Position numbers and translations under genes: made by a program | Part shown: positions 1 through 64,000 of the stretch, one piece after another | Layout of the letters: the number at the start of each line of letters is the position of its first letter | Position numbering within the stretch: position 1 is the stretch's first letter | Notes under the pieces: generated by a model | The model's database searches: none | What the model saw: only the letters and a program-made list of their open reading frames with translations | What the model was told of the DNA's origin: nothing | Source: Escherichia coli | GTDB taxonomy: Bacteria > Pseudomonadota > Gammaproteobacteria > Enterobacterales > Enterobacteriaceae | Strand: one strand, 5' to 3' | NCBI RefSeq assembly: GCF_029227855.1 | Contig: NZ_CP074356.1 | Length of the DNA stretch: 64,000 bases

Positions 1-773
1 TCGATATCGATCGCGCAGAGCTGGGTAAAATCAAGCAGCCGCATGTGGCGATTCAGGCGGATGTTGATGACGTGCTGGCGCAATTGATCCCGCAGGTGGA
101 AGCGCAACCGCGTGCAGAGTGGCACCAGTTGGTAGCGGATTTGCAGCGCGAATTCCCGTGTCCAATCCCGAAAGCGTGCGATCCATTAAGCCATTACGGC
201 CTGATCAACGCCGTTGCCGCCTGTGTCGATGACAATGCGATTATCACCACCGATGTGGGTCAGCATCAGATGTGGACCGCGCAAGCTTATCCGCTCAATC
301 GCCCACGCCAGTGGCTGACCTCCGGTGGGCTGGGCACGATGGGTTTTGGCCTGCCTGCGGCGATTGGCGCGGCGCTGGCGAACCCGGATCGCAAAGTGTT
401 GTGTTTCTCCGGCGACGGCAGCCTGATGATGAATATTCAGGAGATGGCGACCGCCAGTGAAAATCAGCTGGATGTCAAAATCATTCTGATGAACAACGAA
501 GCGCTGGGGCTGGTGCATCAGCAACAGAGTCTGTTCTACGAGCAAGGCGTTTTTGCCGCCACCTATCCGGGAAAAATCAACTTTATGCAGATTGCCGCCG
601 GATTCGGCCTCGAAACCTGTGATTTGAATAACGAAGCCGATCCGCAGGCTGCATTGCAGGAAATCATCAATCGCCCTGGCCCGGCGCTGATCCATGTGCG
701 CATTGATGCCGAAGAAAAAGTTTACCCGATGGTGCCGCCAGGTGCGGCGAATACTGAAATGGTGGGGGAATAA
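1..773 (+). CDS. ilvB: Acetolactate synthase I large subunit, C-terminal part (5' end outside window)
   Basis: ORF 45..773 continues in frame to the window edge; C-terminal TPP-enzyme region (GDGSLMMNIQE); followed 3 nt later by ilvN. Confidence 0.9.
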   Translation, partial: DIDRAELGKIKQPHVAIQADVDDVLAQLIPQVEAQPRAEWHQLVADLQREFPCPIPKACDPLSHYGLINAVAACVDDNAIITTDVGQHQMWTAQAYPLNRPRQWLTSGGLGTMGFGLPAAIGAALANPDRKVLCFSGDGSLMMNIQEMATASENQLDVKIILMNNEALGLVHQQQSLFYEQGVFAATYPGKINFMQIAAGFGLETCDLNNEADPQAALQEIINRPGPALIHVRIDAEEKVYPMVPPGAANTEMVGE

Positions 774-776
774 GCC

Positions 777-1067
777 ATGCAAAACACAACTCATGACAAC
801 GTGATTCTGGAGCTCACCGTTCGCAACCATCCGGGCGTAATGACCCACGTTTGTGGCCTTTTTGCCCGCCGCGCTTTTAACGTTGAAGGCATTCTTTGTC
901 TGCCGATTCAGGACAGCGACAAAAGCCATATCTGGCTACTGGTCAATGACGACCAGCGTCTGGAGCAGATGATAAGCCAAATCGATAAGCTGGAAGATGT
1001 GGTGAAAGTGCAGCGTAATCAGTCCGATCCGACTATGTTTAACAAGATTGCGGTGTTTTTTCAGTAA
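777..1067 (+). CDS. ilvN: Acetolactate synthase I small (regulatory) subunit
   Basis: 96-aa ORF directly after ilvB; recognised as IlvN. Confidence 0.9.
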
Positions 1068-1141
1068 CCGCTCAAGGCTTGAACAACATCGCGCTTATCG
1101 TTAAGGTAAGCGCGTTTTTTTTTACCCGCCAGGACAAGACC

Positions 1142-1732
1142 ATGATCACCGTTGCCCTTATAGACGATCACCTCATCGTCCGCTCCGGCTTTGCGCAGCT
1201 GCTGGGGCTGGAACCTGATTTGCAGGTAGTTGCCGAGTTTGGTTCGGGGCGCGAGGCGCTGGCGGGGCTGCCGGGGCGCGGTGTGCAGGTGTGTATTTGC
1301 GATATCTCCATGCCCGATATCTCCGGTCTGGAACTGCTAAGCCAGCTGCCGAAAGGTATGGCGACAATAATGCTCTCTGTTCATGACAGTCCGGCGCTGG
1401 TTGAGCAGGCGCTTAACGCGGGGGCACGCGGCTTTCTCTCCAAACGCTGTAGCCCTGACGAACTGATTGCGGCGGTGCATACGGTTGCCACGGGCGGCTG
1501 TTATCTGACGCCGGATATTGCCATTAAACTGGCATCCGGTCGTCAGGACCCGCTAACCAAACGCGAACGGCAGGTGGCGGAAAAACTGGCGCAAGGAATG
1601 GCGGTGAAAGAGATTGCTGCCGAACTGGGCTTGTCGCCGAAAACGGTGCACGTCCATCGCGCCAACCTGATGGAAAAACTGGGTGTCAGTAACGACGTAG
1701 AGCTGGCGCGCCGCATGTTTGATGGCTGGTGA
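1142..1732 (+). CDS. uhpA: Response regulator UhpA (NarL/FixJ family)
   Basis: Receiver domain plus LuxR-type HTH; ATG at 1142 gives 196 aa (ORF track start 1079 is over-extended); stop overlaps uhpB start. Confidence 0.92.
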
Positions 1733-3234
1733 TGAAGACGTTGTTCTCCCGCTTAATTACCGTTATTGCCTGCTTTTTTATCTTCTCTGCCGCATGGTTT
1801 TGCCTGTGGAGTATCAGCCTGCACCTGGTTGAGCGCCCTGATATGGCGGTGCTGTTATTTCCGTTTGGTCTGCGTCTGGGGCTAATGCTGCAATGCCCGC
1901 GCGGATACTGGCCGGTGCTGCTGGGCGCGGAGTGGCTGCTGATTTACTGGCTAACGCAGGCGGTCGGTTTAACCCATTTTCCGTTATTGATGATCGGTAG
2001 TTTACTGACGTTACTGCCCGTGGCGCTGATCTCGCGCTATCGCCATCAGCGTGACTGGCGCACCTTGCTGTTACAGGGTGCGGCGTTAACGGCGGCGGCG
2101 TTGTTGCAGTCGCTGCCCTGGCTTTGGCACGGCAAAGAGTCGTGGAATGCGCTGTTGCTGACTTTAACTGGCGGCCTGACGCTGGCCCCGATATGTCTGG
2201 TGTTCTGGCACTATCTCGCCAATAACACCTGGCTGCCGCTCGGCCCGTCACTGGTTTCTCAGCCGATCAACTGGCGCGGGCGACATCTGGTCTGGTACTT
2301 GCTGCTGTTTGTTATCAGTCTCTGGCTCCAGTTGGGATTGCCGGACGAACTGTCGCGCTTTACGCCATTTTGTCTGGCGCTGCCGATTATCGCGCTGGCC
2401 TGGCACTATGGTTGGCAAGGGGCGCTGATTGCGACGTTGATGAACGCCATCGCGCTGATCGCCAGTCAAACCTGGCGCGATCATCCGGTGGATTTATTGC
2501 TCTCGCTGCTGGTGCAAAGTCTGACAGGGTTGTTGCTTGGCGCTGGCATCCAGCGGTTGCGTGAACTTAACCAGTCGCTGCAAAAGGAACTGGCGCGCAA
2601 TCAGCATCTGGCTGAACGGTTGCTGGAAACCGAAGAGAGCGTGCGCCGTGATGTGGCGCGTGAGCTGCATGATGATATCGGTCAGACCATCACAGCCATT
2701 CGTACTCAGGCGGGCATTGTTCAGCGGCTGGCGGCAGATAACGCCAGCGTGAAGCAGAGCGGGCAGCTCATCGAACAACTATCGCTGGGCGTTTACGACG
2801 CGGTGCGCCGTTTGTTGGGTCGGTTACGTCCGCGCCAGTTGGATGATCTCACCCTGGAGCAGGCCATCCGCTCACTGATGCGGGAAATGGAGCTGGAAGG
2901 GCGCGGTATTGTCAGCCATCTCGAATGGCGAATCGATGAATCAGCGTTAAGCGAAAACCAGCGCGTGACGCTGTTTCGTGTCTGCCAGGAAGGGCTGAAC
3001 AACATTGTGAAACATGCTGATGCCAGCGCGGTCACCCTGCAAGGCTGGCAGCAGGATGAACGGTTGATGCTGGTTATTGAAGACGATGGCAGCGGTTTGC
3101 CGCCGGGTTCCGGGCAACAAGGTTTTGGCCTCACCGGAATGCGCGAGCGCGTAACGGCACTGGGTGGCACATTACACATTTCCTGTCTGCACGGCACGCG
3201 TGTCAGCGTTTCTCTACCTCAACGCTATGTCTAA
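1732..3234 (+). CDS. uhpB: Sensor histidine kinase UhpB
   Basis: 500 aa from ATG 1732; N-terminal membrane domain, H-box (ELHDDIGQ) and C-terminal ATPase domain. Confidence 0.92.
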
Positions 3235-3243
3235 GGTTTGATG

Positions 3244-4563
3244 ATGTTGCCGTTTCTGAAAGCGCCTGCCGATGCGCCATTAATGACTGATAAATATGAA
3301 ATTGATGCCCGCTATCGCTACTGGCGTCGGCATATTCTGCTGACCATCTGGCTGGGTTACGCGCTGTTTTACTTCACGCGGAAAAGTTTTAACGCCGCCG
3401 TACCAGAAATCCTTGCTAACGGCGTGCTCAGCCGTAGCGATATCGGCCTGTTAGCGACCCTGTTTTACATTACCTATGGCGTGTCGAAGTTTGTCTCCGG
3501 CATTGTCAGCGATCGCTCAAATGCCCGTTATTTTATGGGGATAGGGCTTATCGCCACGGGCATTATCAACATTCTGTTTGGCTTCTCGACGTCGCTATGG
3601 GCGTTTGCCGTACTCTGGGTGCTGAACGCCTTTTTCCAGGGCTGGGGTTCACCGGTGTGTGCGCGTCTGTTAACCGCCTGGTATTCTCGTACCGAGCGCG
3701 GCGGTTGGTGGGCATTATGGAACACGGCGCATAACGTCGGCGGCGCACTCATTCCCATTGTGATGGCAGCGGCTGCACTACATTACGGCTGGCGTGCCGG
3801 GATGATGATTGCTGGTTGTATGGCGATCGTCGTGGGAATTTTTCTCTGCTGGCGGCTGCGCGATCGCCCGCAGGCGTTAGGTTTACCGGCGGTCGGTGAA
3901 TGGCGACACGACGCGCTGGAGATAGCTCAACAACAAGAAGGGGCAGGGCTGACGCGTAAAGAGATCCTCACCAAATATGTGTTGCTGAATCCGTATATCT
4001 GGCTGCTTTCGTTTTGCTATGTGCTGGTCTATGTGGTCCGGGCGGCGATCAACGACTGGGGCAATTTGTATATGTCCGAGACGCTGGGCGTCGATCTGGT
4101 CACGGCGAATACGGCAGTGACGATGTTTGAACTGGGTGGATTTATCGGTGCGCTGGTAGCGGGTTGGGGCTCGGACAAATTGTTTAACGACAACCGAGGG
4201 CCGATGAATTTGATTTTCGCCGCCGGAATTTTGCTTTCAGTCGGCTCCCTGTGGCTGATGCCATTTGCCAGCTACGTGATGCAGGCAACCTGCTTCTTCA
4301 CCATTGGTTTTTTTGTCTTTGGCCCACAGATGTTAATCGGTATGGCGGCGGCAGAGTGTTCCCACAAAGAGGCGGCAGGGGCGGCGACGGGGTTTGTCGG
4401 CTTGTTTGCTTATCTGGGGGCGTCGCTTGCTGGTTGGCCGCTGGCGAAAGTACTCGATACCTGGCACTGGAGCGGATTTTTTGTGGTTATCTCTATCGCC
4501 GCCGGGATTTCCGCACTGCTGTTACTGCCCTTTTTGAACGCCCAGACACCGCGCGAAGCGTGA
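3244..4563 (+). CDS. uhpC: Glucose-6-phosphate sensor/transporter-like membrane protein UhpC
   Basis: MFS protein paralogous to UhpT; 439 aa from ATG 3244. Confidence 0.9.
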   Translation: MLPFLKAPADAPLMTDKYEIDARYRYWRRHILLTIWLGYALFYFTRKSFNAAVPEILANGVLSRSDIGLLATLFYITYGVSKFVSGIVSDRSNARYFMGIGLIATGIINILFGFSTSLWAFAVLWVLNAFFQGWGSPVCARLLTAWYSRTERGGWWALWNTAHNVGGALIPIVMAAAALHYGWRAGMMIAGCMAIVVGIFLCWRLRDRPQALGLPAVGEWRHDALEIAQQQEGAGLTRKEILTKYVLLNPYIWLLSFCYVLVYVVRAAINDWGNLYMSETLGVDLVTANTAVTMFELGGFIGALVAGWGSDKLFNDNRGPMNLIFAAGILLSVGSLWLMPFASYVMQATCFFTIGFFVFGPQMLIGMAAAECSHKEAAGAATGFVGLFAYLGASLAGWPLAKVLDTWHWSGFFVVISIAAGISALLLLPFLNAQTPREA

Positions 4564-4597
4564 TGCATCTCACCTTTTCACTTCATATCCGGCAAAA

Positions 4598-4700
4598 CTA
4601 AGAAATTTTCCAGGTTTTGCCTGGACGCTATCTCAGGCCTGATTTGCTGCTGATTTTTACAATGCATGCCTCACGCAGGTATTCATTTCAGGAGTAACCC
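4598..4700 (+). promoter_or_regulatory. uhpT promoter region with inverted repeat TTCCAGG-N5-CCTGGAC (UhpA-responsive region)
   Basis: Inverted repeat seen ~80-100 bp upstream of the uhpT ATG; the uhpT promoter is known to be UhpA- and CAP-dependent. Confidence 0.45.
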
Positions 4701-6092
4701 ATGCTGGCTTTCTTAAACCAGGTTCGCAAGCCGACCCTGGACCTTCCGCTCGAAGTGCGGCGCAAAATGTGGTTCAAACCGTTCATGCAATCCTACCTGG
4801 TGGTCTTTATCGGCTACCTGACGATGTACCTGATTCGCAAGAACTTTAACATCGCGCAGAACGACATGATCTCGACCTACGGGTTGAGCATGACGCAGCT
4901 GGGGATGATCGGCCTGGGTTTCTCCATCACTTATGGCGTGGGTAAAACGCTGGTTTCCTACTACGCCGACGGCAAAAACACCAAACAATTCCTGCCGTTC
5001 ATGCTGATCCTGTCTGCCATTTGTATGCTGGGCTTCAGTGCCAGTATGGGCAGCGGCTCGGTTAGCCTGTTCCTGATGATTGCCTTCTACGCCTTAAGCG
5101 GCTTTTTCCAGAGTACCGGCGGTTCGTGCAGTTACTCCACCATCACCAAATGGACGCCGCGTCGTAAACGCGGGACATTCCTCGGTTTCTGGAATATTTC
5201 TCACAACCTTGGCGGTGCAGGCGCAGCAGGTGTGGCGCTGTTCGGGGCAAATTACCTGTTCGATGGCCATGTCATCGGCATGTTTATCTTCCCGTCGATT
5301 ATCGCGCTGATTGTCGGTTTTATCGGCCTGCGTTACGGCAGCGACTCCCCGGAATCTTATGGCCTCGGCAAAGCTGAAGAACTGTTCGGCGAGGAGATCA
5401 GCGAAGAGGACAAAGAGACAGAATCTACCGATATGACCAAGTGGCAGATCTTTGTTGAGTATGTGCTGAAAAACAAAGTGATCTGGCTGCTGTGCTTCGC
5501 CAACATTTTCCTCTATGTGGTACGTATTGGTATCGACCAGTGGTCAACCGTATACGCGTTCCAGGAACTGAAACTCTCTAAAGCGGTGGCGATTCAGGGC
5601 TTTACGCTGTTTGAAGCTGGTGCGCTGGTCGGTACGCTGCTGTGGGGCTGGCTCTCTGACCTGGCGAACGGTCGCCGTGGCCTGGTGGCCTGCATCGCGC
5701 TGGCGCTGATTATCGCCACGCTCGGTGTGTATCAACATGCCAGCAACGAATATATCTATCTGGCTTCTCTCTTTGCGCTGGGTTTCCTGGTCTTTGGCCC
5801 GCAATTGTTGATTGGTGTGGCTGCTGTTGGCTTTGTACCTAAAAAAGCGATTGGCGCTGCCGATGGTATTAAAGGCACCTTTGCTTACCTGATTGGTGAC
5901 AGCTTTGCCAAGTTAGGTCTGGGAATGATTGCCGATGGGACGCCGGTATTCGGCCTTACCGGCTGGGCAGGCACCTTCGCCGCACTTGATATCGCCGCGA
6001 TTGGTTGTATCTGCCTGATGGCGATAGTGGCGGTGATGGAAGAACGCAAAATCCGCCGCGAGAAAAAAATTCAGCAGTTGACAGTGGCATAA
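4701..6092 (+). CDS. uhpT: Hexose-6-phosphate:phosphate antiporter UhpT (MFS)
   Basis: 463-aa ORF recognised as UhpT. Confidence 0.95.
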
Positions 6093-6110
6093 ACGTAACT
6101 GGTGACTTTT

Positions 6111-6136
6111 GCCCGGCATGACGCCGGGCTTTTTTA
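6111..6136 (+). terminator. Rho-independent terminator after uhpT
   Basis: GCCCGGC-atgac-GCCGGGC hairpin followed by a T run. Confidence 0.6.
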
Positions 6137-7903
6137 TTATTCCGTGACTTCCAGCGTAGTGAAGGCAAACTTCTCGCCATCAAATAGCCCCTGACTGGTT
6201 AGTTTTAGCGCGGGGATCACTGGCAGAGAAAGAAACGCCATCTGAATAAACGGCTCATCGGGTAACGGACCGCATTCACGGGCGGCGGCTTTCAAGGCGT
6301 CAATTTGTTCCGCCAGCGACTGCGCCGTGTCGGTGCTCATCAGGCCGGCAATGGGCAACGGCAGATGACTTTGGACCTGGCCGTTACGTACCACGCACAG
6401 CCCGCCGCCATCCTGAATCACCTGATTGACCGCCAGCGCCATCTCTTCGGCACTGCGACCGATCACCACAATATTATGGCTGTCATGGCTGACCGTCGCA
6501 GCCAGCGCACCTTCATTCAGTCCAAAGCCGCCAAGCAAACCACAAGCCGGAGCCAGCCGTTGCCCGTAACGCTCAAGTACGGCAATAAAGCTCACATCAT
6601 CGCGATCAAAACCATTTTCGCTGTAGACGCTGGAGTGGGAGTGCGTAATCAATTCGTTATGGATGACGTCAATGACCCGATAGCGTTTTCCGGGCGTAAA
6701 TTGCAGGGCAAAGTCGCTGGCGGAAACTGGCTGGCGGGCAATGGTGTTGCCATATGGCGGAGCGGATTGTGCCAGTCTCGCCGACTCTTCCGCCTGTAAG
6801 GTTTGCGCATCAATCGGCTCGCCTTTCACCAGTACCTGCTGCACCGTGACCTTACGCGCATCGCTCAACAGGACGATATCGGCCTGCTTGCCGGGTGCCA
6901 GTAAGCCGAGGTGATTCAGACCAAAGTGGCGCGCCGTCGACCAGCTGGCGACGCGATATGCCACATGCAGCGGCACATTGTGTTGTTCGATCAGGCGGCG
7001 AATTAAGGCATCGATGTGTCCTTCATGGGCGATCTCCCACGGGTTACGGTCATCGGTACAGAGCATGCATTGCGGGCTGTTAAATTCGTTGATCAACGGT
7101 GCCAGCGCGTTGAGATTGCGGGCAGCGGACCCTTCGCGGATCATCAACGACATGCCGAGTTGTAATTTCCGGCGTCCTTCTTCCAGCTGATAACTTTCGT
7201 GGCAGTTTTCAATACCCGCAGTAATATAGGCGTTAAGTTCTTTACCACCCAAACCCGGGCAGTGACCGTCCAGCGTCAGGTGGCGAAATGCATCCAGTTT
7301 ATCGAGCAGCGCATTCTGCCCGCTAATTACGCCAGGGTAGTCCATCATTTCTGCAAGGCCGGTAACCTGCGGATGGTCCCGCCAGGCGAGCATCTGTTCA
7401 AGGGTAAAACTGGCACCGTTAACATCGCAGCCTTCCAGGGCGGGTACGCAAGAGCTGACCTGTAAGTACTGGTTTTGCCTTGCCTGTTCGGCACAGCGGG
7501 CAAACCAGGCGAATCCGGCTTCTCCCATCACGTTGACGATTTCATGAGGGTCGCAAATAACGGTCGTCAGGCCGCGCGGCAGGGTAGCGGTTTCAAAAGT
7601 GACCGGCGTCATCATGCTGGATTCAATATGCAGGTGAGCATCAATAAACCCTGGCACCGCCGTTGCGCCGCGAGCATCAATCCGCTGCAAAGCCGGAGCA
7701 TCAGCGTATTCTGCGCCAACACCGGCAATGTAACGTCCTTTAATCACAATTGGGCCGGAAATTTCTCCGCCATTGATCAGGTCGAGAATAGAGACATTAT
7801 CAATAATATAATCGGCAACAGCGTCGCCACGGGAAACGGCTAACAATTCCTGGTATTCAGCCCGGCTAATGTGATGAAATTTATGGTTAATAGAATTATT
7901 CAT
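6137..7903 (-). CDS. ade: Adenine deaminase
   Basis: 588-aa ORF with amidohydrolase metal-binding motifs ([11 protein letters not shown]); recognised as Ade (YicP). Confidence 0.92.
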
Positions 7904-8077
7904 ATTTTTCTCATTTTGATTTTATCAATTTGATTATTATTTATCATAAAGAAACGTCGCGAGATTATTAAAGAATATCCATTAATGTGCAATTGAAATG
8001 TGATAATTATCACTGAACCGTTGTTGTCATTTGTTTTACAAAAGCAAGGGATTAAATCTCCTCCAATGGACAAAAAA
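7904..8077. promoter_or_regulatory. AT-rich divergent ade/adeP promoter region
   Basis: Very AT-rich 170-bp spacer between divergent genes; ade is known to be a cryptic, H-NS-silenced gene. Confidence 0.4.
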
Positions 8078-9412
8078 ATGAATAATGACAATACCGATTA
8101 TGTGAGTAATGAATCAGGGACGCTTTCGCGATTATTTAAACTACCTCAGCATGGGACCACCGTCCGCACAGAATTGATTGCGGGGATGACCACTTTTTTA
8201 ACCATGGTGTACATCGTTTTTGTGAACCCGCAAATCCTCGGCGCGGCACAAATGGACCCGAAAGTGGTGTTTGTTACCACCTGTTTGATTGCCGGTATCG
8301 GCAGTATTGCGATGGGGATATTTGCTAACTTACCCGTGGCGCTGGCTCCGGCAATGGGGCTGAACGCCTTCTTTGCCTTCGTGGTCGTGGGGGCGATGGG
8401 CATCTCCTGGCAGACCGGGATGGGCGCAATATTCTGGGGCGCAGTTGGACTATTTTTGCTCACGCTGTTTCGTATCCGGTACTGGATGATCTCCAACATT
8501 CCCTTAAGTTTACGTATTGGTATCACCAGCGGAATTGGATTATTTATCGCCTTAATGGGATTAAAAAATACTGGCGTTATTGTCGCCAATAAAGACACGC
8601 TGGTGATGATTGGCGATTTAAGTTCTCACGGCGTGTTGTTAGGTATTTTAGGGTTTTTTATTATAACCGTGTTGTCATCACGTCATTTTCATGCCGCGGT
8701 GCTGGTTTCTATTGTGGTGACGTCTTGCTGTGGATTATTTTTCGGTGATGTTCATTTTAGCGGCGTCTATTCCATTCCGCCTGATATTAGCGGCGTCATT
8801 GGTGAAGTAGATTTGAGCGGCGCGTTAACACTTGAACTCGCCGGTATCATTTTCTCCTTTATGCTGATCAACCTATTTGATTCATCAGGAACATTAATTG
8901 GTGTAACTGATAAAGCGGGCTTAATAGATGGTAACGGTAAATTCCCCAATATGAATAAGGCGCTGTATGTTGATAGCGTCAGTTCGGTGGCGGGTGCGTT
9001 TATCGGCACCTCGTCTGTTACTGCCTATATTGAAAGTACTTCTGGTGTGGCAGTCGGTGGCCGCACGGGGCTGACTGCGGTTGTGGTTGGCGTTATGTTC
9101 CTGTTGGTTATGTTCTTCTCACCGCTGGTGGCGATGGTTCCTCCTTACGCAACCGCCGGAGCGTTAATCTTTGTTGGCGTGCTGATGACTTCGAGCCTGG
9201 CGCGCGTTAACTGGGATGATTTTACCGAATCGGTGCCTGCGTTTATTACCACGGTGATGATGCCCTTTACTTTCTCGATCACCGAAGGGATTGCACTCGG
9301 CTTTATGTCGTACTGCATCATGAAAGTGTGCACCGGGCGCTGGCGCGATCTGAACCTGTGTGTGGTGGTGGTCGCAGCTCTGTTTGCACTGAAGATTATT
9401 CTGGTGGATTAG
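8078..9412 (+). CDS. adeP: Adenine permease (NCS2/AzgA family)
   Basis: Polytopic membrane protein; start set at MNNDN (444 aa); ORF track start 8000 is over-extended. Confidence 0.88.
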   Translation: MNNDNTDYVSNESGTLSRLFKLPQHGTTVRTELIAGMTTFLTMVYIVFVNPQILGAAQMDPKVVFVTTCLIAGIGSIAMGIFANLPVALAPAMGLNAFFAFVVVGAMGISWQTGMGAIFWGAVGLFLLTLFRIRYWMISNIPLSLRIGITSGIGLFIALMGLKNTGVIVANKDTLVMIGDLSSHGVLLGILGFFIITVLSSRHFHAAVLVSIVVTSCCGLFFGDVHFSGVYSIPPDISGVIGEVDLSGALTLELAGIIFSFMLINLFDSSGTLIGVTDKAGLIDGNGKFPNMNKALYVDSVSSVAGAFIGTSSVTAYIESTSGVAVGGRTGLTAVVVGVMFLLVMFFSPLVAMVPPYATAGALIFVGVLMTSSLARVNWDDFTESVPAFITTVMMPFTFSITEGIALGFMSYCIMKVCTGRWRDLNLCVVVVAALFALKIILVD

Positions 9413-9464
9413 TAACTGGCGAGGGTTTCCAGATATCATGAGTTCTGATTACGCAGGAGAACTC

Positions 9465-9917
9465 ATGATCTGGATAATGCTCGCCACGCTGGCGGTAGTG
9501 TTTGTGGTTGGTTTTCGGGTGCTGACATCCGGGGCCAGAAAAGCGATTCGCCGTCTCAGCGATCGGCTGAATATCGATGTCGTACCCGTGGAGTCGATGG
9601 TCGATCAAATGGGAAAGTCAGCCGGTGACGAATTTTTACGTTATTTGCATCGCCCGGATGAGTCGCACCTGCAAAACGCCGCGCAGGTGTTGCTCATCTG
9701 GCAAATTGTCATTGTCGATGGTAGCGAACAGAACCTGCTGCAATGGCATCGGATTTTACAAAAAGCCCGTCTTGCCGCGCCGATTACCGATGCTCAGGTC
9801 AGGCTGGCGCTGGGTTTTCTGCGCGAAACCGAACCTGAAATGCAGGATATTAATGCTTTTCAGATGCGCTATAACGCGTTCTTTCAGCCTGCCGAGGGCG
9901 TTCACTGGCTGCATTAA
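9465..9917 (+). CDS. yicN: Uncharacterized protein YicN
   Basis: 150 aa from ATG 9465, which has a strong AGGAGA Shine-Dalgarno; alternative upstream start at 9438. Confidence 0.78.
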   Translation: MIWIMLATLAVVFVVGFRVLTSGARKAIRRLSDRLNIDVVPVESMVDQMGKSAGDEFLRYLHRPDESHLQNAAQVLLIWQIVIVDGSEQNLLQWHRILQKARLAAPITDAQVRLALGFLRETEPEMQDINAFQMRYNAFFQPAEGVHWLH

Positions 9918-9919
9918 AA

Positions 9920-9995
9920 CCGCTTCGTCTTATCAGCCTACAGACCGCGCCTGACCTGTCGGGTGGATAAGACGTTCACGCCGCATCCGGTAATC
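9920..9995. repeat. REP-like extragenic palindromic element
   Basis: Imperfect palindrome cgtcttatcagcctacag...ggtggataagacg...gccgcatccgg typical of E. coli REP units. Confidence 0.5.
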
Positions 9996-10127
9996 TTTGC
10001 CCTGTTCCGTTTCGATCTTAACTCCAGCTCAAGCAACACCGTAAAAGTTGCAAAAACGTTAAATGCGTCACACATTTCAATGTTAAAGTGGTCGGCTTTT
10101 CCCCTGAAACATGCCACGGGTAACACC

Positions 10128-11318
10128 ATGAGTGAATTTATTGCCGAAAACCGCGGCGCGGATGCCATCACCCGACCGAACTGGTCAGCCGTTTTCTCGG
10201 TGGCGTTTTGCGTCGCCTGTCTGATTATCGTTGAGTTTTTGCCCGTCAGTTTGTTGACGCCTATGGCCCAGGATTTAGGCATTTCGGAAGGGGTTGCCGG
10301 GCAATCGGTGACCGTGACCGCCTTTGTGGCAATGTTTGCCAGTTTGTTTATTACCCAGACAATTCAGGCCACTGACCGCCGCTACGTTGTTATTTTGTTT
10401 GCCGTTTTGCTGACGCTCTCCTGTTTGCTGGTTTCCTTTGCCAACTCATTCAGTTTGCTTTTAATCGGTCGTGCCTGTCTGGGGCTGGCGCTGGGCGGGT
10501 TCTGGGCGATGTCGGCGTCGCTGACCATGCGTCTGGTACCGCCGCGTACGGTGCCGAAGGCGCTGTCGGTGATCTTCGGCGCGGTTTCTATTGCGCTGGT
10601 GATTGCCGCGCCGTTGGGCAGTTTTTTAGGCGAGCTTATCGGTTGGCGCAATGTCTTTAATGCGGCGGCGGTGATGGGCGTGTTGTGTATTTTCTGGATT
10701 ATCAAATCATTGCCTTCACTGCCAGGCGAACCCTCGCATCAGAAACAAAATACTTTCCGCTTATTACAACGTCCGGGTGTGATGGCAGGGATGATCGCCA
10801 TCTTCATGTCTTTCGCCGGGCAGTTTGCTTTCTTCACGTATATTCGCCCGGTGTATATGAACCTGGCGGGATTCGGCGTGGATGGCTTAACGCTGGTGCT
10901 GTTGAGTTTTGGTATCGCCAGCTTTATTGGTACGTCGCTTTCGTCGTTCATTCTTAAACGTTCGGTAAAACTGGCCTTAGCAGGCGCGCCGTTAATACTG
11001 GCTGTGAGTGCGTTGGTACTGACGTTGTGGGGAAGCGATAAAATCGTTGCTACCGGCGTGGCGATTATCTGGGGGCTAACTTTTGCATTGGTTCCCGTCG
11101 GCTGGTCAACGTGGATCACCCGCTCGCTGGCCGATCAGGCAGAAAAAGCCGGGTCTATTCAGGTGGCGGTTATTCAGCTTGCTAATACCTGTGGCGCGGC
11201 AATCGGCGGTTATGCGCTGGATAATATTGGTCTGACTTCGCCGTTGATGTTGTCCGGCACATTGATGTTGCTGACTGCATTGTTGGTTACTGCAAAGGTG
11301 AAAATGAAGAAATCCTGA
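10128..11318 (+). CDS. nepI: Purine ribonucleoside efflux pump (MFS)
   Basis: 396 aa from MSEFIAEN; 12-TM MFS protein; ORF track start 9963 is over-extended. Confidence 0.88.
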
Positions 11319-11358
11319 TATCAGGTAAAGAAGCGTTGGTCAGTAGTTGTTGCTGTTC

Positions 11359-11652
11359 TTACATATCCGGGCATTCTACCTTACCCAACGCTTCCCAATA
11401 ATTGCTCTGATTATTACGTTCCATCGCCACGATGGCTTCGCGTATATGTTGTTTATTGTTTTCATCTGACAACATTAACTTTTCCCACGCTTCATCTGAT
11501 AATGACGCCTGTGGCGTGCAAATTTTACGTAAATCTTGTAATACCGTGGTTTTCTCTTTTGCGGACTGCAGTGAGCTAAAAGGCGACTCGGCGTATACGA
11601 TGCCTGGCATAGCGAAAAAAGTGAAAATAAGCAGTAGTGTCGTTGGTTTCAT
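11359..11652 (-). CDS. yicS: Uncharacterized secreted protein YicS
   Basis: 97-aa ORF with N-terminal signal peptide. Confidence 0.78.
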   Translation of the reverse strand: MKPTTLLLIFTFFAMPGIVYAESPFSSLQSAKEKTTVLQDLRKICTPQASLSDEAWEKLMLSDENNKQHIREAIVAMERNNQSNYWEALGKVECPDM

Positions 11653-11873
11653 GGATTCAACCTTTTACAAATGTGTATCGAATGAAGCATAAGTGTAGTT
11701 TGCTTTCATCGCTCTCATCATGCTGTACGAAACGCGCTTGCGTGGTCAGTAAGAAGTGCCAGACTTTATATTCCACTTTTATTCCTTTTTATTCTTATCG
11801 ATAGCGTTTCGTTTTTTAAACCGCAGCGACCTTACCGCTATAGTCAGGTAATCATTAATAAAAGGATAAAAAA

Positions 11874-12692
11874 GTGAAACTGACAACACATCATCTACGG
11901 GCGGGGGCCGCATTATTGCTGGCAGGAATTCTGCTGGCAGGTTGCGACCAGAGTGGCAGCGATACAAAACACATTAAAGTTGGCGTTATAAATGGCGCAG
12001 AACAAGATGTCGCGGAAGTCGCTAAAAAGGTAGCAAAAGAGAAATATGGTCTCGATGTTGAACTGGTAGGATTTAGCGGTTCGTTGCTACCGAACGATGC
12101 GACAAATCATGGCGAACTTGATGCGAATGTCTTTCAGCATCGACCCTTTCTCGAACAAGATAATCAGGCGCATGGTTATAAACTGGTAGCGGTGGGAAAT
12201 ACGTTTGTCTTCCCCATGGCGGGTTATTCCAAAAAAATCAAAAGTGTGGCGCAAATAAAAGAAGGCGCGACAGTGGCGATCCCCAACGACCCGACCAACC
12301 TTGGTCGTGCGCTTTTACTGTTGCAAAAAGAGAAGCTAATTACTCTGAAAGAGGGAAAAGGGTTATTACCTACCGCGCTGGATATAACCGATAATCCTCG
12401 TCATTTGCAGATTATGGAACTCGAGGGGGCGCAGCTCCCGCGCGTACTGGATGATCCCAAAGTTGATGTAGCGATTATCAGCACCACTTACATTCAGCAG
12501 ACAGGGCTTTCTCCGGTGCACGACAGCGTATTTATTGAAGATAAGAATTCGCCGTATGTGAATATTTTGGTGGCACGGGAAGATAATAAGAATGCAGAAA
12601 ACGTGAAGGAATTTCTGCAATCTTATCAATCACCCGAAGTCGCTAAAGCGGCAGAAACCATTTTTAACGGTGGCGCGGTGCCTGGCTGGTAA
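11874..12692 (+). CDS. nlpA: Lipoprotein 28 (MetQ-like substrate-binding lipoprotein)
   Basis: 272-aa ORF with lipobox LLAGC and NlpA/MetQ-family body; GTG start. Confidence 0.9.
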   Translation: MKLTTHHLRAGAALLLAGILLAGCDQSGSDTKHIKVGVINGAEQDVAEVAKKVAKEKYGLDVELVGFSGSLLPNDATNHGELDANVFQHRPFLEQDNQAHGYKLVAVGNTFVFPMAGYSKKIKSVAQIKEGATVAIPNDPTNLGRALLLLQKEKLITLKEGKGLLPTALDITDNPRHLQIMELEGAQLPRVLDDPKVDVAIISTTYIQQTGLSPVHDSVFIEDKNSPYVNILVAREDNKNAENVKEFLQSYQSPEVAKAAETIFNGGAVPGW

Positions 12693-12695
12693 TTC

Positions 12696-13619
12696 TCACT
12701 CATGCCGCGCCGGACGATTTATTTTTCTGGCGCGGCGACGGGAATCCATTGAAATCAAAATCACCGATGACAGAATCAGCAGCGTTCCCAGCCAGTCCGG
12801 TAATGTGAACGTGATCCCCAGCAACAGCAAAGAGAGTAGCGCGCTACTTAATGGTTCTGCACAGCTCAAAATGCTGGCTTTTGGACCGCCAATTAATTGT
12901 GCTCCTTTCAGGTACAGACTAAATGTCAGGGACGTACCAATGACCACCAAATAAAAAAACGCCAGAATCAAACTGCCGTTAACGACAAAGTTTGTTCCTT
13001 GTCTGGCATAAAAAGGCAACAGAATCAGACCGCCAATCAGCATACTCCAGCCGACGACTGGTAACGTGCCATAGCGGGCAATTAGCGTTGAGGGATAGGT
13101 GGTATAGAATGCAGCAGCAAATGCCGAGGCAATGCCCCAGAACAACGCGGCAGGAGAGATCGATAATGACGTCGGATTACCGTGTGTCACCAATAAAAAA
13201 GTCCCGACCAGCGATGTCAAAATAGCGCAGAAAACCAGAATGCCCGGGCGCGATTTACGCACCAGTGAGAACCAGGCGACGATAATCGTCGGTGAGAGGA
13301 ATTGCAGCACCGTTGCCGTGGCTGCGTTCGATTTTTCGATGGTTAGCAAAAAAGTGAGCTGTACAGTTAGCGCGCCAACCACGGAAAAAATCAGCAGGCT
13401 AATGGCATCTTTATGATTGTTAATAATAGAAAAGATTTTATCGCCATGAACAAATGACAGCGTCAGTAGAATCAAACCGGCGAATATCAAACGCGTCATA
13501 GTCAAAAACTGCGACGACATCTGGCTTTGCTCCATGATGTATTGCGCGCAGACCCCTGAACTTCCCCACAACACGGCGGCAATCAGAACGTTCAGCATCC
13601 CCTTTCTGGTGGAACCCAT
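12696..13619 (-). CDS. yicL: EamA/DMT-family inner membrane transporter YicL
   Basis: 307-aa 10-TM protein with duplicated EamA-like halves. Confidence 0.87.
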
Positions 13620-13729
13620 TTTTCCCTCTGCATACTGTTTTGTCGTTTATGTATGCAGGCATGATAGCAAAAATGGCGAGGATGGCTCTGTTTGCGCCAC
13701 GCCGATTTTTCTTAGCCCAGACTGGTGAG

Positions 13730-14914
13730 CTAAATATCTTTAATAAACAGCAGGCAAATCATCGCAATACCCAACATCCCTATCGCCAGACAGAACAACG
13801 CATGGTAGCTCCAGATTTCAACCATAATTCCGTCAACAGAGCCGGCGATAATCCAGCCGACGCGTGAAGTATTTGCATATAACGTTGTCGCAGAGCCTAT
13901 TTTTTCAGGCATCAAGTCCTGAAAATAAAGCATGCCGATACCACAGAGAATACCAAGGAAGATGGCATTAAGAATTTGCAATTCCAGCTCAACCGCCGGA
14001 GTCGTCGCCATGAGTACGCTGGCGTAAAAACACATTCCACTCACGATAGCAATGAGCATTAATAGTCGCTTGCCAATACGTTTCATGTAATAGCCTGCGA
14101 TTAACATCATCGGAATTTCCAGACCGGCAGCGATACCAATCATTTCTCCAGCCAGTTTATCGGTTAGATGCAGTTCATCAATAATAAATAGCGGCATATT
14201 TATCATGTAGAGATTATTCGCCGCCCACATCATTGAACAGACCACAAAAAGTAGCCGCGTATCCCGCTTCCTGTGGGTGGAGGGTAAAATTTCTACGGGT
14301 TGGGTAACGACAGGAATATTTCTTTGTATTGATGGCAAAAACAACCAGACTATCAGTCCGCAAACAACAAATGCGATGGCTGCGGTGAGATACATCACTT
14401 TAAAACTAAATCCCATTGCCAGTTCATAAGCGAGCGGTGGCCCGATAACCCAGGCAAGCGAGATCTGAGCACGTAAAAATGTACTGAACATGACCGTCTC
14501 ACGGCCTGTTCTGTCGGCGTGTTCACGGGCGAGGGCGAACATTTGCGGGTTTGCGGTGGAAGCAAAACTACTCAGAAGTACGCCCGTTGAGAGGAGAATG
14601 AAGTAGTTGCGATTCCACGCAAAAAGCGTGCAGGCCAGCACTCCAAATAAGCAACATAGCAGAATCAGTAATTTACGGTCGCCTTGTTTATCGGAGTGCC
14701 TTGCCAGAAATTGACTGACCAGAATTCCCATAATAGCGCTACCGGTGAAGAAAAAACCTACCATTATAGGACGGGCTTTCAGTTCATCTGCGAGGAATAT
14801 ACTTAGGGTAGGAGTCTGAAGAGCGCCCGCAATACCCGTCAGAAAGGCGACAAGTAAAAATGCCGCGGCAGTGAGATCAAGTATTTTTGATGGAGTGGTA
14901 GCCGTTTTTTGCAT
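13730..14914 (-). CDS. setC: Sugar efflux transporter SetC (MFS)
   Basis: 394-aa MFS ORF recognised as SetC/YicK. Confidence 0.88.
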   Translation of the reverse strand: MQKTATTPSKILDLTAAAFLLVAFLTGIAGALQTPTLSIFLADELKARPIMVGFFFTGSAIMGILVSQFLARHSDKQGDRKLLILLCCLFGVLACTLFAWNRNYFILLSTGVLLSSFASTANPQMFALAREHADRTGRETVMFSTFLRAQISLAWVIGPPLAYELAMGFSFKVMYLTAAIAFVVCGLIVWLFLPSIQRNIPVVTQPVEILPSTHRKRDTRLLFVVCSMMWAANNLYMINMPLFIIDELHLTDKLAGEMIGIAAGLEIPMMLIAGYYMKRIGKRLLMLIAIVSGMCFYASVLMATTPAVELELQILNAIFLGILCGIGMLYFQDLMPEKIGSATTLYANTSRVGWIIAGSVDGIMVEIWSYHALFCLAIGMLGIAMICLLFIKDI

Positions 14915-15550
14915 TCTTCTGAATCACCGGGCGAAAAAATATAACTGAGTTACAAATAAGTACCAGTCGAATGAGTATTGTATTAAGAATTTTTGAGTAT
15001 CGCTGATACAACCAGAAAGCAATGCTAGCGCAATATTATAGGGCCAGCAATTGAGATTATTAGTAAAAGCATGTTAAGAATTAATTACCGAATTTATATA
15101 TTAATTATAGTAAGGCAATGAGCTATTTTTGATAGTAAAAATAAAACAAGTTGATTTGATATATTAAATGAACAAATTAATCTTGATGGCAGTCTGATTA
15201 TTGGTGAAGTTTATAGTCAGTTTTTTTCGCCAGCGGTTAAAGAAATAGAATAGTCGTATAAAAAAGGGTGTTCTGGGGCGAGTAAAACAACATCTTCACC
15301 TTAATGGCGATACAGTTGGCTGAGAGTCAGCAGGGGGGCAAATCACCTGCAAATAAACACGGCGCATACTGGCGTGAATATCGCGGATGCGTTCGAGGAC
15401 AGAAGAACCGACAGGCGGATTCTTCAGCCGCTCATCGTCCATCACAAAACCTTAGACCAGGTATTCCTGAAGCCGATTGAATATTGAGCAGTAGAAAATA
15501 TCTGGATTGACAGTATTACAAGGGGTTGGAGAACGTCAGGAGAGGCATTT

Positions 15551-15571
15551 TGGCGGAAGATCACAGGAGTC
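15551..15571 (+). repeat. attL: 21-bp direct repeat of the selC 3' end
   Basis: Exact copy of 27174..27194. Confidence 0.8.
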
Positions 15572-15715
15572 AAAATTGACATATAACAATTTGATTTAAA
15601 TCGTTTATATTTTTCTATTCTAATTCATTTATACACATCCTTATACATATAATATCTATCGATTAATTTTTACACGCATCTTCACGCACGTTAACTCAGG
15701 AAAAAAATTTTTTTT

Positions 15716-16012
15716 TCGGAAGAACTGTTCACACTGTTCACCTTTCTGTTTTCTCCTTTTATTTCAGTTGGATAGGTGGTGAATAATGGGTGAAGGGTGA
15801 ACATTCGATTCTTCACCTCCGGCATTCTGCCGGTGTGACTCATACCGGTGATTAATCCCCCGTGCTGAAATCACACCGGAAGAAAAAAGTTTTTTTTGAT
15901 TTGATTGTTCACACTGTTCACCTTTCATTTTTCTCTTTTAATTTCAGTGTGATAACGGGTGAATATACGGTGAAGGGTGAACAGTGGATTGTTCACCTTC
16001 GGGGAATTCAGG
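15716..16012. repeat. crr-like region: two ~110-bp direct repeats with TGTTCACC/GGTGAACA octamer iterons
   Basis: Block gttcacactgttcacctttc...ggtgaagggtgaaca occurs twice (about 15722 and 15903), immediately downstream of the alpha gene; P4 crr has two 120-bp repeats with alpha-binding type I iterons. Confidence 0.7.
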
Positions 16013-16047
16013 GATAAAAAAAGACCGGCAGATGCCGGTCACGTGGG

Positions 16048-18381
16048 TCAGGTTGTTGCAGGGTCGTCACATTTTGGCAGCCAGTCGCCGTAGCTTTCCT
16101 CTTTCAGCGTCAGGTTGGTCTGTATCCCCTGTTTGGTATGGCGCTTCTCGTAATTCAGTCCGTATTCCTTCAGCATCACCGGCAGCCCCAGCCCGAACAT
16201 TTTCAGACTGAGTACATTCCGGTAGCCGTTTGCCTCCATGTAGGCCAGATAGGCGTGATAGAGGTATTTACGGTAATTGCGCGGGATGATACTGGCGTTC
16301 CCCATATACATGCCGCTGGTCTGCGGCAGGGTTTCCAGATAGCCGATAAAATCAAACGTCGGGTCGGCATCCCGTTTGATGTTCAGCGCCTCGTCTGAGT
16401 TCTGCTGGGACTGAAGCAGTGACCGGGCGAGCATCGGGTCGCTGAACTTCTGCATCAGGTGACGCACGATGACCGCCAGCTCGCGGGTGATTTTGTCCTT
16501 AAGTTGCGGGTCGCGCTCCTGCGGGGCTATCTGTTCCGGGAAGTGAATAATCACCCGCCGGCGTGACACGCCGCCGCTGCGGTCGGTGAAGCGCATCGGG
16601 TTATTGTTCACGGCCAGAATCACCGCCGGGATATGCGTGGAGTACGCATCCCGGTATTTCGGGTCAACGGACACTGCATCGCCGCCGGTGATGGCCTTGA
16701 GTCCGGCTCCGTCGCCGCTCCATTTTTCCTGGTCCGGCAGGCGTATCAGTGAGAAGCCAGTTAACGCGGCACGTTCACGCGGGGATTCCAGCGTCTCAAT
16801 GGTGGCCGACGTGGCGTTATCCTCCCCGGCCAGCAGGGTGGCTATTTCGGCCATGATACTTTTGCCGCTGCCGCCGGGACCGGTCACCTCCAGAAAGAGC
16901 TGCCAGTCGTAGCGGTTTGCCAGCACCATAAACAGTGCGGCCAGAATCACGTCGCGTTTTTCCGCACGGCCACCGGCGGCACGGTCAAGCCAGCGCCAGA
17001 ACGCGGGGGCGTGGGTCTCCAGCGTTTCCCCTTCCACCGGCGGGGTGAAATCCACATCGCACAGGGTGCGCATCCAGTGTGACGGACTGTGCGGGTGGAA
17101 CGTGCCGTTCTGCGTGTCGAGCACGCCGTTACGAAAGCCAATCAGGCGGCGGGAGGGGGCTTCCTGCTGCGGAATAATCAGCTTCAGGGTGTCCACCACG
17201 GAGGCCACCTTCCCGGAGGAGAACGGCGCGCGCAGACGCTGAAACAGCCCGGCCACATCCCGGGCAAAGTCCTGTGGCGGCAGCACCTTCCAGACACCAT
17301 TTTCATAGCGGGACAGAAGCTGGCCGTTGGCATCGACCGCGAGCGCCTCGCCGTAATGCTCATAGATACGCATGGCCTTTTCGCTGGTACTCATGGCGGA
17401 AAACTCCGCTTCGCTCATGGTGTCGAACGGGCTTTCAGCCGGTGGCCGGATGGCATCATAAATGGCCTTACGGGTGGCTTCCCCGCCGTACTGCGTGAAG
17501 GCATCATTCCAGTCACCGAAGACCGGCGGCAGGGCAACAACACCTTCACACGCATCTGCGGCTGCGGCGGCTTTTTTCTGGCCGTCACCACTGAGGTCAC
17601 GGTCAGCGGCAAGGACAATCTGACAGGCGGGGTGCTTCTGCCGGGCAAGGCTGGCCAGAGAAAGGAGGTTCACGGAAGAAAGCGCCACCATCACCGTTTC
17701 ACCGGTCAGGTGATGTACGGTAAGTGCGGTCGCGTATCCCTCCGCTATCCACAGACGTTTTCCGGCCTGATTCTGTCCTTCAAGGGTGTGACAGGTGCCC
17801 CTGACCTGTCCGCCTTTCAGGGTGCGCTTACGGCCGTCAGCACTGATTAACTGAAGGTTAACCAGTTCGCCGCTGTCGTCATACAGTGGCACCACAAGGT
17901 CACCGGCGCGCCAGCTCACGCCACCGGCTCTGTGTGTGCCGGTCAGCATCCGGCATTCCCGGCCGGGAAAGCCCTTGCGGGTCAGGTAGGCGTTACCGGT
18001 TCCGGTACGGGTTTTCGCCATCAGGGTTTGTGCCAGTGCGGCGGCGTTCTTCCGGGCAGCGTCTGTTTCAGCACCGGCGGCGGCCGTCACTGCCGGGTCA
18101 GCCGGGGGCAGGCTGCCGGTCACGGCAGCCACCTTTGCGGCCGCGTCGGACGGGGAAACACCAAACACCTTTTCAACCAGTTTCAGGCCGTCACCGGCAC
18201 CACACTGATTGCAGTACCAGGTGCCGCGCCCCTCCCTGTCATCAAAACGGAAGCGGTCACTCCCGCCACAGACCGGACAGGGCTGATGACGGTTCTTCAG
18301 CACCTGAATCCCCAGCGCCGGGAGAATACGCGGCCAGTGGCCGAGCGCATGGCTGACGGTGGCGGTTACGTTCATTTTCAT
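16048..18381 (-). CDS. P4 alpha-like DNA primase/helicase
   Basis: 777-aa ORF; N-terminal zinc-finger primase motif CPVCGGSDRFRFDD...YCNQCG; Walker A GPGGSGKS in the C-terminal helicase part; same length as P4 alpha. Confidence 0.9.
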   Translation of the reverse strand: MKMNVTATVSHALGHWPRILPALGIQVLKNRHQPCPVCGGSDRFRFDDREGRGTWYCNQCGAGDGLKLVEKVFGVSPSDAAAKVAAVTGSLPPADPAVTAAAGAETDAARKNAAALAQTLMAKTRTGTGNAYLTRKGFPGRECRMLTGTHRAGGVSWRAGDLVVPLYDDSGELVNLQLISADGRKRTLKGGQVRGTCHTLEGQNQAGKRLWIAEGYATALTVHHLTGETVMVALSSVNLLSLASLARQKHPACQIVLAADRDLSGDGQKKAAAAADACEGVVALPPVFGDWNDAFTQYGGEATRKAIYDAIRPPAESPFDTMSEAEFSAMSTSEKAMRIYEHYGEALAVDANGQLLSRYENGVWKVLPPQDFARDVAGLFQRLRAPFSSGKVASVVDTLKLIIPQQEAPSRRLIGFRNGVLDTQNGTFHPHSPSHWMRTLCDVDFTPPVEGETLETHAPAFWRWLDRAAGGRAEKRDVILAALFMVLANRYDWQLFLEVTGPGGSGKSIMAEIATLLAGEDNATSATIETLESPRERAALTGFSLIRLPDQEKWSGDGAGLKAITGGDAVSVDPKYRDAYSTHIPAVILAVNNNPMRFTDRSGGVSRRRVIIHFPEQIAPQERDPQLKDKITRELAVIVRHLMQKFSDPMLARSLLQSQQNSDEALNIKRDADPTFDFIGYLETLPQTSGMYMGNASIIPRNYRKYLYHAYLAYMEANGYRNVLSLKMFGLGLPVMLKEYGLNYEKRHTKQGIQTNLTLKEESYGDWLPKCDDPATT

Positions 18382-18395
18382 GGTGTTGTTCTCCT

Positions 18396-18716
18396 TCAGT
18401 GCAGTACCGGCGCTTTTATGTGACGGGCACAGAGTTCATCCATCACAACCAGCCCGAGAAAGGACAGCGACGGCGCGGCCTTCAGGGGGCCGGATTCCAT
18501 TAAATCTTCCAGCAGGGCACAGGCTATCTGACGCCCTTTTTCCTCACCGTGCTGGCGCAGATAAAAGCCTTCCAGCTCAGCGGCGATGGCCGCCTCCAGT
18601 GATTCAAGGGTGAGATGCGGGTAGCGGTGCTGACGTTCGCACACGGTCAGCCAGGCACAGGCGACAGCGCGACGGTAAAGGGCAGCGCGTAAGACGGGCG
18701 GTAAGGGTGTTTTCAT
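18396..18716 (-). CDS. Hypothetical protein (P4-like left operon, 106 aa)
   Basis: ORF immediately upstream of and co-directional with alpha; no recognised motif. Confidence 0.5.
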
Positions 18717-18851
18717 TTGCTTTCCTCCCTGTGACAGATGACTGCATTCCGTGCCGGTTGCATTAACTGATAAGGCATATCTGCGTCTCCTGAAGACGTG
18801 CGTATCCCTGCGCGAATACGCACATTTAATTTTTCGGGTGTCGTTTTTTAA

Positions 18852-19307
18852 TTACAGATAATTGCGGTAACTGTTATCCGGGGTGATTTCCGGGTCAGGC
18901 TCCGTGCGGGGAATTTCCCGCCATTCCCGCGCCACCTGTGCCGCCCGGCTGACCGGAACAGGGTCCTGCGGGTAAATATCCAGATATTTCTCCCGCCATT
19001 TCTGTAATTCCGGGTCTCCGGCCATTTCTTTCAGTACCGCATGCCGGTTTACGGGGCTGCGTCTGAACAGGTCAGGACGGTCACAGGTAAATTCCCGCAG
19101 AAAACGCCCCAGCGGGATGTCTGTGGTGCGCCCGTCAGCGAGGATACGCACAAGGATACTGAATTTACGGCGGTACGGGTTCCAGACAATGTCCGGGCAG
19201 CGGTACGGCATTTCCCACGGAATACCGTCTTCCAGAATGCCGACCACGGCCACATCGGGAAAACCGGCAGAACGGTAAATCTCACCGGGCTGGGGAAAAT
19301 CAAACAT
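18852..19307 (-). CDS. Hypothetical protein (151 aa; same length as P4 orf151)
   Basis: Co-directional ORF in the left operon; protein-like composition. Confidence 0.55.
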   Translation of the reverse strand: MFDFPQPGEIYRSAGFPDVAVVGILEDGIPWEMPYRCPDIVWNPYRRKFSILVRILADGRTTDIPLGRFLREFTCDRPDLFRRSPVNRHAVLKEMAGDPELQKWREKYLDIYPQDPVPVSRAAQVAREWREIPRTEPDPEITPDNSYRNYL

Positions 19308-19872
19308 GCGTCCTGTCTCCCCGGTCTTTCTGCTGGGCGAGAAAATCGCGGCACAGGCCTTTGGCTTTCAGCTCATTCAGCACAAAATCAATATCTTCAT
19401 TCAGGTAACTGAAAATATGCGGAATGTAGAGCTGATGCAGGCCGGAGAGTTCACGGTGAATCAAATCACCCCCAACAAACTGGGATACGGCGCTGGCGCG
19501 GTTGAGCTTATGGTAAGCCTCAATGCTGAGGTGTTCACGGGCGTCATGACGTGCTGAGACGGTCTGAGGGGCTTTTTTATTACGCACGGGACACCTCCAC
19601 CACCGGCAGACGGGCAGCAAGGGAGAGCACATAGTCACGGACAAGGGAACGGCGGGCACTGCGTTCATCACCGGCCACGGTGCGAAGCATACAGATACGG
19701 GGATGACGGTCTGCGCGACGGACAGCCGCAAACACAAAGACAAATTCAGGGTGTGAGGGGGTAAGGGTTGTAGCCATGATGGCAGCCTCCTGTGAATAGC
19801 AAATAACGCTATCGCCGGAGTTCTCACGCTCGATGGCGATAGCCCAGACGGGGGTGAGAATACCGGCTTCAC
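19300..19872 (-). CDS. Hypothetical protein, start uncertain
   Basis: C-terminal ~85 aa look protein-like; the N-terminal part is P/S/L/R-rich and overlaps another frame; putative GTG start. Confidence 0.3.
19580..19777 (-). CDS. Hypothetical small protein (65 aa; C-terminal part of the 214-aa ORF)
   Basis: Internal ATG ([12 protein letters not shown]...) gives a compact ORF ending at the stop at 19580; the upstream part of the 214-aa ORF overlaps vis and is probably not coding. Confidence 0.25.
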
Positions 19873-20175
19873 AGGATACCGGCCAGCCCGGAGGCTGCCC
19901 CGCCTGAGCTACCATTGACTCTGCGGCATAATGAGCGGACGCGGGCAGGATGCACGGAATGCCATCTGCACGACTGACCACACACCACACCATAATCTGG
20001 CGCTCTGTGGCATTGATTGCGACACAAAAAAAGACGCGTGGCGCGTCATATGTCGCCTGTGAATTGCTCGGGTTCTCACGCCCGGCTGCCGATTTTGCGG
20101 CAGCGGAAAAACTATATCCGCAAATGCCGGAAAAAGGCAAGCCAGAAAAAGGGAGTTTTTGCAGAGCGGGCATCA

Positions 20176-20442
20176 TCATGCGTCGTACCCCCGTTTGCGT
20201 CCGGCAATGCGTCCGGCCATCCATGCGGTGACTTCAGAGTGCAGCCAGGCCACATTTTTACCGCCAAGACTCACCTGCGGCGGAAATTCCCCCTTACGGA
20301 TGAGTTCATAGATGGTCGAGCGTGACAGGCCGCACAGGTGCATCACTTCCGGCAGACGTAAAAAACGCTCCTGCGTGATGTCCGGCAGCGGCATCAGTGG
20401 CGTCACTGGGGCGGGAGACGGGGAAGAAAAAACAGATTGCAT
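20176..20442 (-). CDS. AlpA/Vis-family phage transcriptional regulator (88 aa)
   Basis: AlpA-type HTH signature FLRLPEV...[15 protein letters not shown]; same length as P4 Vis (orf88). Confidence 0.78.
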
Positions 20443-20545
20443 CGGGCTACCTCGTTAATGTCCATACAGCACCGGATAAGTCCGTCCGGCTTCGGGTAGC
20501 GCTTTATTTTGTGAATATTTTCGGCAGACGCAACAGGGGGGGATT

Positions 20546-20563
20546 TGTTCCGGCAGTCTTACA
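20546..20563. promoter_or_regulatory. TGT-N12-ACA site (Ogr/Delta-type activator box), candidate leftward late promoter
   Basis: TGTtccggcagtcttACA ~110 bp upstream of the vis start; P2/P4 late promoters carry TGT-N12-ACA centred near -55. Confidence 0.4.
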
Positions 20564-20719
20564 ATGGCTGTGTATTTTTTGTACATCAGCGCCAGATAGC
20601 TTTAAAACGCTCTGGAAGGAGCTGGAAAAAATTATAGTGAAATACAAATTGTTTTTTCTTATTTATTTCAGTGAATTAATAAAAATAAAAAGTAATGAAC
20701 AGCACAAAAAGCCCATTAA

Positions 20720-20830
20720 CGGGTGAACAGTGGTGAACAGACGGTGAACAGTCATTACTGCGATTGTTCACCCTTTAACTTACTGTATTACTTATCTTTT
20801 TTCTTATGGTGAACAGAGGTGAACAGTAAA
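20720..20830. repeat. ori-like cluster of GGTGAACAG iterons
   Basis: Five direct copies and one inverted copy of GGTGAACA(G) within ~110 bp, ~4.8 kb from the crr-like repeats, as in P4. Confidence 0.65.
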
Positions 20831-20904
20831 ATATAAAAAAACAAACAGTAAGCCGGTTTTTCCTGCGACCTTTTCCTGGCTTGCCGGTCTGAGGATGAGT
20901 CTCC

Positions 20905-20922
20905 TGTGTCAGGGCTGGCACA
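20905..20922. promoter_or_regulatory. TGT-N12-ACA site, candidate Psid late promoter activator box
   Basis: TGTgtcagggctggcACA centred ~80 bp upstream of the sid ATG. Confidence 0.45.
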
Positions 20923-20994
20923 TCTGCAATGCGTCGTGTTGTTGTCCGGTGTACGTCACAATTTTCTTAACCTGAAGTGACGAGGAGCCGGAAA

Positions 20995-21729
20995 ATGTCT
21001 GACAACACCATCCCTGAATATCTGCAACCCGCGCTGGCACAACTGGAAAAGGCCAGAGCCGCCCATCTTGAGAACGCCCGCCTGATGGATGAGACCGTCA
21101 CGGCCATTGAACGGGCAGAGCAGGAAAAAAATGCGCTGGCGCAGGCCGACGGAAACGACGCTGACGACTGGCGCACGGCCTTTCGTGCAGCCGGTGGTGT
21201 CCTGAGCGACGAGCTGAAACAGCGCCACATTGAGCGCGTGGCACGCCGGGAGCTGGTACAGGAATATGACAATCTGGCCGTGGTGCTGAATTTTGAACGT
21301 GAACGCCTGAAAGGGGCGTGTGACAGCACGGCCACCGCCTACCGGAAGGCACATCATCACCTGCTGAGTCTGTATGCAGAGCATGAGCTGGAACACGCCC
21401 TGAATGAAACCTGTGAGGCGCTTGTCCGGGCAATGCATCTGAGCATTCTGGTACAGGAAAATCCGCTCGCCAACACCACCGGCCATCAGGGCTACGTCGC
21501 ACCGGAAAAGGCTGTCATGCAGCAGGTGAAATCATCGCTGGAACAGAAAATAAAACAGATGCAAATCAGCCTCACCGGCGAGCCGGTTCTCCGGCTGACC
21601 GGACTGTCAGCGGCAACACTCCCGCACATGAATTATGAGGTGGCAGGCACACCGGCACAGCGCAAGGTGTGGCAGGACAAAATAGACCAGCAGGAAGCAG
21701 AGCTTAAGGCCAGAGGGCTGCTGTCATGA
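20995..21729 (+). CDS. sid: P4 Sid-like capsid size determination (external scaffold) protein
   Basis: 244 aa from MSDNTIPEY; coiled-coil-rich; first gene of the sid-delta-psu arrangement. Confidence 0.78.
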   Translation: MSDNTIPEYLQPALAQLEKARAAHLENARLMDETVTAIERAEQEKNALAQADGNDADDWRTAFRAAGGVLSDELKQRHIERVARRELVQEYDNLAVVLNFERERLKGACDSTATAYRKAHHHLLSLYAEHELEHALNETCEALVRAMHLSILVQENPLANTTGHQGYVAPEKAVMQQVKSSLEQKIKQMQISLTGEPVLRLTGLSAATLPHMNYEVAGTPAQRKVWQDKIDQQEAELKARGLLS

Positions 21730-22226
21730 TTTACTGCCCGTCGTGTGGACATGTTGCTCACACCCGTCGCGCACATTTCATGGACGATGGCACCAAGATA
21801 ATGATTGCACAGTGCCGGAATATTTATTGCTCTGCGACATTTGAAGCGAGTGAAAGCTTTTTCTCTGACTGTAAAGATTCAGGAATGGAATACATTTCAG
21901 GCAAACAGAGATACCGCGATTCACTGACGTCGGCCTCCGGCAGTATGAAACGCCCGAAAAGAATGCTTGTTACCGGATATTGTTGTCGGAGATGTAAAGG
22001 CCTTGCACTGTCAAGAACATCGCGGCGTCTGTCTCAGGAAGTCACCGAGCGTTTTTATGTGTGCACGGATTCGGGCTGTGGTCTGGTGTTTAAAACGCTT
22101 CAGACCATCAACCGCTTCATTGTCCGCCCGGTCACACCGGACGAACTGGCAGAACGCCTGCATGAAAAACAGGAACTGCCGCCAGTACGGTTAAAAACAC
22201 AATCATATTCGCTGCGTCTGGAATGA
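21726..22226 (+). CDS. delta: P4 Delta-like late-gene activator (tandem Ogr-type zinc fingers)
   Basis: 166 aa; two Ogr-like Cys motifs (CPSCGH...CRNIYC and CCRRCKG...CTDSGC); start overlaps sid stop. Confidence 0.88.
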   Translation: MIYCPSCGHVAHTRRAHFMDDGTKIMIAQCRNIYCSATFEASESFFSDCKDSGMEYISGKQRYRDSLTSASGSMKRPKRMLVTGYCCRRCKGLALSRTSRRLSQEVTERFYVCTDSGCGLVFKTLQTINRFIVRPVTPDELAERLHEKQELPPVRLKTQSYSLRLE

Positions 22227-22299
22227 GGGCTGCCGGTTAACCCCGGCCGTCGCCGCACACCGTATTTTTATTCTTCAGCATGATGAGAAAGAGATAACG

Positions 22300-22872
22300 A
22301 TGGAAAGCACAGCCTTACAGCAGGCCTTTGACACCTGTCAGAATAACAAAGCAGCATGGCTGCAACGCAAAAATGAGCTGGCAGCGGCCGAACAGGAATA
22401 CCTGCGGCTTCTGTCAGGAGAAGGCAGAAACGTCAGTCGCCTGGACGAATTACGCAATATTATCGAAGTCAGAAAATGGCAGGTGAATCAGGCCGCCGGT
22501 CGTTATATTCGTTCGCATGAAGCCGTTCAGCACATCAGCATCCGCGACCGGCTGAATGATTTTATGCAGCAGCACGGCACAGTACTGGCGGCCGCACTGG
22601 CACCGGAGTTGATGGGCTACAGTGAACTGACGGACATTGCCCGAAACTGTGCCATACAGCGTGCCACAGATGCCCTGCGTGAAGCCCTTCTGTCCTGGCT
22701 TGCGAAGGGGGAAAAAATTAATTATTCCGCACAGGATAGCGACATTTTAACGACCATCGGATTCAGGCCTGACGCGGCTTCGGTGGATGACAGCCGTGAA
22801 AAATTCACCCCTGCGCAGAACATGATTTTTTCGCGTAAAAGTGCGCAACTGGCATCACATCAGTCTGTGTAA
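22300..22872 (+). CDS. psu: P4 Psu-like polarity suppression / capsid decoration protein
   Basis: 190-aa ORF following delta; same length and position as P4 Psu. Confidence 0.78.
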   Translation: MESTALQQAFDTCQNNKAAWLQRKNELAAAEQEYLRLLSGEGRNVSRLDELRNIIEVRKWQVNQAAGRYIRSHEAVQHISIRDRLNDFMQQHGTVLAAALAPELMGYSELTDIARNCAIQRATDALREALLSWLAKGEKINYSAQDSDILTTIGFRPDAASVDDSREKFTPAQNMIFSRKSAQLASHQSV

Positions 22873-23036
22873 AACTCCCCGAAAATCCGTCCGATTTTAC
22901 TGAAAAAAGCCATGCATCGATAAGGTGCATGGCTTTGCATGCGTTTCCCTGCCTCATTTTCTGCAAACCGCGCCATTCCCGGCGCGGTCTGAGCGTGTCT
23001 GTGCAACTGCATTAAAACCGCCCTGCAAAGCGGGCG

Positions 23037-23055
23037 GGCGAGGCGGGGAAAGCAC
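23037..23055 (+). other. P2/P4-type cos site
   Basis: Exact 19-mer GGCGAGGCGGGGAAAGCAC, the P2/P4 cohesive-end sequence as I recall it, between psu and the cargo operon. Confidence 0.78.
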
Positions 23056-23076
23056 TGCGCGCACGAGAGTAAAACA

Positions 23077-23739
23077 TTACTCAATTGAAAAATGTAACAT
23101 TCCTCTCTCTCTCGGTGTAATGGTGTTGGGATGAACTAACCGTTCCATTTCAAAACCAAAATCATGATAAGCAGTATTATAAAAAGAGCTTAAAATAAAT
23201 TTCACAAACGTTACCGGACATAATGGTGACGACAATGGTATCCGGCAATTTTTAAACTGACCTAGGGTTAGGTGTGCTGCTGGATGAATAACATCATTAG
23301 CGTCATCAGGGGCATAATCCACTCGTATCGGAACGGGTAAAATTGATTTTTGGACAATGTCAGCATAAAAGTTGCTTTCGTCTAAATATAACTCAGGGTC
23401 ATTCTGGAATGATTCGTAATTAGGCGCGGGGAAATAACATAGTCTTTCTTTTACAAGTTTCATTCGACGATCAAACTGAAATAAAAGATGGAGTAACCCA
23501 CCATCTAATAATTTGATATTATATTGCCTTTTTTCGTCCAAGAAGTTATAGATATCAACATACTCAATATTTCTTAATGCAATTGAAGTATCAGCGAATC
23601 CGCTATAGCTGACATAATAATATTCTTTATCCCGTGTTATTACAGGATAGTTTTGTGCGTCACTGATACCCACTGATATCAGATGAGATGTGATTTTTCT
23701 AATTGCTGCGCAAATGCTACTTGAGTTCATCTCATTCAC
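23077..23739 (-). CDS. Hypothetical protein, second gene of the satellite cargo operon (candidate defense partner/effector)
   Basis: 220-aa ORF; start overlaps or lies 1 nt after the stop of the upstream helicase-like gene; AT-rich; no recognisable catalytic motif or TM segment. Confidence 0.7.
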   Translation of the reverse strand: MNEMNSSSICAAIRKITSHLISVGISDAQNYPVITRDKEYYYVSYSGFADTSIALRNIEYVDIYNFLDEKRQYNIKLLDGGLLHLLFQFDRRMKLVKERLCYFPAPNYESFQNDPELYLDESNFYADIVQKSILPVPIRVDYAPDDANDVIHPAAHLTLGQFKNCRIPLSSPLCPVTFVKFILSSFYNTAYHDFGFEMERLVHPNTITPRERGMLHFSIE

Positions 23740-25828
23740 CCTTCAGTTGCTTAATTAAAGCAAGGCGTAATTCTTCTGGTATATCTTCAACTCTAACTTG
23801 TCCATCCAATAGAACCATGAGATTATGGGCGTTCAATTTAGCTTGGTGTACTCTTTTTCTCTCTTGAGAAGTCATATCCCTGTTCACCAGTCGCATTTTT
23901 TTACGCTCTGCTTCTGTTGGGTATGTAAATTCCAGTTTAAATCCTCTTTGTTTCACCTCATTGTATTCGTTAATCAGGCCATCAAAGGAAGAACCCACAC
24001 CACATACACGAAGCCATGCTTTAGTTCTTGTCATTGCAGTAAAAAGGATATTTCTACGCTTTGCCAGTTCATAATCCACGTTGCAATAATGAGCATCCAT
24101 GATGTATACCATAGCTGCTTCGTTTCCCTTTGCTCTGAATATGGATGTAAATGTTACACTATTGTCTGAGAAAAACTCATCAGGAGAGCTTGTAATTCCA
24201 GCTATAGATGTATTAATTCCGTTTTGGAATAAAAGGTCACGCAGATAACCTACTTCATTTCTCATACGTATTGTATCTGGGTGAATTACAACAATGTCGC
24301 TAGGTAATATCTCTTCCTCATGAATATTTTTAAATATTTCCTGCGCAATCCAATTAGATTGAGAATGCTTGTCTTCAAATTTAACAAACTGGATCATCTC
24401 ATCAATTGAGTTATGTGCACTCAATAGGGATGGGCTAGATTTCGTTGTCCTTGATAATATAACCTCCTTTCCCTCAACTAATTCACCATCTATTTTTTCA
24501 TAACCAATCTCTGTCCATAATCCTTCAAAATCAAACATCTGAATTATTGGTTTATGATAAATACCAAACCCTAAAGCATGAGCCGTGGTTAAGATTGGGC
24601 CTGGATTTCGATAACAAATGTCTAAAGTTATATCTTGTTCTTCACTGGTGAAACTAACAATTGGTTTTCCATGCTCGTCTACTCCCCAAATTTGTTCAGG
24701 AGAAGGCATGGATGAATCCCCAAGATTTTGTAATTCATCATAAGCGTAAACTAATCGTTTCTTTTCCCCTAGCAAAGAATAACATATGCGGAGAAACTCA
24801 ATTGAAAAATCTTGAGCCTCATCAATAAGGATGAAATCATATAATTTCTTATCTTCTTTTTTATTATCGAGGAAGTTCTTACAGGCAGCCTGAAAAGGTG
24901 TTTCATTAAATTCTGCAAGACGACGTGCGCCGTTATAATCGTAATAAGGTATATTATGTGCCACACATGCGTTGTAATATAAACCTTCTGTTTTAGAGCC
25001 GCCCCAGGCATGAATAATGTCTACGTTATCCCAATCAATTCCATTATCATCTGCGAATGCTGAGACTAAATGTTTTAGTTGCTCTTTGAGAGAGCGACTA
25101 TTGAAAGTAACTGCTATTTTCCAGTGAGGATTTTGTGAGTGTATATGTGCAATTTTTCGAGCGAGAACAATAGTCTTACCTGAGCCAGCAAGCCCACGAA
25201 TCCTTTGGACATTATCAATATTGACCAAGACGGCAGTCGTTTGACTAGAATCAAGAGTGGCAAGTGAATTCTCCAATTTTTTTAGTACGCTACCCTTTGA
25301 GTCAATCTGTCTGACATAGCTTCTTTTTCTCTTGGGCTTCAATTTTGAAAGTGATTGAACATGGGATAGTAAAGTTTCAAGAAGGGAACCATCATCCCAG
25401 GTAATGTCATTGAGAATAGATAATATTTCATCAACATTGGAACTAATGCTTAAACCACTGTCACAATCAAAATCATCAATATTTATACAGTTTGGTGCGA
25501 AAACAATACTGTTCACAGGTACGTTTAATATTCTGTTTTTAGTCAGTGCTTTTACTTCAGAAAGTTTTGCGACGAATTTCATGTGCATTTCGTCAATGAT
25601 ATCAATATCATCTTGGGTTAACTCTCTTTCCTCATTGAAATGGAAAATGACAACACCATGCTTTGATGAGCAAATTAGACCATCAAGAGTAACATTGTTT
25701 TCGCTTAGAAAAATAACAGGAAAACCGCGATAATAATATCCAGTTATATCATTTATCTTTCTTATTGAATTTTCTAGAATATCAGAAACAGTATGATTCT
25801 GAGGTTTCATTCCCAATATTTCAATCAT
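23732..25828 (-). CDS. SF1 (UvrD-like) helicase-family ATPase with ~200-aa N-terminal domain of unknown function; candidate defense protein
   Basis: 698 aa; Walker A GLAGSGKT (res ~212-219), motif II LIDEAQDF (res ~334-341), C-terminal FRAKGNEAAMVYI and FTAMTRTKAWL resembling UvrD-like helicase C-terminal motifs; GGAG Shine-Dalgarno 8 nt before the ATG; start overlaps the int stop. Confidence 0.85.
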   Translation of the reverse strand: MIEILGMKPQNHTVSDILENSIRKINDITGYYYRGFPVIFLSENNVTLDGLICSSKHGVVIFHFNEERELTQDDIDIIDEMHMKFVAKLSEVKALTKNRILNVPVNSIVFAPNCINIDDFDCDSGLSISSNVDEILSILNDITWDDGSLLETLLSHVQSLSKLKPKRKRSYVRQIDSKGSVLKKLENSLATLDSSQTTAVLVNIDNVQRIRGLAGSGKTIVLARKIAHIHSQNPHWKIAVTFNSRSLKEQLKHLVSAFADDNGIDWDNVDIIHAWGGSKTEGLYYNACVAHNIPYYDYNGARRLAEFNETPFQAACKNFLDNKKEDKKLYDFILIDEAQDFSIEFLRICYSLLGEKKRLVYAYDELQNLGDSSMPSPEQIWGVDEHGKPIVSFTSEEQDITLDICYRNPGPILTTAHALGFGIYHKPIIQMFDFEGLWTEIGYEKIDGELVEGKEVILSRTTKSSPSLLSAHNSIDEMIQFVKFEDKHSQSNWIAQEIFKNIHEEEILPSDIVVIHPDTIRMRNEVGYLRDLLFQNGINTSIAGITSSPDEFFSDNSVTFTSIFRAKGNEAAMVYIMDAHYCNVDYELAKRRNILFTAMTRTKAWLRVCGVGSSFDGLINEYNEVKQRGFKLEFTYPTEAERKKMRLVNRDMTSQERKRVHQAKLNAHNLMVLLDGQVRVEDIPEELRLALIKQLKGE

Positions 25829-27011
25829 TTTGAACTCCGGTAGATAAATTCATCAAAAAATCCGAGTATTTTTGCATCATATATTTTCTTTTATCAAGAT
25901 ACAAAGCATGATTATATGTGCCTCGGATAGTATTCTTATCAACATGTGCGAGCTGAATCTCAATCCATGCGCTCTCAAATCCCATTTCATGAAGAATTGT
26001 CGATAGTGTATGCCTAAAACCATGACCAGTAGTTCTTCCCTTATAACCTAATGATTCAATAACTTGGTTTACACTTTCTTTGCTTATCGGTTTTCTACGA
26101 TCATTTCTGCCAATAAAAACATAGGGATAGTCCGATGTTATCGGTTGTAGTTGTTTAAACAGTTCAATTACCTGAGATGATAAAGGTACTATATGTGGCC
26201 GACGCATTTTCATCCGTTCAGCAGGTATTTCCCAGATACCTTTTATCAAATCAATTTCACTCCAAGTTGCAAAACGCATTTCCTGCGTCCTGACTCCTGT
26301 CATCATTAGGATCTTGGTTGCGTTTTTGGTAATAATACTTCCAGTATATGACTCTAGATCTCTAACAAAATGAGGTAGCTCTTCCGCGGATAAAAACGGA
26401 TGATGCCTTTGCTTGGGAATAGCCAAAGCGATTGCTAAATCAGGCGCCGGATTGTATTCAGCACGGCCAGTGATGATCGCGTAGCGAAACACTTCTCCAC
26501 ATCGTTGGCGAACTTTTCTGGTTTTCTCCAACGCTCCACGTTTTTCGATGCGCTTAAGTACTTCAAGCAGTTCTAATGGCTTAATTTCAGATATTGGGCG
26601 TTTACCAATGAAAGGAAAAACGTCCTGTTCGAATGTTTTAATAATTTCCTCCCGATAAGCGATAGTCCAGCGATCTGCTTTTGCTGCATGCCATTCTCTG
26701 CTAACTGACTCAAAAGAATTTTCAGTTGATAATTTTTGAGCAAGTTTCTGAGCCTTCCGTTCTTCTACTGGGTCTATGCCGTTTGCTACCTGCTTACGTG
26801 CAGTATCACGTTTCTCTCGTGCTTCTGCGAGGCTAACAAGTTCGTAACTACCAAATGACATTAGCCGTGCTTTACCGGCGAAACGAAAGCGGAAGCGCCA
26901 GCCCTTTGAACCGTCTGGCTTGATGAGTAGTGACAAACCGTGCCCATCATTCATTGTATATGGTTTGTCTTGTGGTTTTGCGCGTTTGATTTGTATATCG
27001 GTTAGAGCCAT
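25821..27011 (-). CDS. int: P4-type tyrosine integrase
   Basis: 396 aa; catalytic HGFRHT...(R)...Y motifs in the C-terminus; N-terminal P4-integrase-like region; lies next to selC. Confidence 0.93.
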   Translation of the reverse strand: MALTDIQIKRAKPQDKPYTMNDGHGLSLLIKPDGSKGWRFRFRFAGKARLMSFGSYELVSLAEAREKRDTARKQVANGIDPVEERKAQKLAQKLSTENSFESVSREWHAAKADRWTIAYREEIIKTFEQDVFPFIGKRPISEIKPLELLEVLKRIEKRGALEKTRKVRQRCGEVFRYAIITGRAEYNPAPDLAIALAIPKQRHHPFLSAEELPHFVRDLESYTGSIITKNATKILMMTGVRTQEMRFATWSEIDLIKGIWEIPAERMKMRRPHIVPLSSQVIELFKQLQPITSDYPYVFIGRNDRRKPISKESVNQVIESLGYKGRTTGHGFRHTLSTILHEMGFESAWIEIQLAHVDKNTIRGTYNHALYLDKRKYMMQKYSDFLMNLSTGVQND

Positions 27012-27173
27012 GTGTATAACTGAAAACTGCGTATGAAGATTCTATACACATTACTATACATATTTTTCGCGGATTCAGGGAGATGATCTCGGACTATTAC
27101 GGACAAGATGATTATTTATGATATTGAATATAAAGGATTTTATGGAGTATCTCGGAACTGGCTGGATGAAGTT

Positions 27174-27268
27174 TGGCGGAAGATCACAGGAGTCGAACCT
27201 GCCCGGGACCGCTGGCGGCCCCAACTGGATTTGAAGTCCAGCCGCCTCACCGGAGACGACGATCTTCC
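27174..27268 (-). tRNA. selC: tRNA-Sec (selenocysteine tRNA, UCA anticodon)
   Basis: 95-nt match to the selC sequence as I recall it, on the minus strand, including long variable arm and CCA end. Confidence 0.93.
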
Positions 27269-27560
27269 GCGCCTCGATTGCTACATGGAGGCGGGGCGCA
27301 TTATAGCTACTTCCTTGAGTTTCTACATCCCCCAGATCAGTTTTTTCCGCCTAATACACGCAGCGTATTATCACGAAAGCATTATAGTTCATATAAAACC
27401 CATATTTTACAATGATATATGAGCGGAATTAACGCTACCACGATCACATAAAACAAGAATCATAAATTAATAACCAGATATCGGAATATTCGCTCTCACA
27501 GGGATGGTTTACAAAATGCGTTATCGGTCTCAGCACCCCTATAGCATCAAGGAAAAGCAG

Positions 27561-28943
27561 ATGAAGAGTGAAGTGTTGTCCGTTAAAGAGAAAATTGGTT
27601 ATGGCATGGGAGACGCCGCCAGCCACATTATTTTCGATAACGTAATGTTATATATGATGTTCTTTTATACCGATATTTTTGGCATTCCTGCCGGATTTGT
27701 CGGAACCATGTTTTTGGTCGCTCGTGCACTGGATGCGATTTCCGATCCTTGCATGGGGTTGTTGGCCGATCGAACGCGCTCTCGCTGGGGTAAATTTCGT
27801 CCGTGGGTACTGTTTGGCGCACTGCCATTCGGGATCGTCTGTGTACTGGCCTATAGCACGCCAGATCTCAGTATGAACGGCAAAATGATCTATGCAGCAA
27901 TTACTTACACCCTACTTACCTTACTTTATACCGTCGTCAATATCCCTTACTGCGCATTGGGTGGTGTAATCACCAATGACCCGACTCAGCGTATCTCGCT
28001 GCAATCCTGGCGTTTTGTGCTGGCGACCGCGGGAGGCATGCTTTCTACTGTTCTGATGATGCCACTGGTTAATTTAATTGGCGGTGATAATAAACCACTC
28101 GGTTTCCAGGGCGGTATCGCGGTCCTTTCCGTGGTGGCATTCATGATGCTGGCATTTTGTTTCTTCACCACTAAAGAACGCGTTGAAGCACCACCTACAA
28201 CAACGTCTATGCGGGAAGATTTACGTGATATCTGGCAAAACGACCAGTGGCGGATTGTCGGTTTACTAACCATTTTCAATATCCTGGCGGTGTGCGTACG
28301 CGGTGGGGCGATGATGTATTACGTCACATGGATTTTGGGCACGCCGGAAGTGTTTGTCGCTTTTCTCACCACTTATTGCGTGGGTAACCTGATTGGTTCC
28401 GCACTGGCAAAACCTCTGACCGACTGGAAATGTAAAGTCACTATCTTCTGGTGGACGAACGCCCTGCTGGCAGTGATTAGCCTCGCGATGTTCTTTGTTC
28501 CCATGCAGGCCAGCATCACTATGTTTGTCTTCATCTTCGTGATTGGTGTGTTGCATCAACTGGTGACACCTATCCAGTGGGTAATGATGTCCGATACCGT
28601 CGACTACGGCGAGTGGTGCAATGGTAAACGCCTGACCGGGATCAGTTTTGCTGGCACGCTGTTTGTGCTCAAACTGGGGTTGGCCTTCGGCGGCGCTCTT
28701 ATCGGCTGGATGCTGGCTTATGGCGGATATGATGCGGCAGAAAAAGCGCAGAACAGCGCCACGATTAGCATCATTATTGCGCTATTCACGATTGTTCCGG
28801 CGATCTGTTATTTGCTGAGCGCGATTATCGCTAAACGCTACTACTCACTCACGACGCACAATCTGAAAACCGTTATGGAACAGCTGGCTCAGGGTAAACG
28901 CCGTTGCCAGCAACAATTCACCTCTCAAGAAGTGCAGAACTAA
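27561..28943 (+). CDS. yicJ: GPH-family glycoside:cation symporter YicJ
   Basis: 460 aa from MKSEVL; MelB-like transporter; ORF track start 27504 is over-extended. Confidence 0.87.
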   Translation: MKSEVLSVKEKIGYGMGDAASHIIFDNVMLYMMFFYTDIFGIPAGFVGTMFLVARALDAISDPCMGLLADRTRSRWGKFRPWVLFGALPFGIVCVLAYSTPDLSMNGKMIYAAITYTLLTLLYTVVNIPYCALGGVITNDPTQRISLQSWRFVLATAGGMLSTVLMMPLVNLIGGDNKPLGFQGGIAVLSVVAFMMLAFCFFTTKERVEAPPTTTSMREDLRDIWQNDQWRIVGLLTIFNILAVCVRGGAMMYYVTWILGTPEVFVAFLTTYCVGNLIGSALAKPLTDWKCKVTIFWWTNALLAVISLAMFFVPMQASITMFVFIFVIGVLHQLVTPIQWVMMSDTVDYGEWCNGKRLTGISFAGTLFVLKLGLAFGGALIGWMLAYGGYDAAEKAQNSATISIIIALFTIVPAICYLLSAIIAKRYYSLTTHNLKTVMEQLAQGKRRCQQQFTSQEVQN

Positions 28944-28952
28944 GGAACGGCA

Positions 28953-31271
28953 ATGAAAATTAGCGATGGAAACTGGTTGATTCAACCTGGCCTCAATTTG
29001 ATTCACCCGCTTCAGGTGTTCGAGGTTGAACAGCAGGATAATGAAATGGTGGTCTATGCTGCCCCCCGTGATGTGCGTGAACGTACCTGGCAGCTTGATA
29101 CTCCTTTATTTACGTTGCGCTTTTTCTCCCCACAGGAAGGTATTGTCGGTGTGCGGATTGAGCATTTTCAGGGGGCGCTGAATAACGGTCCTCATTATCC
29201 GCTCAATATTTTGCAGGACGTGAAGGTCACAATCGAAAACACAGAACGTTATGCTGAGTTTAAAAGTGGCAACTTAAGCGCGCGTGTCAGCAAAGGTGAG
29301 TTCTGGTCACTGGATTTTCTGCGCAACGGCGAACGTATTACCGGTAGTCAGGTGAAAAATAATGGCTACGTGCAGGACACGAATAATCAACGCAATTATA
29401 TGTTTGAGCGGCTTGATCTTGGCGTTGGCGAAACAGTTTACGGTCTGGGAGAGCGCTTTACTGCCCTGGTGCGCAATGGCCAGACGGTAGAGACCTGGAA
29501 CCGGGACGGCGGCACAAGTACTGAACAGGCGTATAAAAATATCCCGTTCTACATGACTAACCGTGGTTATGGGGTACTGGTCAATCATCCCCAGTGTGTC
29601 TCTTTTGAAGTGGGATCGGAGAAAGTCTCCAAAGTGCAGTTCAGCGTTGAGAGTGAATATCTCGAATACTTTGTTATCGACGGCCCGACGCCGAAAGCGG
29701 TACTTGATCGTTATACCCGCTTTACTGGTCGTCCGGCGCTGCCGCCCGCGTGGTCCTTCGGCCTGTGGCTAACCACTTCATTTACCACCAACTACGACGA
29801 AGCGACGGTAAACAGCTTTATCGATGGTATGGCGGAACGCAATCTGCCGCTGCATGTTTTCCACTTTGACTGTTTCTGGATGAAAGCCTTCCAGTGGTGC
29901 GATTTTGAGTGGGACCCGCTGACTTTCCCTGACCCGGAAGGGATGATCCGCCGCCTGAAAGCGAAAGGACTGAAAATCTGCGTCTGGATTAACCCCTATA
30001 TCGGTCAAAAATCCCCCGTCTTTAAAGAGTTACAAGAGAAAGGCTATTTACTCAAACGCCCGGACGGTTCGCTATGGCAGTGGGATAAATGGCAGCCAGG
30101 TCTGGCGATTTATGACTTTACCAATCCGGATGCCTGCAAATGGTACGCCGACAAACTGAAAGGTCTGGTCGCGATGGGCGTTGATTGCTTTAAGACCGAC
30201 TTTGGCGAACGTATCCCAACTGATGTTCAGTGGTTTGACGGTTCCGATCCGCAGAAAATGCATAACCATTATGCGTACATCTACAACGAACTGGTGTGGA
30301 ACGTGCTCAAGGACACCGTTGGTGAGGAAGAAGCTGTCTTGTTTGCCCGCTCGGCCTCCGTCGGTGCGCAGAAATTCCCGGTACACTGGGGTGGCGATTG
30401 TTACGCTAACTACGAATCAATGGCGGAAAGCCTGCGCGGTGGTTTGTCTATTGGCCTTTCAGGTTTTGGCTTCTGGAGCCACGATATCGGCGGCTTTGAA
30501 AATACCGCTCCGGCGCACGTTTACAAACGCTGGTGCGCGTTTGGTTTGCTCTCCAGCCATAGCCGTTTACACGGTAGCAAATCTTATCGTGTGCCGTGGG
30601 CCTACGATGATGAGTCCTGTGATGTGGTGCGCTTCTTCACGCAACTGAAATGCCGCATGATGCCGTATCTGTATCGTGAAGCTGCGCGTGCGAACGCGCG
30701 GGGTACGCCGATGATGCGGGCCATGATGATGGAGTTCCCGGACGATCCGGCTTGTGATTACCTTGACCGTCAATACATGTTAGGCGACAACGTGATGGTT
30801 GCGCCGGTGTTCACTGAAGCGGGCGATGTGCAGTTCTACCTGCCGGAAGGTCGCTGGACACACCTGTGGCACAACGATGAGCTCGACGGTAGTCGCTGGC
30901 ATAAACAGCAGCACAGCTTCCTGAGTCTGCCCATTTATGTGCGTGATAACACCCTACTGGCGCTGGGCAACAACGATCAACGTCCCGATTACGTGTGGCA
31001 CGAAGGCACGGCATTCCACCTCTTTAATCTGCAAGACGGGCATGAAGCCGTCTGTGAAGTGCCCGCTACTGACGGATCGGTGATCTTTACTTTAAAAGCA
31101 GCACGTACTGGCAACACGATTACTGTGACTGGTGCGGGCGAGGCGAAGAACTGGACGCTGTGCCTGCGCAATGTTGTGAAAGTAAATGGTCTGCAAGACG
31201 GTTCGCAGGCTGAAAGTGAGCAGGGGCTGGTGGTGAAGCCTCAAGGGAATGCGCTGACAATTACGTTGTAA
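28953..31271 (+). CDS. yicI: Alpha-xylosidase (GH31)
   Basis: 772 aa; GH31 catalytic region (WINPYI...KTDFGE). Confidence 0.92.
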
Positions 31272-31323
31272 TCTATTGATGGAATGCCGGGTACGTCTGA
31301 GTCGTACCCGGCGAGATTGATGT

Positions 31324-33033
31324 TTACCGCACCGGCTCCGTCGATGTAACTTCACCGCTGGAAACGATGCCAGCATTCATGGTTTGAGTCACTTGCTGCT
31401 TTGCGGCGTTCACGGCATGCAATTGCCCGCTAACCGTAGGTTTCAACGGGACATTGGCCTGAATATCGCCACTGGCGGTAAGCTGAATATTGCCGTCGCC
31501 AGTCAACGGTAATTTAGGCCATCCCCACTGTTGCAAAATATTCACCGGCACACCGCGTCCATTCAGGCTGATATGTGTCTGACGTTGTGGCGTTTGTGAA
31601 ACACTGGCGGTGGCTTCCAGAATGCCTTTTTCAGTAAATGCACTCAGTTCGCTGATATTCACCGTGCTGCTGTTGGCGGTCAGCGCCAGCGACGGGCGAC
31701 GAACATCAACACGATTGAATGTCGCGGCGGCGGCATTCAGATTCGCCGAGCCACTCCAGACGCCCCATTTATGATCGGTAACCAGCGTCAGGTTGGCACC
31801 GTAACCATCGAGCGCGGTGAGCTGCCACGGGAAGTCAGGGTCGATATCAATGATCAGATTGCGGCTGGCGCTAAATCTCTTCAGTTGCAGGCTGTTTAAC
31901 CAACCGGGTGTCGTTTCCATCCACAACTGTTGCCAGTTTTTCGGCAAGGTATATTCCAGCCCGGCAATTGCCACATCATCAAGGATCAACGTTTTCCCGT
32001 CACGCAGCCAGTTCCCTGACGTTCTGACCATACCCCCTTCCCAGCGGCTGGTGAACTGGCGCAGCGCTACGCCCTGCGGGGAAAATTCCGCGTTTATAAT
32101 CGGGTCAAATAAATGCAGCGAACCATAAATGAACTCGCTAGCGTTCATCGACAGTTTGCCTTCCTGTGTCTGCCAGTCATCTTTACTGAAGGTCATGTTG
32201 CGCAAGCTGAGATCGAGGTCGGTCACCGCCCAGTCCGGACCTTGCAAACGAGCATCGATCACTTCCAGGCGACCAATCTGCAACGACGGGACAGAGCGTA
32301 ATGGCGCAAAGAAGTCGGTTAGCGATTTTTCGCTTTGTAGACGTATATCCGCCATGCGCAGGTTTTCCACTTGCCAGCTGCCGTCGGCGTTACGCTGCGC
32401 GTTTCCGGTTAATGTCCCGCGGGCGATGTCGGCACCCAGGTTAGTCAGCGTAACGCGATCGTTATCAATACTGCCTTCAATCAGTACATTGGTGGCAGGA
32501 ACATCATTGAGCGAAAGCGATCCGGCACTAAACTGAATCTGCGCCTTCGTACCCAGCACTTTACCGGCTTTTGGTGACCACGGAACTACGCCGCCATTTA
32601 CCCGCTGCGCGCTCAGTTTCCATTCGCTATTCGGGCTATTAAACGCCATATCACGCAGTTGCAGACGATCGGCTTTGAACGGTAGCGGCGCGGTCTGGTC
32701 GGTGAGATTCAGCGTCCCGTTTTCCAGCAGGATGGTATCGACATGGCGTGGTTCGGTCAGTTGCCGACTGCTTAGCGCAATGTCGACACTTTTTGCCACC
32801 AGGGTCGCGGGCTGACCATCACGACCAAACGTGACGTTCTCCAGCACGATATGAGATGGCGCGGAAAAACGGTGATCCATCGCCCCGAAGGCCAGATGAT
32901 AGTCGCTATTCTCGGAAACCCATGCGCTGATATGTTCTGCTCCCCAGCGGGTTTGCAGAAGAAAATAGAGGCCAGCGATCACCACTAACAGAGCGATGAG
33001 AATGTAGAGAAGCAGCTTCCCAATAAATTTCAT
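31324..33033 (-). CDS. yicH: AsmA-family protein YicH
   Basis: 569 aa from MKFIGK with N-terminal TM anchor. Confidence 0.87.
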   Translation of the reverse strand: MKFIGKLLLYILIALLVVIAGLYFLLQTRWGAEHISAWVSENSDYHLAFGAMDHRFSAPSHIVLENVTFGRDGQPATLVAKSVDIALSSRQLTEPRHVDTILLENGTLNLTDQTAPLPFKADRLQLRDMAFNSPNSEWKLSAQRVNGGVVPWSPKAGKVLGTKAQIQFSAGSLSLNDVPATNVLIEGSIDNDRVTLTNLGADIARGTLTGNAQRNADGSWQVENLRMADIRLQSEKSLTDFFAPLRSVPSLQIGRLEVIDARLQGPDWAVTDLDLSLRNMTFSKDDWQTQEGKLSMNASEFIYGSLHLFDPIINAEFSPQGVALRQFTSRWEGGMVRTSGNWLRDGKTLILDDVAIAGLEYTLPKNWQQLWMETTPGWLNSLQLKRFSASRNLIIDIDPDFPWQLTALDGYGANLTLVTDHKWGVWSGSANLNAAAATFNRVDVRRPSLALTANSSTVNISELSAFTEKGILEATASVSQTPQRQTHISLNGRGVPVNILQQWGWPKLPLTGDGNIQLTASGDIQANVPLKPTVSGQLHAVNAAKQQVTQTMNAGIVSSGEVTSTEPVR

Positions 33034-33153
33034 GGTCTTCCATCCCGTGAAATGCACATAAGGGAGTTATGCACGATTTACGCGCAATCCTCAAGGCGGG
33101 AATGGTGAAAGAGGTGAGACTGCGGCGGTAATTATCTTACCGCCGCCAGTGAA

Positions 33154-34545
33154 TTACTGTTTTTCTGGTGGGAAAATCAGATTCAGCACGATGGCAGTAA
33201 TACCGCCCGCGGCGATCCCGGAGGAGAGCAGGTTTTTCAGCCATTCAGGGGCAAACTGCAAAATCAGCGGCTGCTGAGACACGCCCAGACCAACCGCCAG
33301 CGACAGCGCGATAATCAGAATCGCCCGACGGTTCAGCGGCTCACGAGAAACGATACGCACACCGGAGGCGGCGATGGTGCCAAACATTACAAGCGTTGCG
33401 CCGCCCAGAACCGGTTCTGGAATGTGTTGTACAAAACCGCTCACTGCCGGGAACAGACCCAGCACGATCAACATCAGCGCGACGACAAAACCGACATAGC
33501 GGCTGGCAACACCAGTCAACTGGATCACTCCGTTGTTTTGCCCGAAGCAGGAGTTCGGGAAGGTGTTAAACACCGCCGAAACAAACGAGTTCAGGCCGTT
33601 TGCCAGCACGCCGCCTTTCAGGCGTTTCATGTACAGCGGACCGGACACTGGCTGTTCGGAAACGTCAGAGGTCGCCGTGATATCGCCAATGGTTTCCAGC
33701 GAAGTGATCATAAAGACCAGCATCAGCGGCAGCAGCAGACTCCATTCAATGCCAAGACCGTAATAGAGCGGCGTTGGCACCATAATCAGTTCTTGCGTCA
33801 TCGGTTCGTTGCTTTCTGGCAACATGCCCATAAACCACGCCAGCGCATATCCGGCCGCCATCGCAATCACCAGTGAGGCCACGCGTAAGTAAGGGTTACG
33901 TTGACGGTTAAGCAGGATAATTAAGGCTAAGACCACGCCTGCCAGCAGCAGATTTTTCGGTGCGCCGAAGGTGTTATCGCTCATGGCTGCGTAACCGCCG
34001 CCAATGGACGTTAACCCAACCTGAATTAGCGACAGGCCGATAATCATCACCACAACGCCAGAAACCAGCGGCGTAATAATGCGGCGCGCCAGATGCAGAA
34101 CGCGGGAGATCACCATCTCGGTGCAACTTGCCAGCATCAACGTGCCGAACAAAGCCGCCATCATGGTAGGAACATCAGCACCACCGGTTTTCAGCGCGGT
34201 ACCGCCCATAATCAGCGGGGCAACAAAGTTGAAGCTGGTGCCCTGAATAGACAACAGCCCGGAGCCAACCGGACCCCAGGCCTTAATTTGAATAATCGAT
34301 GCCACACCGGAGGCAAACAGCGACATACTAATAATGTGTTGCGTGTCTTGTGCCGGTAAACCCAGCGCCTGGCAGATTAATAGCGCTGGCGTGATCACCG
34401 CAACGAACATCGCCAGCAGATGCTGACAGGCGGCAAACAGGGTTTGAGGAAGCGGCGGACGATCTTCAAGACGGTAAATCAGTTCGCTGTTTTGAGTCTG
34501 CGCAACCGGTTGCGCATTTTCTGACTCGAGGGTGGAAACAGACAT
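33154..34545 (-). CDS. xanP: Xanthine permease (NCS2 family)
   Basis: 463 aa from MSVSTLE; NCS2 nucleobase transporter. Confidence 0.9.
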
Positions 34546-34824
34546 CGAAAACAATCCCGTGGTAGCAAAGCGGGCATTTTAGCTGACCGAAAGAGAAAAG
34601 CAAACGTTTGCCACATCCTCATCTAAATATTTAAATGAGATAAATGCACTTTTTTATATAACTTTTGGTATTTTTCTGCTTAAAATCCATGCCATTTGTT
34701 CATTAACAGCTGAGAATTTGACCCAGGAAAGCATAACTCGATACCCGTCATAGTTCATGAAGTTGCCACTGCGCGATGAAGTATGACGAGTATGAAAGAG
34801 TGATGCGGATACAAAGGAGTAACT

Positions 34825-36030
34825 ATGTTTCATCTCGATACTTTAGCAACGCTTGTTGCCGCAACGCTGACGTTGCTGCTCGGGCGTAAGTTGGTCCATT
34901 CCGTCTCCTTTTTGAAGAAATACACCATACCGGAACCTGTTGCGGGTGGTTTGTTGGTGGCGCTGGCGCTACTAGTACTGAAAAAAAGCATGGGCTGGGA
35001 AGTCAACTTTGATATGTCCCTGCGCGATCCGTTAATGCTGGCTTTCTTCGCCACCATTGGCCTGAACGCCAACATTGCCAGTTTGCGTGCCGGTGGGCGT
35101 GTGGTTGGCATCTTCTTGATTGTGGTTGTTGGTCTGTTGGTGATGCAAAATGCCATTGGCATTGGTATGGCTAGCCTGTTAGGGCTTGATCCGCTGATGG
35201 GGCTGTTGGCCGGTTCTATTACGCTTTCCGGCGGTCACGGTACGGGCGCTGCGTGGAGTAAATTGTTCATTGAACGTTATGGCTTCACCAATGCGACGGA
35301 AGTGGCGATGGCCTGTGCAACGTTCGGTCTGGTGCTGGGCGGCTTGATTGGCGGTCCGGTGGCGCGCTATCTGGTGAAACACTCCACCACGCCGAACGGT
35401 ATTCCGGATGACCAGGAAGTCCCGACGGCGTTTGAAAAGCCGGATGTGGGCCGCATGATCACCTCGCTGGTGCTGATTGAAACTATCGCGCTGATTGCTA
35501 TCTGCCTGACGGTGGGGAAAATTGTTGCGCAACTTTTGGCTGGCACTGCTTTTGAACTGCCGACCTTCGTCTGTGTACTGTTTGTTGGCGTGATTCTGAG
35601 CAACGGTCTGTCAATGATGGGCTTTTACCGCGTCTTTGAGCGTGCGGTATCCGTGCTGGGTAACGTAAGCCTGTCGTTGTTCCTGGCGATGGCGCTGATG
35701 GGGCTGAAACTGTGGGAGCTGGCTTCGCTGGCGCTGCCGATGCTGGCGATTCTGGTGGTACAGACCATCTTCATGGCGTTGTATGCCATCTTCGTTACCT
35801 GGCGCATGATGGGCAAAAACTACGATGCGGCAGTGCTGGCTGCGGGTCACTGTGGTTTTGGCCTCGGTGCAACGCCAACGGCAATCGCCAACATGCAGGC
35901 GATCACTGAACGCTTTGGCCCGTCGCACATGGCGTTTTTGGTGGTGCCGATGGTCGGTGCGTTCTTTATCGATATCGTCAATGCGCTGGTGATTAAGCTG
36001 TATTTAATGTTGCCGATTTTTGCCGGTTAA
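34825..36030 (+). CDS. gltS: Sodium/glutamate symporter
   Basis: 401-aa polytopic membrane protein recognised as GltS. Confidence 0.92.
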   Translation: MFHLDTLATLVAATLTLLLGRKLVHSVSFLKKYTIPEPVAGGLLVALALLVLKKSMGWEVNFDMSLRDPLMLAFFATIGLNANIASLRAGGRVVGIFLIVVVGLLVMQNAIGIGMASLLGLDPLMGLLAGSITLSGGHGTGAAWSKLFIERYGFTNATEVAMACATFGLVLGGLIGGPVARYLVKHSTTPNGIPDDQEVPTAFEKPDVGRMITSLVLIETIALIAICLTVGKIVAQLLAGTAFELPTFVCVLFVGVILSNGLSMMGFYRVFERAVSVLGNVSLSLFLAMALMGLKLWELASLALPMLAILVVQTIFMALYAIFVTWRMMGKNYDAAVLAAGHCGFGLGATPTAIANMQAITERFGPSHMAFLVVPMVGAFFIDIVNALVIKLYLMLPIFAG

Positions 36031-36032
36031 AA

Positions 36033-36899
36033 ATGAAAAAGCGTCGGAAGGAACCGGAAACGCTACGTGAACACTGTCGCCATATTTTTGGTGATGAGCC
36101 GCCAGTGCTCTGTGTATGGGAAACGGAATTTGATTACGCAGATGCCGAACTCAAGGCGCTGGCGGCTAAAGAGTGGCAGCAGATCAGCGAATGGGATTTG
36201 AGTGCTTACTATGTACTCAATCTCGTTTATAACGAACCGATGCAAATAGAGTTGTTTCGCTATCTGTTTCCGCTCTGCCTGGCGCAATGGCATGAAACCG
36301 TTTTAGCTGGCGGTTATGGTGATCACTTCGAAGAATCCTTAATGAAGGCATTGTGTCGGCCCTATCTCTGGCAGGAGATGATGAATGCTTCCCAACGCCA
36401 GCAGGTACGGCAATTTTTACTGGACACCGCGTTGCAGCGTATGGATAACGAGCGTGGTTTCAATAACGTTCTTTGCTGGCTGGCGGTGTTCAATACTCTG
36501 GGTGGGGCCGCGCCGTTAATTCGTTCTCTCTGGTCGCGCTGGTGGGCGCTGGATACGCCAGGAAAAGCGGTGTGTGCTATTCAGTATGCCGCGCATCTAA
36601 TTTATCCCATAGAAGCCAATCCGTTATGGTCGCAAGAATGGATAGGCTGGGGGCATCCATTAGGCCATAAAGATGGCTGGTCCTCTGATAATCGCGCTTT
36701 TCTTCGCCAAATGTTAACACCTGAAATGATTGTGGCTGGCGTACAGGCAGCGGCTGAAATTCTGCGTGGTGAACCGGAAGGCGCAATGGCGGCGCGAATT
36801 GCACAGGATGCGTATGAGGCAATGGATATCCTCACTATCCAGATTGAAGATTTACTGCGTGACTTGTCTTGTGATGAGTCTGGTCATGCGTTGGAGTAA
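36033..36899 (+). CDS. Hypothetical protein (288 aa), not recalled in K-12 at this position
   Basis: ATG 2 nt after the gltS stop; protein-like composition; 3' end overlaps the recG 3' end by 16 bp. Confidence 0.5.
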   Translation: MKKRRKEPETLREHCRHIFGDEPPVLCVWETEFDYADAELKALAAKEWQQISEWDLSAYYVLNLVYNEPMQIELFRYLFPLCLAQWHETVLAGGYGDHFEESLMKALCRPYLWQEMMNASQRQQVRQFLLDTALQRMDNERGFNNVLCWLAVFNTLGGAAPLIRSLWSRWWALDTPGKAVCAIQYAAHLIYPIEANPLWSQEWIGWGHPLGHKDGWSSDNRAFLRQMLTPEMIVAGVQAAAEILRGEPEGAMAARIAQDAYEAMDILTIQIEDLLRDLSCDESGHALE

Positions 36900-38965
36900 C
36901 GTTCCGTCTCCGGCATCCAGCGTTCTATCAGGGCTTTTGCTTGTTGTGGGTAACGTTCGTGAATATGTCGCGCCAGGCGCTGAACTTCCGGGATCATCGC
37001 CTGATCGCGCAGTAAATCCGCCACTTTAAACTCAGCATTACCCGTCTGACGCGTACCTAACAGTTCACCCGGTCCGCGAATCTCTAAGTCTTTCTGTGCA
37101 ATCACAAAACCGTCGTTGCTGTCGCGCAGCACTTGCAGCCGAATTTGCGCGGTTTTGGAGAGCGGCGTTTTGTAGAGCAGCACGCAGTGAGAAGCCACCG
37201 CACCACGACCTACACGCCCGCGAAGCTGGTGTAACTGCGCCAGACCCAGACGCTCCGGGTTTTCGATAATCATCAGACTGGCGTTAGGCACATCAACGCC
37301 GACTTCAATAACGGTTGTGGCAACCAGCAGGTGTAGCTCACCTTGTTTAAACGACGCCATCACCGCCTGTTTCTCGGCAGGTTTCATCCGCCCGTGTACC
37401 AGGCCAACGTTCAACTCTGGTAGCGCCAGTTTCAACTCTTCCCAGGTAGCTTCCGCCGCCTGCGCTTCCAGTAATTCCGACTCTTCAATCAACGTACAAA
37501 CCCAGTACGCCTGACGACCTTCAGTCATGCAGGCGTGGCGCACGCGGTCAATGATGTCGGTACGGCGGGTATCAGGAATAGCGACCGTAGTCACTGGCGT
37601 GCGGCCTGGCGGCAGCTCATCTATCACCGAGGTATCGAGATCGGCATACGCAGTCATTGCCAGCGTGCGGGGGATCGGCGTGGCGGTCATGATCAACTGA
37701 TGCGGATGGAAGCCCTGCTGCTGGCCTTTCTCCCACAATGCCAGACGCTGATGTACGCCAAAACGATGCTGTTCGTCGATAATCACCAGCGCCAGGCCGT
37801 TAAACTGCACCTGTTCCTGGAAGATGGCGTGTGTACCGACAATCATCTGCACCTGACCGCTGGCGATGGCTTCCTGCTGTGCCAGCCGTGCTTTACCTTT
37901 CTGCTTACCGGCGAGCCAGCCCACTTCGATACCGAGCGGAGCAAACCAGTTACGGAAGTTATTGGCGTGCTGCTCGGCGAGTAATTCGGTTGGTGCCATC
38001 AGCGCCACCTGTTTGCCGTGCGCAATTGCACGCAGCGCGGCGAGGGCGGCGACCAGTGTTTTACCGGAGCCTACATCGCCCTGCACCAGACGCATCATCG
38101 GCACATCCAGCGCCATATCGCGCTCGATCTCCGCCACCACGCGTGCCTGAGCGCCCGTTGGCTTAAACGGTAAGGCAGCAAGAAGTTTATTTTTCAGCGC
38201 GTCATTGTCGCTAAGCGGCTGGGCATGAAAACGTTGCGCTCCGGCACGTAAAGCTAACATGCTGAGGTTGTGCGCCAGTAGTTCTTCCAGAATCAGACGA
38301 CGTTGCGCCGGATGATGCCCGGTTTCCAGATCGCTAAGCTGTAGCGTCGGTGGCGGGCGATGCAGGGTGCGCAAGGCTTCCGGTAGCGTCATCATTCCTT
38401 GTGACAGTTCCGGCGGCAGGAGTTCTTCAATGGCGCAGGTGTCGAGCAGATCCAGCGCCTGGTCGGTTAATTTACGCAGCGTGGCCTGCTTTACGCCTTC
38501 GGTTGTTGGATAAACCGGCGTGAGCGTTTCCTGCAACTCTGGCGTACTGAGATCGCCCTGCACGCGGTATTCCGGGTGGATCATCTCTGCGCCATATTTG
38601 CCGCGCTTTGCTTCGCCATAGGCCAGTACACGGCGGCCCGTCGCCAGGCTATTTTTCATTGCCGCGTTGAAGTTGAAAAAGCGCATGGTGAGAATGCCGG
38701 AACCGTCGCTGATCTGGCAGGTCATCATCCGCCGACCGCCGAAGGAGATATTGCAGTTCAGCACTTCGCCTTCCACCGTGGCATAAACGCCCGGCAGTAG
38801 TTCTCCGATGGGGTAGAGATGGGTGCGATCTTCGTAGCGCAGGGGAAGGTGTAACAGTAGATCCTGCACGGTATGCAGGTTGATTTTCGCCAGTTTGTTA
38901 CTAAGTGCTGCGCCAACGCCCGTTAGGGAACTGAGTGGGACAGCATCTAACAGGCGACCTTTCAT
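36884..38965 (-). CDS. recG: ATP-dependent DNA helicase RecG
   Basis: 693 aa from MKGRLL; SF2 helicase motifs GDVGSGKT and DEQHRFG. Confidence 0.93.
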   Translation of the reverse strand: MKGRLLDAVPLSSLTGVGAALSNKLAKINLHTVQDLLLHLPLRYEDRTHLYPIGELLPGVYATVEGEVLNCNISFGGRRMMTCQISDGSGILTMRFFNFNAAMKNSLATGRRVLAYGEAKRGKYGAEMIHPEYRVQGDLSTPELQETLTPVYPTTEGVKQATLRKLTDQALDLLDTCAIEELLPPELSQGMMTLPEALRTLHRPPPTLQLSDLETGHHPAQRRLILEELLAHNLSMLALRAGAQRFHAQPLSDNDALKNKLLAALPFKPTGAQARVVAEIERDMALDVPMMRLVQGDVGSGKTLVAALAALRAIAHGKQVALMAPTELLAEQHANNFRNWFAPLGIEVGWLAGKQKGKARLAQQEAIASGQVQMIVGTHAIFQEQVQFNGLALVIIDEQHRFGVHQRLALWEKGQQQGFHPHQLIMTATPIPRTLAMTAYADLDTSVIDELPPGRTPVTTVAIPDTRRTDIIDRVRHACMTEGRQAYWVCTLIEESELLEAQAAEATWEELKLALPELNVGLVHGRMKPAEKQAVMASFKQGELHLLVATTVIEVGVDVPNASLMIIENPERLGLAQLHQLRGRVGRGAVASHCVLLYKTPLSKTAQIRLQVLRDSNDGFVIAQKDLEIRGPGELLGTRQTGNAEFKVADLLRDQAMIPEVQRLARHIHERYPQQAKALIERWMPETERYSNA

Positions 38966-38970
38966 GGCAC

Positions 38971-39660
38971 TTACCCTGCAGCCTGCATAGTAGCCCACCA
39001 GTCGGCATCAGCTTCGATCTCGCCTTGCTGATTGACGTGGGGATAAGGCAGGCCTTTGCGTTTTGCGACTTTCGCCAGCACCGGATAGCCGCCTTCAAAC
39101 AACAGGCGTTGTTGCTCTGCTTCCGGCAACATGCTGTTTTCACGCAGGTACATGCCTGCATTTTGCCGCTGACGCTGGGCTTCGTAAAGAATGAGGGCTG
39201 AGGCAACGGAAACATTCAGCGACTGCACCATGCCGATCATCGGAATGATGATGTCCTGATCCGCCAGGGCCAATGCTTCCTGCGTGATGCCCGTTTTCTC
39301 CTGTCCCATCAAAATGCAGGTCGGGCGGGTGTAATCAATTTCGCGGAAATCGACAGCGTTATCAGAAAGATGGGTTGCCAGAATCTGCATGCCCTGGCCT
39401 TTGAGATGAGCGACGGCATCGACAATGGTGCGGTGTGTTTTCACCTGCACCCAGCTGTTACTACCCGCAGCTGCCGAAGCCATGGTGCGCATCCGGCTGC
39501 CTGGCCAGACAGCATGAACTTCATGTACGCCAACGGCATCTGCGGTACGAATAATCGCAGAAACGTTATGAGGTTTGTGGACCTGCTCCATGCAGACGGT
39601 CAGATCAGGCTGCCGCCTGGCGAGCATTTCGCAGATGCGTGCATAACGTGTTGGATTCAT
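38971..39660 (-). CDS. trmH: tRNA (Gm18) 2'-O-methyltransferase
   Basis: 229-aa SpoU-family methyltransferase. Confidence 0.92.
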   Translation of the reverse strand: MNPTRYARICEMLARRQPDLTVCMEQVHKPHNVSAIIRTADAVGVHEVHAVWPGSRMRTMASAAAGSNSWVQVKTHRTIVDAVAHLKGQGMQILATHLSDNAVDFREIDYTRPTCILMGQEKTGITQEALALADQDIIIPMIGMVQSLNVSVASALILYEAQRQRQNAGMYLRENSMLPEAEQQRLLFEGGYPVLAKVAKRKGLPYPHVNQQGEIEADADWWATMQAAG

Positions 39661-39666
39661 AAAACA

Positions 39667-41775
39667 TTAATTTCGGTTTCGGGTGACTTTAATCACGTCT
39701 GGCATCACGCGGATTTTGCGCATGATATTCGCCAGATGCACACGGTCACGGGCGGTCAGACGAATAAAGGCGCTATAGACGCGACCATCTTTCTCTTCCG
39801 TATTCAAACTTTGAATATTCGAGGTCGTGGTGTTAATTGCCGCCGTCAGGTTTGCCAGCGCGCCCTGATGATTGAACATCTCCACCTTGATTTCGGTGAT
39901 GAACTCCTGCGCCGTCTCTTTATCCCATTCCACAGCCATAAACTTCTCTGGCTCTTTCTGGTAGCCACGGATGTTACGGCAGGATTCATGGTGGATCACC
40001 AGACCTTTACCGGGGCTGACGTGGGCGATAATCGGGTCGCCAGGAATAGGGCGGCAGCATTTCGCAAAGGTGATCAGCACGCCATCAGCGCCTTTGATCG
40101 GCAGATGCCCGTGGCTTTGAGTCGCCGGTGGAATGGAGGCGTCCCCATGTTGTAGATTTTTCGCGACCACCACGCTCATTGCGTTACCAAGGCCGATTTC
40201 TGCCAGCAGATCGTCAAGCGTTGCCAGCTTCATGCGATCCAGCTCGCGCTGAATATTTTCCTGCGGGATTTCATTGAGCTTACGGCTACCACCCAAAGCA
40301 TGGTTGAGCAGACGACGGCCCAGGCTTACAGAATCATCACGCTTGAGGTTTTTCAGCAACTGACGAATTTTGGCGCGCGCTTTTGAGCTAACGACAAAGT
40401 TCAGCCACGCGGCATTCGGGCGAGCGCCCGGTGCGGTAATGATTTCAACGGTTTGACCGCTGGTAAGCGGCTGCGACAGCGGGTAAGGCTGGCGGTCAAC
40501 GCGTGCGCCCACGCAGGCATGACCGATATCGGTATGCACTGCATAAGCGAAGTCGACGGGCGTTGCACCGGCAGGCAGCTCGACAATTCGCCCTTCCGGT
40601 GTGAAAACGTAAATCTCATCCGGGAAGAGATCGGATTTAACGCTCTCGATAAATTCAAACGAACTACCGGCGCTCTGTTGCAGCTCCAGCAGGCTTTGCA
40701 TCCAGCGCTGGGCGCGGATTTGCGCGGTGGTGCTGGTTTCGCCGTGCTCTTTATAAGCCCAGTGCGCGGCAACACCCATCTCCGCCATCTGATCCATATC
40801 TTCGGTACGGATCTGGACCTCAACCGGCACACCGTGCGGGCCGATCATCGAGGTGTGCAAAGACTGATAGCCGTTCGCTTTTGGAATGGCGATGTAGTCT
40901 TTCACGCGACCCGGACGCGGCTTGTACAGGCTATGCATTTGCCCGAGCACGCGATAACAGGTGTCAGAATCATTGACGATCACGCGGAAAGCGTAGATGT
41001 CCATGATTGAGTGAAAACGCTGCTCTTTGAGCACCATTTTGCAGTAAATCGAATAAAGATGCTTTTCGCGACCACTGACGCGGCACGGTATTCCCGCTTC
41101 CTGCAAACGCCCTTCGATTTCAGAGAGGATTTTTTGGATCATCTCTTTACGGTTGCCGCGCGCGGCTTTCACCACTTCTTTAATTACGCGGTAACGATTG
41201 GGATACAGCGCCTCAAAACCCAGCTCTTCGAGTTCGGTTTTAATGTGGTGGATACCTAAACGGTGCGCCAGCGGGCTATAAATTTCGAGAGTTTCACGGG
41301 CGATGCGGCGACGTTTGTCCGGGCGAAGTGAGCCCAGCGTGCGCATGTTGTGGGTACGGTCGGCAAGTTTGATGAGGATGACGCGGATATCCTGCACCAT
41401 CGCCATAATCATCTTGCGAAAGTTTTCGGCCTGCGCCTCTTTCTTATCGCGGAACTTGAGTTTATCAAGTTTCGACACCCCCTCTACCAGCTCGGCGACG
41501 CTTTTACCAAAAAGCTGTTCCATATCCTGGTAGGTGGCGGGAGTATCTTCAATCACGTCATGCAGCAGCGCCGCCATCAGCGTTTCATAGTCGAGTTTCA
41601 TCTCGGCCAGAATGCAGGCAACCGCTACCGGGTGCGTGATATAGGGTTCACCGCTTGAACGTGTTTGCCCCTCGTGAGCATCACGTGCAACGAGATACGC
41701 CTGCCGCAGACGCTTGATTTGGTCTTCCGGCAGGTAGGTTTGAATCAGTTGATTCAGGCTTTCAAACAGATACAA
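39667..41775 (-). CDS. spoT: Bifunctional (p)ppGpp synthase/hydrolase SpoT
   Basis: 702 aa; HD hydrolase, RelA/SpoT synthetase, TGS and ACT regions; TTG start as in E. coli. Confidence 0.95.
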   Translation of the reverse strand: MYLFESLNQLIQTYLPEDQIKRLRQAYLVARDAHEGQTRSSGEPYITHPVAVACILAEMKLDYETLMAALLHDVIEDTPATYQDMEQLFGKSVAELVEGVSKLDKLKFRDKKEAQAENFRKMIMAMVQDIRVILIKLADRTHNMRTLGSLRPDKRRRIARETLEIYSPLAHRLGIHHIKTELEELGFEALYPNRYRVIKEVVKAARGNRKEMIQKILSEIEGRLQEAGIPCRVSGREKHLYSIYCKMVLKEQRFHSIMDIYAFRVIVNDSDTCYRVLGQMHSLYKPRPGRVKDYIAIPKANGYQSLHTSMIGPHGVPVEVQIRTEDMDQMAEMGVAAHWAYKEHGETSTTAQIRAQRWMQSLLELQQSAGSSFEFIESVKSDLFPDEIYVFTPEGRIVELPAGATPVDFAYAVHTDIGHACVGARVDRQPYPLSQPLTSGQTVEIITAPGARPNAAWLNFVVSSKARAKIRQLLKNLKRDDSVSLGRRLLNHALGGSRKLNEIPQENIQRELDRMKLATLDDLLAEIGLGNAMSVVVAKNLQHGDASIPPATQSHGHLPIKGADGVLITFAKCCRPIPGDPIIAHVSPGKGLVIHHESCRNIRGYQKEPEKFMAVEWDKETAQEFITEIKVEMFNHQGALANLTAAINTTTSNIQSLNTEEKDGRVYSAFIRLTARDRVHLANIMRKIRVMPDVIKVTRNRN

Positions 41776-41793
41776 GGGCGACCCGCTTTGTGA

Positions 41794-42069
41794 TTAACGA
41801 CGACCTTCAGCAATAGCGGTAACGGCTTGTAATTCAGCGGCTTCCTGCTCTTGCTGTTCCTGGCGTTCGCGAACGTCGAGGATCTGGTTGTTGATCAGAC
41901 CTTCTTCGATTTCGCGCAGCGCGATTACAGTGGTTTTATCGTTTTCTTCCGGTACCAGCGGATCCTTTCCGCCTACCTGCATCTGACGAGCGCGACGCGC
42001 GGCGACCAGTACCAGGTCAAAACGGTTACCAATTTTCTCTACAGCGTCCTGAACAGTTACGCGTGCCAT
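41794..42069 (-). CDS. rpoZ: RNA polymerase omega subunit
   Basis: 91-aa ORF recognised as RpoZ. Confidence 0.95.
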
Positions 42070-42123
42070 ACTTAAAAAGCTCCACAGGTGAAGAAATGAC
42101 TGGGCATGATACTGAAATCAGGT

Positions 42124-45301
<3,178 letters not shown>

Positions 45302-45592
45302 GGTTCTCTCCCTAAAAATCTGTCTGGCAGGGTAGCGATTTGTGCGCATTGTCACGATTGAGATTTTTTAAGGTGAGGGGAAATTGATAACTTGTAGTTA
45401 TGTGAAATCGCTATTTTCTGTAGCGTAGATGCATTCTTCTGACTTCTTGTCTGAGAAAATGCATAAGAAAAAATAGGTTAAAATTGAGGGGTGGAAAAGA
45501 AAGGTGTAATGTTTAGCCATTGTGTTCACCGCACCTGGACTTTGGCTTACGCATCGGGTATCTCAATCAACAAAAAGAGTTTTTAGTTTCTG

Positions 45593-46417
45593 CTATTTCT
45601 TCTCTGTAATTTTTACACTGTTTTCCAACTGCTTGATGCTGACCTGCGGGGTCGGCAACTCCTCAGGCATGGTTCCGCCAAGTTCCTGAATGGTTTGCCT
45701 CACCTTGCTACCCACGTCAAAGTGTGTGGTATTAGCTTGCTGTTTTGAATTCACGCCATCCCGCTTGAGTTTTTCTTCTGTTTGGGTAGCTCGAAAGAGA
45801 TTAGCCGCCAGTTCTGTTGAACCCATATGATCCAGGATCTTCTGACTCTTTTTCAGCCCCTTCCGCTGATGGATGGCTTTCTGATCTAATCCACCATACA
45901 GCCCCCGGTAACCATGATTCTGAAATATGGCGAAATCGATAGCTGTCGCTACCCCAGCTTGCTGCGCTGCCTCAACCAATTGTTTGTTATGTTCTTTCAA
46001 TTCATTTCTCAGAAAAAGACGCTTTTCGTCTTCACGAAGTTGCCTGAAAGCTTCATCGTCAGCCAGCTCCTGCCGTCGGGTCTGGATAGCAAAATAAGTT
46101 TGCCCTGCCGCAATAACCGGTTTCGCAGGGTCGCCGTTTTGTACTACCAGGTAACAGGCATAGCGGGAGAGATGAACATCTTCAAGTTCTCGTTGAGCCC
46201 CTGAACCTAATACAACCATTTTGGTGGTTTCAACGAAATGGTCAGATGCAGCTTGATTGCTGGCTTCGCACGCTTGAGTCGCGCGGGCCAGTACCTTTTG
46301 AAAATTGCGCCAGTCCCGATAATCCAGTAACGGTGCCAATTCTCTAGCTGACCAAAATTCTTGCCCTTCAGTGCCATAATGCCGTATTTCTTCAAAAGGT
46401 TGATGATGTTCGTTCAT
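45593..46417 (-). CDS. dinD: DNA damage-inducible protein D
   Basis: 274 aa from MNEHHQ; LexA box in its promoter. Confidence 0.87.
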   Translation of the reverse strand: MNEHHQPFEEIRHYGTEGQEFWSARELAPLLDYRDWRNFQKVLARATQACEASNQAASDHFVETTKMVVLGSGAQRELEDVHLSRYACYLVVQNGDPAKPVIAAGQTYFAIQTRRQELADDEAFRQLREDEKRLFLRNELKEHNKQLVEAAQQAGVATAIDFAIFQNHGYRGLYGGLDQKAIHQRKGLKKSQKILDHMGSTELAANLFRATQTEEKLKRDGVNSKQQANTTHFDVGSKVRQTIQELGGTMPEELPTPQVSIKQLENSVKITEKK

Positions 46418-46459
46418 TGCCCACTCCATGTGATATCGATTGCAAAGAAAGTAAATCTG

Positions 46460-46479
46460 TAACTGTATTTATATACAGT
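46460..46479. promoter_or_regulatory. LexA (SOS) box upstream of dinD
   Basis: aACTGTatttatatACAGtt matches the CTGT-N8-ACAG consensus. Confidence 0.7.
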
Positions 46480-46637
46480 TGTGAGTATCTCACGTTCTCA
46501 GTGTGCTGGGCAAAAAAACATCGCAAAATCTGGAGCAGGCACGCAAAACAGAATTGAAGTTGCGGGGAAGAAAAATGCCGCTCTGTTTGAGTGGGCGGCA
46601 TTTGTGAAGGCTGAAAAGTAAGAATTAGTGTTACGAG

Positions 46638-47501
46638 TTACTCAATATTCTGAATCTGCTCGCGCATCTGCTCAATCAACACTTTCAGCTCGATGGCGGA
46701 GTTTGTCACTTCGGCATTGATAGATTTCGACGCAAGAGTGTTCGACTCGCGGTTGAATTCCTGCATCATAAAGTCCAGACGACGACCAACGGCTTCTTTT
46801 TTCTTCAGAATGTTGTAGGTCTCTTTGACATGCGCTTCCAGGCGGTCCAGTTCTTCGGCAACGTCAATTCGTTGTGCCAGCAGAACCAGCTCCTGCTCCA
46901 GACGGTTGTTTTCCAACTGAACCTGAGCATCTTCCAGCTTCGCGACCAGACGCTCACGCTGCCATTGCAGGATTTCCGGCATATGGGCGCGGACTTTGAC
47001 CACTTCGGCGGTGACGCCTTCCAGACGCTGCTCGATCAATGCTTTCAGCGCCTGACCTTCGGTTTCGCGCGCGACGATAAAGTCGTCCAGCGTACCATCC
47101 AACGCCGCGAGAATTTCAGCGGCAATCGCGTCGAGATCCTGCTCCTGGGCTGCCATCACGCCCGGCCAGCGTAGAATATCAACCGGGTTGATTTCCCCTT
47201 CGTCACTCTGCATTTTTACCCAGTTCGCGGCAGTTACCAGCTGTTTAGCCAGTTTTTCATTGAGGATCAGCTCACCTTGTGCGCTAACATCTGGCTCATA
47301 GCGCAGGGTACATTCCACTTTACCGCGCGTCAGGCGAGAACGAATACGCTCGCGAACGACAGGTTCAAGGCTACGGAACTGCTCCGGCAGACGAAAGTAA
47401 GTTTCCAGATAACGCTGGTTTACCGAGCGCATTTCCCAGGTTGCGCTCCCCCATTCACCCTTGATTTCACGCCGGGCGTAGGCGGTCATACTGCGGATCA
47501 T
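46638..47501 (-). CDS. yicC: YicC-family stress-induced protein (UPF0701)
   Basis: 287-aa ORF recognised as YicC. Confidence 0.9.
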   Translation of the reverse strand: MIRSMTAYARREIKGEWGSATWEMRSVNQRYLETYFRLPEQFRSLEPVVRERIRSRLTRGKVECTLRYEPDVSAQGELILNEKLAKQLVTAANWVKMQSDEGEINPVDILRWPGVMAAQEQDLDAIAAEILAALDGTLDDFIVARETEGQALKALIEQRLEGVTAEVVKVRAHMPEILQWQRERLVAKLEDAQVQLENNRLEQELVLLAQRIDVAEELDRLEAHVKETYNILKKKEAVGRRLDFMMQEFNRESNTLASKSINAEVTNSAIELKVLIEQMREQIQNIE

Positions 47502-47627
47502 AGACGTTCCTGTTTATAAAAGGAGAGGTGGAAGGATTATAGCCATCGATGCCTTGTCAGGATAGGAATAACCGCCGGAAGTCCGTATAATGCGCAGCCA
47601 CATTTGTTTCAAGCCGGAGATTTCAAT

Positions 47628-48344
47628 ATGCGTCCAGCAGGCCGTAGCAATAATCAGGTGCGTCCCGTTACCCTGACTCGTAACTATACAAAACATGCAG
47701 AAGGCTCGGTGCTGGTCGAATTTGGCGATACCAAAGTGTTGTGTACCGCCTCTATTGAAGAAGGCGTGCCGCGCTTCCTGAAAGGTCAGGGCCAGGGCTG
47801 GATCACCGCAGAGTACGGTATGCTGCCGCGTTCTACCCACACCCGTAACGCTCGTGAAGCGGCGAAAGGTAAGCAGGGTGGACGCACAATGGAAATCCAG
47901 CGTCTGATCGCCCGTGCTCTTCGCGCGGCAGTAGATTTGAAAGCGCTGGGTGAGTTCACCATTACGCTGGACTGCGACGTGCTTCAGGCTGATGGTGGCA
48001 CGCGTACCGCGTCGATTACGGGTGCCTGCGTGGCGCTGGCAGATGCGCTACAGAAGCTGGTGGAAAACGGCAAGCTGAAAACCAACCCGATGAAAGGGAT
48101 GGTAGCCGCAGTTTCTGTCGGTATTGTAAACGGTGAAGCAATTTGCGATCTGGAATACGTTGAAGACTCAGCCGCAGAGACCGACATGAACGTAGTGATG
48201 ACCGAAGACGGGCGCATCATTGAAGTGCAGGGGACGGCAGAAGGCGAGCCGTTCACCCATGAAGAGCTACTCACCTTGTTGGCGCTGGCCCGAGGGGGAA
48301 TCGAATCCATTGTAGCGACGCAGAAGGCGGCGCTGGCAAACTGA
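47628..48344 (+). CDS. rph: Ribonuclease PH (full-length)
   Basis: 238 aa from MRPAGR; intact C-terminus. Confidence 0.92.
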
Positions 48345-48350
48345 TTTTTA

Positions 48351-48378
48351 AGGCGACTGATGAGTCGCCTTTTTTTTG
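48351..48378 (+). terminator. pyrE attenuator (intrinsic terminator between rph and pyrE)
   Basis: GGCGAC-tgatga-GTCGCC hairpin followed by an 8-T run just after the rph stop. Confidence 0.7.
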
Positions 48379-48409
48379 TCTGTAGAAAAGTAAGATGAGG
48401 AGCGAAGGC

Positions 48410-49051
48410 ATGAAACCATATCAGCGCCAGTTTATTGAATTTGCGCTTAGCAAGCAGGTGTTAAAGTTTGGCGAGTTTACGCTGAAATCCGGGCGCAAAA
48501 GCCCCTATTTCTTCAACGCCGGGCTGTTTAATACCGGGCGCGACCTGGCACTGTTAGGCCGTTTTTACGCTGAAGCATTGGTGGATTCTGGCATTGAGTT
48601 CGATCTGCTGTTTGGCCCTGCTTACAAAGGGATCCCGATTGCGACCACTACCGCCGTGGCGCTGGCGGAGCATCATGACCTTGACCTGCCGTACTGCTTT
48701 AACCGCAAAGAGGCAAAAGACCACGGTGAAGGCGGCAATCTGGTTGGTAGCGCGTTACAAGGACGCGTAATGCTGGTAGATGATGTGATCACCGCCGGAA
48801 CGGCGATTCGCGAATCGATGGAGATTATTCAGGCTAATGGCGCGACGCTTGCTGGCGTATTGATTTCGCTTGATCGTCAGGAACGGGGGCGCGGCGAGAT
48901 TTCGGCGATTCAGGAAGTTGAGCGTGATTACAACTGCAAAGTGATCTCTATCATCACCCTGAAAGATCTGATTGCCTATCTGGAAGAGAAGCCGGAAATG
49001 GCGGAACATCTGGCGGCGGTTAAGGCCTATCGCGAAGAGTTTGGCGTTTAA
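48410..49051 (+). CDS. pyrE: Orotate phosphoribosyltransferase
   Basis: 213 aa from MKPYQRQ; PRPP-binding motif [13 protein letters not shown]. Confidence 0.93.
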
Positions 49052-49087
49052 AGAAACTCGCCGGATGAAAAGTCATCCGGCGTCATA

Positions 49088-49684
49088 TTACTGCAACTGC
49101 GCGGCAATTAGCGGCCAGCGGGCGTCAAAATCATCCGTCGGGCGGTATTTAAATTCGCTGCGGACAAAACGTGACAGCATACCTTCACAGAAGGCCAGGA
49201 TCTGGCTTGCCAGCAGGGTTTCATCGGTGGTGTAACCTTCACCCTCACGCATTCTCTTTTCACGCAATACCTGGCGCAGCTGCGCTTCAATACGCTCGAA
49301 CAGCTGGTTGATACGCCCTTGCAGGCGATCCTGTTCAAACATCAGCGCATGACCAGTGAGGATGCGGGTCAGGCCAGGATTACGCTCACCAAAACCGAGA
49401 AGCAGCAACACAATCAGACGCAGGCGCGCTGTGGTGTCTTTCTCATCTTTCAGAATCAGGTTGATGCGAGTAATCAGGCTATCTTCGATAAACTCAATCA
49501 GGCTATCGAACATGCGGGTCTTACTGGGGAAGTGGCGATACAGTGCCGCTTCGGAAACGCCGACAGAGGCGGCCAGTTTTGCCGTCGTGATACGTTGGCT
49601 TCCATCGCTGGATTCCAGCATCAGCGCCAGAGACTGAAGTATTTCCTCGCGACGGTTCCTTTTCGCAGTTTGTTTTTCTGCCAT
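49088..49684 (-). CDS. slmA: Nucleoid occlusion factor SlmA (TetR family)
   Basis: 198 aa from MAEKQTAK; TetR-type HTH. Confidence 0.92.
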
Positions 49685-49790
49685 GTTACAAAATACCCCT
49701 GAAAATAAGCACTTGCCAGGCGGCACCCACGCTATGACCGCAAACGAAATGTTTGCGGCTATGTTATGACGTTATTCGGATGCGTATGTG

Positions 49791-50249
49791 TTACTGACGA
49801 CCAGAGTGACCAAAGCCGCCTTCACCGCGGTCGGTGGCGTCGAAATCTTCCACCAGATTAAATTCAGCCTGTACTACCGGAACAAAAATCATCTGGGCGA
49901 TGCGTTCGCCAGGTTGAATGGTGAAGCTGTCCTGACCACGGTTCCACACGGAAATCATCAACTGGCCCTGATAGTCAGAATCGATCAATCCTACCAGGTT
50001 ACCAAGCACGATACCGTGCTTATGTCCCAATCCGGAGCGCGGCAGCATCATTGCCGCCAGTGAAGGATCGGCAATATGAATCGCCAGCCCGGTCGGAACC
50101 AGCGTAGTGTCACCCGGAGCCAGTTCTACGGCGTCGTCGAGACAGGCACGCAGGTCAAGTCCGGCAGAGCCAGAGGTGGCATAAGTCGGGAGCGGAAATT
50201 CCTTCCCAACGCGCGGGTCCAGAATCTTAACGTCGATTTTTTTCATCAT
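49791..50249 (-). CDS. dut: dUTP diphosphatase
   Basis: 152-aa ORF with dUTPase motifs. Confidence 0.93.
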
Positions 50250-51447
50250 AACGGGTCACGATCTCGTCGAGTAATAATTGGCCAAGGAGCTCTTTGCGCT
50301 CAAGCGGTAAGACTTTATCTCCGTCCTGCCAGAAAAGGTGTAATGCGTTGTTGTCGCTGTTAAATCCTTGAGTTGGCTGGGAAACATCGTTCGCGCAGAT
50401 CAGATCAAGGTTTTTACGGATACGTTTTTGCCGGGCGTATTCTTCCACATTATTTGTTTCGGCGGCAAATCCAACGACGTAGGGTCGATGGTCTTTTAGT
50501 GCGGCAACGCCTGCGACGATATCGGGGTTTTTAACCATTTTTATTGTTAATTCATCACCCTGCGTGGCCTGCTTTTTGATTTTCTCTGGGGCCACGGTAG
50601 CTGCGCGATAATCCGCCACGGCGGCGCAGCCGATAAAAATATTTTGCTGCTGTACAGAAGCATTCACGGCGGCTTCCATTTCCAGCGCGGTCATCACATC
50701 AACACGTTTAACAAACGGTGGCGTCGGTAGTGAAACCGGACCTGATACCAGCGTGACGTTCGCGCCACGACGGGCAGCGGCGGCGGCGATAGCAAAACCC
50801 ATCTTGCCGGAGCTGTGATTAGAGATATAACGCACGGGATCGAGCGGTTCACGCGTCGGGCCGGCGGTAATCATAATGTTCAGATGTTTCAGGTCGTTGA
50901 CGGGCGAAAAATGCGCTACCGCCATATCCACAATGGTTAACGGATCGAGCATTCGCCCAGGACCGATATCACCACAAGCCTGACTGCCACTGTCTGGCCC
51001 CCAGATGAGCAAACCACGGGAAGCAAGCACCTCTAAATTATGCTGCGTGGCAGCGGCACGGTACATCTGCTGGTTCATGGCGGGGAGCACGGCTACAGGC
51101 GCAGGTGTAGCCAGACAAATCGTCGATACCAGGTCATTCGCCATTCCGGCAGCAACACGGGCAATCAAATCTGCCGTGGCAGGGGCGAGAATCACTAAAT
51201 CAGCCCATTTACCCAGCTCAATATGGCCCATAGCGGCTTCGGCTGCCGGGTCCAGCAGACTGTCGGAAACGGGATAACCAGAAACCGCCTGCAAGCTAAG
51301 TGGGGTGATAAAGGCTTTTGCCGCTTCGGTCATGGCTACGCGGACGTCGGCCCCGCGATCGCGCAAACGACGCACCAGTTCAGGGGTTTTATAGGCAGCA
51401 ATACCGCCGCTAACGCCGAGAACGATTTTTTTACCGGCCAGGCTCAT
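50227..51447 (-). CDS. coaBC: Bifunctional phosphopantothenoylcysteine decarboxylase/synthetase
   Basis: 406 aa from [15 protein letters not shown]; 3' end overlaps the dut start. Confidence 0.93.
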
Positions 51448-51618
51448 GATGATTTTTCCTGTTGGGTGACACCAGAAGTTGGCGATTTTATCACAATACT
51501 TTTGTTGTCGTGCCTTCACCTGAGAATCACTTTGCGAGGCGCTTTCCAGGATTGAAAACTGGCCGTCGATTTAACGGAACGGCTATGACAGGATGCGAGC
51601 ACCACAAAGGAGGTGAAG

Positions 51619-52287
51619 GTGAAAAACAATTCACAGCTGTTGATGCCGCGCGAAAAAATGCTGAAGTTTGGTATTAGCGCCTTAACGGATGTCGAGCTGC
51701 TGGCGCTATTTCTGCGTACCGGAACGCGCGGTAAAGATGTATTAACCCTGGCAAAAGAGATGCTGGAGAATTTCGGCTCTCTTTATGGCTTGTTAACCTC
51801 TGAATATGAACAATTTAGTGGCGTTCATGGAATTGGCGTGGCGAAATTTGCCCAGTTAAAGGGGATTGCTGAACTGGCGCGGCGTTACTACAACGTGCGG
51901 ATGCGTGAAGAAAGCCCTTTACTCAGCCCGGAGATGACGAGGGAATTTTTACAAAGCCAGCTCACGGGTGAGGAGCGGGAGATCTTTATGGTGATCTTTC
52001 TCGACTCCCAACACCGGGTTATAACGCATAGCCGTCTTTTTTCCGGCACGCTAAACCATGTTGAAGTCCATCCTCGGGAAATTATCCGCGAAGCGATAAA
52101 AATAAACGCCTCGGCGCTGATCCTTGCACATAATCACCCTTCGGGTTGTGCTGAACCCAGTAAAGCGGATAAACTCATTACTGAACGGATAATAAAGAGT
52201 TGTCAGTTCATGGATTTACGCGTGCTCGACCATATCGTGATTGGGCGTGGAGAGTATGTTTCTTTTGCCGAACGCGGCTGGATTTAA
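51619..52287 (+). CDS. yicR: UPF0758 JAB-domain protein YicR (RadC-like)
   Basis: 222 aa from the GTG at 51619 (AAGGAGG Shine-Dalgarno 5 nt upstream); JAMM-like HNHPSG motif. Confidence 0.87.
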
Positions 52288-52482
52288 CCCGCTATGCGCG
52301 ATCCTTCGGGATCTTTGTCTGTTCGGGACTTGAGCACATCGCTGAGTCAGCGTATACTACGCCACCTTTGAGAATCTCGGGTTTGGCATTTGGGCCTGGC
52401 AATCGAGAGTTCACATAGAACTGCGATGACCGGGCTGTAAAGCCTGACGAGGCGCCAATACCCCATACGAAGCTCGAGCTAA

Positions 52483-52740
<258 letters not shown>

Positions 52741-52757
52741 GTACTTAGAGGAAATAA

Positions 52758-52928
<171 letters not shown>

Positions 52929-52950
52929 TTCTCGCTTTGATGTAACAAAA

Positions 52951-52978
52951 AACCTCGCTCCGGCGGGGTTTTTTGTTA
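52951..52978 (+). terminator. Putative intrinsic terminator/attenuator after rpmG
   Basis: Short GC hairpin (CCTCG...CGGGG) followed by TTTTTTGTT. Confidence 0.4.
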
Positions 52979-53025
52979 TCTGCTTGCCCCCATATTGATT
53001 GCATCTGTTCATTCCTGGAGATGCT

Positions 53026-53835
53026 ATGCCTGAATTACCCGAAGTTGAAACCAGCCGTCGCGGCATAGAACCGCATCTCGTTGGTGCAACCATTCTTCAT
53101 GCAGTGGTGCGCAACGGACGCTTGCGCTGGCCGGTTTCAGAAGAGATCTACCGTTTAAGCGACCAACCAGTGCTTAGCGTGCAGCGGCGGGCTAAATATT
53201 TGCTGCTGGAGCTGCCTGAGGGCTGGATTATCATTCATTTGGGGATGTCTGGCAGCCTGCGCATCCTTCCAGAAGAACTTCCCCCTGAAAAGCATGACCA
53301 TGTGGATTTGGTGATGAGCAACGGTAAAGTGCTGCGCTACACCGATCCGCGCCGCTTTGGTGCCTGGCTGTGGACCAAAGAGCTGGAAGGGCATAATGTG
53401 CTGGCCCATCTTGGACCGGAGCCGCTTAGCGACGATTTCAACGGTGAGTACCTGCATCAGAAGTGCGCGAAGAAAAAAACGGCGATTAAACCGTGGCTGA
53501 TGGATAACAAGCTGGTGGTAGGGGTAGGGAATATCTATGCCAGCGAATCACTGTTTGCGGCGGGGATCCATCCGGATCGGCTGGCGTCATCACTGTCGCT
53601 GGCAGAGTGTGAATTGTTAGCTCGGGTGATTAAAGCGGTGTTGCTGCGTTCGATTGAGCAGGGCGGTACAACGCTGAAAGATTTTCTGCAAAGTGATGGT
53701 AAACCGGGCTATTTCGCACAGGAATTGCAGGTTTACGGGCGAAAAGGCGAGCCGTGTCAGGTGTGCGGTACGCCGATTGTGGCGACTAAACATGCGCAGC
53801 GGGCAACGTTTTATTGTCGGCAGTGCCAGAAGTAA
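53026..53835 (+). CDS. mutM: Formamidopyrimidine-DNA glycosylase
   Basis: 269 aa from MPELPEVE; C-terminal zinc finger. Confidence 0.93.
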
Positions 53836-53873
53836 TTCATGCGCGCCGGATGGCATACCATCCGGCATAAACG

Positions 53874-55638
<1,765 letters not shown>

Positions 55639-55989
55639 AGTAAATAGCTGACTTATGGATGTGCTGGGGATTCTATGTATTTAGCTGTGGCTTTACCATT
55701 ACTTTTCCCGTTTTTGACTTAAATAGCAATTTACCCGCCAATTCTTGCTGAACATCTATACTTTTTTTGTATTTTTATGCGATTCATTGATTTCTGCTGT
55801 ACGTGCAGGAAGGAATCGCAGAGCAACAGTGAAAGAATATGGTTGCTAATGATTTTATTTGATTGATTTCTTTATTGAAAATCAACAATGTGCTTAAAAA
55901 TCATTCGGGTCGGATTGCCGCGAAAGAAGTGATACACTAGCGCGTCAATATCAGTGCGGTATCAGTATTCAGGTAGCTGTTGAGCCTGG

Positions 55990-56001
55990 GGCGGTAGCGT
56001 G
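55990..56001 (+). promoter_or_regulatory. ops element (GGCGGTAGCGTG) in the waaQ operon leader (JUMPStart)
   Basis: Exact 12-mer RfaH-recruiting ops sequence ~50 bp upstream of waaQ. Confidence 0.7.
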
Positions 56002-56050
56002 CTTTTTCTGCTTCACCTTAATCGGATAATCTCAACAAAAAGAGTTACTT

Positions 56051-57109
56051 GTGGATAAGCCATTTCGAAGAATTTTGCTCATTAAGATGCGTTTTCATGG
56101 GGATATGTTATTAACTACTCCCGTCATTAGTTCGCTGAAAAAAAATTACCCTGACGCAAAAATCGATGTGCTGCTTTATCAGGACACCATCCCGATCCTG
56201 TCTGAAAATCCAGAGATTAACGCGCTCTACGGCATAAAAAATAAAAAAGCAAAAGCCTCAGAAAAAATTGCCAACTTTTTTCATCTCATCAAGGTATTAC
56301 GTGCCAATAAGTATGACCTTATCGTCAATCTTACCGATCAATGGATGGTTGCTATACTGGTTCGCTTATTAAATACTCGTGTGAAAATTTCCCAGGATTA
56401 TCATCATCGGCAGTCTGCTTTTTGGCGTAAAAGTTTCACCCATTTGGTGCCGTTGCAGGGTGGAAATGTGGTGGAAAGTAACTTATCCGTGCTGACACCA
56501 TTGGGACTTGATTCGTTGGTGAAGCAGACAACCATGAGTTACCCGCCTGCAAGCTGGAAACGTATGCGTCGCGAACTTGATCACGCTGGTGTTGGACAAA
56601 ATTATGTGGTTATCCAACCTACGGCGCGGCAAATCTTCAAATGCTGGGACAACGCCAAGTTTTCCGCTGTGATTGATGCCTTACATGCTCGTGGTTATGA
56701 AGTCGTTCTGACGTCCGGCCCAGATAAAGACGATCTGGCCTGCGTCAATGAAATTGCGCAGGGATGCCAGACGCCACCAGTAACGGCGCTGGCTGGAAAG
56801 GTGACCTTCCCGGAACTTGGTGCGTTAATCGATCATGCGCAGCTGTTTATTGGCGTTGATTCCGCACCGGCGCATATTGCCGCTGCAGTTAATACGCCGC
56901 TGATATCGCTGTTTGGTGCGACAGATCATATTTTCTGGCGTCCCTGGTCAAATAACATGATTCAATTCTGGGCGGGAGATTACCGGGAAATGCCAACGCG
57001 CGATCAGCGTGACCGAAATGAGATGTATCTTTCGGTTATTCCGGCGGCAGATGTCATTGCTGCTGTCGATAAATTACTGCCCTCCTCCACGACAGGTACG
57101 TCGTTATGA
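56051..57109 (+). CDS. waaQ: LPS heptosyltransferase III
   Basis: GT9-family ORF; GTG at 56051, alternative ATG at 56087. Confidence 0.83.
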   Translation: MDKPFRRILLIKMRFHGDMLLTTPVISSLKKNYPDAKIDVLLYQDTIPILSENPEINALYGIKNKKAKASEKIANFFHLIKVLRANKYDLIVNLTDQWMVAILVRLLNTRVKISQDYHHRQSAFWRKSFTHLVPLQGGNVVESNLSVLTPLGLDSLVKQTTMSYPPASWKRMRRELDHAGVGQNYVVIQPTARQIFKCWDNAKFSAVIDALHARGYEVVLTSGPDKDDLACVNEIAQGCQTPPVTALAGKVTFPELGALIDHAQLFIGVDSAPAHIAAAVNTPLISLFGATDHIFWRPWSNNMIQFWAGDYREMPTRDQRDRNEMYLSVIPAADVIAAVDKLLPSSTTGTSL

Positions 57110-58230
57110 TCGTTGCTTTTTGTTTATATAAATATTTTCCCTTTGGCGGTTTGCAGCGTGATTTTATGCGTATTGCTCAGACAGTCGCCGCCCGAGGTCA
57201 TCATGTTCGGGTTTATACCCAGTCGTGGGAAGGCGAATGCCCTGATGTATTTGAACTGATCAAAGTGCCGGTTAAATCGCATACCAATCACGGGCGCAAT
57301 GCGGAGTATTTTGCCTGGGTGCAAAAACATTTACGCGAACATCCCGTCGATAAAGTCGTTGGATTCAACAAAATGCCGGGGCTGGACGTTTATTATGCCG
57401 CTGATGTTTGTTATGCCGAGAAAGTAGCGCAGGAAAAAGGCTTTTTCTATCGCCTGACGTCACGTTATCGCCATTATGCCGCCTTTGAGCGGGCAACCTT
57501 CGAACAGGGTAAGCCGACACAGTTGCTGATGCTGACAGATAAGCAAATCGCCGATTTCCAGAAACATTATCAGACTGAAGCGGAGCGTTTTCATATTCTG
57601 CCACCGGGGATTTATCCTGATCGTAAATATAGCCAGCAGCCAGCCAATAGCCGTGAAATCTTCCGTAAGAAGAATGGAATAACCGAACAACAATATTTAT
57701 TGTTGCAGGTCGGTTCAGACTTCACGCGTAAAGGTGTCGATCGTTCCATTGAAGCACTTGCTTCGTTACCGGATTCGCTGCGCCACAACACATTGCTATA
57801 TGTTGTTGGGCAGGATAAACCGCGAAAATTTGAGGCGCTGGCAGAAAAACGCGGCGTGCGCAGTAATGTTCACTTTTTCTCGGGGCGCAATGATGTCTCG
57901 GAATTAATGGCGGCGGCGGATTTATTACTGCATCCTGCCTACCAGGAAGCGGCGGGAATTGTGCTGCTGGAAGCGATTACTGCAGGATTACCGGTACTAA
58001 CAACAGCCGTTTGTGGCTATGCGCATTATATTGTCGACGCTAATTGCGGCGAGGCTATTGCTGAGCCATTCCGCCAGGAAACATTGAATGAGATTTTACG
58101 CAAAGCGTTAACGCAATCTTCATTGCGCCAGGCCTGGGCGGAAAATGCGCGACATTATGCTGATACACAAGATTTATACAGTCTGCCAGAGAAAGCGGCG
58201 GATATCATAACGGGTGGTCTGGATGGTTGA
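57106..58230 (+). CDS. waaG: LPS core glucosyltransferase I (GT4)
   Basis: 374-aa ORF recognised as WaaG. Confidence 0.93.
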
Positions 58231-59020
58231 ACTTAAAGAGCCGTTTGCCACGTTATGGCGCGGCAAAGATCCTTTTGAGGAAGTTAAAACCTTGCAGGGT
58301 GAGGTATTTCGTGAACTGGAAACTCGCCGTACTCTGCGCTTTGAAATGGCGGGCAAAAGCTATTTTCTCAAATGGCATCGCGGCACGACCCTGAAAGAGA
58401 TAATCAAAAATTTACTCTCATTGCGGATGCCAGTATTAGGCGCTGACCGCGAATGGAATGCGATTCATCGACTGCGGGATGTCGGCGTTGATACTATGTA
58501 TGGGGTGGCATTTGGCGAAAAAGGCATGAATCCGCTGACCAGAACTTCATTTATTATTACCGAAGATCTGACACCAACCATAAGTCTTGAAGATTACTGT
58601 GCTGACTGGGCGACTAACCCTCCAGATGTTCGCGTAAAGCGTATGCTTATTAAGCGTGTCGCGACGATGGTGCGCGATATGCATGCTGCGGGCATTAACC
58701 ACCGTGACTGTTATATCTGTCATTTCCTGCTGCACTTGCCTTTTTCCGGTAAGGAAGAGGAGTTAAAAATTTCGGTAATTGACCTGCACCGGGCGCAGCT
58801 TCGCACGCGCGTTCCACGTCGTTGGCGGGATAAAGATCTTATTGGGCTTTATTTTTCTTCGATGAATATCGGCCTGACTCAGCGGGATATCTGGCGGTTT
58901 ATGAAAGTGTATTTTGCCGCCCCGCTTAAAGACATTCTCAAGCTGGAACAAGGACTGCTGTCGCAAGCAGAAGCAAAAGCCACAAAAATCAGGGAAAGAA
59001 CGATTCGAAAATCGTTGTAA
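58223..59020 (+). CDS. waaP: LPS core heptose(I) kinase
   Basis: 265 aa from MVELKEPF; kinase-like motifs. Confidence 0.92.
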
Positions 59021-59035
59021 TTTCCGGAGAGAAAT

Positions 59036-60052
59036 ATGAGTGCCCACTATTTTAATCCACAAGAGATGATCAATAAGACAATCATCTTCGATGAAAGGCC
59101 AGCGGCGTCAGTGGCATCATCATTCCATGTTGCTTATGGCATTGATAAAAACTTTCTTTTTGGTTGTGGTGTTTCAATCACGTCAGTTTTGTTACATAAC
59201 AACGACGTGAGTTTTGTTTTCCACGTTTTTATTGATGATATCCCTGAAGCCGATATCCAGCGTTTAGCCCAATTGGCGAAAAGCTATCGTACCTGTATCC
59301 AGATCCATCTGGTAAATTGTGAACGGCTTAAGGCATTACCGACGACCAAAAATTGGTCTATTGCCATGTATTTCCGTTTTGTAATTGCAGATTACTTTAT
59401 TGATCAACAAGATAAGATCCTTTACCTGGATGCTGATATCGCCTGTCAGGGAAACTTAAAGCCGCTGATAACAATGGATCTTGCCAATAACGTTGCTGCT
59501 GTTGTTACTGAACGCGATGCTAACTGGTGGTCGTTACGGGGTCAAAGTCTGCAGTGTAATGAACTTGAAAAGGGTTACTTTAATTCAGGTGTCCTGTTAA
59601 TTAATACACTAGCGTGGGCGCAGGAGTCCGTTTCTGCTAAAGCGATGTCGATGCTTGCTGATAAAGCCATCGTTTCCCGTTTAACCTATATGGATCAAGA
59701 TATCCTTAATCTTATCCTGTTAGGGAAAGTTAAATTCATTGATGCTAAATACAATACGCAATTTAGTTTAAATTATGAATTAAAAAAATCATTTGTTTGT
59801 CCAATTAATGATGAAACCGTATTAATTCATTATGTCGGCCCGACAAAACCCTGGCATTACTGGGCCGGTTATCCAAGTGCGCAACCTTTTATCAAAGCCA
59901 AAGAAGCATCGCCCTGGAAAAATGAACCGTTAATGCGGCCAGTTAACTCAAACTATGCTCGTTATTGCGCCAAGCATAATTTTAAACAAAACAAACCAAT
60001 TAACGGGATAATGAATTATATTTATTATTTTTATTTAAAGATAATAAAATGA
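59036..60052 (+). CDS. waaO: GT8-family LPS outer-core alpha-glycosyltransferase (WaaO-like)
   Basis: 338 aa; GT8 DxD motif YLDADI; position directly after waaP as in R1/R4 core types. Confidence 0.68.
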   Translation: MSAHYFNPQEMINKTIIFDERPAASVASSFHVAYGIDKNFLFGCGVSITSVLLHNNDVSFVFHVFIDDIPEADIQRLAQLAKSYRTCIQIHLVNCERLKALPTTKNWSIAMYFRFVIADYFIDQQDKILYLDADIACQGNLKPLITMDLANNVAAVVTERDANWWSLRGQSLQCNELEKGYFNSGVLLINTLAWAQESVSAKAMSMLADKAIVSRLTYMDQDILNLILLGKVKFIDAKYNTQFSLNYELKKSFVCPINDETVLIHYVGPTKPWHYWAGYPSAQPFIKAKEASPWKNEPLMRPVNSNYARYCAKHNFKQNKPINGIMNYIYYFYLKIIK

Positions 60053-60068
60053 AATTGAGAAAAGTTAA

Positions 60069-61064
60069 ATGAATGAATTTATAAAAGAACGGTTTTCGTA
60101 TTTAGCAGATAATAAAAAAGAAAACGCCCCAGAGCTAAATGTTTCCTACGGTATCGATAAGAATTTTTTGTATGGTGCTGGCGTTTCAATTTCTTCCGTT
60201 TTGATTAATAATTCAGATATTAATTTTGTCTTTCATGTTTTCACTGATTATGTGGATGATGATTATTTAAAGTCATTTAATGAAACAGCAAAACAATTTA
60301 ATACCTCAATTATTGTATATTTAATTGACCCCAAATACTTTGCTGATCTGCCGACGTCACAGTTTTGGTCGTACGCGACATACTTCAGGGTATTGTCTTT
60401 TGAATATCTGAGTGAAAGTATTTCCACACTGCTGTATCTGGATGCCGATGTTGTTTGTAAAGGAAGCCTGAAACCTCTCACAGAAATTATATTTAAAGAT
60501 GAGTTTGCTGCGGTCATTCCTGACAATGATAGTACTCAGGCGGCATGTGCAAAACGCCTCAACATTCCCGAAATGAATGGACGTTATTTCAATGCAGGCG
60601 TTATCTATGTCAATCTTAAAAAATGGCATGAAGCAAATTTGACACCGTATTTACTCAAACTTTTACGAGGGGAAACTAAATATGGCTCTCTTAAATATTT
60701 AGATCAGGATGCGTTGAATATCGCATTTAATATGAATAATATCTACCTTGCGAAGGATTTTGATACTATTTATACCCTGAAAAACGAACTTTATGATCGT
60801 AGTCATCGAAAGTATCAGCAAACCATTACCGATAAAACAGTGTTGATTCACTATACAGGGATAACTAAACCATGGCATAGCTGGGCTGGATATCCGTCTG
60901 CATCATACTTTAATATCGCGCGTGAACAATCTCCCTGGAAGAAATATCCTCTTAAAGAGGCGCGGACTGTTGCAGAAATGCAGAAACAATATAAGCATCT
61001 GTTTGCCCATGGTGAGTATATAAAAGGCATAACTTCATTAATTAAGTACAAGCTTAAGAAATAA
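60069..61064 (+). CDS. waaT: GT8-family LPS outer-core alpha-glycosyltransferase (WaaT-like)
   Basis: 331 aa; GT8 motif YLDADV; second GT8 before the kinase. Confidence 0.62.
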   Translation: MNEFIKERFSYLADNKKENAPELNVSYGIDKNFLYGAGVSISSVLINNSDINFVFHVFTDYVDDDYLKSFNETAKQFNTSIIVYLIDPKYFADLPTSQFWSYATYFRVLSFEYLSESISTLLYLDADVVCKGSLKPLTEIIFKDEFAAVIPDNDSTQAACAKRLNIPEMNGRYFNAGVIYVNLKKWHEANLTPYLLKLLRGETKYGSLKYLDQDALNIAFNMNNIYLAKDFDTIYTLKNELYDRSHRKYQQTITDKTVLIHYTGITKPWHSWAGYPSASYFNIAREQSPWKKYPLKEARTVAEMQKQYKHLFAHGEYIKGITSLIKYKLKK

Positions 61065-61073
61065 ATTACTCTT

Positions 61074-61766
61074 ATGATTACAAGTATACGTTATCGCGGC
61101 TTCTCATTTTATTACAAAGATAATGATAATAAATATAAAGAAATCTTTGATGAAATACTGGCCTATAATTTTAAAACAGTAAAAGTATTACGTAATATTG
61201 ATGATACCAAAGTATCATTGATTGATACGAAATATGGTCGCTATGTTTTTAAAGTCTTTGCCCCGAAAACGAAAAGGAATGAACGTTTTTTAAAATCTTT
61301 TGTAAAAGGTGACTACTATCAGAATTTGATCGTTGAAACCGATCGTGTCAGAAGTGCAGGTCTTACTTTTCCTAATGATTTTTATTTTCTGGCTGAGCGT
61401 AAAATTTTCAACTATGCCAGTGTTTTTATTATGCTTATCGAGTATGTCGAGGGCGTAGAGCTCAATGATATGCCGATTATTCCAGAAAATGTTAAAACAG
61501 AAATTAAGGCTTCAATGGAAAAATTGCATGCCTTAAATATGCTATCGGGCGACCCACACCGGGGTAATTTTATCGTTAGTAAAGATGGTGTCAGGATAAT
61601 TGACCTATCCGGTAAAAGCTGTACGGCAGAGCGTAAAGCTCGTGATCGTCTGGCCATGGAACGTCACCTGGGTATTGCCAACGAAATAAAAGATTATGGC
61701 TACTATTCAGTAATCTACAGAACCAAACTACGCAAATTTATTAAAAAATTAAAAGGCAAAGCGTAA
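61074..61766 (+). CDS. waaY: LPS core heptose(II) kinase
   Basis: 230-aa kinase-like ORF in the conserved waaY position. Confidence 0.8.
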   Translation: MITSIRYRGFSFYYKDNDNKYKEIFDEILAYNFKTVKVLRNIDDTKVSLIDTKYGRYVFKVFAPKTKRNERFLKSFVKGDYYQNLIVETDRVRSAGLTFPNDFYFLAERKIFNYASVFIMLIEYVEGVELNDMPIIPENVKTEIKASMEKLHALNMLSGDPHRGNFIVSKDGVRIIDLSGKSCTAERKARDRLAMERHLGIANEIKDYGYYSVIYRTKLRKFIKKLKGKA

Positions 61767-61791
61767 ACCACACAGTCAAAACGGAACCAAC

Positions 61792-62817
61792 ATGGATTTA
61801 TTAGCTGAGAGTATTACTGAAGTCGCTGTCTCTGGGGAAATTGCTAACACCGATCGTGTGTTAAATATCGCTTACGGTATTGACCGTAACTTTTTATTTG
61901 GTGCGGCAGTATCTATGCAATCAGTTGTTATGCATAACCCGGACCTTGCGGTTAAGTTTCATCTCTTTACCGACTACATTGATGAAGATTATCTACAACG
62001 TGTTAATGCTTTTACCAGCAAAAATGCTAACGTTGAAGTAATAATTTATAAAGTCTCCAATGCCTTTATTGATATCTTCCCCAGCCTGAAACAGTGGTCT
62101 TATGCAACATTCTTCCGTTTAGTTGCGTTCCAGTATTTGAGTGAAACTATTGAAAATCTGTTATATATCGATGCTGATGTCATCTGTAAAGGCTCATTAG
62201 CTGGATTGCTTGATATTAATTTTGATGAGGATAAGTTCGCAGCTGTTATTAAAGATGTGCCTTTTATGCAGGAAAAACCAGCGAAGCGTCTGGCTATAGA
62301 GGGACTTCCAGGGAATTATTTCAACGCCGGTGTAGTATATCTGCAGCTTGAAGCATGGGCGAAAAATGATTTTATGAATAAAGCCATTGCTATGCTGGCA
62401 AGTGACCCGCAGCACACGAAGTATAAATGCCTTGATCAGGATATTTTAAATATTCTGTTCTTTGGTCATTGTATTTTTATTAGCGGCGATTATGATTGCT
62501 TTTATGGCATTGACTATGAGTTAAAAAATAAAAGCGATGAAGATTATAAAAAGACCATTACCGATGATACTAAGCTGATTCATTATGTTGGCGTAACGAA
62601 GCCCTGGAACGACTGGACGAATTATCCCTGCCAGAAGTATTTTAATGAGGCTTATCAGGCTTCTTGCTGGAATGATGTGGCGTTTATTCCAGCCACGAAT
62701 GAAAAGCAGTATCAAGTGAAATATCAACATGCAAAGAAAAATGGTGATACGTTTAACGCTTTTATTTACTTCATTAAATTTAAATTAAATAAGTATAAAA
62801 GAAAACTATTTGGATAA
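61792..62817 (+). CDS. waaW: GT8-family LPS outer-core alpha-glycosyltransferase (WaaW-like)
   Basis: 341 aa; GT8 motif YIDADV. Confidence 0.62.
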   Translation: MDLLAESITEVAVSGEIANTDRVLNIAYGIDRNFLFGAAVSMQSVVMHNPDLAVKFHLFTDYIDEDYLQRVNAFTSKNANVEVIIYKVSNAFIDIFPSLKQWSYATFFRLVAFQYLSETIENLLYIDADVICKGSLAGLLDINFDEDKFAAVIKDVPFMQEKPAKRLAIEGLPGNYFNAGVVYLQLEAWAKNDFMNKAIAMLASDPQHTKYKCLDQDILNILFFGHCIFISGDYDCFYGIDYELKNKSDEDYKKTITDDTKLIHYVGVTKPWNDWTNYPCQKYFNEAYQASCWNDVAFIPATNEKQYQVKYQHAKKNGDTFNAFIYFIKFKLNKYKRKLFG

Positions 62818-62901
62818 TAATAAAAATCATGGATGTCTGAGTTACAATAATAATTAAGGATGAGTACTATCATATTTTATTAGTTCAGGCAAGAGAACAC
62901 G

Positions 62902-63885
62902 ATGAGCAATGATTACCCTTTAGTATCCATAATAATACCGACGTATAATTCATCTGATTACATTACTGAAACTCTAACGAAATTAGAAAAACAAACTTAC
63001 CCAAATTTTGAAATTGTTATTGTTAATGATGGTTCTAAAGATAACACATCAAACGTTTTGAGAGAGTATGGGTTAACCCACTCTCGATTAATTATTATCA
63101 ATAAAGAAAATGGCGGTGTTTCGTCTGCCAGGAATACAGGTATCCGCAAGGCGCAAGGACAGTTTATATGTTTTATGGATGATGATGATGAGATAGATCC
63201 TAACTATCTGCTGAAGATGTATACCAGACAACATGAGACGGGAGGGGATGCGATTTATTGTGGGCTTTATGGCCATTATATAAAAGATGGTGTTACTTAC
63301 TCACCTATAAATACAGAGTTTAATGAAGGATCTTTACTTTTCGACTTTTTTTATAAAAAGGTTAGATTCCATATAGGGTGCTTGTTTATAAGAAAACAAC
63401 TTCTGGAAGAGAATAATCTTTTTTTTGATGAAGATTTACGACTAGGAGAAGATCTTGATTTTATCTATCGACTGCTAATTACATGCGATATGTATGCGGT
63501 TCCATATTATATGTATAAGCATAACTATAGAGAAAATTCCTTAATGAACTCATGTAGAACCATCACTCATTATCGACATGAGTCATTTGCGCACGAAAGA
63601 ATCTACTCTTCTGTGATGCAGTTATACAAAGGTAACCGGAAAGAAGAAATTCATACATTATTGAGTCAAAATAGAGCTTATCATAAAACTCGTTATTTAT
63701 GGAATGTTCTACTTAATGGTGATTTTAAACTATTGAATCAATTAGTTGAAAGCAATGATAAAGAATTAAGAGATTGTAATCTTCCTGGCAAGAGAGATAA
63801 GAGACGAGCAAAAATATTAGCATCAAAAAATTATATTCTCTGGAGGATGGTAAGACTGGTAAATAGAAAAAAGAATAAACGTTAG
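62902..63885 (+). CDS. waaV: GT2-family LPS outer-core beta-glycosyltransferase (WaaV-like)
   Basis: 327 aa; GT2 signature IIPTYNS...VNDGSKDNT...DDDD. Confidence 0.62.
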   Translation: MSNDYPLVSIIIPTYNSSDYITETLTKLEKQTYPNFEIVIVNDGSKDNTSNVLREYGLTHSRLIIINKENGGVSSARNTGIRKAQGQFICFMDDDDEIDPNYLLKMYTRQHETGGDAIYCGLYGHYIKDGVTYSPINTEFNEGSLLFDFFYKKVRFHIGCLFIRKQLLEENNLFFDEDLRLGEDLDFIYRLLITCDMYAVPYYMYKHNYRENSLMNSCRTITHYRHESFAHERIYSSVMQLYKGNRKEEIHTLLSQNRAYHKTRYLWNVLLNGDFKLLNQLVESNDKELRDCNLPGKRDKRRAKILASKNYILWRMVRLVNRKKNKR

Positions 63886-64000
63886 ATCTTGCATTAAATA
63901 ACCCATCCTCGTAGCATAGGTTGAAACTATATGTCGTTTTGTTGGAATGAAATTAATTCTGGTATAAAGTCTTTAATTCTCATATTATGTATTTTTTCTT

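Follow-up and report, generated by a model that had tools for sequence, protein, structure and literature searches.

A P4-type satellite prophage at selC of Escherichia coli with a P4-like core and an AT-rich integrase and defence arm

Described P4-like satellites and the island at selC

The variable psu-int hotspot of P4-like satellites and the Helicase+DUF2290 system were described by Rousset et al. (2022, PMC9122126). The system was tested from K. pneumoniae SB5961, and inhibits T7, and activity has been reported only for this Klebsiella representative (PMC9122126). Integrase exchange in P4-like satellites (PMC8628076) and rapid cassette swapping (Moura de Sousa et al. 2026 preprint, 10.64898/2026.02.27.708500) have also been published. 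The modular pattern reported below, with exchange of both cassette and integrase, is therefore already published, and the finding is ordinary and of little consequence taken alone; the cargo is an already catalogued defence system. The locus is a clean, fully resolved case of the published design, namely a conserved hijacking core with a swappable integrase and defence arm beside cos. Wording on GC, base composition or codons was absent from the psu-int hotspot papers (PMC9122126 and the 2026 preprint), for which the search terms varied by paper.

The window analysed here is a stretch of 64,000 nucleotides from E. coli (contig NZ_CP074356.1), in which positions 15549-27194 form an island bounded by 23-bp att repeats at tRNA-Sec. 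The repeat is present in two exact copies spaced 11,623 bp apart, and no such pair was found in 100 shuffles. Judged from its sequence, the island is a P4-type satellite prophage of 11.6 kb integrated in selC. Window positions 15703-23063 match satellite phage P4 (X51522 / NC_001609) positions 4291-11624 plus 1-27 with 98.1% DNA identity (blastn, 7,335 aligned positions), and no P4 DNA match was found in the window beyond this segment, 23064-27194 included. Every gene of the element was assigned using Pfam and PADLOC. The components typical of P4-like satellites are present: alpha, the sid/delta/psu operon, AlpA/orf88, epsilon and the immunity region in P4 order, cos, and an integrase with att at a tRNA. 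The features are as follows.

15549..15571: attR, 23-bp direct repeat TTTGGCGGAAGATCACAGGAGTC, a copy of the tRNA-Sec 3' end
15572..15702: att-proximal segment without P4 similarity, conserved at 96-99% in the remaining selC-type elements; probably part of an attP arm
15703..16002: crr (cis replication region, P4 annotation), AT-rich, with two 120-bp direct repeats 180 bp apart
16048..18381, minus strand: alpha primase/helicase, with Zn_Ribbon_Prim, Toprim_3, D5_N and Pox_D5 domains; protein 99.2-99.4% identical to P4 alpha
18396..20442, minus strand: P4 left operon (orf106, orf151, epsilon, cI/Icd-like region, AlpA/Vis-like orf88), GC 0.55-0.60, 97-99% nucleotide identity to P4; orf88 97.7% protein identity
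20443..20976: AT-rich non-coding trough with P4 ori repeats (P4 ori at about 20498-21221) and divergent promoters
20995..21729, plus strand: sid (capsid size determination), 98.8% amino acid identity to P4 Sid
21726..22226, plus strand: delta (Ogr/Delta transactivator), Ogr_Delta Pfam match, 97.6% amino acid identity to P4
22300..22872, plus strand: psu (polarity suppression / capsid decoration), PF07455 (4.6e-88), 97.9% amino acid identity to P4
23037..23063: cos, 19-nt cohesive end GGCGAGGCGGGGAAAGCAC (23037-23055, exact) plus TGCGCGC; the region matches P2-type phages at 90-95%
23077..23730, minus strand: DUF2290 protein, PF10053 (6e-48) and PADLOC PDLC02999 (2e-77)
23732..25828, minus strand: UvrD-like SF1 helicase, PADLOC PDLC03002 (2e-265, full length)
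25821..27011, minus strand: int, selC-type P4-family tyrosine integrase (Arm-DNA-bind_3, Phage_int_M, Phage_integrase)
27012..27171: int upstream region with putative promoter and arm sites; identity 99.5% for same-module elements, 80-97% for the remaining selC elements
27172..27194: attL, where the 23-bp repeat recurs and overlaps the tRNA-Sec 3' end
27174-27268, minus strand: tRNA-Sec, its 3' end overlapped by attL

The element can be read as two compartments. The core (crr, alpha, left operon, ori, sid, delta, psu and cos) would serve replication and helper hijacking, and is nearly identical to P4 and GC-rich to host-like. The cos-to-att arm is AT-rich and would comprise a selC-specific integrase and, directly behind it, a predicted Helicase+DUF2290 anti-phage operon.

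The DUF2290 protein has 217 residues from ATG 23730 (PGAP start), and an alternative GTG start at 23739 (220-aa ORF) is probably unused. The helicase and DUF2290 genes are adjacent with a 1-nt spacer, and the two-gene architecture, the full-length PADLOC matches and PF10053 agree with the described system. All three integrase domains (arm-binding PF13356, central PF22022 and catalytic PF00589) exceed their cut-offs. The cargo may be co-transcribed with int, since the int stop codon TGA (25823-25821) overlaps the helicase ATG (25828-25826); a GGAG lies at 25838-25835. A promoter scan returned fewer sites than shuffled sequence gave. The int att core lies within the tRNA-Sec 3' end, and int relatives with 82-89% amino acid identity likewise adjoin tRNA-Sec in E. 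coli, Hafnia, Leclercia and Erwinia.

The element shares with P4 the crr-to-cos core, the gene order, the 19-nt cos end and the excised length (11,623 bp here, 11,624 bp in P4). It differs in that the P4 arm consists of gop, beta and cII with its own attachment site and integrase, whereas the present arm carries Helicase+DUF2290 and a selC-type integrase about 40% identical to that of P4, targeting tRNA-Sec. As in the described hotspot, a variable cassette adjoins cos and near-identical cores carry unrelated defences; unlike it, the unit exchanged relative to P4 includes int and att, and the cargo start codon overlaps the int stop codon. The selC islands with P4-family integrases, such as those bearing LEE, have the same tRNA-Sec target and integrase family (80-82% of nucleotides are identical between int and its counterparts in O157, O26 and O145 strains, and in one element, L010, LEE genes adjoin a selC P4-type element), but the integrase described here is part of a complete 11.6-kb att-bounded satellite and not of a large pathogenicity island.

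Probable exchange of the arm among P4-like elements

Eleven E. coli elements with alpha proteins at least 98.8% identical carry 10 unrelated cargos and three integrase classes, and near-identical cores are found with att classes of selC, leuX and ssrA. One element (L011) has a P4-type integrase at tRNA-Leu. In 14 of 14 elements, the window included, the cargo-core junction falls at one fixed nucleotide, 7 nt beyond the 19-nt cos end, so that the cos end with TGCGCGC forms the last conserved nucleotides ahead of every cargo cassette.

The block of int and cargo (3,975 bp) was found at 99.8% identity or more in 25 of 5,426 genomes, and in none of these 25 does the int or the cargo have a different partner at that place. 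When seven same-block elements were compared with the window, 0-6 of 4,131 module sites and 64-646 of 7,361 core sites were different; their identity tracts run into the core to varying extents, and delta/psu is present among them as two allele types. Breakpoints also fall within int, where its identity to three other selC ints drops stepwise from the 5' end. Homology breakpoints, a block divergence far below that of the cores, and unrelated cargos and integrases on near-identical cores are thus directly observed. The linkage of int and cargo in E. coli (25/25) could reflect recent spread of one variant and not a rule; in the 2026 preprint defence genes were weakly linked to every core gene tested (Spearman at most 0.2; 10.64898/2026.02.27.708500). 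The low divergence of the block could also stem in part from faster divergence of the core, through gene conversion with co-resident P4-like copies, which occupy up to six places per genome.

Taken together, it is very probable that the mosaic arose by exchange of the arm as a block between satellites with a common core, and that its AT-richness is an equilibrium. Under this reading the cos-to-att arm would be replaced by recombination between core-sharing satellites, with one block boundary always at this fixed junction beside cos and the other at att, or inside int if the cargo alone changes; the cores would recombine with each other too. The cos ends may act as the recombination substrate, as proposed by Rousset et al., or else tandem integration at att might be followed by a core-core crossover. 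The exchanged unit includes the integrase and att, and therefore one swap would alter the defence cargo and the chromosomal location together. The preliminary description had suggested a separate origin of the cargo, and possibly of int, from composition; a history of cargo and int distinct from that of the core is supported by comparing elements, and not by composition alone.

Base composition and codon usage

The GC and codon-usage values were compared with a host reference of 35 flanking ORFs of at least 200 aa, from which the AT-rich waa cluster was excluded (GC 0.521, sd 0.034; GC3 0.567, sd 0.065). The values of GC, GC3 and GC3 z relative to the host are given below.

alpha: 0.611, 0.716, +2.3
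sid: 0.580, 0.653, +1.3
psu: 0.524, 0.555, -0.2
delta: 0.491, 0.485, -1.3
int: 0.410, 0.325, -3.8
DUF2290: 0.359, 0.303, -4.1
helicase: 0.361, 0.282, -4.4

Sliding-window GC was 0.31-0.40 at 23200-26199, 0.43-0.44 at 26200-27199 and 0.54-0.65 at 16200-20599. The composition is not uniform across the element, and the compositional mosaic noticed by eye in the preliminary description is confirmed by both sliding-window GC and codon usage. The cargo operon is strongly AT-rich as had been stated (GC 0.36 and GC3 0.28-0.30, against 0.52 and 0.57 in the host); int, which had been called strongly AT-rich as well, is intermediate (GC 0.41, GC3 0.33). The view of alpha, sid, delta and psu as GC-rich held for the first two genes; delta (0.49) and psu (0.52) are host-like.

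Synonymous codon choice departs from the host pool in the helicase (chi2 436, df 41, p 2e-67), int (p 2e-21) and alpha (p 7e-28), and rare codons are enriched in the cargo (per 1000, cargo vs host: AGA 20.7 vs 2.3; ATA 27.3 vs 5.8; TTA 34.9 vs 16.5). An unsupervised entropy segmentation placed a breakpoint at 23069/23070, 6 bp off the end of P4 homology (23063). P4 shows the same mosaic, with int at 0.46 and core genes at 0.49-0.61.

Persistence of the AT-richness and its possible causes

The P4 cargo has a GC of 0.34-0.37 and every other cargo sampled falls at 0.30-0.36. Orthologous modules were found at selC in Hafnia, Leclercia and Erwinia and at tRNA-Thr in another enterobacterium, with cargo GC of 0.34-0.37 and core genes (alpha, sid, psu) of 0.53-0.64. 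In the helicase orthologue pairs 61-66% of four-fold sites have changed and four-fold-site GC is still 0.18-0.26; in the alpha orthologues 39-44% have changed and GC is still 0.74-0.84. An Aeromonas P2-like prophage has the same cargo at GC 0.35-0.38 beside neighbour genes of GC 0.57-0.60 (GC3 0.71-0.73). The AT-richness is a stable equilibrium of the integrases and defence cargo of P4-like satellites and not a fading trace of import. It gives no date for the swap, because the P4 cargo and all sampled cargos are equally AT-rich and because orthologous modules keep their composition past synonymous saturation; the inference from AT-rich to recently swapped in fails by itself. The swapped cassette of the preliminary description accordingly stands as an exchange seen by comparison, and AT-richness alone is no sign that it was recent. 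More generally, atypical GC in such islands is no clock for recent acquisition, since the contrast is stable over long divergence.

One possible cause, to which we assign a minority share of the likelihood, is that selection for H-NS-type silencing, or for expression limited by rare codons, preserves the AT-richness of the cargo and of the 3' part of int, whereby a costly or toxic defence operon would be held low. H-NS prefers AT-rich acquired DNA. The persistence of composition at saturated synonymous sites, the frequency of AGA, ATA, CTA and TTA in the cargo (2-9 times that of the host) and the occurrence of the trait in 10 of 10 cargo types agree with this possibility, which is compatible with the exchange of the arm; however, the four-fold-site GC of 0.18-0.26 may be no more than an AT-biased mutational equilibrium under weak selection, for which no selective cause is required.

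Slightly less probable is a link between composition and recombination, in which GC-biased gene conversion, or some comparable force, raises the GC of a core with many homologous partners, unique cassettes without partners relax to an AT-biased mutational equilibrium, and int lies in between. GC-biased gene conversion has reportedly been hypothesized for bacteria. The order of GC3 (alpha > sid > psu > delta > int > cargo) roughly follows how well the genes are conserved between elements, recombination has left a visible mosaic in the core, and the alpha GC3 (0.72) exceeds that of all 40 host ORFs examined (maximum 0.673). Within int, GC declines from 5' to 3' by quarter (0.45, 0.44, 0.40, 0.34), in parallel with its identity to three other selC ints (about 90% of nucleotides over the first 600 nt, then 70-80%, and about 50-60% in the final 100 nt), and the last quarter is the most AT-rich in 13 of 13 elements. 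Core GC and diversity are also correlated (Spearman -0.48, p 0.003; 17 elements, 36 windows of 200 nt), but this correlation includes crr and ori, which are AT-rich for function, and the windows are not independent; moreover, conservation may stem from purifying selection and not from recombination. It is doubtful that within this one 11.6-kb replicon composition tracks the number of recombination partners from the core through the int 5' half and the int 3' end to the unique cargo, with two distinct equilibria, at four-fold-site GC of about 0.8 and about 0.2, persisting past synonymous saturation. If such a pattern came from GC-biased gene conversion in a steadily recombining core, as against AT-biased mutation in cassettes lacking a partner, thousands of cassette-swapped P4-like satellites would offer a natural experiment on a disputed bacterial force.

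A recent import of the cargo, and perhaps of int, from a low-GC donor, with an un-ameliorated AT signature that will decay toward the element or host, is improbable and already largely refuted. The strong deviation from host and core would suit it, as would the near-invariance of the block among 25 E. coli genomes, from which a recent spread within E. coli follows. As in the amelioration model, in which atypical GC marks recently acquired DNA, the island is tRNA-linked and its GC and codon usage are strongly atypical; unlike that model, convergence toward the carrier composition is absent after synonymous saturation, and the two compartments depart from host composition in opposite directions. 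No drift toward carrier or host composition was detected in any of the helicase orthologue pairs. The module is AT-rich in four other enterobacterial lineages at saturated synonymous sites, Helicase+DUF2290 is so in Aeromonas beside genes of high GC3, and the unrelated cargo of P4 and nine other cargos are equally AT-rich.

Exchange of the helicase and DUF2290 genes alone, with int a part of the vertically inherited core, is very improbable and already contradicted. The published hotspot is defined between psu and int, and other selC elements about 90% alike in the int 5' half carry different cargos. However, the int protein is only 39-41% identical to P4 Int, compared with 99% for alpha; three int classes occur on near-identical cores at selC, leuX and ssrA; int and the cargo are conserved together, int at 99.8%, although the cores that carry them are 1-9% divergent; and the four-fold-site divergence of int from its orthologues (0.58-0.70) resembles that of the cargo (0.61-0.76) and not that of alpha (0.39-0.44).

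That the GC contrast comes from amino acid composition or chance, and not from nucleotide-level forces, is almost certainly wrong: GC1 and GC2 do differ too (0.44-0.47 and 0.33 in the cargo, 0.65 and 0.47 in alpha), but the contrast is greatest at synonymous positions (GC3 0.28-0.30 vs 0.72), the four-fold sites of conserved residues have a GC of about 0.2 in one compartment and about 0.8 in the other, codon choice differs from the host in the chi-square test, and the segmentation locates the boundary unaided.

Two AT-rich non-coding troughs were also observed inside the core, at crr (15703-16002) and in the ori/promoter region around 20443-20976. The latter has a GC of 0.39-0.42 in the sliding window, and a GC of 0.34 with a diversity of 0.134 in the diversity analysis among elements.

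Organization of the selC island and its relation to P4

The surroundings of the island are the E. coli selC neighbourhood, in the order MFS transporter, island, tRNA-Sec, yicJ and yicI. The island is bounded by a 23-bp direct repeat, a match that was obtained in 0 of 100 shuffles. A search allowing up to three mismatches gave no third att core copy, the expected sign of a tandem or older island.

Features of the selC region, in window coordinates
13730-14914, MFS transporter gene (setC in related genomes)
15549-15571, first copy of the direct repeat TTTGGCGGAAGATCACAGGAGTC
between the att copies, crr (two 120-bp repeats)
16048-18381, minus strand, alpha
between alpha and the ori/promoter gap, P4 left operon
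between the left operon and sid, AT-rich ori/promoter gap
between the ori/promoter gap and cos, sid, delta and psu
23037-23055, 19-nt end of the cos site
23077-23730, minus strand, DUF2290 gene
23732-25828, minus strand, UvrD-like helicase gene
25821-27011, minus strand, tyrosine integrase gene (int)
27172-27194, second copy of the direct repeat, 3' end of tRNA-Sec
27174-27268, minus strand, tRNA-Sec

According to this gene map, the interval 23037-27011 begins at the cos cleavage site and ends at the start codon of int. The GTG start of the DUF2290 gene in the ORF list (23739, 220 aa) was dropped in favour of the ATG at 23730 (217 aa), on the basis of the RefSeq annotation and of 217-aa orthologues.

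Positions 15703-23036 are 98.1% identical to P4 4291-11624, positions 23037-23063 align to P4 1-27, and the rest of the island gave no further match to P4 DNA. Because the match is confined to 15703-23063, the core is essentially P4 and the entire cos-to-att arm has been replaced; when integrated, the replaced arm consists of 23064-27194 and the short stretch between att and crr (15549-15702). The integrase has all three P4-family integrase domains and shares 39-41% protein identity with P4 Int. Both cargo proteins are matched over their full length by the PADLOC models for Helicase+DUF2290 (2e-265 and 2e-77), a system reported from the P4 psu-int hotspot, whose Klebsiella representative inhibits T7 (Rousset et al., PMC9122126). 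No convincing structural relative was found for the predicted structure of DUF2290 (pLDDT 82). The att repeats are spaced by 11,623 bp, compared with a P4 length of 11,624 bp, and the replaced arm measures 4,262 bp in both elements; since related elements span 10.5-11.6 kb, this equality is probably a coincidence within the packaging limit.

At the boundary between int and the helicase gene, the TGA stop of int (25823-25821) and the helicase ATG (25828-25826) overlap. GGAG precedes this ATG, and 1 nt separates the helicase stop from the DUF2290 ATG. The first cargo gene also abuts or overlaps the int stop, at -11 to +4 nt, in several other elements.

Abutment of int and the first cargo gene (L numbers, here and below, are loci from other genomes)
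window, 25821-25838
L003, 12944-12954
L013, 13334-13337
L014, 12579-12580
L022, 10001-10004

This arrangement suggests that the cargo would be co-transcribed with int, in an operon led by int. A consensus promoter scan of 22800-27300 detected 7 promoter-like sites, compared with 14.5 expected from shuffles, and one terminator-like hairpin (23037-23018, minus strand), which overlaps cos.

Immediately outside attR lies an AT-rich stretch (14934-15548, GC 0.37), probably a leftover of an older selC island. A rhuM pseudogene is annotated there in related genomes (about window 15311-15472), and rhuM is intact in L017, L018 and L026.

Base composition within the window

In order to evaluate the composition of the island genes, 35 flanking ORFs were used as the host reference (GC 0.521, sd 0.034; GC3 0.567, sd 0.065).

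Composition of the island genes
alpha, GC 0.611, GC3 0.716
sid, GC 0.580, GC3 0.653
psu, GC 0.524, GC3 0.555
delta, GC 0.491, GC3 0.485
int, GC 0.410, GC3 0.325
helicase, GC 0.361, GC3 0.282
DUF2290, GC 0.359, GC3 0.303

The contrast that the preliminary description had noticed by eye is real and large (alpha 0.611 and sid 0.580 versus 0.359-0.361 for the cargo), and the sliding-window and codon-use analysis proposed there showed a non-uniform composition, with GC3 ranging from 0.28 to 0.72. Cargo and int depart from the host in one direction, with GC3 values 3.8-4.4 sd low, and the core departs in the other, with alpha 2.3 sd high. Of the four genes described as GC-rich, alpha and sid proved to be so, but delta and psu are host-like (GC3 0.485 and 0.555). 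The AT-richness ascribed to int holds for its GC3, which is well below that of the host, but int is intermediate as a whole, with GC falling from 0.45 to 0.34 in the 5' to 3' direction. The codon choice of the helicase gene is unlike that of the host pool (p 2e-67), and AGA, ATA, CTA and TTA are abundant in the cargo. An annotation-free entropy segmentation placed a breakpoint at 23069/23070. Within the core, the cis-acting crr and ori stand out as two AT-rich troughs.

A second AT-rich block, unrelated to the island, was observed at 59036-63885. Its five ORFs (GC 0.33-0.38) are LPS outer-core (waa) genes, encoding three family-8 glycosyltransferases, WaaY and a family-2 glycosyltransferase; if kept among the host ORFs, this block inflates the host GC variance. 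In addition, a 288-aa ORF without a Pfam match lies between gltS and recG (36033-36899); it is annotated as hypothetical in L003 and is absent from L002.

Exchange of arms on near-identical cores

The preliminary description had also proposed a separate origin of the cargo, possibly including int. This separate-history interpretation, int included, is supported by comparing the sequences of arms carried on near-identical cores. Ten unrelated cargos occur among eleven E. coli P4-type elements with alpha proteins of at least 98.8% identity: gop/beta/cII; HEPN; a gene annotated gapS4a, accompanied by two small hypothetical ORFs; TIR; a restriction enzyme; AAA+HNH; HAD+TM; a different helicase pair; and two groups of hypothetical genes. 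Three integrase classes occur in the elements, at tRNA-Sec, tRNA-Leu and ssrA, with about 40% identity to the selC class of the window. The junction was compared in 14 elements (window, P4, L003, L010-L013, L015, L017, L018 and L024-L027). The cos 19-mer and the following TGCGCGC are common to all 14, with CGC at the first three positions of the latter in P4 and L017, and the similarity ends at the next nucleotide (23063/23064); the cassette-core junction is therefore fixed, 7 nt past the 19-nt cos end, in every cargo.

The delta-psu-cos segment is present at 95-99% identity in more than 1,000 genomes, and the full-length matches listed end at window 23060-23063. Among 5,426 complete genomes, 25 carry the exact int and cargo block with at least 99.8% identity. 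In one extra genome, strain EA7 (L002 12288-14042), only a truncated int beside IS1 is left, the remainder of the satellite having been lost along with part of setC. In seven same-block elements, 0-6 of 4,131 block positions deviate from the window, compared with 64-646 of 7,361 core positions; therefore, the history of cargo, integrase and att site is distinct from that of the cores, and younger. Going left from the junction, the first core polymorphism among same-block elements is reached after 39 to 478 nt, and the tracts of near-identity reach variable distances into the core. Two delta/psu allele types are joined to an identical block (delta 81 aa and psu 187 aa versus delta 166 aa and psu 190 aa), and the cores are themselves recombinant. 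The divergent alleles are located at L025 6487-7319 and L026 6479-7311, corresponding to window 21726-22872.

The window int is about 90% identical to three other selC integrase genes over the first 600 nt, then 70-80%, and about 50-60% over the last 100 nt; in selC elements that differ only in cargo, the breakpoint lies inside int. The yicJ-yicI flank is 100% identical in many genomes outside the 25 block carriers (at least 99% in 2,967 genomes), and because it is equally identical in many non-carriers, its identity says nothing on whether it travelled with the block.

The psu-int hotspot beside cos and the Helicase+DUF2290 system have been published, as have the findings that integrases are often exchanged and that cassettes on near-identical cores are swapped very rapidly (PMC9122126; PMC8628076; 10.64898/2026.02.27.708500). 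A minor second hotspot, from primase to att, was described in the 2026 preprint (10.64898/2026.02.27.708500); this position is occupied in L003, a selC P4-type element, by a retron St85 reverse transcriptase and effector between alpha and attR (4334-6221). In L010 (1-2518; O145:H28 strain), a selC P4-type satellite with a gapS4a-annotated gene has LEE type III secretion genes as its immediate neighbours, and there are therefore two islands at one tRNA site.

Composition across lineages and its possible causes

The compositional mosaic is an ordinary, already-known property of P4-like satellites. The P4 reference sequence already shows it (cargo GC 0.34-0.37, int 0.46), and the other sampled E. 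coli elements have cargos of 0.30-0.35 and integrase genes of 0.41-0.47. The sole mildly new point is that the contrast is stable and not transient. The base-composition and codon terms sought in PMC9122126, PMC8628076 and 10.64898/2026.02.27.708500, which varied by paper, are absent from the main text.

A contig scan with the helicase protein alone returned one E. coli locus, and orthologues were therefore collected by a homologous-protein search and from the encoding contigs. The int-helicase-DUF2290 order was found in P4-like elements at tRNA-Sec of Hafnia, Leclercia and Erwinia (helicase 85%, 84% and 76% identical at the amino acid level; int 85%, 87% and 82%), and at tRNA-Thr in another enterobacterium (helicase 63%, int 60%). 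In all four orthologous modules the cargo GC is 0.34-0.37, and that of alpha, sid and psu is 0.53-0.64. When conserved residues are considered, orthologues differ at 61-66% of the four-fold positions of the helicase gene, which is essentially saturation, with a four-fold-site GC of 0.18-0.26; for alpha, 39-44% differ, with a GC of 0.74-0.84. Helicase+DUF2290 genes of an Aeromonas P2-like prophage likewise have a GC of 0.35-0.38 amid genes of 0.57-0.60. The persistence of the contrast across diverged orthologues therefore indicates two compartments at different, stable compositional equilibria, and AT-richness is no mark of recency.

Three causes of these equilibria, which do not exclude one another, can be considered. 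A recombination-linked bias could raise GC in segments with many homologous partners. GC3 ranks in the order alpha > sid > psu > delta > int > cargo, GC and conservation fall in parallel along int, and core GC correlates negatively with diversity in an alignment of 17 E. coli elements (200-nt windows over 15703-23063; Spearman -0.48, p 0.003), although ori and crr, which are AT-rich for function, are included in this correlation and drive it together with the cI region and delta. Alternatively, AT-richness and rare codons might be selected, either to recruit H-NS-type silencing or to curb the expression of costly defence proteins. Finally, cargo genes under weak constraint might drift to an AT-biased mutational equilibrium.

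Across the four lineages with orthologous modules, the int and helicase identities co-vary (85/85, 87/84, 82/76 and 60/63%), with alpha constant at 83-84%. In L005, L008, L009 and L022, at about 84-87% amino acid identity, the four-fold divergence of int and helicase is 0.58-0.64, versus 0.43-0.44 for alpha.

What the first reader, a model, noticed from the sequence alone, without database searches (positions are those of the whole stretch)
23077..25828. Candidate anti-phage defense operon (SF1 helicase-like ATPase plus 220-aa unknown protein) in the P4-satellite cargo hotspot
Seen in sequence: two co-directional minus-strand genes fill the entire space between cos/psu and int; the 698-aa protein has Walker A GLAGSGKT, motif II LIDEAQDF and UvrD-like C-terminal motifs behind an ~200-aa N-terminal domain with no recognisable motif; the 220-aa partner is tightly coupled to it and has no recognisable motif; both are markedly AT-rich compared with the alpha/sid/delta/psu module. 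Established knowledge: the psu-int interval of P4-like satellites, occupied by gop-beta-cII in P4, is a hypervariable hotspot carrying diverse defense systems. Inference: this is a two-component helicase-based defense system. It might correspond to a helicase plus DUF2290-type pair that I recall being reported from satellite hotspots, but I cannot confirm that family assignment from sequence alone.
Basis: partly seen in the sequence, partly recalled or inferred. Interest (0 to 1): 0.9.

Follow-up and report, generated by a model that had tools for sequence, protein, structure and literature searches.

The report
Known Helicase+DUF2290 anti-phage system
The two genes are a copy of the already catalogued "Helicase + DUF2290" anti-phage defence pair, in its usual place in a P4-like phage satellite of E. 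coli; the find is ordinary, although nobody yet knows how this system works.

Summary
Two tightly coupled minus-strand genes fill the gap between the P4 cos site (23037-23055) and the integrase gene. They encode a 698-aa SF1 helicase (23732-25828) and a DUF2290 protein (23077-23730/23739). The host is an 11.6-kb P4-like satellite inserted at tRNA-Sec.

The proteins match PADLOC's paired 'Helicase' (E 2e-265, full length) and 'DUF2290' (E 2e-77) models, and Pfam PF10053 (E 8e-48). The RefSeq accession of this exact helicase, WP_001697485, is listed 21 times in the P4-hotspot table of Rousset et al. 2022. That paper showed that a Klebsiella homologue (44 %/40 % identical here) specifically blocks phage T7.

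The identical locus occurs in 25 of 5,426 complete E. coli genomes. The psu-int interval holds other cargo, such as PARIS, in near-identical satellites.

The mechanism is unpublished. My models show a complete UvrD/Rep-like motor behind a family-specific N-terminal domain with no detectable nuclease motif. The DUF2290 model has no convincing solved structural relative and about 20 invariant polar residues. I infer a helicase sensor/motor plus DUF2290 effector, with low confidence.

Novelty: already known. Interest: low.

The parts
23732..25828 (-). Helicase component: a 698-aa SF1 UvrD/Rep-like ATPase. It has a family-specific N-terminal domain (aa 1-190), a motor core (aa ~195-640) and a conserved helical C-terminal tail.
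23077..23739 (-). DUF2290 component. The mechanical ORF is 220 aa from a GTG; the probable true start is the ATG at 23730 (217 aa).
   Evidence: ORF. PADLOC PDLC02999 'DUF2290', E 2e-77. Pfam PF10053, E 7.7e-48. RefSeq aa (WP_001697486.1). Junction sequence. 22 invariant residues, including R139, D141, H152, P153, H156, Q161, C165, R166 and E211.
25821..27011 (-). Tyrosine integrase of the satellite. Its stop codon overlaps the helicase start. The gene is low in GC and is co-inherited with the cargo.
   Evidence: ORF. PHROG integrase. An int allele at >=99 % identity occurs in only 26 genomes, and the next closest is 83.5 %. GC 0.41.
23037..23055 (+). P2/P4 cos cohesive-end sequence. It marks the psu-side edge of the hotspot.
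   Evidence: Exact 19-nt match, with 0 matches expected by chance.
22300..22872 (+). psu (polarity suppression protein). It is the conserved gene flanking the hotspot.
   Evidence: PHROG 6366, E 1e-99. RefSeq annotation.
15549..15571 (+). attL core: a 23-nt direct repeat of the 3' end of tRNA-Sec.
   Evidence: the repeat finder family D2. Exact 23-mer TTTGGCGGAAGATCACAGGAGTC at 15549 and 27172; the element is 11,646 bp.
27172..27268 (-). tRNA-Sec (selC) with the attR core at its 3' end. This is the integration site.
   Evidence: ARAGORN. Rfam RF01852, 83.8 bits. Repeat.

Best explanation
This is the two-gene 'Helicase + DUF2290' anti-phage system, called Rst_HelicaseDUF2290 or Helicase-DUF2290 in the defence-annotation literature. 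It is carried as cargo in the psu/cos-int hotspot of an 11.6-kb P4-like satellite integrated at selC.

**Shown here**
- Family membership of both proteins.
- The conserved helicase-then-DUF2290 gene order in unrelated hosts and replicons.
- The hotspot context.
- An intact SF1 (UvrD/Rep-like) motor.

**Taken from the literature**
- A 40-44 % identical Klebsiella homologue from the same hotspot specifically blocks phage T7 in E. coli.

**Inferred (low confidence, about 0.3)**
- The helicase is an ATP-driven sensor and motor. With its family-specific N-terminal alpha/beta domain, it engages a phage nucleic-acid structure, such as the free ends or ssDNA of linear, rapidly replicating T7-type DNA.
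- DUF2290 is the partner that executes or licenses the response. Its cluster of invariant polar residues (R139-x-D141, H152-P-x-x-H156, Q161, C165-R166, E211) looks like a catalytic or ligand pocket.
- This would be analogous to the sensor-helicase plus effector logic of Hachiman or Gabija.

The genes are probably expressed in the lysogenic state, either together with int or from a promoter in the 3' end of int. They would protect the host, and so the satellite, from lytic phages.
For: **Family membership**
- PADLOC full-length hits for both proteins and Pfam DUF2290.
- Identity to the experimentally tested pFR91 system is 44 % (helicase, first 398 aa) and 40 % (DUF2290), with collinear alignments.
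- The exact helicase accession appears in Rousset's P4-hotspot table.
- T7-specific protection is reported in PMC9122126.

**Conserved gene pair**
- The pair and its order are conserved in Gloeothece, Vibrio, an IncI E. coli plasmid and an Acinetobacter plasmid.

**Hotspot context**
- The delta-psu-cos backbone is present in 914 of 5,426 genomes, but this cargo in only 25.
- Near-identical backbones carry PARIS or other cargo at the same position.

**Motor and partner**
- DUF2290 has 22 invariant residues, mostly polar or charged, concentrated in strands 138-169.
- A preprint independently suggests a Hachiman-like nuclease-helicase logic.
Against: - This E. coli allele has never been tested. 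It is only 40-44 % identical to the tested system.
- A lactococcal homologue gave no protection against the phages tried (PMC11381338).
- The N-terminal domain lacks a canonical (D/E)xK motif. It gives no NERD hit in 59 family members.
- No interaction between the two proteins was tested. The sensor/effector roles rest on analogy only.
Confidence: 0.93

Rival explanations
1. DUF2290 is not an enzyme. It is an adaptor or specificity subunit that regulates the helicase. The helicase alone would do the damage, for example by stripping proteins or unwinding phage replication or transcription intermediates, as the RNA-polymerase-associated SF1 protein HelD does.
Against: The invariant residues of DUF2290 (D, H, H, R, C, E, Q) are typical of an active or metal-binding site rather than a simple interface. 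The structural match to HelD is shared with all SF1A helicases.
Confidence: 0.25
2. The helicase N-terminal domain is a diverged NERD / PD-(D/E)xK nuclease. The helicase would then be a nuclease-helicase fusion (Nhi-like) that degrades phage DNA, with DUF2290 as an accessory.
For: The predicted secondary structure of residues 13-110 is alpha-beta-beta-beta-alpha-beta, the order of the PD-(D/E)xK core. D49 is conserved at the start of beta2. In the wider family, acidic residues occupy positions 63 (D in 28 of 47), 66 and 79. Rousset's HHpred tables annotate NERD in the Bacillus and P2-hotspot homologues. The PADLOC 'NERD+UvrD' model aligns collinearly from residue 191.
Against: There is no (D/E)xK lysine, and position 63 is H in this clade. 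Pfam NERD was not detected in any of 12 + 47 family members, even at E <= 0.1. There is no PDB sequence match. The N-terminal fold could not be searched on its own.
Confidence: 0.2
3. The pair serves the satellite's own life cycle, such as replication, helper exploitation or competition with P2-like helpers, rather than host defence against unrelated phages.
For: The pair sits in a satellite and is translationally joined to int. P4's native cargo gop-beta-cII is likewise satellite-borne (established knowledge).
Against: The same pair occurs without any P4 context in cyanobacterial and Vibrio chromosomes and on plasmids. Only 25 of 914 E. coli genomes that carry the P4-like delta-psu-cos backbone have it. 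The homologue blocked T7, a phage unrelated to P2.
Confidence: 0.05
4. It is a housekeeping or repair helicase with an accessory protein, or a decayed, non-functional remnant.
For: RefSeq names it only 'DEAD/DEAH box helicase'.
Against: The distribution is sporadic (25 of 5,426 genomes). The locus sits in a mobile element, and its GC content is 0.36 against 0.50 for the window. Both ORFs are intact, and the locus is >=99.8 % identical across all 25 genomes. All catalytic motifs are intact. The score against the nearest NCBIfam equivalog is far below its cutoff (134 vs 550 bits).
Confidence: 0.02

Closest known systems
Helicase + DUF2290 system of Rousset et al. 2022 (pFR91, Klebsiella pneumoniae SB5961; DefenseFinder Rst_HelicaseDUF2290, PADLOC Helicase-DUF2290)
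   Same: Same two families, same gene order and same position (cos/psu-int hotspot of a P4-like satellite), with collinear full-length alignments. The exact E. coli helicase accession, WP_001697485, is listed in that paper's hotspot table.
   Different: It is only 44 % (helicase) and 40 % (DUF2290) identical to the allele that was tested. The phage range of this allele is untested.
Hachiman (HamA nuclease + HamB helicase)
   Same: A two-gene cassette of a helicase plus a small partner. It is the proposed sensor-helicase/effector logic that I borrow by analogy.
   Different: HamB is an SF2 helicase and HamA is a Cap4-like PD-(D/E)xK nuclease. Here the helicase is SF1 UvrD/Rep-like, and DUF2290 shows no recognisable nuclease fold. 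There is no sequence relationship.
Gabija (GajA OLD nuclease + GajB UvrD-like helicase)
   Different: The partner is DUF2290, not an OLD/TOPRIM ATPase-nuclease. The GajB matches are confined to short stretches around individual motor motifs. The gene order and the N-terminal domain differ.
NERD-UvrD fusion helicases / Nhi-type nuclease-helicases
   Same: The architecture is an N-terminal domain of about 190 aa followed by an SF1 core. The PADLOC 'NERD+UvrD' model aligns from residue 191 (E 3.7e-16).
   Different: No NERD or (D/E)xK signature is detectable in the N-terminal domain. Those systems are single-gene, whereas this one requires a DUF2290 neighbour.

Membership tests
Helicase + DUF2290 defence system (Rousset 2022; PADLOC / DefenseFinder) | A protein matching the system's helicase profile over its full length | tested here: met
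   PADLOC PDLC03002, E 2e-265, residues 1-696 against profile positions 1-705 of 707. 44 % identity to the tested pFR91 helicase over the 398 aa available.
Helicase + DUF2290 defence system (Rousset 2022; PADLOC / DefenseFinder) | A DUF2290 (PF10053) protein | tested here: met
   Pfam PF10053, E 7.7e-48. PADLOC PDLC02999, E 2e-77. 40 % identity to the pFR91 DUF2290 protein.
Helicase + DUF2290 defence system (Rousset 2022; PADLOC / DefenseFinder) | The two genes are adjacent and co-directional | tested here: met
   The helicase stop and the DUF2290 start are 1 nt apart, or overlap by 8 nt. The same order is seen in loci L002-L005, L009 and L010.
Helicase + DUF2290 defence system (Rousset 2022; PADLOC / DefenseFinder) | Confers resistance to phage (T7 for the tested allele), with both genes required | not testable with these tools
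   The phenotype is known only for the Klebsiella allele (PMC9122126). A lactococcal homologue was inactive against lactococcal phages.
P4-like satellite psu-int hotspot cargo | Located between psu/cos and int of an element carrying alpha, sid, delta, psu, CI RNA and cos, and flanked by att repeats | tested here: met
   PHROGs, Rfam C4 RNA, cos, att repeats and tRNA-Sec. The cargo varies between near-identical backbones.
SF1 UvrD/Rep-like helicases | Walker A, DExx motif II, motifs III-VI, and the RecA-like 1A/2A fold | tested here: met
   [not shown]
NERD / PD-(D/E)xK nuclease (for helicase residues 1-190) | Match to the NERD profile and a D...(D/E)xK catalytic signature | tested here: not met
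   No NERD hit in 12 + 47 family members. No conserved lysine, and position 63 is H in this clade. The order of secondary-structure elements is compatible with the fold, but the fold was not searched separately.
Gabija GajB | Full-length match to the GajB profile and an adjacent GajA (OLD/TOPRIM ATPase) | tested here: not met
   There are only partial GajB hits of 45-70 residues, E >= 5e-08. The neighbour is DUF2290, not GajA.

The most novel reading that the evidence does not exclude
DUF2290 is an effector enzyme with a fold not represented among characterised proteins. Its active site would be built from the invariant R-x-D...H-P-x-x-H...Q...C-R...E residues, and it would be switched on by its SF1 helicase partner when the partner meets phage DNA. 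In addition, this diverged E. coli allele (40-44 % identical to the only tested one) would have a phage range different from the T7-only phenotype.
Probability: 0.3. Interest if true: 0.5.

Novelty: already known. Interest (0 to 1): 0.2.

Why it matters
As a finding it adds little. The system is named, detected by the standard tools, and this exact allele is already listed in the discovery paper.

What remains open is the mechanism. No structure or biochemistry exists for either protein in the literature and structure collections searched. DUF2290 has no recognisable relatives outside its own family, and only one allele has ever shown a phenotype, restricted to T7. The conserved-residue map and domain analysis here give concrete mutagenesis targets:
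- K218 and D336/E337 in the motor;
- D49 and D79 in the N-terminal domain;
- D141, H152, H156, C165, R166 and E211 in DUF2290.

Tried and rejected
- **NERD in the N-terminal domain.** A Pfam scan of 12 N-terminal domains and of 47 diverse full-length family members found no NERD hit, even at E <= 0.1. A profile search of the PDB found nothing. PADLOC hit only the cognate model.
- **Wider search with the N-terminal profile.** A scan of 1.84 billion representative proteins found 698 clusters. All full-length ones listed have the same ~700-aa architecture, so no informative foreign context emerged.
- **DUF2290 fold.**
  - Foldseek against AFDB50 returned only DUF2290 proteins.
  - A PDB profile search returned nothing.
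- **Divergent P2-hotspot 'DUF2290'.** Comparison with the protein from Rousset's table gave only a 22-column match (probability 1.2 %) around IRxD...HPxxH. This is suggestive at most.
- **NCBIfam 'STM2767 family helicase'.** The match is far below cutoff (134 vs 550 bits), and the literature on STM2767 was uninformative.
- **Phage genomes.** DUF2290 is absent from 50,697 phage records, so it is not a typical phage-genome gene.
- **Not possible.** I could not cluster the conserved residues in 3D, because model coordinates are not exposed.
Full report
**1. Observation**

One is 698 aa (23732..25828). The other is 220 aa from a GTG (23077..23739).
- The pair is AT-rich. Its GC content is 0.36. 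The integrase gene is 0.41, the P4 core from alpha to psu is 0.56, and the whole window is 0.50.
- The pair fills the interval. The exact 19-nt P2/P4 cos sequence lies at 23037-23055, 22 nt beyond the DUF2290 stop codon. The helicase ATG overlaps the integrase stop codon (ATGATTGA, preceded by GGAG).

One correction concerns the small gene's start. It most likely begins at the ATG at 23730, giving 217 aa, preceded by AAGGG and arranged as TGAgATG. RefSeq and the closest homologues use this start. The coupling to the helicase gene is equally tight either way.

**2. Context**

The element is a P4-like satellite.
- PHROGs identify the alpha primase, sid, delta, psu and the integrase.
- Rfam finds the P4 immunity RNA (C4 antisense RNA, 19832-19919), isrK and the C4 target sites.
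- A 23-nt direct repeat, TTTGGCGGAAGATCACAGGAGTC, lies at 15549 and at 27172. The right-hand copy lies at the 3' end of tRNA-Sec (27174/27178..27268, minus strand).
- These repeats bound an element of 11,646 bp, inserted between setC and yicJ.

**3. Identity of the two genes**

Both proteins hit the paired PADLOC models end to end.
- The large protein matches 'Helicase' PDLC03002 (E 2e-265, residues 1-696).
- The small protein matches 'DUF2290' PDLC02999 (E 2e-77).
- Pfam gives DUF2290 (PF10053) at E 7.7e-48.

Rousset et al. [quoted passage not shown]
- The cloned system, pFR91, came from Klebsiella pneumoniae SB5961. Its sequences are in the paper's supplement.
- The window's proteins are 44 % identical to it (helicase, over the 398 residues printed) and 40 % identical (DUF2290). 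Both alignments are collinear.

The window's locus is 100 % identical to E. coli CFS3292. There the helicase is RefSeq WP_001697485.1. That accession occurs 21 times in Rousset's table of P4-hotspot contents, as 'UvrD_C_2/AAA_19 + hypothetical + DUF2290'. This exact allele is therefore already catalogued.

The system is a standard category in published PADLOC- and DefenseFinder-based surveys.

**4. Distribution**

- The 2.75-kb locus occurs at >=99.8 % identity in 25 of 5,426 complete E. coli genomes, always on the chromosome. Three more genomes hold distant relatives.
- The adjacent delta-psu-cos backbone is present, at >=80 % coverage, in 914 genomes.
- In three backbones that are 97.9-98.4 % identical, the same interval holds different cargo:
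  - an AAA ATPase plus a DUF4435 protein (PARIS);
  - two hypothetical proteins;
  - a different DEAD/DEAH helicase plus a 141-aa protein, also at selC.
- This directly confirms the hotspot.
- The integrase allele is >=99 % identical in only 26 genomes, and the next closest allele is 83.5 %. The low-GC int gene and the cargo therefore appear to travel as one block.
- Outside P4, the same helicase-then-DUF2290 order is found in several places:
  - Gloeothece and Vibrio chromosomes;
  - an IncI conjugative E. coli plasmid;
  - an 11-kb Acinetobacter plasmid.
- The module is therefore self-contained and mobile.
- DUF2290 was not found in 50,697 phage records.

**5. Anatomy and likely mechanism**

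No mechanistic paper turned up in the full-text searches. One review notes that the roles of the domains are unexplored. One preprint only hypothesises a Hachiman-like logic.

*Helicase.*
- The AlphaFold2 model has mean pLDDT 82.7.
- All motor motifs are invariant across 53 homologues: Walker A, DEAQD, YAYDELQ, CYR, RAKGNEA and LFTAMTR. An active ATP-driven translocase is therefore very likely.

*N-terminal domain (residues 1-190).*
- Its predicted secondary-structure order, alpha-beta-beta-beta-alpha-beta, recalls the PD-(D/E)xK core. D49 sits at the start of the second strand.
- No (D/E)xK motif exists. Position 63 is D in 28 of 47 distant relatives but H in this clade.
- Pfam NERD is not detected in any of 59 family members.
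- There are no PDB or foreign PADLOC matches.
- A scan of 1.84 billion representative proteins found the domain in 698 clusters. All the full-length proteins among the listed hits were ~700-aa helicases.
- I therefore treat it as a family-specific, possibly nuclease-derived domain of unproven activity.

*DUF2290.*
- The model has mean pLDDT 81.5 and pTM 0.80. It is an alpha+beta protein with an antiparallel sheet.
- The top 50 Foldseek AFDB50 matches (the ones listed) are all DUF2290 proteins, from many phyla.
- A PDB profile search is empty.
- Fifty homologues down to 38 % identity keep 22 invariant residues. They are rich in polar and charged residues: Y60, D79, R139, D141, H152, H156, Q161, C165, R166 and E211.
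- Most of these lie in the 138-169 beta-meander. That pattern suggests a catalytic or ligand-binding pocket, but no activity can be assigned.

*Best guess (inference, about 0.3).* The helicase is a sensor and motor that engages phage DNA ends or ssDNA and activates or delivers DUF2290. Two rivals remain open. In one, DUF2290 is a non-catalytic adaptor for a HelD-like remodelling helicase. In the other, the N-terminal domain is a cryptic nuclease.

**6. Verdict**

The feature is an already known, named defence system in its canonical location.
- Function for this particular allele is inferred from a 40-44 % identical homologue.
- A lactococcal homologue gave no protection against the phages tried.
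- Interest is low (0.2). The only open value is the unsolved mechanism and the uncharacterised DUF2290 fold.

Noticed in passing
window 15703-16002: Two 120-nt direct repeats (79 % identical) with 180-nt start-to-start spacing lie just inside attL, beyond the 3' end of the alpha gene. From memory, this geometry matches the P4 crr (cis replication region: two 120-bp repeats separated by 60 bp).
   Followed up: no
window 25821-27011 (int) together with 23077-25828: The integrase allele is >=99 % identical in only 26 E. coli genomes, essentially the same set as the 25 that carry the cargo. The next closest allele is 83.5 %. The int gene is also low in GC (0.41). It therefore looks as if int and the cargo were exchanged as one block, and not the cargo alone.
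   Followed up: partly
[not shown]
   Followed up: partly
L007:6937-8495 (E. coli MLI023K1, P4-like element at ssrA): The hotspot cargo is two hypothetical proteins (299 and 219 aa) with no PADLOC match at E <= 1e-5. This is a candidate uncharacterised hotspot cargo.
   Followed up: partly
window about 15310-15471: RefSeq annotates a rhuM pseudogene fragment just outside attL in the identical genome CFS3292. It may be a remnant of an earlier selC-associated island.
   Followed up: no
window 22925-23134 (+): A 69-aa ORF spans the cos site and overlaps the 3' end of the DUF2290 gene. Some RefSeq genomes annotate it as a 'hypothetical protein', and it may be the 'hypothetical' middle entry in Rousset's table. 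It is probably spurious.
   Followed up: no
window 19832-20117 (-): Rfam finds the P4 immunity RNA (C4 antisense RNA), isrK and the a1/b1 target sites, all at gathering score. This confirms that the P4 immunity region is intact.
   Followed up: yes

Follow-up and report, generated by a model that had tools for sequence, protein, structure and literature searches.

A predicted Helicase+DUF2290 defence cassette packed between cos and an overlapping integrase gene in a P4-like satellite of Escherichia coli

Results

A P4-like satellite in tRNA-Sec carries Helicase+DUF2290

The window analysed in the present study, a stretch of 64,000 nucleotides from Escherichia coli, contains an element bounded by exact 23-nt att core repeats, TTTGGCGGAAGATCACAGGAGTC, which start at 15549 and 27172. 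Its genes, cos site, C4 RNA, and att repeats identify it as a P4-like phage satellite integrated in tRNA-Sec (Table 1). The gene order of the P4 core, psu, delta, sid, alpA, epsilon/icd region, alpha, and int, was found, and an identical element in RefSeq CP026935 is annotated with psu, delta (ogr/Delta), a gene at the sid position, an alpA-like HTH gene, an icd-like gene, and the alpha primase-helicase gene. Rfam matches at 19832–20117 (C4 antisense RNA, 74.9 bits; isrK, 69.7 bits; c4-a1b1, 49.5 bits) reveal a C4-type immunity RNA, and the layout of two 120-nt repeats, 180 nt apart at 15703–16002, matches that of P4 crr. The tRNA-Sec gene lies directly upstream of int in the same orientation, separated from it by a 162-nt spacer.

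Table 1. Features of the satellite and of its cargo region, in window coordinates
Feature	Position	Strand	Evidence or remark
P4-like satellite, 11,623 bp repeat-to-repeat	15549..27194	-	23-nt exact att core repeats
alpha primase ORF, 777 aa	16048..18381		ORF list
psu, polarity suppression/capsid-decoration protein	22300..22872	+	Pfam Psu, E=4.6e-88; convergent with cargo
Terminator-like hairpin, CCGCCC-N8-GGGCGG then TTTTAAT	23008..23037	-	conserved DNA just past cos
cos 19-mer (23037-23055) and conserved 7-nt flank TGCGCGC (23056-23062)	23037..23062	.	exact match
Cargo-specific non-coding DNA, cos side, 14 nt	23063..23076	-	only such DNA on the cos side
DUF2290 protein, 217 aa	23077..23730	-	ATG at 23730; Pfam PF10053, E=6e-48; PADLOC PDLC02999, E=2e-77
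SF1 UvrD-like helicase, Helicase+DUF2290 system, 698 aa	23732..25828	-	PADLOC, Pfam; identical to WP_001697485
int-stop/helicase-start overlap, 8 nt	25821..25828	-	ATGATTGA; ORF reading and RefSeq
P4-family tyrosine integrase int, 396 aa	25821..27011	-	Pfam Arm-DNA-bind_3, Phage_int_M, Phage_integrase
Variable linker, 25 nt	25829..25853	-	codes for the greater part of the C-terminal tail of Int; holds the helicase GGAG
Candidate sigma-70-like site, TTGATA-18 nt-TGcAAAAAT	25868..25897	-	inside int; -10 ends 40 nt before the helicase ATG
tRNA-Sec (selC), integration target	27174..27268	-	ARAGORN; Rfam RF01852, 83.8 bits

The coordinates of the genes and of cos place the cargo between cos and int, as a sequence-only reading of this DNA had proposed. 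Judged by gene content and order, the cargo is a Helicase+DUF2290 system with predicted anti-phage activity (DefenseFinder Rst_HelicaseDUF2290; PADLOC PDLC03002 and PDLC02999). The helicase aligns with PDLC03002 over residues 1–696 of 698 (E=2e-265), contains the Pfam domains UvrD_C_2, UvrD-helicase, and AAA_19, and shows Walker A (GLAGSGKT) and DEAQD motifs in its translation. The DUF2290 gene, whose stop codon is 23079..23077, begins with an ATG 1 nt past the helicase stop, which RefSeq also uses; an alternative GTG at 23739 would give an 8-nt overlap with the helicase gene. Homologues of the DUF2290 protein have 215–220 aa.

WP_001697485, together with its DUF2290 partner, is listed among the P4-hotspot systems in Table S1 of Rousset et al. 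2022 (PMC9122126), and the homologous system of Klebsiella pneumoniae SB5961 was validated there against T7. The pair in the window and that of SB5961 share the two-gene architecture and full-length homology, with 46% identity between the helicases and 40% between the DUF2290 proteins, and both sit in a P4 hotspot. The SB5961 copy is, however, inverted: psu, cos, helicase, and DUF2290 are followed by a convergent int across a 49-nt gap, and a leader of ~440 nt lies on the cos side, whereas the cargo in the window stands behind int. In the sole experimentally validated Helicase+DUF2290 clone (SB5961, pFR91), the genes thus face the other way and expression comes from the cos side, and so its result does not bear on expression from the int side. 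The same inversion explains why the pFR91 reverse primer, ACAGGGAAATTACGCCGTTT, was not found in Klebsiella-type loci. No mechanism of the Helicase+DUF2290 system was described in the literature searched, and no solved structural relative of DUF2290 was found.

The helicase gene starts within int

On the plus strand, positions 25821–25828 read tcaatcat, the reverse complement of ATGATTGA, in which the int stop codon TGA (25823..25821) and the helicase ATG (25828..25826) are both contained. The ORF coordinates, and the RefSeq annotation of the identical locus (int, 8290–9480; helicase, 9473–11569), bear out the proposal that the helicase start overlaps the last int codons. The geometry is identical to that of the overlapping stop and start codons (ATGA or 8-nt) known from compact phage and operon genes, and four other co-directional gene pairs annotated by RefSeq in this element share 4 or 8 nt. 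The overlap, though genuine, is therefore ordinary and should not be treated as an annotation anomaly.

The conservation of homologues indicates that this first ATG is the true start of the helicase. An N-terminal MI[E/D]xxG is kept in ~65 homologues of 698–707 aa from many genera, and the PADLOC model alignment begins at residue 1. An in-frame ATG at codon 7 (25810..25808), which had been named as the start that would speak against the overlap, might instead be the real start, or a frameshift might fuse Int to the helicase. Residue 7 is, however, M, I, T, V, S, or A in the homologues while residues 1–6 are conserved; a GGGA abuts the Met7 ATG with zero spacing; the lengths of the homologues argue against a start there; and at GAT TGA the junction sequence offers no slippery motif on which a +1 shift could occur. 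We consider both versions extremely improbable and have rejected them on the N-terminal conservation and the missing slippery site.

A tight junction recurs in all four lineages in which the cassette is co-oriented with int: relative to the helicase ATG, the int stop is at -8 in the window, -4 in the Klebsiella type, and +3 nt in Hafnia and Leclercia. The ‘minimal’ selC integrases end in ...LYP(N/T)* after 389 aa, and that of the window is seven codons longer, running across the 25-nt linker that carries the ribosome-binding site. Since ATGATTGA, the first codons of the helicase, has a TGA in both alternative frames (positions 2–4 and 6–8), any upstream ORF in those frames stops within the first 8 nt. 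The 8-nt overlap is then probably a by-product of an unconstrained int C-terminal tail and the conserved, TGA-bearing first helicase codons, with no special signal involved.

The overlap might alternatively have been selected as a translational-coupling device that fixes the Int:helicase ratio. A stop located 5 nt downstream of the start is compatible with termination-reinitiation, and the stop-start distance stays between -8 and +3 nt in the four lineages. The helicase nevertheless has its own well-spaced GGAG (25838..25835, 6 nt upstream of the ATG), and no RNA structure would occlude it: folding of the junction RNA gave no stable structure (z=+0.68). Furthermore, the lineages use three different stop solutions (TAA at +3, ATGA, and ATGATTGA), the system also functions when inverted, with no int gene preceding it, and a functional reason for an Int-helicase stoichiometry is lacking. 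Selection for coupling seems quite unlikely on this evidence, and the helicase is probably translated from its own GGAG, with termination-reinitiation possible but not required.

The cargo region has a fixed edge at cos and a graded edge in int

The cos 19-mer, GTGCTTTCCCCGCCTCGCC at 23055..23037, is the reverse complement of GGCGAGGCGGGGAAAGCAC, the 19-nt cohesive end of P2/P4, and lies next to psu. The closeness of the small cargo gene to cos was correctly recognized in the sequence-only reading, which gave the distance as 22 bp; by coordinates, the DUF2290 stop lies 21 nt from the 19-mer, the discrepancy being one of counting. Such a tight approach is not general, given that other cargos end 25–195 nt from the cos block. 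Homology among satellites with unrelated cargos starts ~7 nt past the 19-mer, which sets the hotspot boundary at 23062/23063: in 29 of 29 partial matches, sampled from 2,255 E. coli records, similarity began at window positions 23061–23063 (BLAST query 3238–3240). In nine other loci that were aligned, the flank from cos+7 into psu/delta was 93–100% identical beside unrelated cargos, which included Kiwa-like, HEPN, AAA ATPase, DEAD helicase, HAD, RM, RT, and nSTAND systems. A conserved/variable junction at cos had already been shown in Fig. 1A of Rousset et al. 2022 (PMC9122126).

The edge on the int side has a different character, as examined with seven int sequences. The 5' part of int (~26442–27011) is 86–100% identical to that of other E. 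coli selC satellites, and the 3' part (~25857–26441) only ~70–80%. Among selC-type integrase genes with different cargos, identity drops from ~90–100% to ~70–80% at differing positions, near nt 216, 566, and 700. Alignability is lost ~30 nt before the stop, the last 10 codons (25853–25824) being unalignable, and GC content falls across int from 0.41–0.47 to 0.34–0.41. By these alignments, the int genes are mosaics, and the edge of the cargo region on this side is neither fixed nor located at the int stop. The expectation of sharply defined cargo boundaries consequently holds for the cos side, fixed at cos+7, and fails for the int side, where breakpoints vary inside int.

In all co-oriented helicase cassettes, the linker between the int core and the helicase ATG is 23–27 nt long, and its sequence cannot be aligned even between the element in the window and two other loci, L004 and L008. 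Because the tail is unalignable even between relatives with the same cargo, its variability could reflect fast drift instead of cassette junctions. No recent exchange was found in which the same cargo is joined to another int or the same int to another cargo: all 25 of the E. coli carriers share one int at an identity of at least 99.7%, and the sampled Klebsiella-type carriers likewise all share one. Strain EA7, in which the int match ends at nt 1042, was considered as a cargo swap and rejected, the truncation being an IS1 deletion.

Transcription of the cargo probably begins within or upstream of int

With the conserved int core and the helicase ATG only 25 nt apart, the cargo appears to be left without space for a dedicated promoter. 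Scans also detected no terminator-like site between the tRNA, int, helicase, and DUF2290 genes, and on this layout transcription of the cargo must begin within or upstream of int. The spacer between tRNA-Sec and int likewise holds no terminator-like hairpin. This structural logic favors the earlier suggestion that the cargo is read through from int or uses a promoter embedded in it. The three genes int, helicase, and DUF2290 would form one co-directional transcription unit, which likely ends at the hairpin and T-run adjacent to cos. Possible sources of the transcript are an autorepressed int promoter, read-through from the selC tRNA promoter, and the sigma-70-like site found inside int.

One possibility is that the cargo is expressed by read-through only, as the distal part of an int mRNA that starts at the autorepressed int promoter, in selC, or in both. 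The absence of intergenic space between int and the cargo and of any terminator from tRNA-Sec to cos agrees with this, as does the promoter scan, in which matches were not above chance but below shuffle expectation in all scans (7 versus 14.9±4.0 in one of them), with no enrichment. Promoters of P4-family integrase genes are known to be autorepressed (PMC7286903; Piazzolla 2006 as cited there). If read-through were the only source, the dosage of the defence system would depend on Int autoregulation and on the element being integrated. Defence, however, needs steady expression in the lysogen, for which autorepressed int promoters are weak, and three of the lineages with the helicase have kept, at one shared position, a sigma-70-like site whose -10 is extended. 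We regard read-through as the sole source as unlikely.

Another possibility is that the 3' end of int, at the codons for Y-L-D-K...M-M-Q-x-Y, contains a conserved promoter that drives any promoterless cassette landing behind int. The candidate in the window has counterparts at the equivalent place in relatives from Hafnia and Leclercia (TTGATA-18-TGcAAGAAT), giving TTGATA-18-TGcAA[A/G]AAT for the three, and TGgTATAGT-like extended -10 motifs occur in the same codons of other selC integrase genes. The arrangement of other cargos also agrees with such a platform. Broad queries returned few loci, one for the helicase in viral contigs and five for Psu in genome contigs, and the survey of junctions therefore covered roughly 20 individually fetched loci. 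In 6 of the 10 cargo architectures co-oriented with int, the first gene begins no more than 20 nt from the int stop and hence without promoter space (helicase, -8, -4, and +3; HEPN, -11; AAA ATPase, +12; DEAD helicase, +19); looser junctions are those of P4 cII (+66), HAD (+69), RT (+91), and RM (+167). On the other hand, the motifs differ among int variants and are partly forced by conserved codons, the candidate overlying those for Y-L/I-D and M-M-Q; they are absent or poor in loci L002 and L028 and in the Klebsiella type, whose cassette lacks the candidate site; the lack of statistical enrichment applies here as well; and leuX-type satellites leave 66–167 nt of intergenic DNA, presumably room for cargo promoters. 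The embedded promoter can thus be offered only as a tentative explanation, less likely than not.

Discussion

The locus analysed here is, by its genes and flanks, a cos-proximal defence hotspot of a P4-like satellite of the kind already described, and in nothing essential does it differ from the P4 hotspot of Rousset et al. 2022 (PMC9122126), with which it shares the place between psu/cos and int, the junction at cos, and the kind of cargo. In reference P4 (NC_001609), the first accessory gene, cII, is likewise co-oriented with and downstream of int, but a 66-nt gap separates the two, cII has its own annotated terminator, and gop and beta read the opposite way, from the cos side. Neither co-oriented cassettes of selC/thrW-type satellites that abut or overlap int without promoter space, nor divergence that extends into 3' int with variable crossover points, were found in the available part of Rousset et al. 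2022 (PMC9122126). The explanation as a whole, in which a P4-satellite hotspot carries Helicase+DUF2290 behind int, shares transcription with it, and exchanges its cargo asymmetrically, seems to us probable.

The exchange of cargo would be asymmetric in that the cos cut site sets one end while the other is a homologous crossover that may occur anywhere in int, and such a crossover would let the 3' part of int hitch-hike with the cargo. A combination of one cos-end event and one homologous event was proposed in the Discussion of Rousset et al. 2022 (PMC9122126). The footprints seen here, fixed at cos+7 and graded in int, fit that speculation and make it testable.

The compaction of the cargo region may be favored because the satellite has to be packaged in the small capsid of P4: its length, 11,623 bp, is nearly that of reference P4 (11,624 bp), and its 2.75-kb cargo fills the slot at ~98% coding density. 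In P4-sized capsids, an engineering study reports, a cargo of ~4 kb can replace P4 positions 247–4065 (doi 10.64898/2026.03.30.715334). Sister selC satellites measure 10,622–11,289 bp, and the junction is likewise tight (+12) in one of 10.7 kb, on which grounds the capsid limit was rejected as the sole cause of tight junctions; it plausibly adds pressure for compaction.

A broader proposal can be made for the selC/thrW-type clade, namely that the 3' end of int serves as an expression platform, combining an embedded promoter with read-through from int or selC, at which promoterless defence cassettes dock no further than ~25 nt from the core of int and in doing so rewrite the C-terminal tail of Int, and that the catalytic half of int travels with the cargo as an exchange module bounded by cos. 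The proposal is speculative, and we would put its chances well below even. The integron offers an analogy: the Pc promoter within intI1 drives promoterless cassettes, as might be the case here for promoterless cargo beside a tyrosine recombinase gene that possibly contains a promoter. The likeness is one of analogy only, given that Pc is divergent from intI, whereas the cargo in the window is co-directional with int, that no attI or attC sites came to notice, and that the footprints here, with a constant edge at cos and a gradual loss of homology through int, suggest homologous or end-mediated recombination instead.

The locus is already known in kind, and the gains in understanding are modest. 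For annotation, it can be labelled as a P4-like satellite hotspot with Helicase+DUF2290 (Rst). The arrangement may matter more for experiments on defence systems because many cassettes co-oriented with int have no room for a promoter. A clone made ‘with native promoter’ but beginning at the int stop may therefore be silent, which could account for false-negative results in assays of defence.

The satellite and its cargo

The cargo operon belongs to a P4-like satellite integrated in selC. The element carries psu, the cos 19-mer and the C4/isrK immunity RNAs, delta, sid, alpA-like, icd and alpha primase genes are present in an identical RefSeq copy, and the layout of the two 120-nt repeats in the window is identical to that of the P4 crr replication region (4291-4410 and 4471-4590). 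An 11,640-bp IMG/VR viral contig (L003, IMGVR_UViG_2681813233_000013) bears an identical helicase, and its length, close to that of the satellite, suggests a complete satellite copy recovered as a "virus". E. coli EA7 (L044, NZ_CP069709.1) shows how such a satellite can decay at selC: there IS1 truncates the same int at nt 1042 and the remaining satellite is deleted to setC.

Coordinates of the satellite features in the window
Feature	Position	Strand	Remarks
int ORF	27011..25821	-	396 aa; stop TGA at 25823..25821
Helicase ORF	ATG at 25828..25826	-	698 aa
DUF2290 ORF	23077-23730	-	stop at 23077; 21 nt from cos 19-mer
P2/P4 cohesive-end 19-mer (cos)	23055..23037
Terminator-like hairpin, CCGCCC-N8-GGGCGG, then TTTTAAT	23037..23008	cargo strand	conserved DNA immediately past cos
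tRNA-Sec (selC)	27174-27268		co-oriented with int, just upstream of it
att repeats, 23 nt, exact	15549 and 27172		delimit the 11,623-bp element
Two 120-nt direct repeats, P4-like crr	15703-15822 and 15883-16002		spaced 180 nt apart

The 698-aa protein aligns over its full length with PADLOC model PDLC03002 ("Helicase"; E=2e-265) and also matches Pfam UvrD families, and PF10053 (E=6e-48) and PDLC02999 identify the 217-aa protein as DUF2290. Rousset et al. 2022 (PMC9122126) describe a hotspot between psu and int in P4-like satellites, report that the Helicase+DUF2290 pair of K. pneumoniae SB5961 blocks T7, and list the window helicase (WP_001697485) with a DUF2290 partner in Table S1; system, hotspot and cos junction have all been published before. 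Identity to the validated SB5961 pair is 46% for the window helicase and 40% for its DUF2290. Within P4 hotspots, members of the Helicase+DUF2290 family are found in either orientation (loci L031-L034 versus L008-L021). No description of its biochemical mechanism was found in the papers searched. The residues invariant among 49 DUF2290 homologues, which include D76, R96, D124, D138, H149, H153, K160, N161, C162, R163 and E208, look, together with the motif HPxxHLTLGQFKNCRIP, like a putative active site, and comparison of the confident AlphaFold model with the PDB gave no structural relative that was convincing. In a Leclercia metagenome scaffold (L007), int is split into two ORFs and is probably a pseudogene, with helicase and DUF2290 intact directly behind it. 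The 15-nt sequence ACTCAATTGAAAAAT occurs twice as an exact direct repeat, once at the stop of DUF2290 (23079-23093) and once within the helicase gene (24796-24810), probably by chance in AT-rich DNA.

The int/helicase junction

The sequence-only reading, in which the cargo is squeezed between cos and int with the helicase ATG overlapping the end of int, was borne out. The minus strand reads ...ACC GGA GTT CAA AAT GAT TGA, with ATG ATT GAA in the +1 frame, so that the two ORFs share the 8 nt ATGATTGA; GGAG lies 6 nt 5' of the helicase ATG, and the RefSeq annotation of the identical locus has the same arrangement. The downstream Met at residue 7, whose use would have refuted the sequence-only reading, was rejected as the helicase start, because the N-terminus MI[E/D]xxG is kept in ~65 homologues, most of them 698-707 aa long, from Enterobacterales, Vibrio, Shewanella, Pseudoalteromonas and others, while position 7 varies; translation is accordingly assigned to the first ATG.

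Homology among selC-type ints extends to ...MMQxYSDxL and is lost beyond it. The "minimal" ints of L028 and L030 end ...LYP(N/T)* after 389 aa, and others have 4-9 extra codons that read into whatever comes next, the window tail MNLSTGVQND being encoded by the 25-nt linker that also holds the helicase ribosome-binding site. As ATGATTGA has TGA in both non-helicase frames, an incoming ORF of any kind is halted within 8 nt. Relatives stop int differently, with TAA 3 nt before the ATG in Hafnia and Leclercia and with ATGA in the Klebsiella type, and the linkers of all these cassettes are 23-27 nt long and unalignable, yet the DNA on either side is ~75-80% identical. We infer that the 8-nt overlap is no dedicated signal but arises incidentally from a linker that is short and evolves fast.

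The window locus lies at the tight end of a continuum of spacings. Measured in nt from the int stop to the start of a co-oriented first cargo gene, these run from -11 (HEPN), -8 (this locus), -4 (Klebsiella-type helicase) and +3 (Hafnia and Leclercia helicase) through +12 (AAA ATPase), +19 (DEAD helicase), +66 (P4 cII) and +69 (HAD hydrolase) to +91 (RT) and +167 (RM), and convergent cargos leave a gap of 24-57 nt. All tight junctions belong to selC/thrW-type ints of ~390 aa. Compaction is plausibly under selection, because the element is nearly as long as P4 (11,623 versus 11,624 bp) and the 2.75-kb operon with int fills the slot of P4 positions 247-4065, which ~4 kb of cargo can reportedly replace in P4-sized capsids (engineering preprint, doi 10.64898/2026.03.30.715334). 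Sister selC satellites measure 10,622, 10,711 and 11,289 bp, and a size limit as the only cause of tight junctions was rejected, since the junction is likewise tight, at +12, in an element of 10.7 kb.

Boundaries of cargo exchange

Sharply defined exchange boundaries had also been proposed; the cos side agrees, but the int side has no fixed edge. The psu/cos part alone is common to 2,230 of 2,255 matching E. coli records, and in all 29 partial matches sampled the alignment starts at query 3238-3240, that is, at window 23061-23063, the cos 19-mer plus 6-7 nt. Six E. coli satellites with unrelated cargos, and in some cases different int types, are 88-100% identical from the cos edge onward (93-100% if the degenerate L001 is set aside and the five intact satellites are taken), and none of the six aligns upstream of it. 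Remnants can persist beyond cos, as one Klebsiella pair shows: ~320 nt separate DUF2290 from cos in the co-oriented type, and the inverted SB5961 type has the ~77 nt of this spacer nearest to cos in common with it.

Comparison of seven int sequences (window 25857-27011 versus L001, L002, L028, L030, L004 and L006) showed that selC-type ints are mosaics with near-identical 5' parts and sharply divergent 3' parts. The drop differs by pair, at about nt 216 (L028 versus L030), 566 (the window satellite versus L001 or L002, ~86-100% identity to nt ~565, then ~72%) and 700 (L002 versus L028, >92% up to there). GC content declines across int toward the cargo, and over its last 100-250 nt the window int is slightly closer to those of helicase-bearing relatives (76-78% identity) than to E. 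coli ints with other cargos (62-73%). The asymmetry fits one event at the cos ends plus one homologous crossover, a model offered as speculation by Rousset et al. 2022. On this model, judged from the seven int sequences, the crossover would lie within int and the 3' part of int would hitch-hike with the cargo.

Expression of the cargo

No terminator-like site was found between tRNA-Sec, int, helicase and DUF2290, the hairpin past cos being the first good one on the cargo strand. Because only 25 nt precede the helicase ATG, the cargo promoter should lie within or upstream of int, and expression by read-through or from an embedded promoter appears reasonable. One candidate source would be the int promoter; P4-family integrase promoters are described as autorepressed in PMC7286903 (and in Piazzolla 2006 as cited there), and TCCGAGAT motifs repeated upstream of int (window 27011-27300) look like putative Int arm sites. 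Another possibility is that the co-oriented selC promoter might feed an int-cargo transcript, because no terminator-like hairpin was found in the 162-nt tRNA-Sec/int spacer. A third candidate is a promoter-like site inside int, TTGATA-18-TGcAAAAAT (25897..25868), which Hafnia and Leclercia relatives share at the equivalent position and which the Klebsiella type lacks. Since such motifs fall on conserved codons and matches are rarer than in shuffled sequence, the three sources are not discriminated by sequence; nor is the validated SB5961 clone informative here, because its operon, unlike that of the window, has the inverted orientation, with transcription coming from the side of cos. It is conceivable, though rather doubtful, that the 3' end of int may act as an expression platform travelling with the cargo as one module.

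Follow-up and report, generated by a model that had tools for sequence, protein, structure and literature searches.

Gene order and features of the rph-pyrE locus

In the stretch of Escherichia coli DNA analyzed here (64,000 nt, hereafter the window), rph lies directly upstream of pyrE on the same strand, and a GC-rich hairpin with a U run is found between the two genes, as expected for the pyrE attenuator (Table 1). The protein encoded by rph shows the two-domain order of ribonuclease PH (RNase PH), with Pfam RNase_PH (PF01138) at residues 10-140 (E-value 1.1e-30) followed by RNase_PH_C (PF03725) at residues 157-222 (7e-16). Against the NCBIfam equivalog TIGR01966 'ribonuclease PH' it scores 380.4 bits (cutoff 141.5; E-value 2.5e-114), and its residues 2-236 correspond to positions 1-235 of the 236 in the model. 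A 238-codon open reading frame with such a match far exceeds chance. The initial annotation had described a full 238-aa RNase PH that ends just before the pyrE attenuator hairpin; the open reading frame, the TIGR01966 match and the 5-nt gap to the hairpin agree with this description. The region had been drawn to end at 48378, which is the G just past the T run and thus one base too far; the coordinates were otherwise correct.

Table 1. Features of the rph-pyrE region (positions in the window)
Feature	Position	Strand	Evidence or remark
yicC-rph intergenic, upstream region of the rph-pyrE operon	47502-47627	+	Base-for-base the same as MG1655
rph, intact RNase PH, 238 aa	47628-48344	+	ATG at 47628, TGA at 48342-48344; open reading frame and translation
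G5 homopolymer, site of the K-12 rph-1 single-G deletion, intact here	48294-48298	+	Alignments with MG1655 and K-12 WG1
Out-of-frame TAG, rph stop if one G is lost (rph-1), unused here	48313-48315	+	In silico deletion
T5 spacer, rph stop codon to hairpin	48345-48349	+	Sequence
pyrE attenuator hairpin, AAGGCGACTGATGAGTCGCCTT	48350-48371	+	9-bp stem, GAUG loop, GC core 48352-48369; terminator scan
T8 run of the intrinsic terminator	48370-48377	+	First two T also paired in the stem
GAGGAG, likely pyrE Shine-Dalgarno (putative function)	48397-48402	+	7 nt before the ATG; read from the sequence
pyrE, orotate phosphoribosyltransferase, 213 aa	48410-49051	+	TIGR00336, 240.6 bits; Pfam Pribosyltran

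RNase PH is a phosphorolytic 3'-5' exoribonuclease that functions in the maturation of tRNA and rRNA; its GGTRT block binds phosphate and its DSAAETD block is the acidic active-site block. The window Rph shows end-to-end homology with the Pseudomonas aeruginosa enzyme (PDB 1R6L/1R6M; E-value 5e-104 for 1R6L) and full-length homology with that of Bacillus subtilis (1OYP; E-value 2.2e-83), both of the same two-domain fold family. These structures are of orthologues from other genera, and the E. coli protein's own structure was absent among the structure matches. At the DNA level, rph of the window is 100% identical to that of strain UMB200201_11, annotated as 'ribonuclease PH' (WP_001247089.1), and the same allele is carried by several natural isolates. 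The equivalog score, the domain architecture and the active-site blocks all identify the product as RNase PH, and the enzyme activity known from the literature may be expected of it. Two minus-strand open reading frames of 108 aa overlap rph (47514-47840 and 47984-48310), and these were taken as antisense artefacts of the coding region.

An intact open reading frame could nevertheless encode an impaired enzyme and serve as a mere translated leader for pyrE. Compared with Rph of the K-12 strain WG1, the window protein does have three amino-acid differences, namely A for V (...VALADAL...), I for V (...EAICDL...) and T for I (...LLTLL...). However, all three are conservative or lie at sites that also vary in the P. 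aeruginosa enzyme, the GGTRT and DSAAETD blocks and their surroundings are identical to those of 1R6L, the equivalog score is far over its cutoff, and several natural isolates share the allele. We regard impairment of this allele as very unlikely. For the source strain, the sequence leads us to expect that RNase PH is normally active and that pyrE is expressed under normal control by pyrimidines.

Upstream of rph, a perfect TATAAT can be read at 47586-47591 in the yicC-rph intergenic region. The scan for consensus promoters gave no -35/-10 pair in front of rph, and a TTGTCA that precedes the TATAAT by 26 nt is too distant; no promoter is claimed for this motif. From the known operon, the intergenic region (Table 1) presumably has promoter function.

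Downstream of rph, the arms of the attenuator hairpin (AAGGCGACU-GAUG-AGUCGCCUU) begin with a first paired base 5 nt past the rph stop codon, and the GC core begins 7 nt past it, so the stop codon is less than one ribosome footprint away from the hairpin. The hairpin alone has a folding energy of -14.7 kcal/mol (z-score -6.2), and none of 200 shuffled sequences was as stable. The intrinsic terminator formed by the hairpin and the T8 run ends 32 nt before the start codon of pyrE. Rfam gave no attenuator family and no match at the gathering score in the region; matches below the threshold (RyhB with 24.5 bits against 55, and others) were put down to generic resemblance among terminators.

The G run and the rph-1 frameshift

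Together with the full-length RNase PH, the initial annotation had pointed to the rph-1 frameshift of MG1655 and W3110, which truncates Rph and reduces pyrE expression, and had proposed an alignment of the rph 3' end with MG1655 as a check. This alignment (NC_000913.3) revealed no frameshift in the window. The fifth G is present: the window has GGGGG where MG1655 has GGGG, and over about 940 nt no other internal indel separates the two, be it in rph, in the attenuator or at the start of pyrE. Between the last substitution in rph (48284) and the first in pyrE (48544), the indel in the G run is the only difference from MG1655. In MG1655, rph is annotated as 'truncated RNase PH' and its translation of 228 aa ends in ...ARGESNPL*; when one G was deleted in silico from the window, a 228-aa protein with the same tail was obtained. 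The simulated rph-1 stop codon lies 29 nt farther upstream than the actual one, leaving 34 nt to the hairpin and 36 nt to the GC core. The window, with G5 and 238 aa, does not carry the rph-1 allele, which is defined by G4, the premature TAG and 228 aa.

The 4G allele was seen in both MG1655 and W3110, as had been claimed, and their low pyrE expression is on record: Jensen (1993), as cited in PMC9997739 and PMC2784333, attributed it to the rph-1 frameshift. Truncation of RNase PH and lowered pyrE expression are likewise described for rph-1 in PMC9997739.

The intact allele is the ordinary one, the norm of the species. An exact 60-mer with 5G was found in 5,169 of 5,423 complete E. coli genomes (approximately 95%), and the exact 59-mer with 4G in 168 of them. 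Among the 60 matches listed for the latter are MG1655, W3110 (NC_007779.1), BW25113, J53, HMS174 and laboratory-evolved derivatives. Three K-12 records have 5G (WG1, EV36 and one 'K-12' record), and rph of WG1 is the MG1655 sequence with one additional G and otherwise identical to it. Browning et al. (2023; PMC9997739) reported rph-1 in EMG2, MG1655 and W3110 and its absence from WG1.

Two assemblies of non-K-12 background have four G. In the clinical E. coli isolate 2015C-3101 (NZ_CP027221.1; locus at 144-859), annotated as 'frameshifted', the 4G run is found on the SNP haplotype of the window. In Kluyvera genomosp. 3 YDC799 (CP022114.1), the identical ...RGESNPL* lesion precedes the start of pyrE (4240) by approximately 100-135 nt. 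The G5 to G4 frameshift is not strictly specific to K-12. These two assemblies are independent of K-12. The G run might be a hotspot at which frameshifts recur, switch pyrE expression and may be open to selection, and not the site of a one-off accident in K-12. We consider this unlikely, and homopolymer errors of assembly or mutations of laboratory passage would explain the 4G runs of 2015C-3101 and YDC799 just as well.

The same reasoning may be turned on the window itself, in that its fifth G might be an error of sequencing or assembly in a gene that is truly frameshifted. Homopolymer runs are classic sites of indel errors, and the two assemblies above show that this run varies between records. 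However, the G5 run is shared by about 95% of the genomes, and five independent assemblies, all of natural isolates (UMB200201_11, VCSW8, A15, STEC1575 and EC23-1020), are 100.0% identical to the window over 25 kb that include the G run (39001-64000). Furthermore, the open reading frame fits the RNase PH model to the last residues, and the rph frame is kept in 111 of the 112 other species surveyed below. A spurious fifth G is therefore highly improbable.

Intact rph can serve as a quick strain marker: a sequence that has it does not come from MG1655, W3110 or strains derived from them. The earlier conclusion that the window is not from MG1655 or W3110 holds on this basis (5G in the window, 4G in these strains), although the G run alone has no power to exclude K-12. 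Its value as a strain marker is smaller than it looks, and this holds both ways, because WG1 has an intact rph and 2015C-3101, which is not K-12, has 4G.

Divergence of the window from K-12

Compared with either MG1655 or WG1, rph of the window has 12 substitutions, which cause the three amino-acid changes described above. In the segment 47819-49345, which starts midway in rph, spans pyrE and reaches into the 3' end of slmA, there are 34 substitutions relative to MG1655 (2.2%), and in the remaining 2,274 nt of 47500-51300 (the upstream region, dut and coaBC) only 2 (0.09%). This patchy distribution looks like a recombination tract, acquired in the lineage of either the window or K-12. Despite 18 synonymous substitutions in pyrE, the PyrE protein is that of MG1655. 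Farther upstream, a stretch of about 213 nt (46172-46384) within the dinD-yicC intergenic region lies outside the megablast alignment to MG1655.

Gene content of the flanks also differs from that of MG1655. At selC, the gene for tRNA-Sec (27178-27268, minus strand), a P4-like satellite prophage of 11.6 kb (15575-27171) is found that is missing from MG1655. It carries genes for an integrase (25821-27011, minus), Psu (22300-22872, plus), Ogr/Delta (21726-22226, plus) and a primase-helicase (16048-18381, minus), together with the C4 antisense and isrK RNAs (19832-20117, minus). Among complete E. coli genomes, JX4-T comes closest to it, with only 99.4% identity, and the five strains identical to the window over the rph region are not among its top matches. 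The cargo in the psu-integrase hotspot (23077-25828, minus) consists of two genes, for a 698-aa helicase and a 220-aa DUF2290 protein, with PADLOC matches to 'Helicase' (PDLC03002, E-value 2e-265) and DUF2290 (PDLC02999, E-value 2.5e-77). We take this to be the candidate anti-phage pair of helicase and DUF2290 known from P2/P4 hotspots.

Between gltS and recG, an open reading frame of 288 aa (36033-36899, plus) starts 3 nt past the gltS stop codon and overlaps the end of the recG frame by 16 nt. MG1655 and JX4-T lack it. Of 5,426 complete E. coli genomes, 1,917 carry it, O157:H7 among them, with the annotation 'hypothetical protein'. A Pfam search with its product gave nothing at E<0.1. The LPS core (waa) cluster (approximately 55960-64000), with a JUMPstart element at 55963-56001, is of a non-K-12 type, and megablast against MG1655 gave no match beyond 58916, among the LPS outer-core genes. 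In UMB200201_11, identical to the window here, the order is rfaQ-waaG-rfaP-waaO-GT8-rfaY-galactosyltransferase-GT2-O-antigen ligase, which resembles the R1 core type.

Neither the haplotype nor the flanking gene content of the window is that of the K-12 lineage. K-12 sources with an intact rph do exist, either because rph-1 was never acquired (WG1 or NCM3722-like strains) or because it was repaired, as in the rph+ revertants of MG1655 that have been built and selected (PMC5933015). A K-12 source of either kind is nevertheless refuted by the alignments, because of the 34 substitutions of the rph-pyrE segment, the 12 of them in rph that separate the window from WG1 as well as from MG1655, the selC island, the additional 288-aa gene and the non-K-12 LPS core cluster. 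The sequences closest to the window are those of natural isolates, at 100.0%.

We conclude, with a probability of about 95%, that the rph-pyrE operon of the window is of the ordinary wild type and that it belongs to a natural E. coli other than K-12. Nothing in the sequence speaks against this reading. There is nothing new in the locus as such, which is a textbook case of attenuation with an allele that was already known.

Spacing of the rph stop codon and the attenuator in Enterobacterales

One genome per species was scanned for the coding pattern of the PyrE N-terminus, which gave 120 loci of Enterobacterales, 112 of them with enough upstream sequence. At all 112 loci, rph is directly upstream of pyrE. 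At 110 of the 112, a perfect hairpin with GCGRC as its core comes after the rph stop codon. A strict terminator finder missed 9 of the 112 hairpins, in which A-T pairs absorb part of the T tail, and a relaxed finder anchored on the core recovered the 110. The G of the core lies 6-13 nt past the rph stop codon in all 110 (8 nt in the window) and 6-8 nt past it in 99 of them; the spacer from the rph stop codon to the ATG of pyrE ranges from 57 to 200 nt across species.

The stem pairs were tabulated by anchoring each hairpin on the GCGRC core, as a MAFFT alignment of the 92 distinct segments left variants with short loops out of register. Compensatory pairs were seen at four stem positions: A-T or G-C (88 and 20), G-C or A-T (97 and 9), A-T or G-C (104 and 1, with 5 G-U intermediates), and T-A against G-C or C-G (68 and 8). 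The two exceptions to the canonical hairpin are the frameshifted Kluyvera record and Budvicia diplopodorum. The latter is the only species of the 112 with an intact rph in which the canonical hairpin and T run are replaced; in their place, a longer GC-rich structure, GGCGACGGAAGCGCCGCTCCTCGGTCGCC, follows rph, no T run is present, and the spacer to pyrE measures 164 nt.

A narrowly constrained distance between stop codon and hairpin, combined with a free downstream spacer, fits the prediction of the model in which a translating ribosome is coupled to the polymerase. In a small way, the survey independently confirms that selection acts on the distance between the rph stop codon and the hairpin, which is a requirement of the coupling model.

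Attenuation model and comparison with known systems

The established attenuation model goes back to Bonekamp et al. (1984) and to Jensen (1993), whose work is cited in PMC2784333, PMC5933015 and PMC9997739. In E. coli, according to the account in PMC2784333, readthrough is raised at low UTP and depends on translation of rph. When the stop codon was moved back towards the attenuator, pyrE expression was restored (PMC2784333; PMC5933015). For the UTP response and the ribosome coupling we draw on this literature, and for the geometry, hairpin stability, spacing and allele frequency on the sequences described here.

According to the model, rph would serve as the translated leader for pyrE as well as the gene for RNase PH. 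A polymerase leaving rph would meet the intrinsic terminator, that is, the hairpin followed by U8. If UTP is low, the polymerase would be slowed, and a ribosome close behind would cover the 5' arm, so that the hairpin does not form and pyrE is transcribed. If UTP is plentiful, the polymerase would outrun the ribosome, the hairpin would form, and transcription would stop. The ribosome would be able to block the hairpin because translation of rph ends only 5 nt before it. In rph-1, the ribosome would stop 34 nt short and could never mask the hairpin, and pyrE would be chronically under-expressed.

A terminating ribosome covers about a dozen nt downstream. From the stop codon of the window, such a footprint would reach into the 5' arm, which starts at 48350, and from the rph-1 stop codon it would fall short by approximately 20 nt or more, which fits the model.

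Compared with known systems, the locus corresponds to the wild-type rph-pyrE operon of E. coli, with the same order of yicC, rph-pyrE and slmA, a 238-aa Rph and an identical PyrE. The stop codon, the T5 spacer, the hairpin, the T8 run and the pyrE leader are base-for-base the same in K-12, and the K-12 and window operons differ only as alleles, by the 12 substitutions in rph and the 18 synonymous ones in pyrE. The rph-1 form of K-12 (MG1655, W3110, EMG2 and BW25113) has the same locus and attenuator sequence, whereas it differs from the window in having G4 instead of G5, a product of 228 instead of 238 aa, and 34 instead of 5 nt between stop codon and hairpin. The attenuator of the pyrBI leader in E. 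coli follows the same logic, with UTP-sensitive pausing of the polymerase and a coupled ribosome that suppresses an intrinsic terminator. However, the pyrBI leader encodes a short dedicated peptide, whereas the leader of the rph-pyrE operon is a full-length enzyme gene, rph.

Follow-up and report, generated by a model that had tools for sequence, protein, structure and literature searches.

A standard, intact R1-type lipopolysaccharide core locus in an Escherichia coli genome segment

The core type of E. coli lipopolysaccharide (LPS) decides which phages are able to use a rough core as receptor (for example, PhiX174 on R1), where the O antigen is attached and which antibodies or vaccines directed at the core recognize the strain. 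The R1 operon runs waaQ-G-P-O-T-Y-W-V-L on one strand, with a GT2 glycosyltransferase gene, waaV, following waaW. The R4 operon shares waaQ-G-P-O-T-Y-W with R1 and likewise ends in waaL, but carries a GT25 gene, waaX, in place of waaV. K-12 (MG1655) differs more widely: it has waaS, waaB, waaJ(R), waaZ and waaU, is without waaT, waaW and waaV, and, unlike R1, carries waaL in the opposite gmhD-waaF-waaC operon. A sequence-only reading of the DNA described here had quoted the K-12 order as S-B-O-Y-R; the correct order is S-B-O-J(R)-Y-Z-U, and waaL belongs to the opposite operon just named. R1 has been found in 35.5% of 4,549 genomes, 59.7% of UPEC and 92.6% of NMEC (PMC13293308), frequencies in agreement with that reading, which had described R1 as a common type among extraintestinal and commensal isolates.

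Here we compare with these systems the waa genes in a stretch of 64,000 nucleotides from an E. coli genome (contig NZ_CP074356.1; hereafter the window). We conclude with near certainty that positions 56051-64000 represent the central waaQ operon of an R1-core-type waa locus, comprising waaQ-G-P-O-T-Y-W-V and the start of waaL. The features of this region and its leader are given below, with activities as predicted from published work on R1 strains.

55963-56001, plus strand: JUMPstart element in the waaQ leader (Rfam RF01707, 55.2 bits against a gathering score of 35)
55990-56001, plus strand: ops motif GGCGGTAGCGTG in the JUMPstart element (pattern search, exactly one match in the window)
56051-57109, plus strand: waaQ (rfaQ), predicted heptosyltransferase III, HepIII onto the inner core (NF007742, 712.9 bits, cutoff 467)
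57106-58230, plus strand: waaG, predicted GT4 glucosyltransferase, first outer-core glucose onto HepII (PGAP name of the gene at the identical position)
58223-59020, plus strand: waaP (rfaP), predicted heptose(I) kinase (NF011703, 479.8 bits, cutoff 170)
59036-60052, plus strand: waaO (338 aa), predicted retaining GT8 enzyme, second outer-core glucose (NF011718, 612 bits, cutoff 461)
60069-61064, plus strand: waaT (331 aa), predicted GT8 alpha-1,2-galactosyltransferase, GalI onto GlcII (Glyco_transf_8 and Glyco_transf_8C, 245 bits)
61074-61766, plus strand: waaY (rfaY; 230 aa), predicted heptose(II) kinase (NF007684, 400.7 bits, cutoff 248; PF06176, 430 bits)
61792-62817, plus strand: waaW (341 aa), predicted GT8 alpha-1,2-galactosyltransferase, GalII onto GalI (Glyco_transf_8 and Glyco_transf_8C, 244 bits)
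62902-63885, plus strand: waaV (327 aa), predicted GT2 beta-1,3-glucosyltransferase, R1-defining (Glycos_transf_2, PF00535, 136.8 bits)
62723-64000, plus strand: R1-specific segment, made up of the last ~95 nt of waaW, waaV and the waaL start (alignment with an R4 locus)
63931-64000, plus strand: waaL (O-antigen ligase), R1-type, first 70 nt (23 codons), the gene running past the end of the window

Positions 59036-63885 form the outer-core half of the waaQ operon and are spanned exactly by five open reading frames on the plus strand, which follow waaQ-waaG-waaP and encode two GT8 enzymes, the WaaY kinase, a third GT8 enzyme and a GT2 enzyme. Both the open reading frame coordinates and the Pfam assignments bear out the order given in the sequence-only reading, and NCBIfam identifies the upstream genes as RfaQ (713 bits) and RfaP (480 bits), with the GT4 protein that PGAP names waaG between them. 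The R1 operon order waaQ-G-P-O-T-Y-W-V-L is found on one strand, waaL being visible for its first 70 nt. Each of the five outer-core proteins has a letter-for-letter match in the protein collection, each on at least 1000 contigs, and the five frames are therefore intact common alleles rather than chance open reading frames.

The individual proteins are in line with this assignment. WaaO carries Glyco_transf_8 and Glyco_transf_8C (272 bits) together with DAD and HYVGPTKPW motifs, and is 99.1% identical to its counterpart in E. coli C, the classical R1 strain, compared with 50.6% to K-12 WaaO. NCBIfam and PGAP label it a 3-alpha-galactosyltransferase, whereas R1 chemistry assigns glucose to that step; in literature that cites Heinrichs et al. 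1998 and Vinogradov et al. 1999, R1 WaaO adds GlcII in alpha-1,3 linkage to GlcI. We believe that the galactosyl label is a product of model naming, and that WaaO can be predicted to use a glucose donor. WaaT, whose function is taken from the same citing literature, is 99.7% identical to the E. coli C protein and finds its best K-12 match in WaaJ(R), at 43%. WaaY shares 99.1% of its residues with E. coli C, as does WaaW 99.4%, the latter being named [quoted passage not shown] in its sources. Finally, WaaV contains a DDDD motif at residues 93-96, carries the UniRef name "Beta1,3-glucosyltransferase" and is 97.6% identical to E. coli C WaaV; a GT2 waaV gene thus follows waaW, as in R1, on the strength of PF00535, the source name and the identity to E. 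coli C.

Upstream, WaaQ and WaaG are 99.4% and 99.2% identical to the E. coli C proteins, and WaaQ, WaaG and WaaP are 73%, 90.4% and 84.5% identical to those of K-12. The start of waaP was placed at 58223, as by PGAP in strain GE3, the mechanical open reading frame beginning at a GTG at 58214. At the JUMPstart/ops leader, RfaH-dependent antitermination of the long operon would be expected to take place. Between 55600 and 64000, a generic sigma-70 scan returned 21 promoter-like sites against 27 by shuffle expectation, and a generic terminator scan returned 4 terminator-like sites against 7; since both counts are at or below chance, the scans speak neither for nor against a single transcription unit.

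Comparison with whole genomes leads to the same assignment. From 59036 to 64000 the window matches two strains independently typed as R1, GE3 (CP012376) and RM10466 (CP028381), at 100% identity, and GE3 also has the same gene layout; these two, E. coli C and Nissle are all listed as R1 in a supplementary table (PMC13293308). E. coli C (CP020543) is 99.4% identical to the window at the DNA level over the same 4965 nt, free of gaps, with the same waaQ-G-P-O-T-Y-W-V-L order and eight proteins of equal length that are 97.6-99.7% identical. The two differ only by allele, with 30 of the 4965 nt substituted and 8 residue changes among the 327 of WaaV, and E. coli C carries the same R1 typing amplicon. 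E. coli C served as our R1 reference; the prototype R1 rough strain is reportedly F470 of Heinrichs et al. 1998.

The downstream ligase, proposed in the sequence-only reading as a check on the core type, supports R1 as far as it can be followed: the 23 visible codons, MSFCWNEINSGIKSLILILCIFS, are identical to E. coli C WaaL, and the remaining 394 lie beyond the window. In GE3, which is identical up to position 64000, they complete a 417-aa waaL that is followed by waaC-waaF-gmhD on the opposite strand. As only 70 nt of waaL fall inside the window, the ligase type rests on these codons and on the identical genomes. The strain might, on this account, be a hybrid, of R1 and R4 or of other types, whose core is mixed or chimaeric because the genome holds an additional waaX/waaL pair at another site or because waaL is rearranged just past the end of the window. 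ECOR46 is a documented hybrid and provides a precedent (PMC13293308), and our view covers 64 kb of the genome. However, colinearity with ordinary R1 genomes extends to the last base of the window, no transposase breaks the locus, the number of places matched by 59036-64000 per matching genome has a median of one and a maximum of three, and nothing in the window points to a hybrid, which we consider highly improbable.

Given an ordinary R1 locus, the core may be assembled as follows, with enzyme roles drawn from the literature citing Heinrichs et al. 1998 and Vinogradov et al. 1999. Transcription would begin upstream of waaQ and cross the ~9-kb operon with the aid of RfaH recruited at JUMPstart/ops. 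On the cytoplasmic side of the inner membrane, WaaG would put GlcI on HepII of lipid A-Kdo2-Hep2, to which WaaO would add GlcII (alpha-1,3), WaaT GalI (alpha-1,2) and WaaW GalII (alpha-1,2), while WaaV would add a beta-1,3-glucose branch on GlcII. WaaP would phosphorylate HepI and WaaY HepII, and WaaQ would add HepIII. MsbA would then flip the finished core to the periplasmic side, where the R1-specific WaaL may join O antigen to the beta-glucose added by WaaV.

A locus that is R1 by sequence could nevertheless be non-functional here, for example in a rough strain with a silent or polar defect, so that the genotype would mis-predict the surface. E. coli C itself has R1 genes without an O antigen (O "-" in the table of PMC13293308). 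Against such a defect, all eight open reading frames are full length and match E. coli C in length, their DxD and KPW motifs are conserved, the five outer-core proteins are exact copies of the common alleles described above, and the JUMPstart/ops leader is intact. We regard a non-functional locus as still less probable than a hybrid.

Support for R1 rather than K-12 or R4 comes from five independent tests, and the preference of the sequence-only reading for the R1 over the K-12 arrangement is upheld by the primers, the typed identical genomes, the E. coli C match, the GT2 last gene and the waaL start. The flanks of the K-12 locus (waaA, coaD and mutM) are the same as here, and a leader lies upstream of waaQ in both, but K-12 WaaO and WaaY are only ~51-52% identical to the window proteins, and no window protein matches K-12 WaaS, WaaB, WaaZ or WaaU.

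PCR typing, another proposed check, was carried out in silico with the LPSTyper primers and product sizes (PMC13293308, Table 2), allowing up to 3 mismatches, and gave the R1 product only. The R1R4-R primer, common to R1 and R4, binds at 62661-62680 (plus strand) in waaW and R1-F at 63484-63502 (minus strand) in waaV, yielding a single exact product of 842 bp, the published R1 size for waaW-waaV. None of the R2, R3, R4 and K-12 LPSTyper primers matches the window, even with up to 3 mismatches; this includes all four primers of the R2 (waaZ-waaK) and R3 (waaJ-waaD) amplicons and those of the K-12 amplicon (waaY-waaU). An older R1 typing pair, reportedly that of Amor et al., has one primer site at 63782-63801 in the window, and its partner sits in waaL of an identical genome, which gives a product of 552 bp; the K-12 pair of the same set was sanity-checked on MG1655, where it yields 917 bp. 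On gene content and primer tests, the R4, K-12, R2 and R3 core types were rejected.

R4 is the closest of these, and the comparison with an R4 locus (L002, NZ_AP045770.1) shows where the two types part. L002 shares waaQ-G-P-O-T-Y-W as near-identical DNA, and its alignment with the window is identical through 62722, save for a C/T difference at 62694, and unrelated beyond, so that the two types diverge from 62723 on, within the 3' end of waaW. Because R4 loci are ~97-99.6% identical to the window up to 62722, the first four genes of 59036-63885 cannot separate R1 from R4. Beyond this point, L002 encodes a 257-aa GT25 WaaX where the window has the 327-aa GT2 WaaV, its last ~31 waaW codons differ and its WaaL is 35% identical to R1 WaaL. 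The sequence-only reading had stated that R4 differs mainly in the last gene; the last transferase indeed differs, but so do waaL and the last ~95 nt of waaW. That reading had also proposed testing the last transferase as WaaV or WaaX, and the outcome favors WaaV: the protein is a GT2 enzyme with no detectable similarity to the GT25 WaaX of L002 (best E-value 0.66). Pfam finds no GT25 waaX in the window and the R4-F site is absent from it, whereas the L002 control has both and gives the 380-bp R4 product with the in-silico primers. That the locus is R4, with WaaX as the last transferase and beta-galactose instead of beta-glucose, is the least probable alternative of all, since the shared DNA and a waaW-only match in ~694 of 5426 genomes are outweighed by a GT2 gene at 62902-63885 without similarity to the R4 gene, the missing R4-F primer site and a waaL start that fits R1. 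The R1 call made from gene order and family signatures was right, and gene family alone already splits WaaV (GT2) from WaaX (GT25).

The R1 locus is common: in a search of 5426 complete E. coli genomes, ~34% contained the waaW-waaV-waaL stretch, many of them with exactly the sequence of that stretch seen here. The gene set is a standard, intact and ordinary R1 set that is already known and holds nothing novel. The first R1 call was thus correct and the finding ordinary, roughly one in three sequenced E. coli carrying a standard intact set of this kind; calling R1 for this window is routine annotation and advances no open question. Elsewhere in the window, a P4-like satellite prophage with a helicase-DUF2290 defence pair lies at selC (15572-27171).

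We demonstrate that the waa outer-core genes follow the R1 rather than the K-12 arrangement. The gene order proposed in the sequence-only reading, in which waaQ-waaG-waaP is followed by GT8, GT8, kinase, GT8 and GT2 genes, is real and exact, as established by the ORF coordinates, the Pfam and NCBIfam families, and exact matches to public proteins:

59036-60052, + strand, waaO (ORF 1): Pfam GT8 and GT8 C-terminal domain; NCBIfam NF011718
60069-61064, + strand, waaT (ORF 2): Pfam GT8 and GT8 C-terminal domain
61074-61766, + strand, waaY (ORF 3): Pfam WaaY; NCBIfam RfaY, 401 bits
61792-62817, + strand, waaW (ORF 4): Pfam GT8 and GT8 C-terminal domain
62902-63885, + strand, waaV (ORF 5): Pfam glycosyltransferase family 2

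Two of the three upstream genes were recognized by NCBIfam (RfaQ, 713 bits; RfaP, 480 bits), and the gene between them encodes a GT4 protein with 90% identity to K-12 WaaG. A DxD motif (DAD) and an H-x-x-G-x-x-K-P-W motif are conserved in all three GT8 proteins, and WaaV retains a DDDD stretch at residues 93-96, which is consistent with active enzymes. Over 59036-63885 the G+C content is 35.5%, against 49.8% in the whole window, a low value of the kind commonly seen in genes for variable polysaccharides. The WaaO/WaaI equivalog NF011718 scores above cut-off for ORF 1 alone, and both this model and PGAP name WaaO a '3-alpha-galactosyltransferase'. This label probably stems from the way the NCBIfam model was named, given that the MG1655 annotation of the 51%-identical homologue specifies glucose, i.e. 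a glucosyltransferase, and that the R1 chemistry literature assigns glucose to this step.

The core type was judged by five independent lines of evidence: typing primers, typed strains, a classical R1 strain, the discriminating gene and the ligase. Among the nine primers that define R1, R2, R3, R4 and K-12 (Trofimova et al. 2025, PMC13293308), R1R4-R matches perfectly at 62661-62680 (+) and R1-F at 63484-63502 (-), giving in silico a product of 842 bp, the published R1 size, while the R2, R3, R4 and K-12 primers find no site in the window with 3 mismatches allowed. Many complete E. coli genomes match 59036-64000 at 100% identity, among them GE3 (CP012376) and RM10466 (CP028381), both typed R1 and assigned to phylogroup B1 (O71:H21 and O113:H21, respectively), as were E. 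coli C and Nissle 1917 typed R1 (supplementary table, PMC13293308). The classical R1 strain E. coli C (CP020543) has the same nine waa genes at equal lengths, with 99.4% gapless DNA identity over 4965 nt and eight proteins 97.6-99.7% identical. Of the older R1 primer pair of Amor et al., one primer binds at 63782-63801 and its partner lies in waaL of a genome identical over this stretch (552-bp product); as a control on this primer set, its K-12 pair yields a single 917-bp product on MG1655.

Similarity to K-12 drops stepwise across the locus (WaaG 90%, WaaP 84.5%, WaaQ 73%, WaaY 52%, WaaO 50.6%); WaaT (43%) and WaaW (38%) match only the paralogous WaaJ(R), and the protein comparison found no K-12 counterpart of WaaV. 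The K-12 order had been quoted as S-B-O-Y-R and needs correction, since the MG1655 annotation gives waaS-B-O-J(R)-Y-Z-U and puts waaL in the opposite operon.

The distinction from R4 depends on the last transferase and its surroundings. The R4-type comparator L002 (NZ_AP045770.1) is a validated control, because the typing primers of PMC13293308 give a 380-bp R4 amplicon on it. After waaW it encodes a GT25 protein of 257 aa and a ligase distinct from that of R1. The GT2 protein of the window (ORF 5) bears the source name 'Beta1,3-glucosyltransferase', that of WaaV, and has no detectable similarity to this GT25 protein in protein comparison. WaaX, being GT25, is excluded by the family call alone; the literature disagreement over its linkage (beta-1,4 in PMC13293308, beta-1,3 in another paper) is without effect on the R1 call. 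The two loci are essentially identical up to 62722 (one C/T difference) and unrelated beyond, which places the R1/R4 recombination boundary at 62723, within the waaW coding sequence and ~95 nt before its stop. The R1-specific module thus starts inside waaW and comprises the waaW tail, waaV and waaL, and the C-termini of WaaW differ between R1 (341 aa) and R4 (342 aa) because the boundary falls within the gene. Accordingly, the suggestion that R4 differs mainly in the last gene holds for the transferase but omits waaL and the waaW tail. L002 is one of ~694 genomes whose similarity to the query covers waaW but is lost near its 3' end.

The ligase start agrees with the R1 assignment: waaL begins at 63931, and the 23 codons of it that fall within the window match E. 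coli C WaaL exactly. R1 and R4 WaaL share only 35% identity. In GE3, a complete 417-aa ligase is followed by waaC-waaF-gmhD on the opposite strand. An ECOR46-like hybrid core in the source strain is the sole residual uncertainty, because most of waaL lies beyond the window end, and we regard it as highly improbable. The R1 locus is an already known system in a common allele: all five proteins have exact public matches, each on at least 1000 contigs, and the arrangement is present, over >=80% of the query, in 1826-1831 of the 5426 complete E. coli genomes searched (~34%), close to the published 35.5% of 4,549 genomes (PMC13293308).

On the enzyme roles given in the literature (citing Heinrichs et al. 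1998, Vinogradov et al. 1999 and Leipold et al. 2007), WaaG would add GlcI onto HepII, followed by GlcII (alpha-1,3) by WaaO, GalI (alpha-1,2) by WaaT and GalII (alpha-1,2) by WaaW. WaaV would then place a beta-1,3-glucose branch on GlcII, a step predicted to depend on prior WaaW action, and this glucose would be the R1-specific site of O antigen ligation by WaaL. WaaP and WaaY would phosphorylate HepI and HepII, and WaaQ would add HepIII.

Upstream of the operon lies one leader element:

55963-56001, JUMPstart element with ops motif GGCGGTAGCGTG, 50 nt upstream of waaQ (Rfam RF01707, 55.2 bits)

RfaH is recruited at JUMPstart/ops and suppresses termination in long LPS operons, and this element is expected to be the recruitment site for the waaQ operon. 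The equivalent K-12 leader is annotated as the source of the small RNA RirA. Generic scans for promoters and terminators gave no informative signal.

In a comparison with GE3 over 50036-64000, all 30 substitutions fall in 50036-59035 (~0.33%), which suggests a mosaic history near the inner-core/outer-core gene boundary. GE3 is otherwise colinear but lacks an 11.6-kb P4-like satellite prophage inserted at 15572-27171, at the 3' end of tRNA-Sec:

15549-15571 and 27172-27194, 23-bp direct repeat TTTGGCGGAAGATCACAGGAGTC (att) bounding the satellite
16048-18381, - strand, alpha-type primase-helicase
19300-19872, - strand, derepression protein
19832-20117, C4 / isrK RNAs
21726-22226, Delta/Ogr
22300-22872, Psu
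23077-25828, - strand, helicase and DUF2290 cargo pair in the psu-int gap
25821-27011, - strand, integrase
27178-27268, - strand, tRNA-Sec (selC)

Among 5426 complete E. coli genomes, just 25 carry the satellite in full length. The psu-int gap of P4-like elements is a known hotspot of defence genes; here it encodes a 698-aa UvrD-like helicase (PADLOC PDLC03002, 880 bits) and a 220-aa DUF2290 protein (PDLC02999, 258 bits), a candidate anti-phage defence pair.
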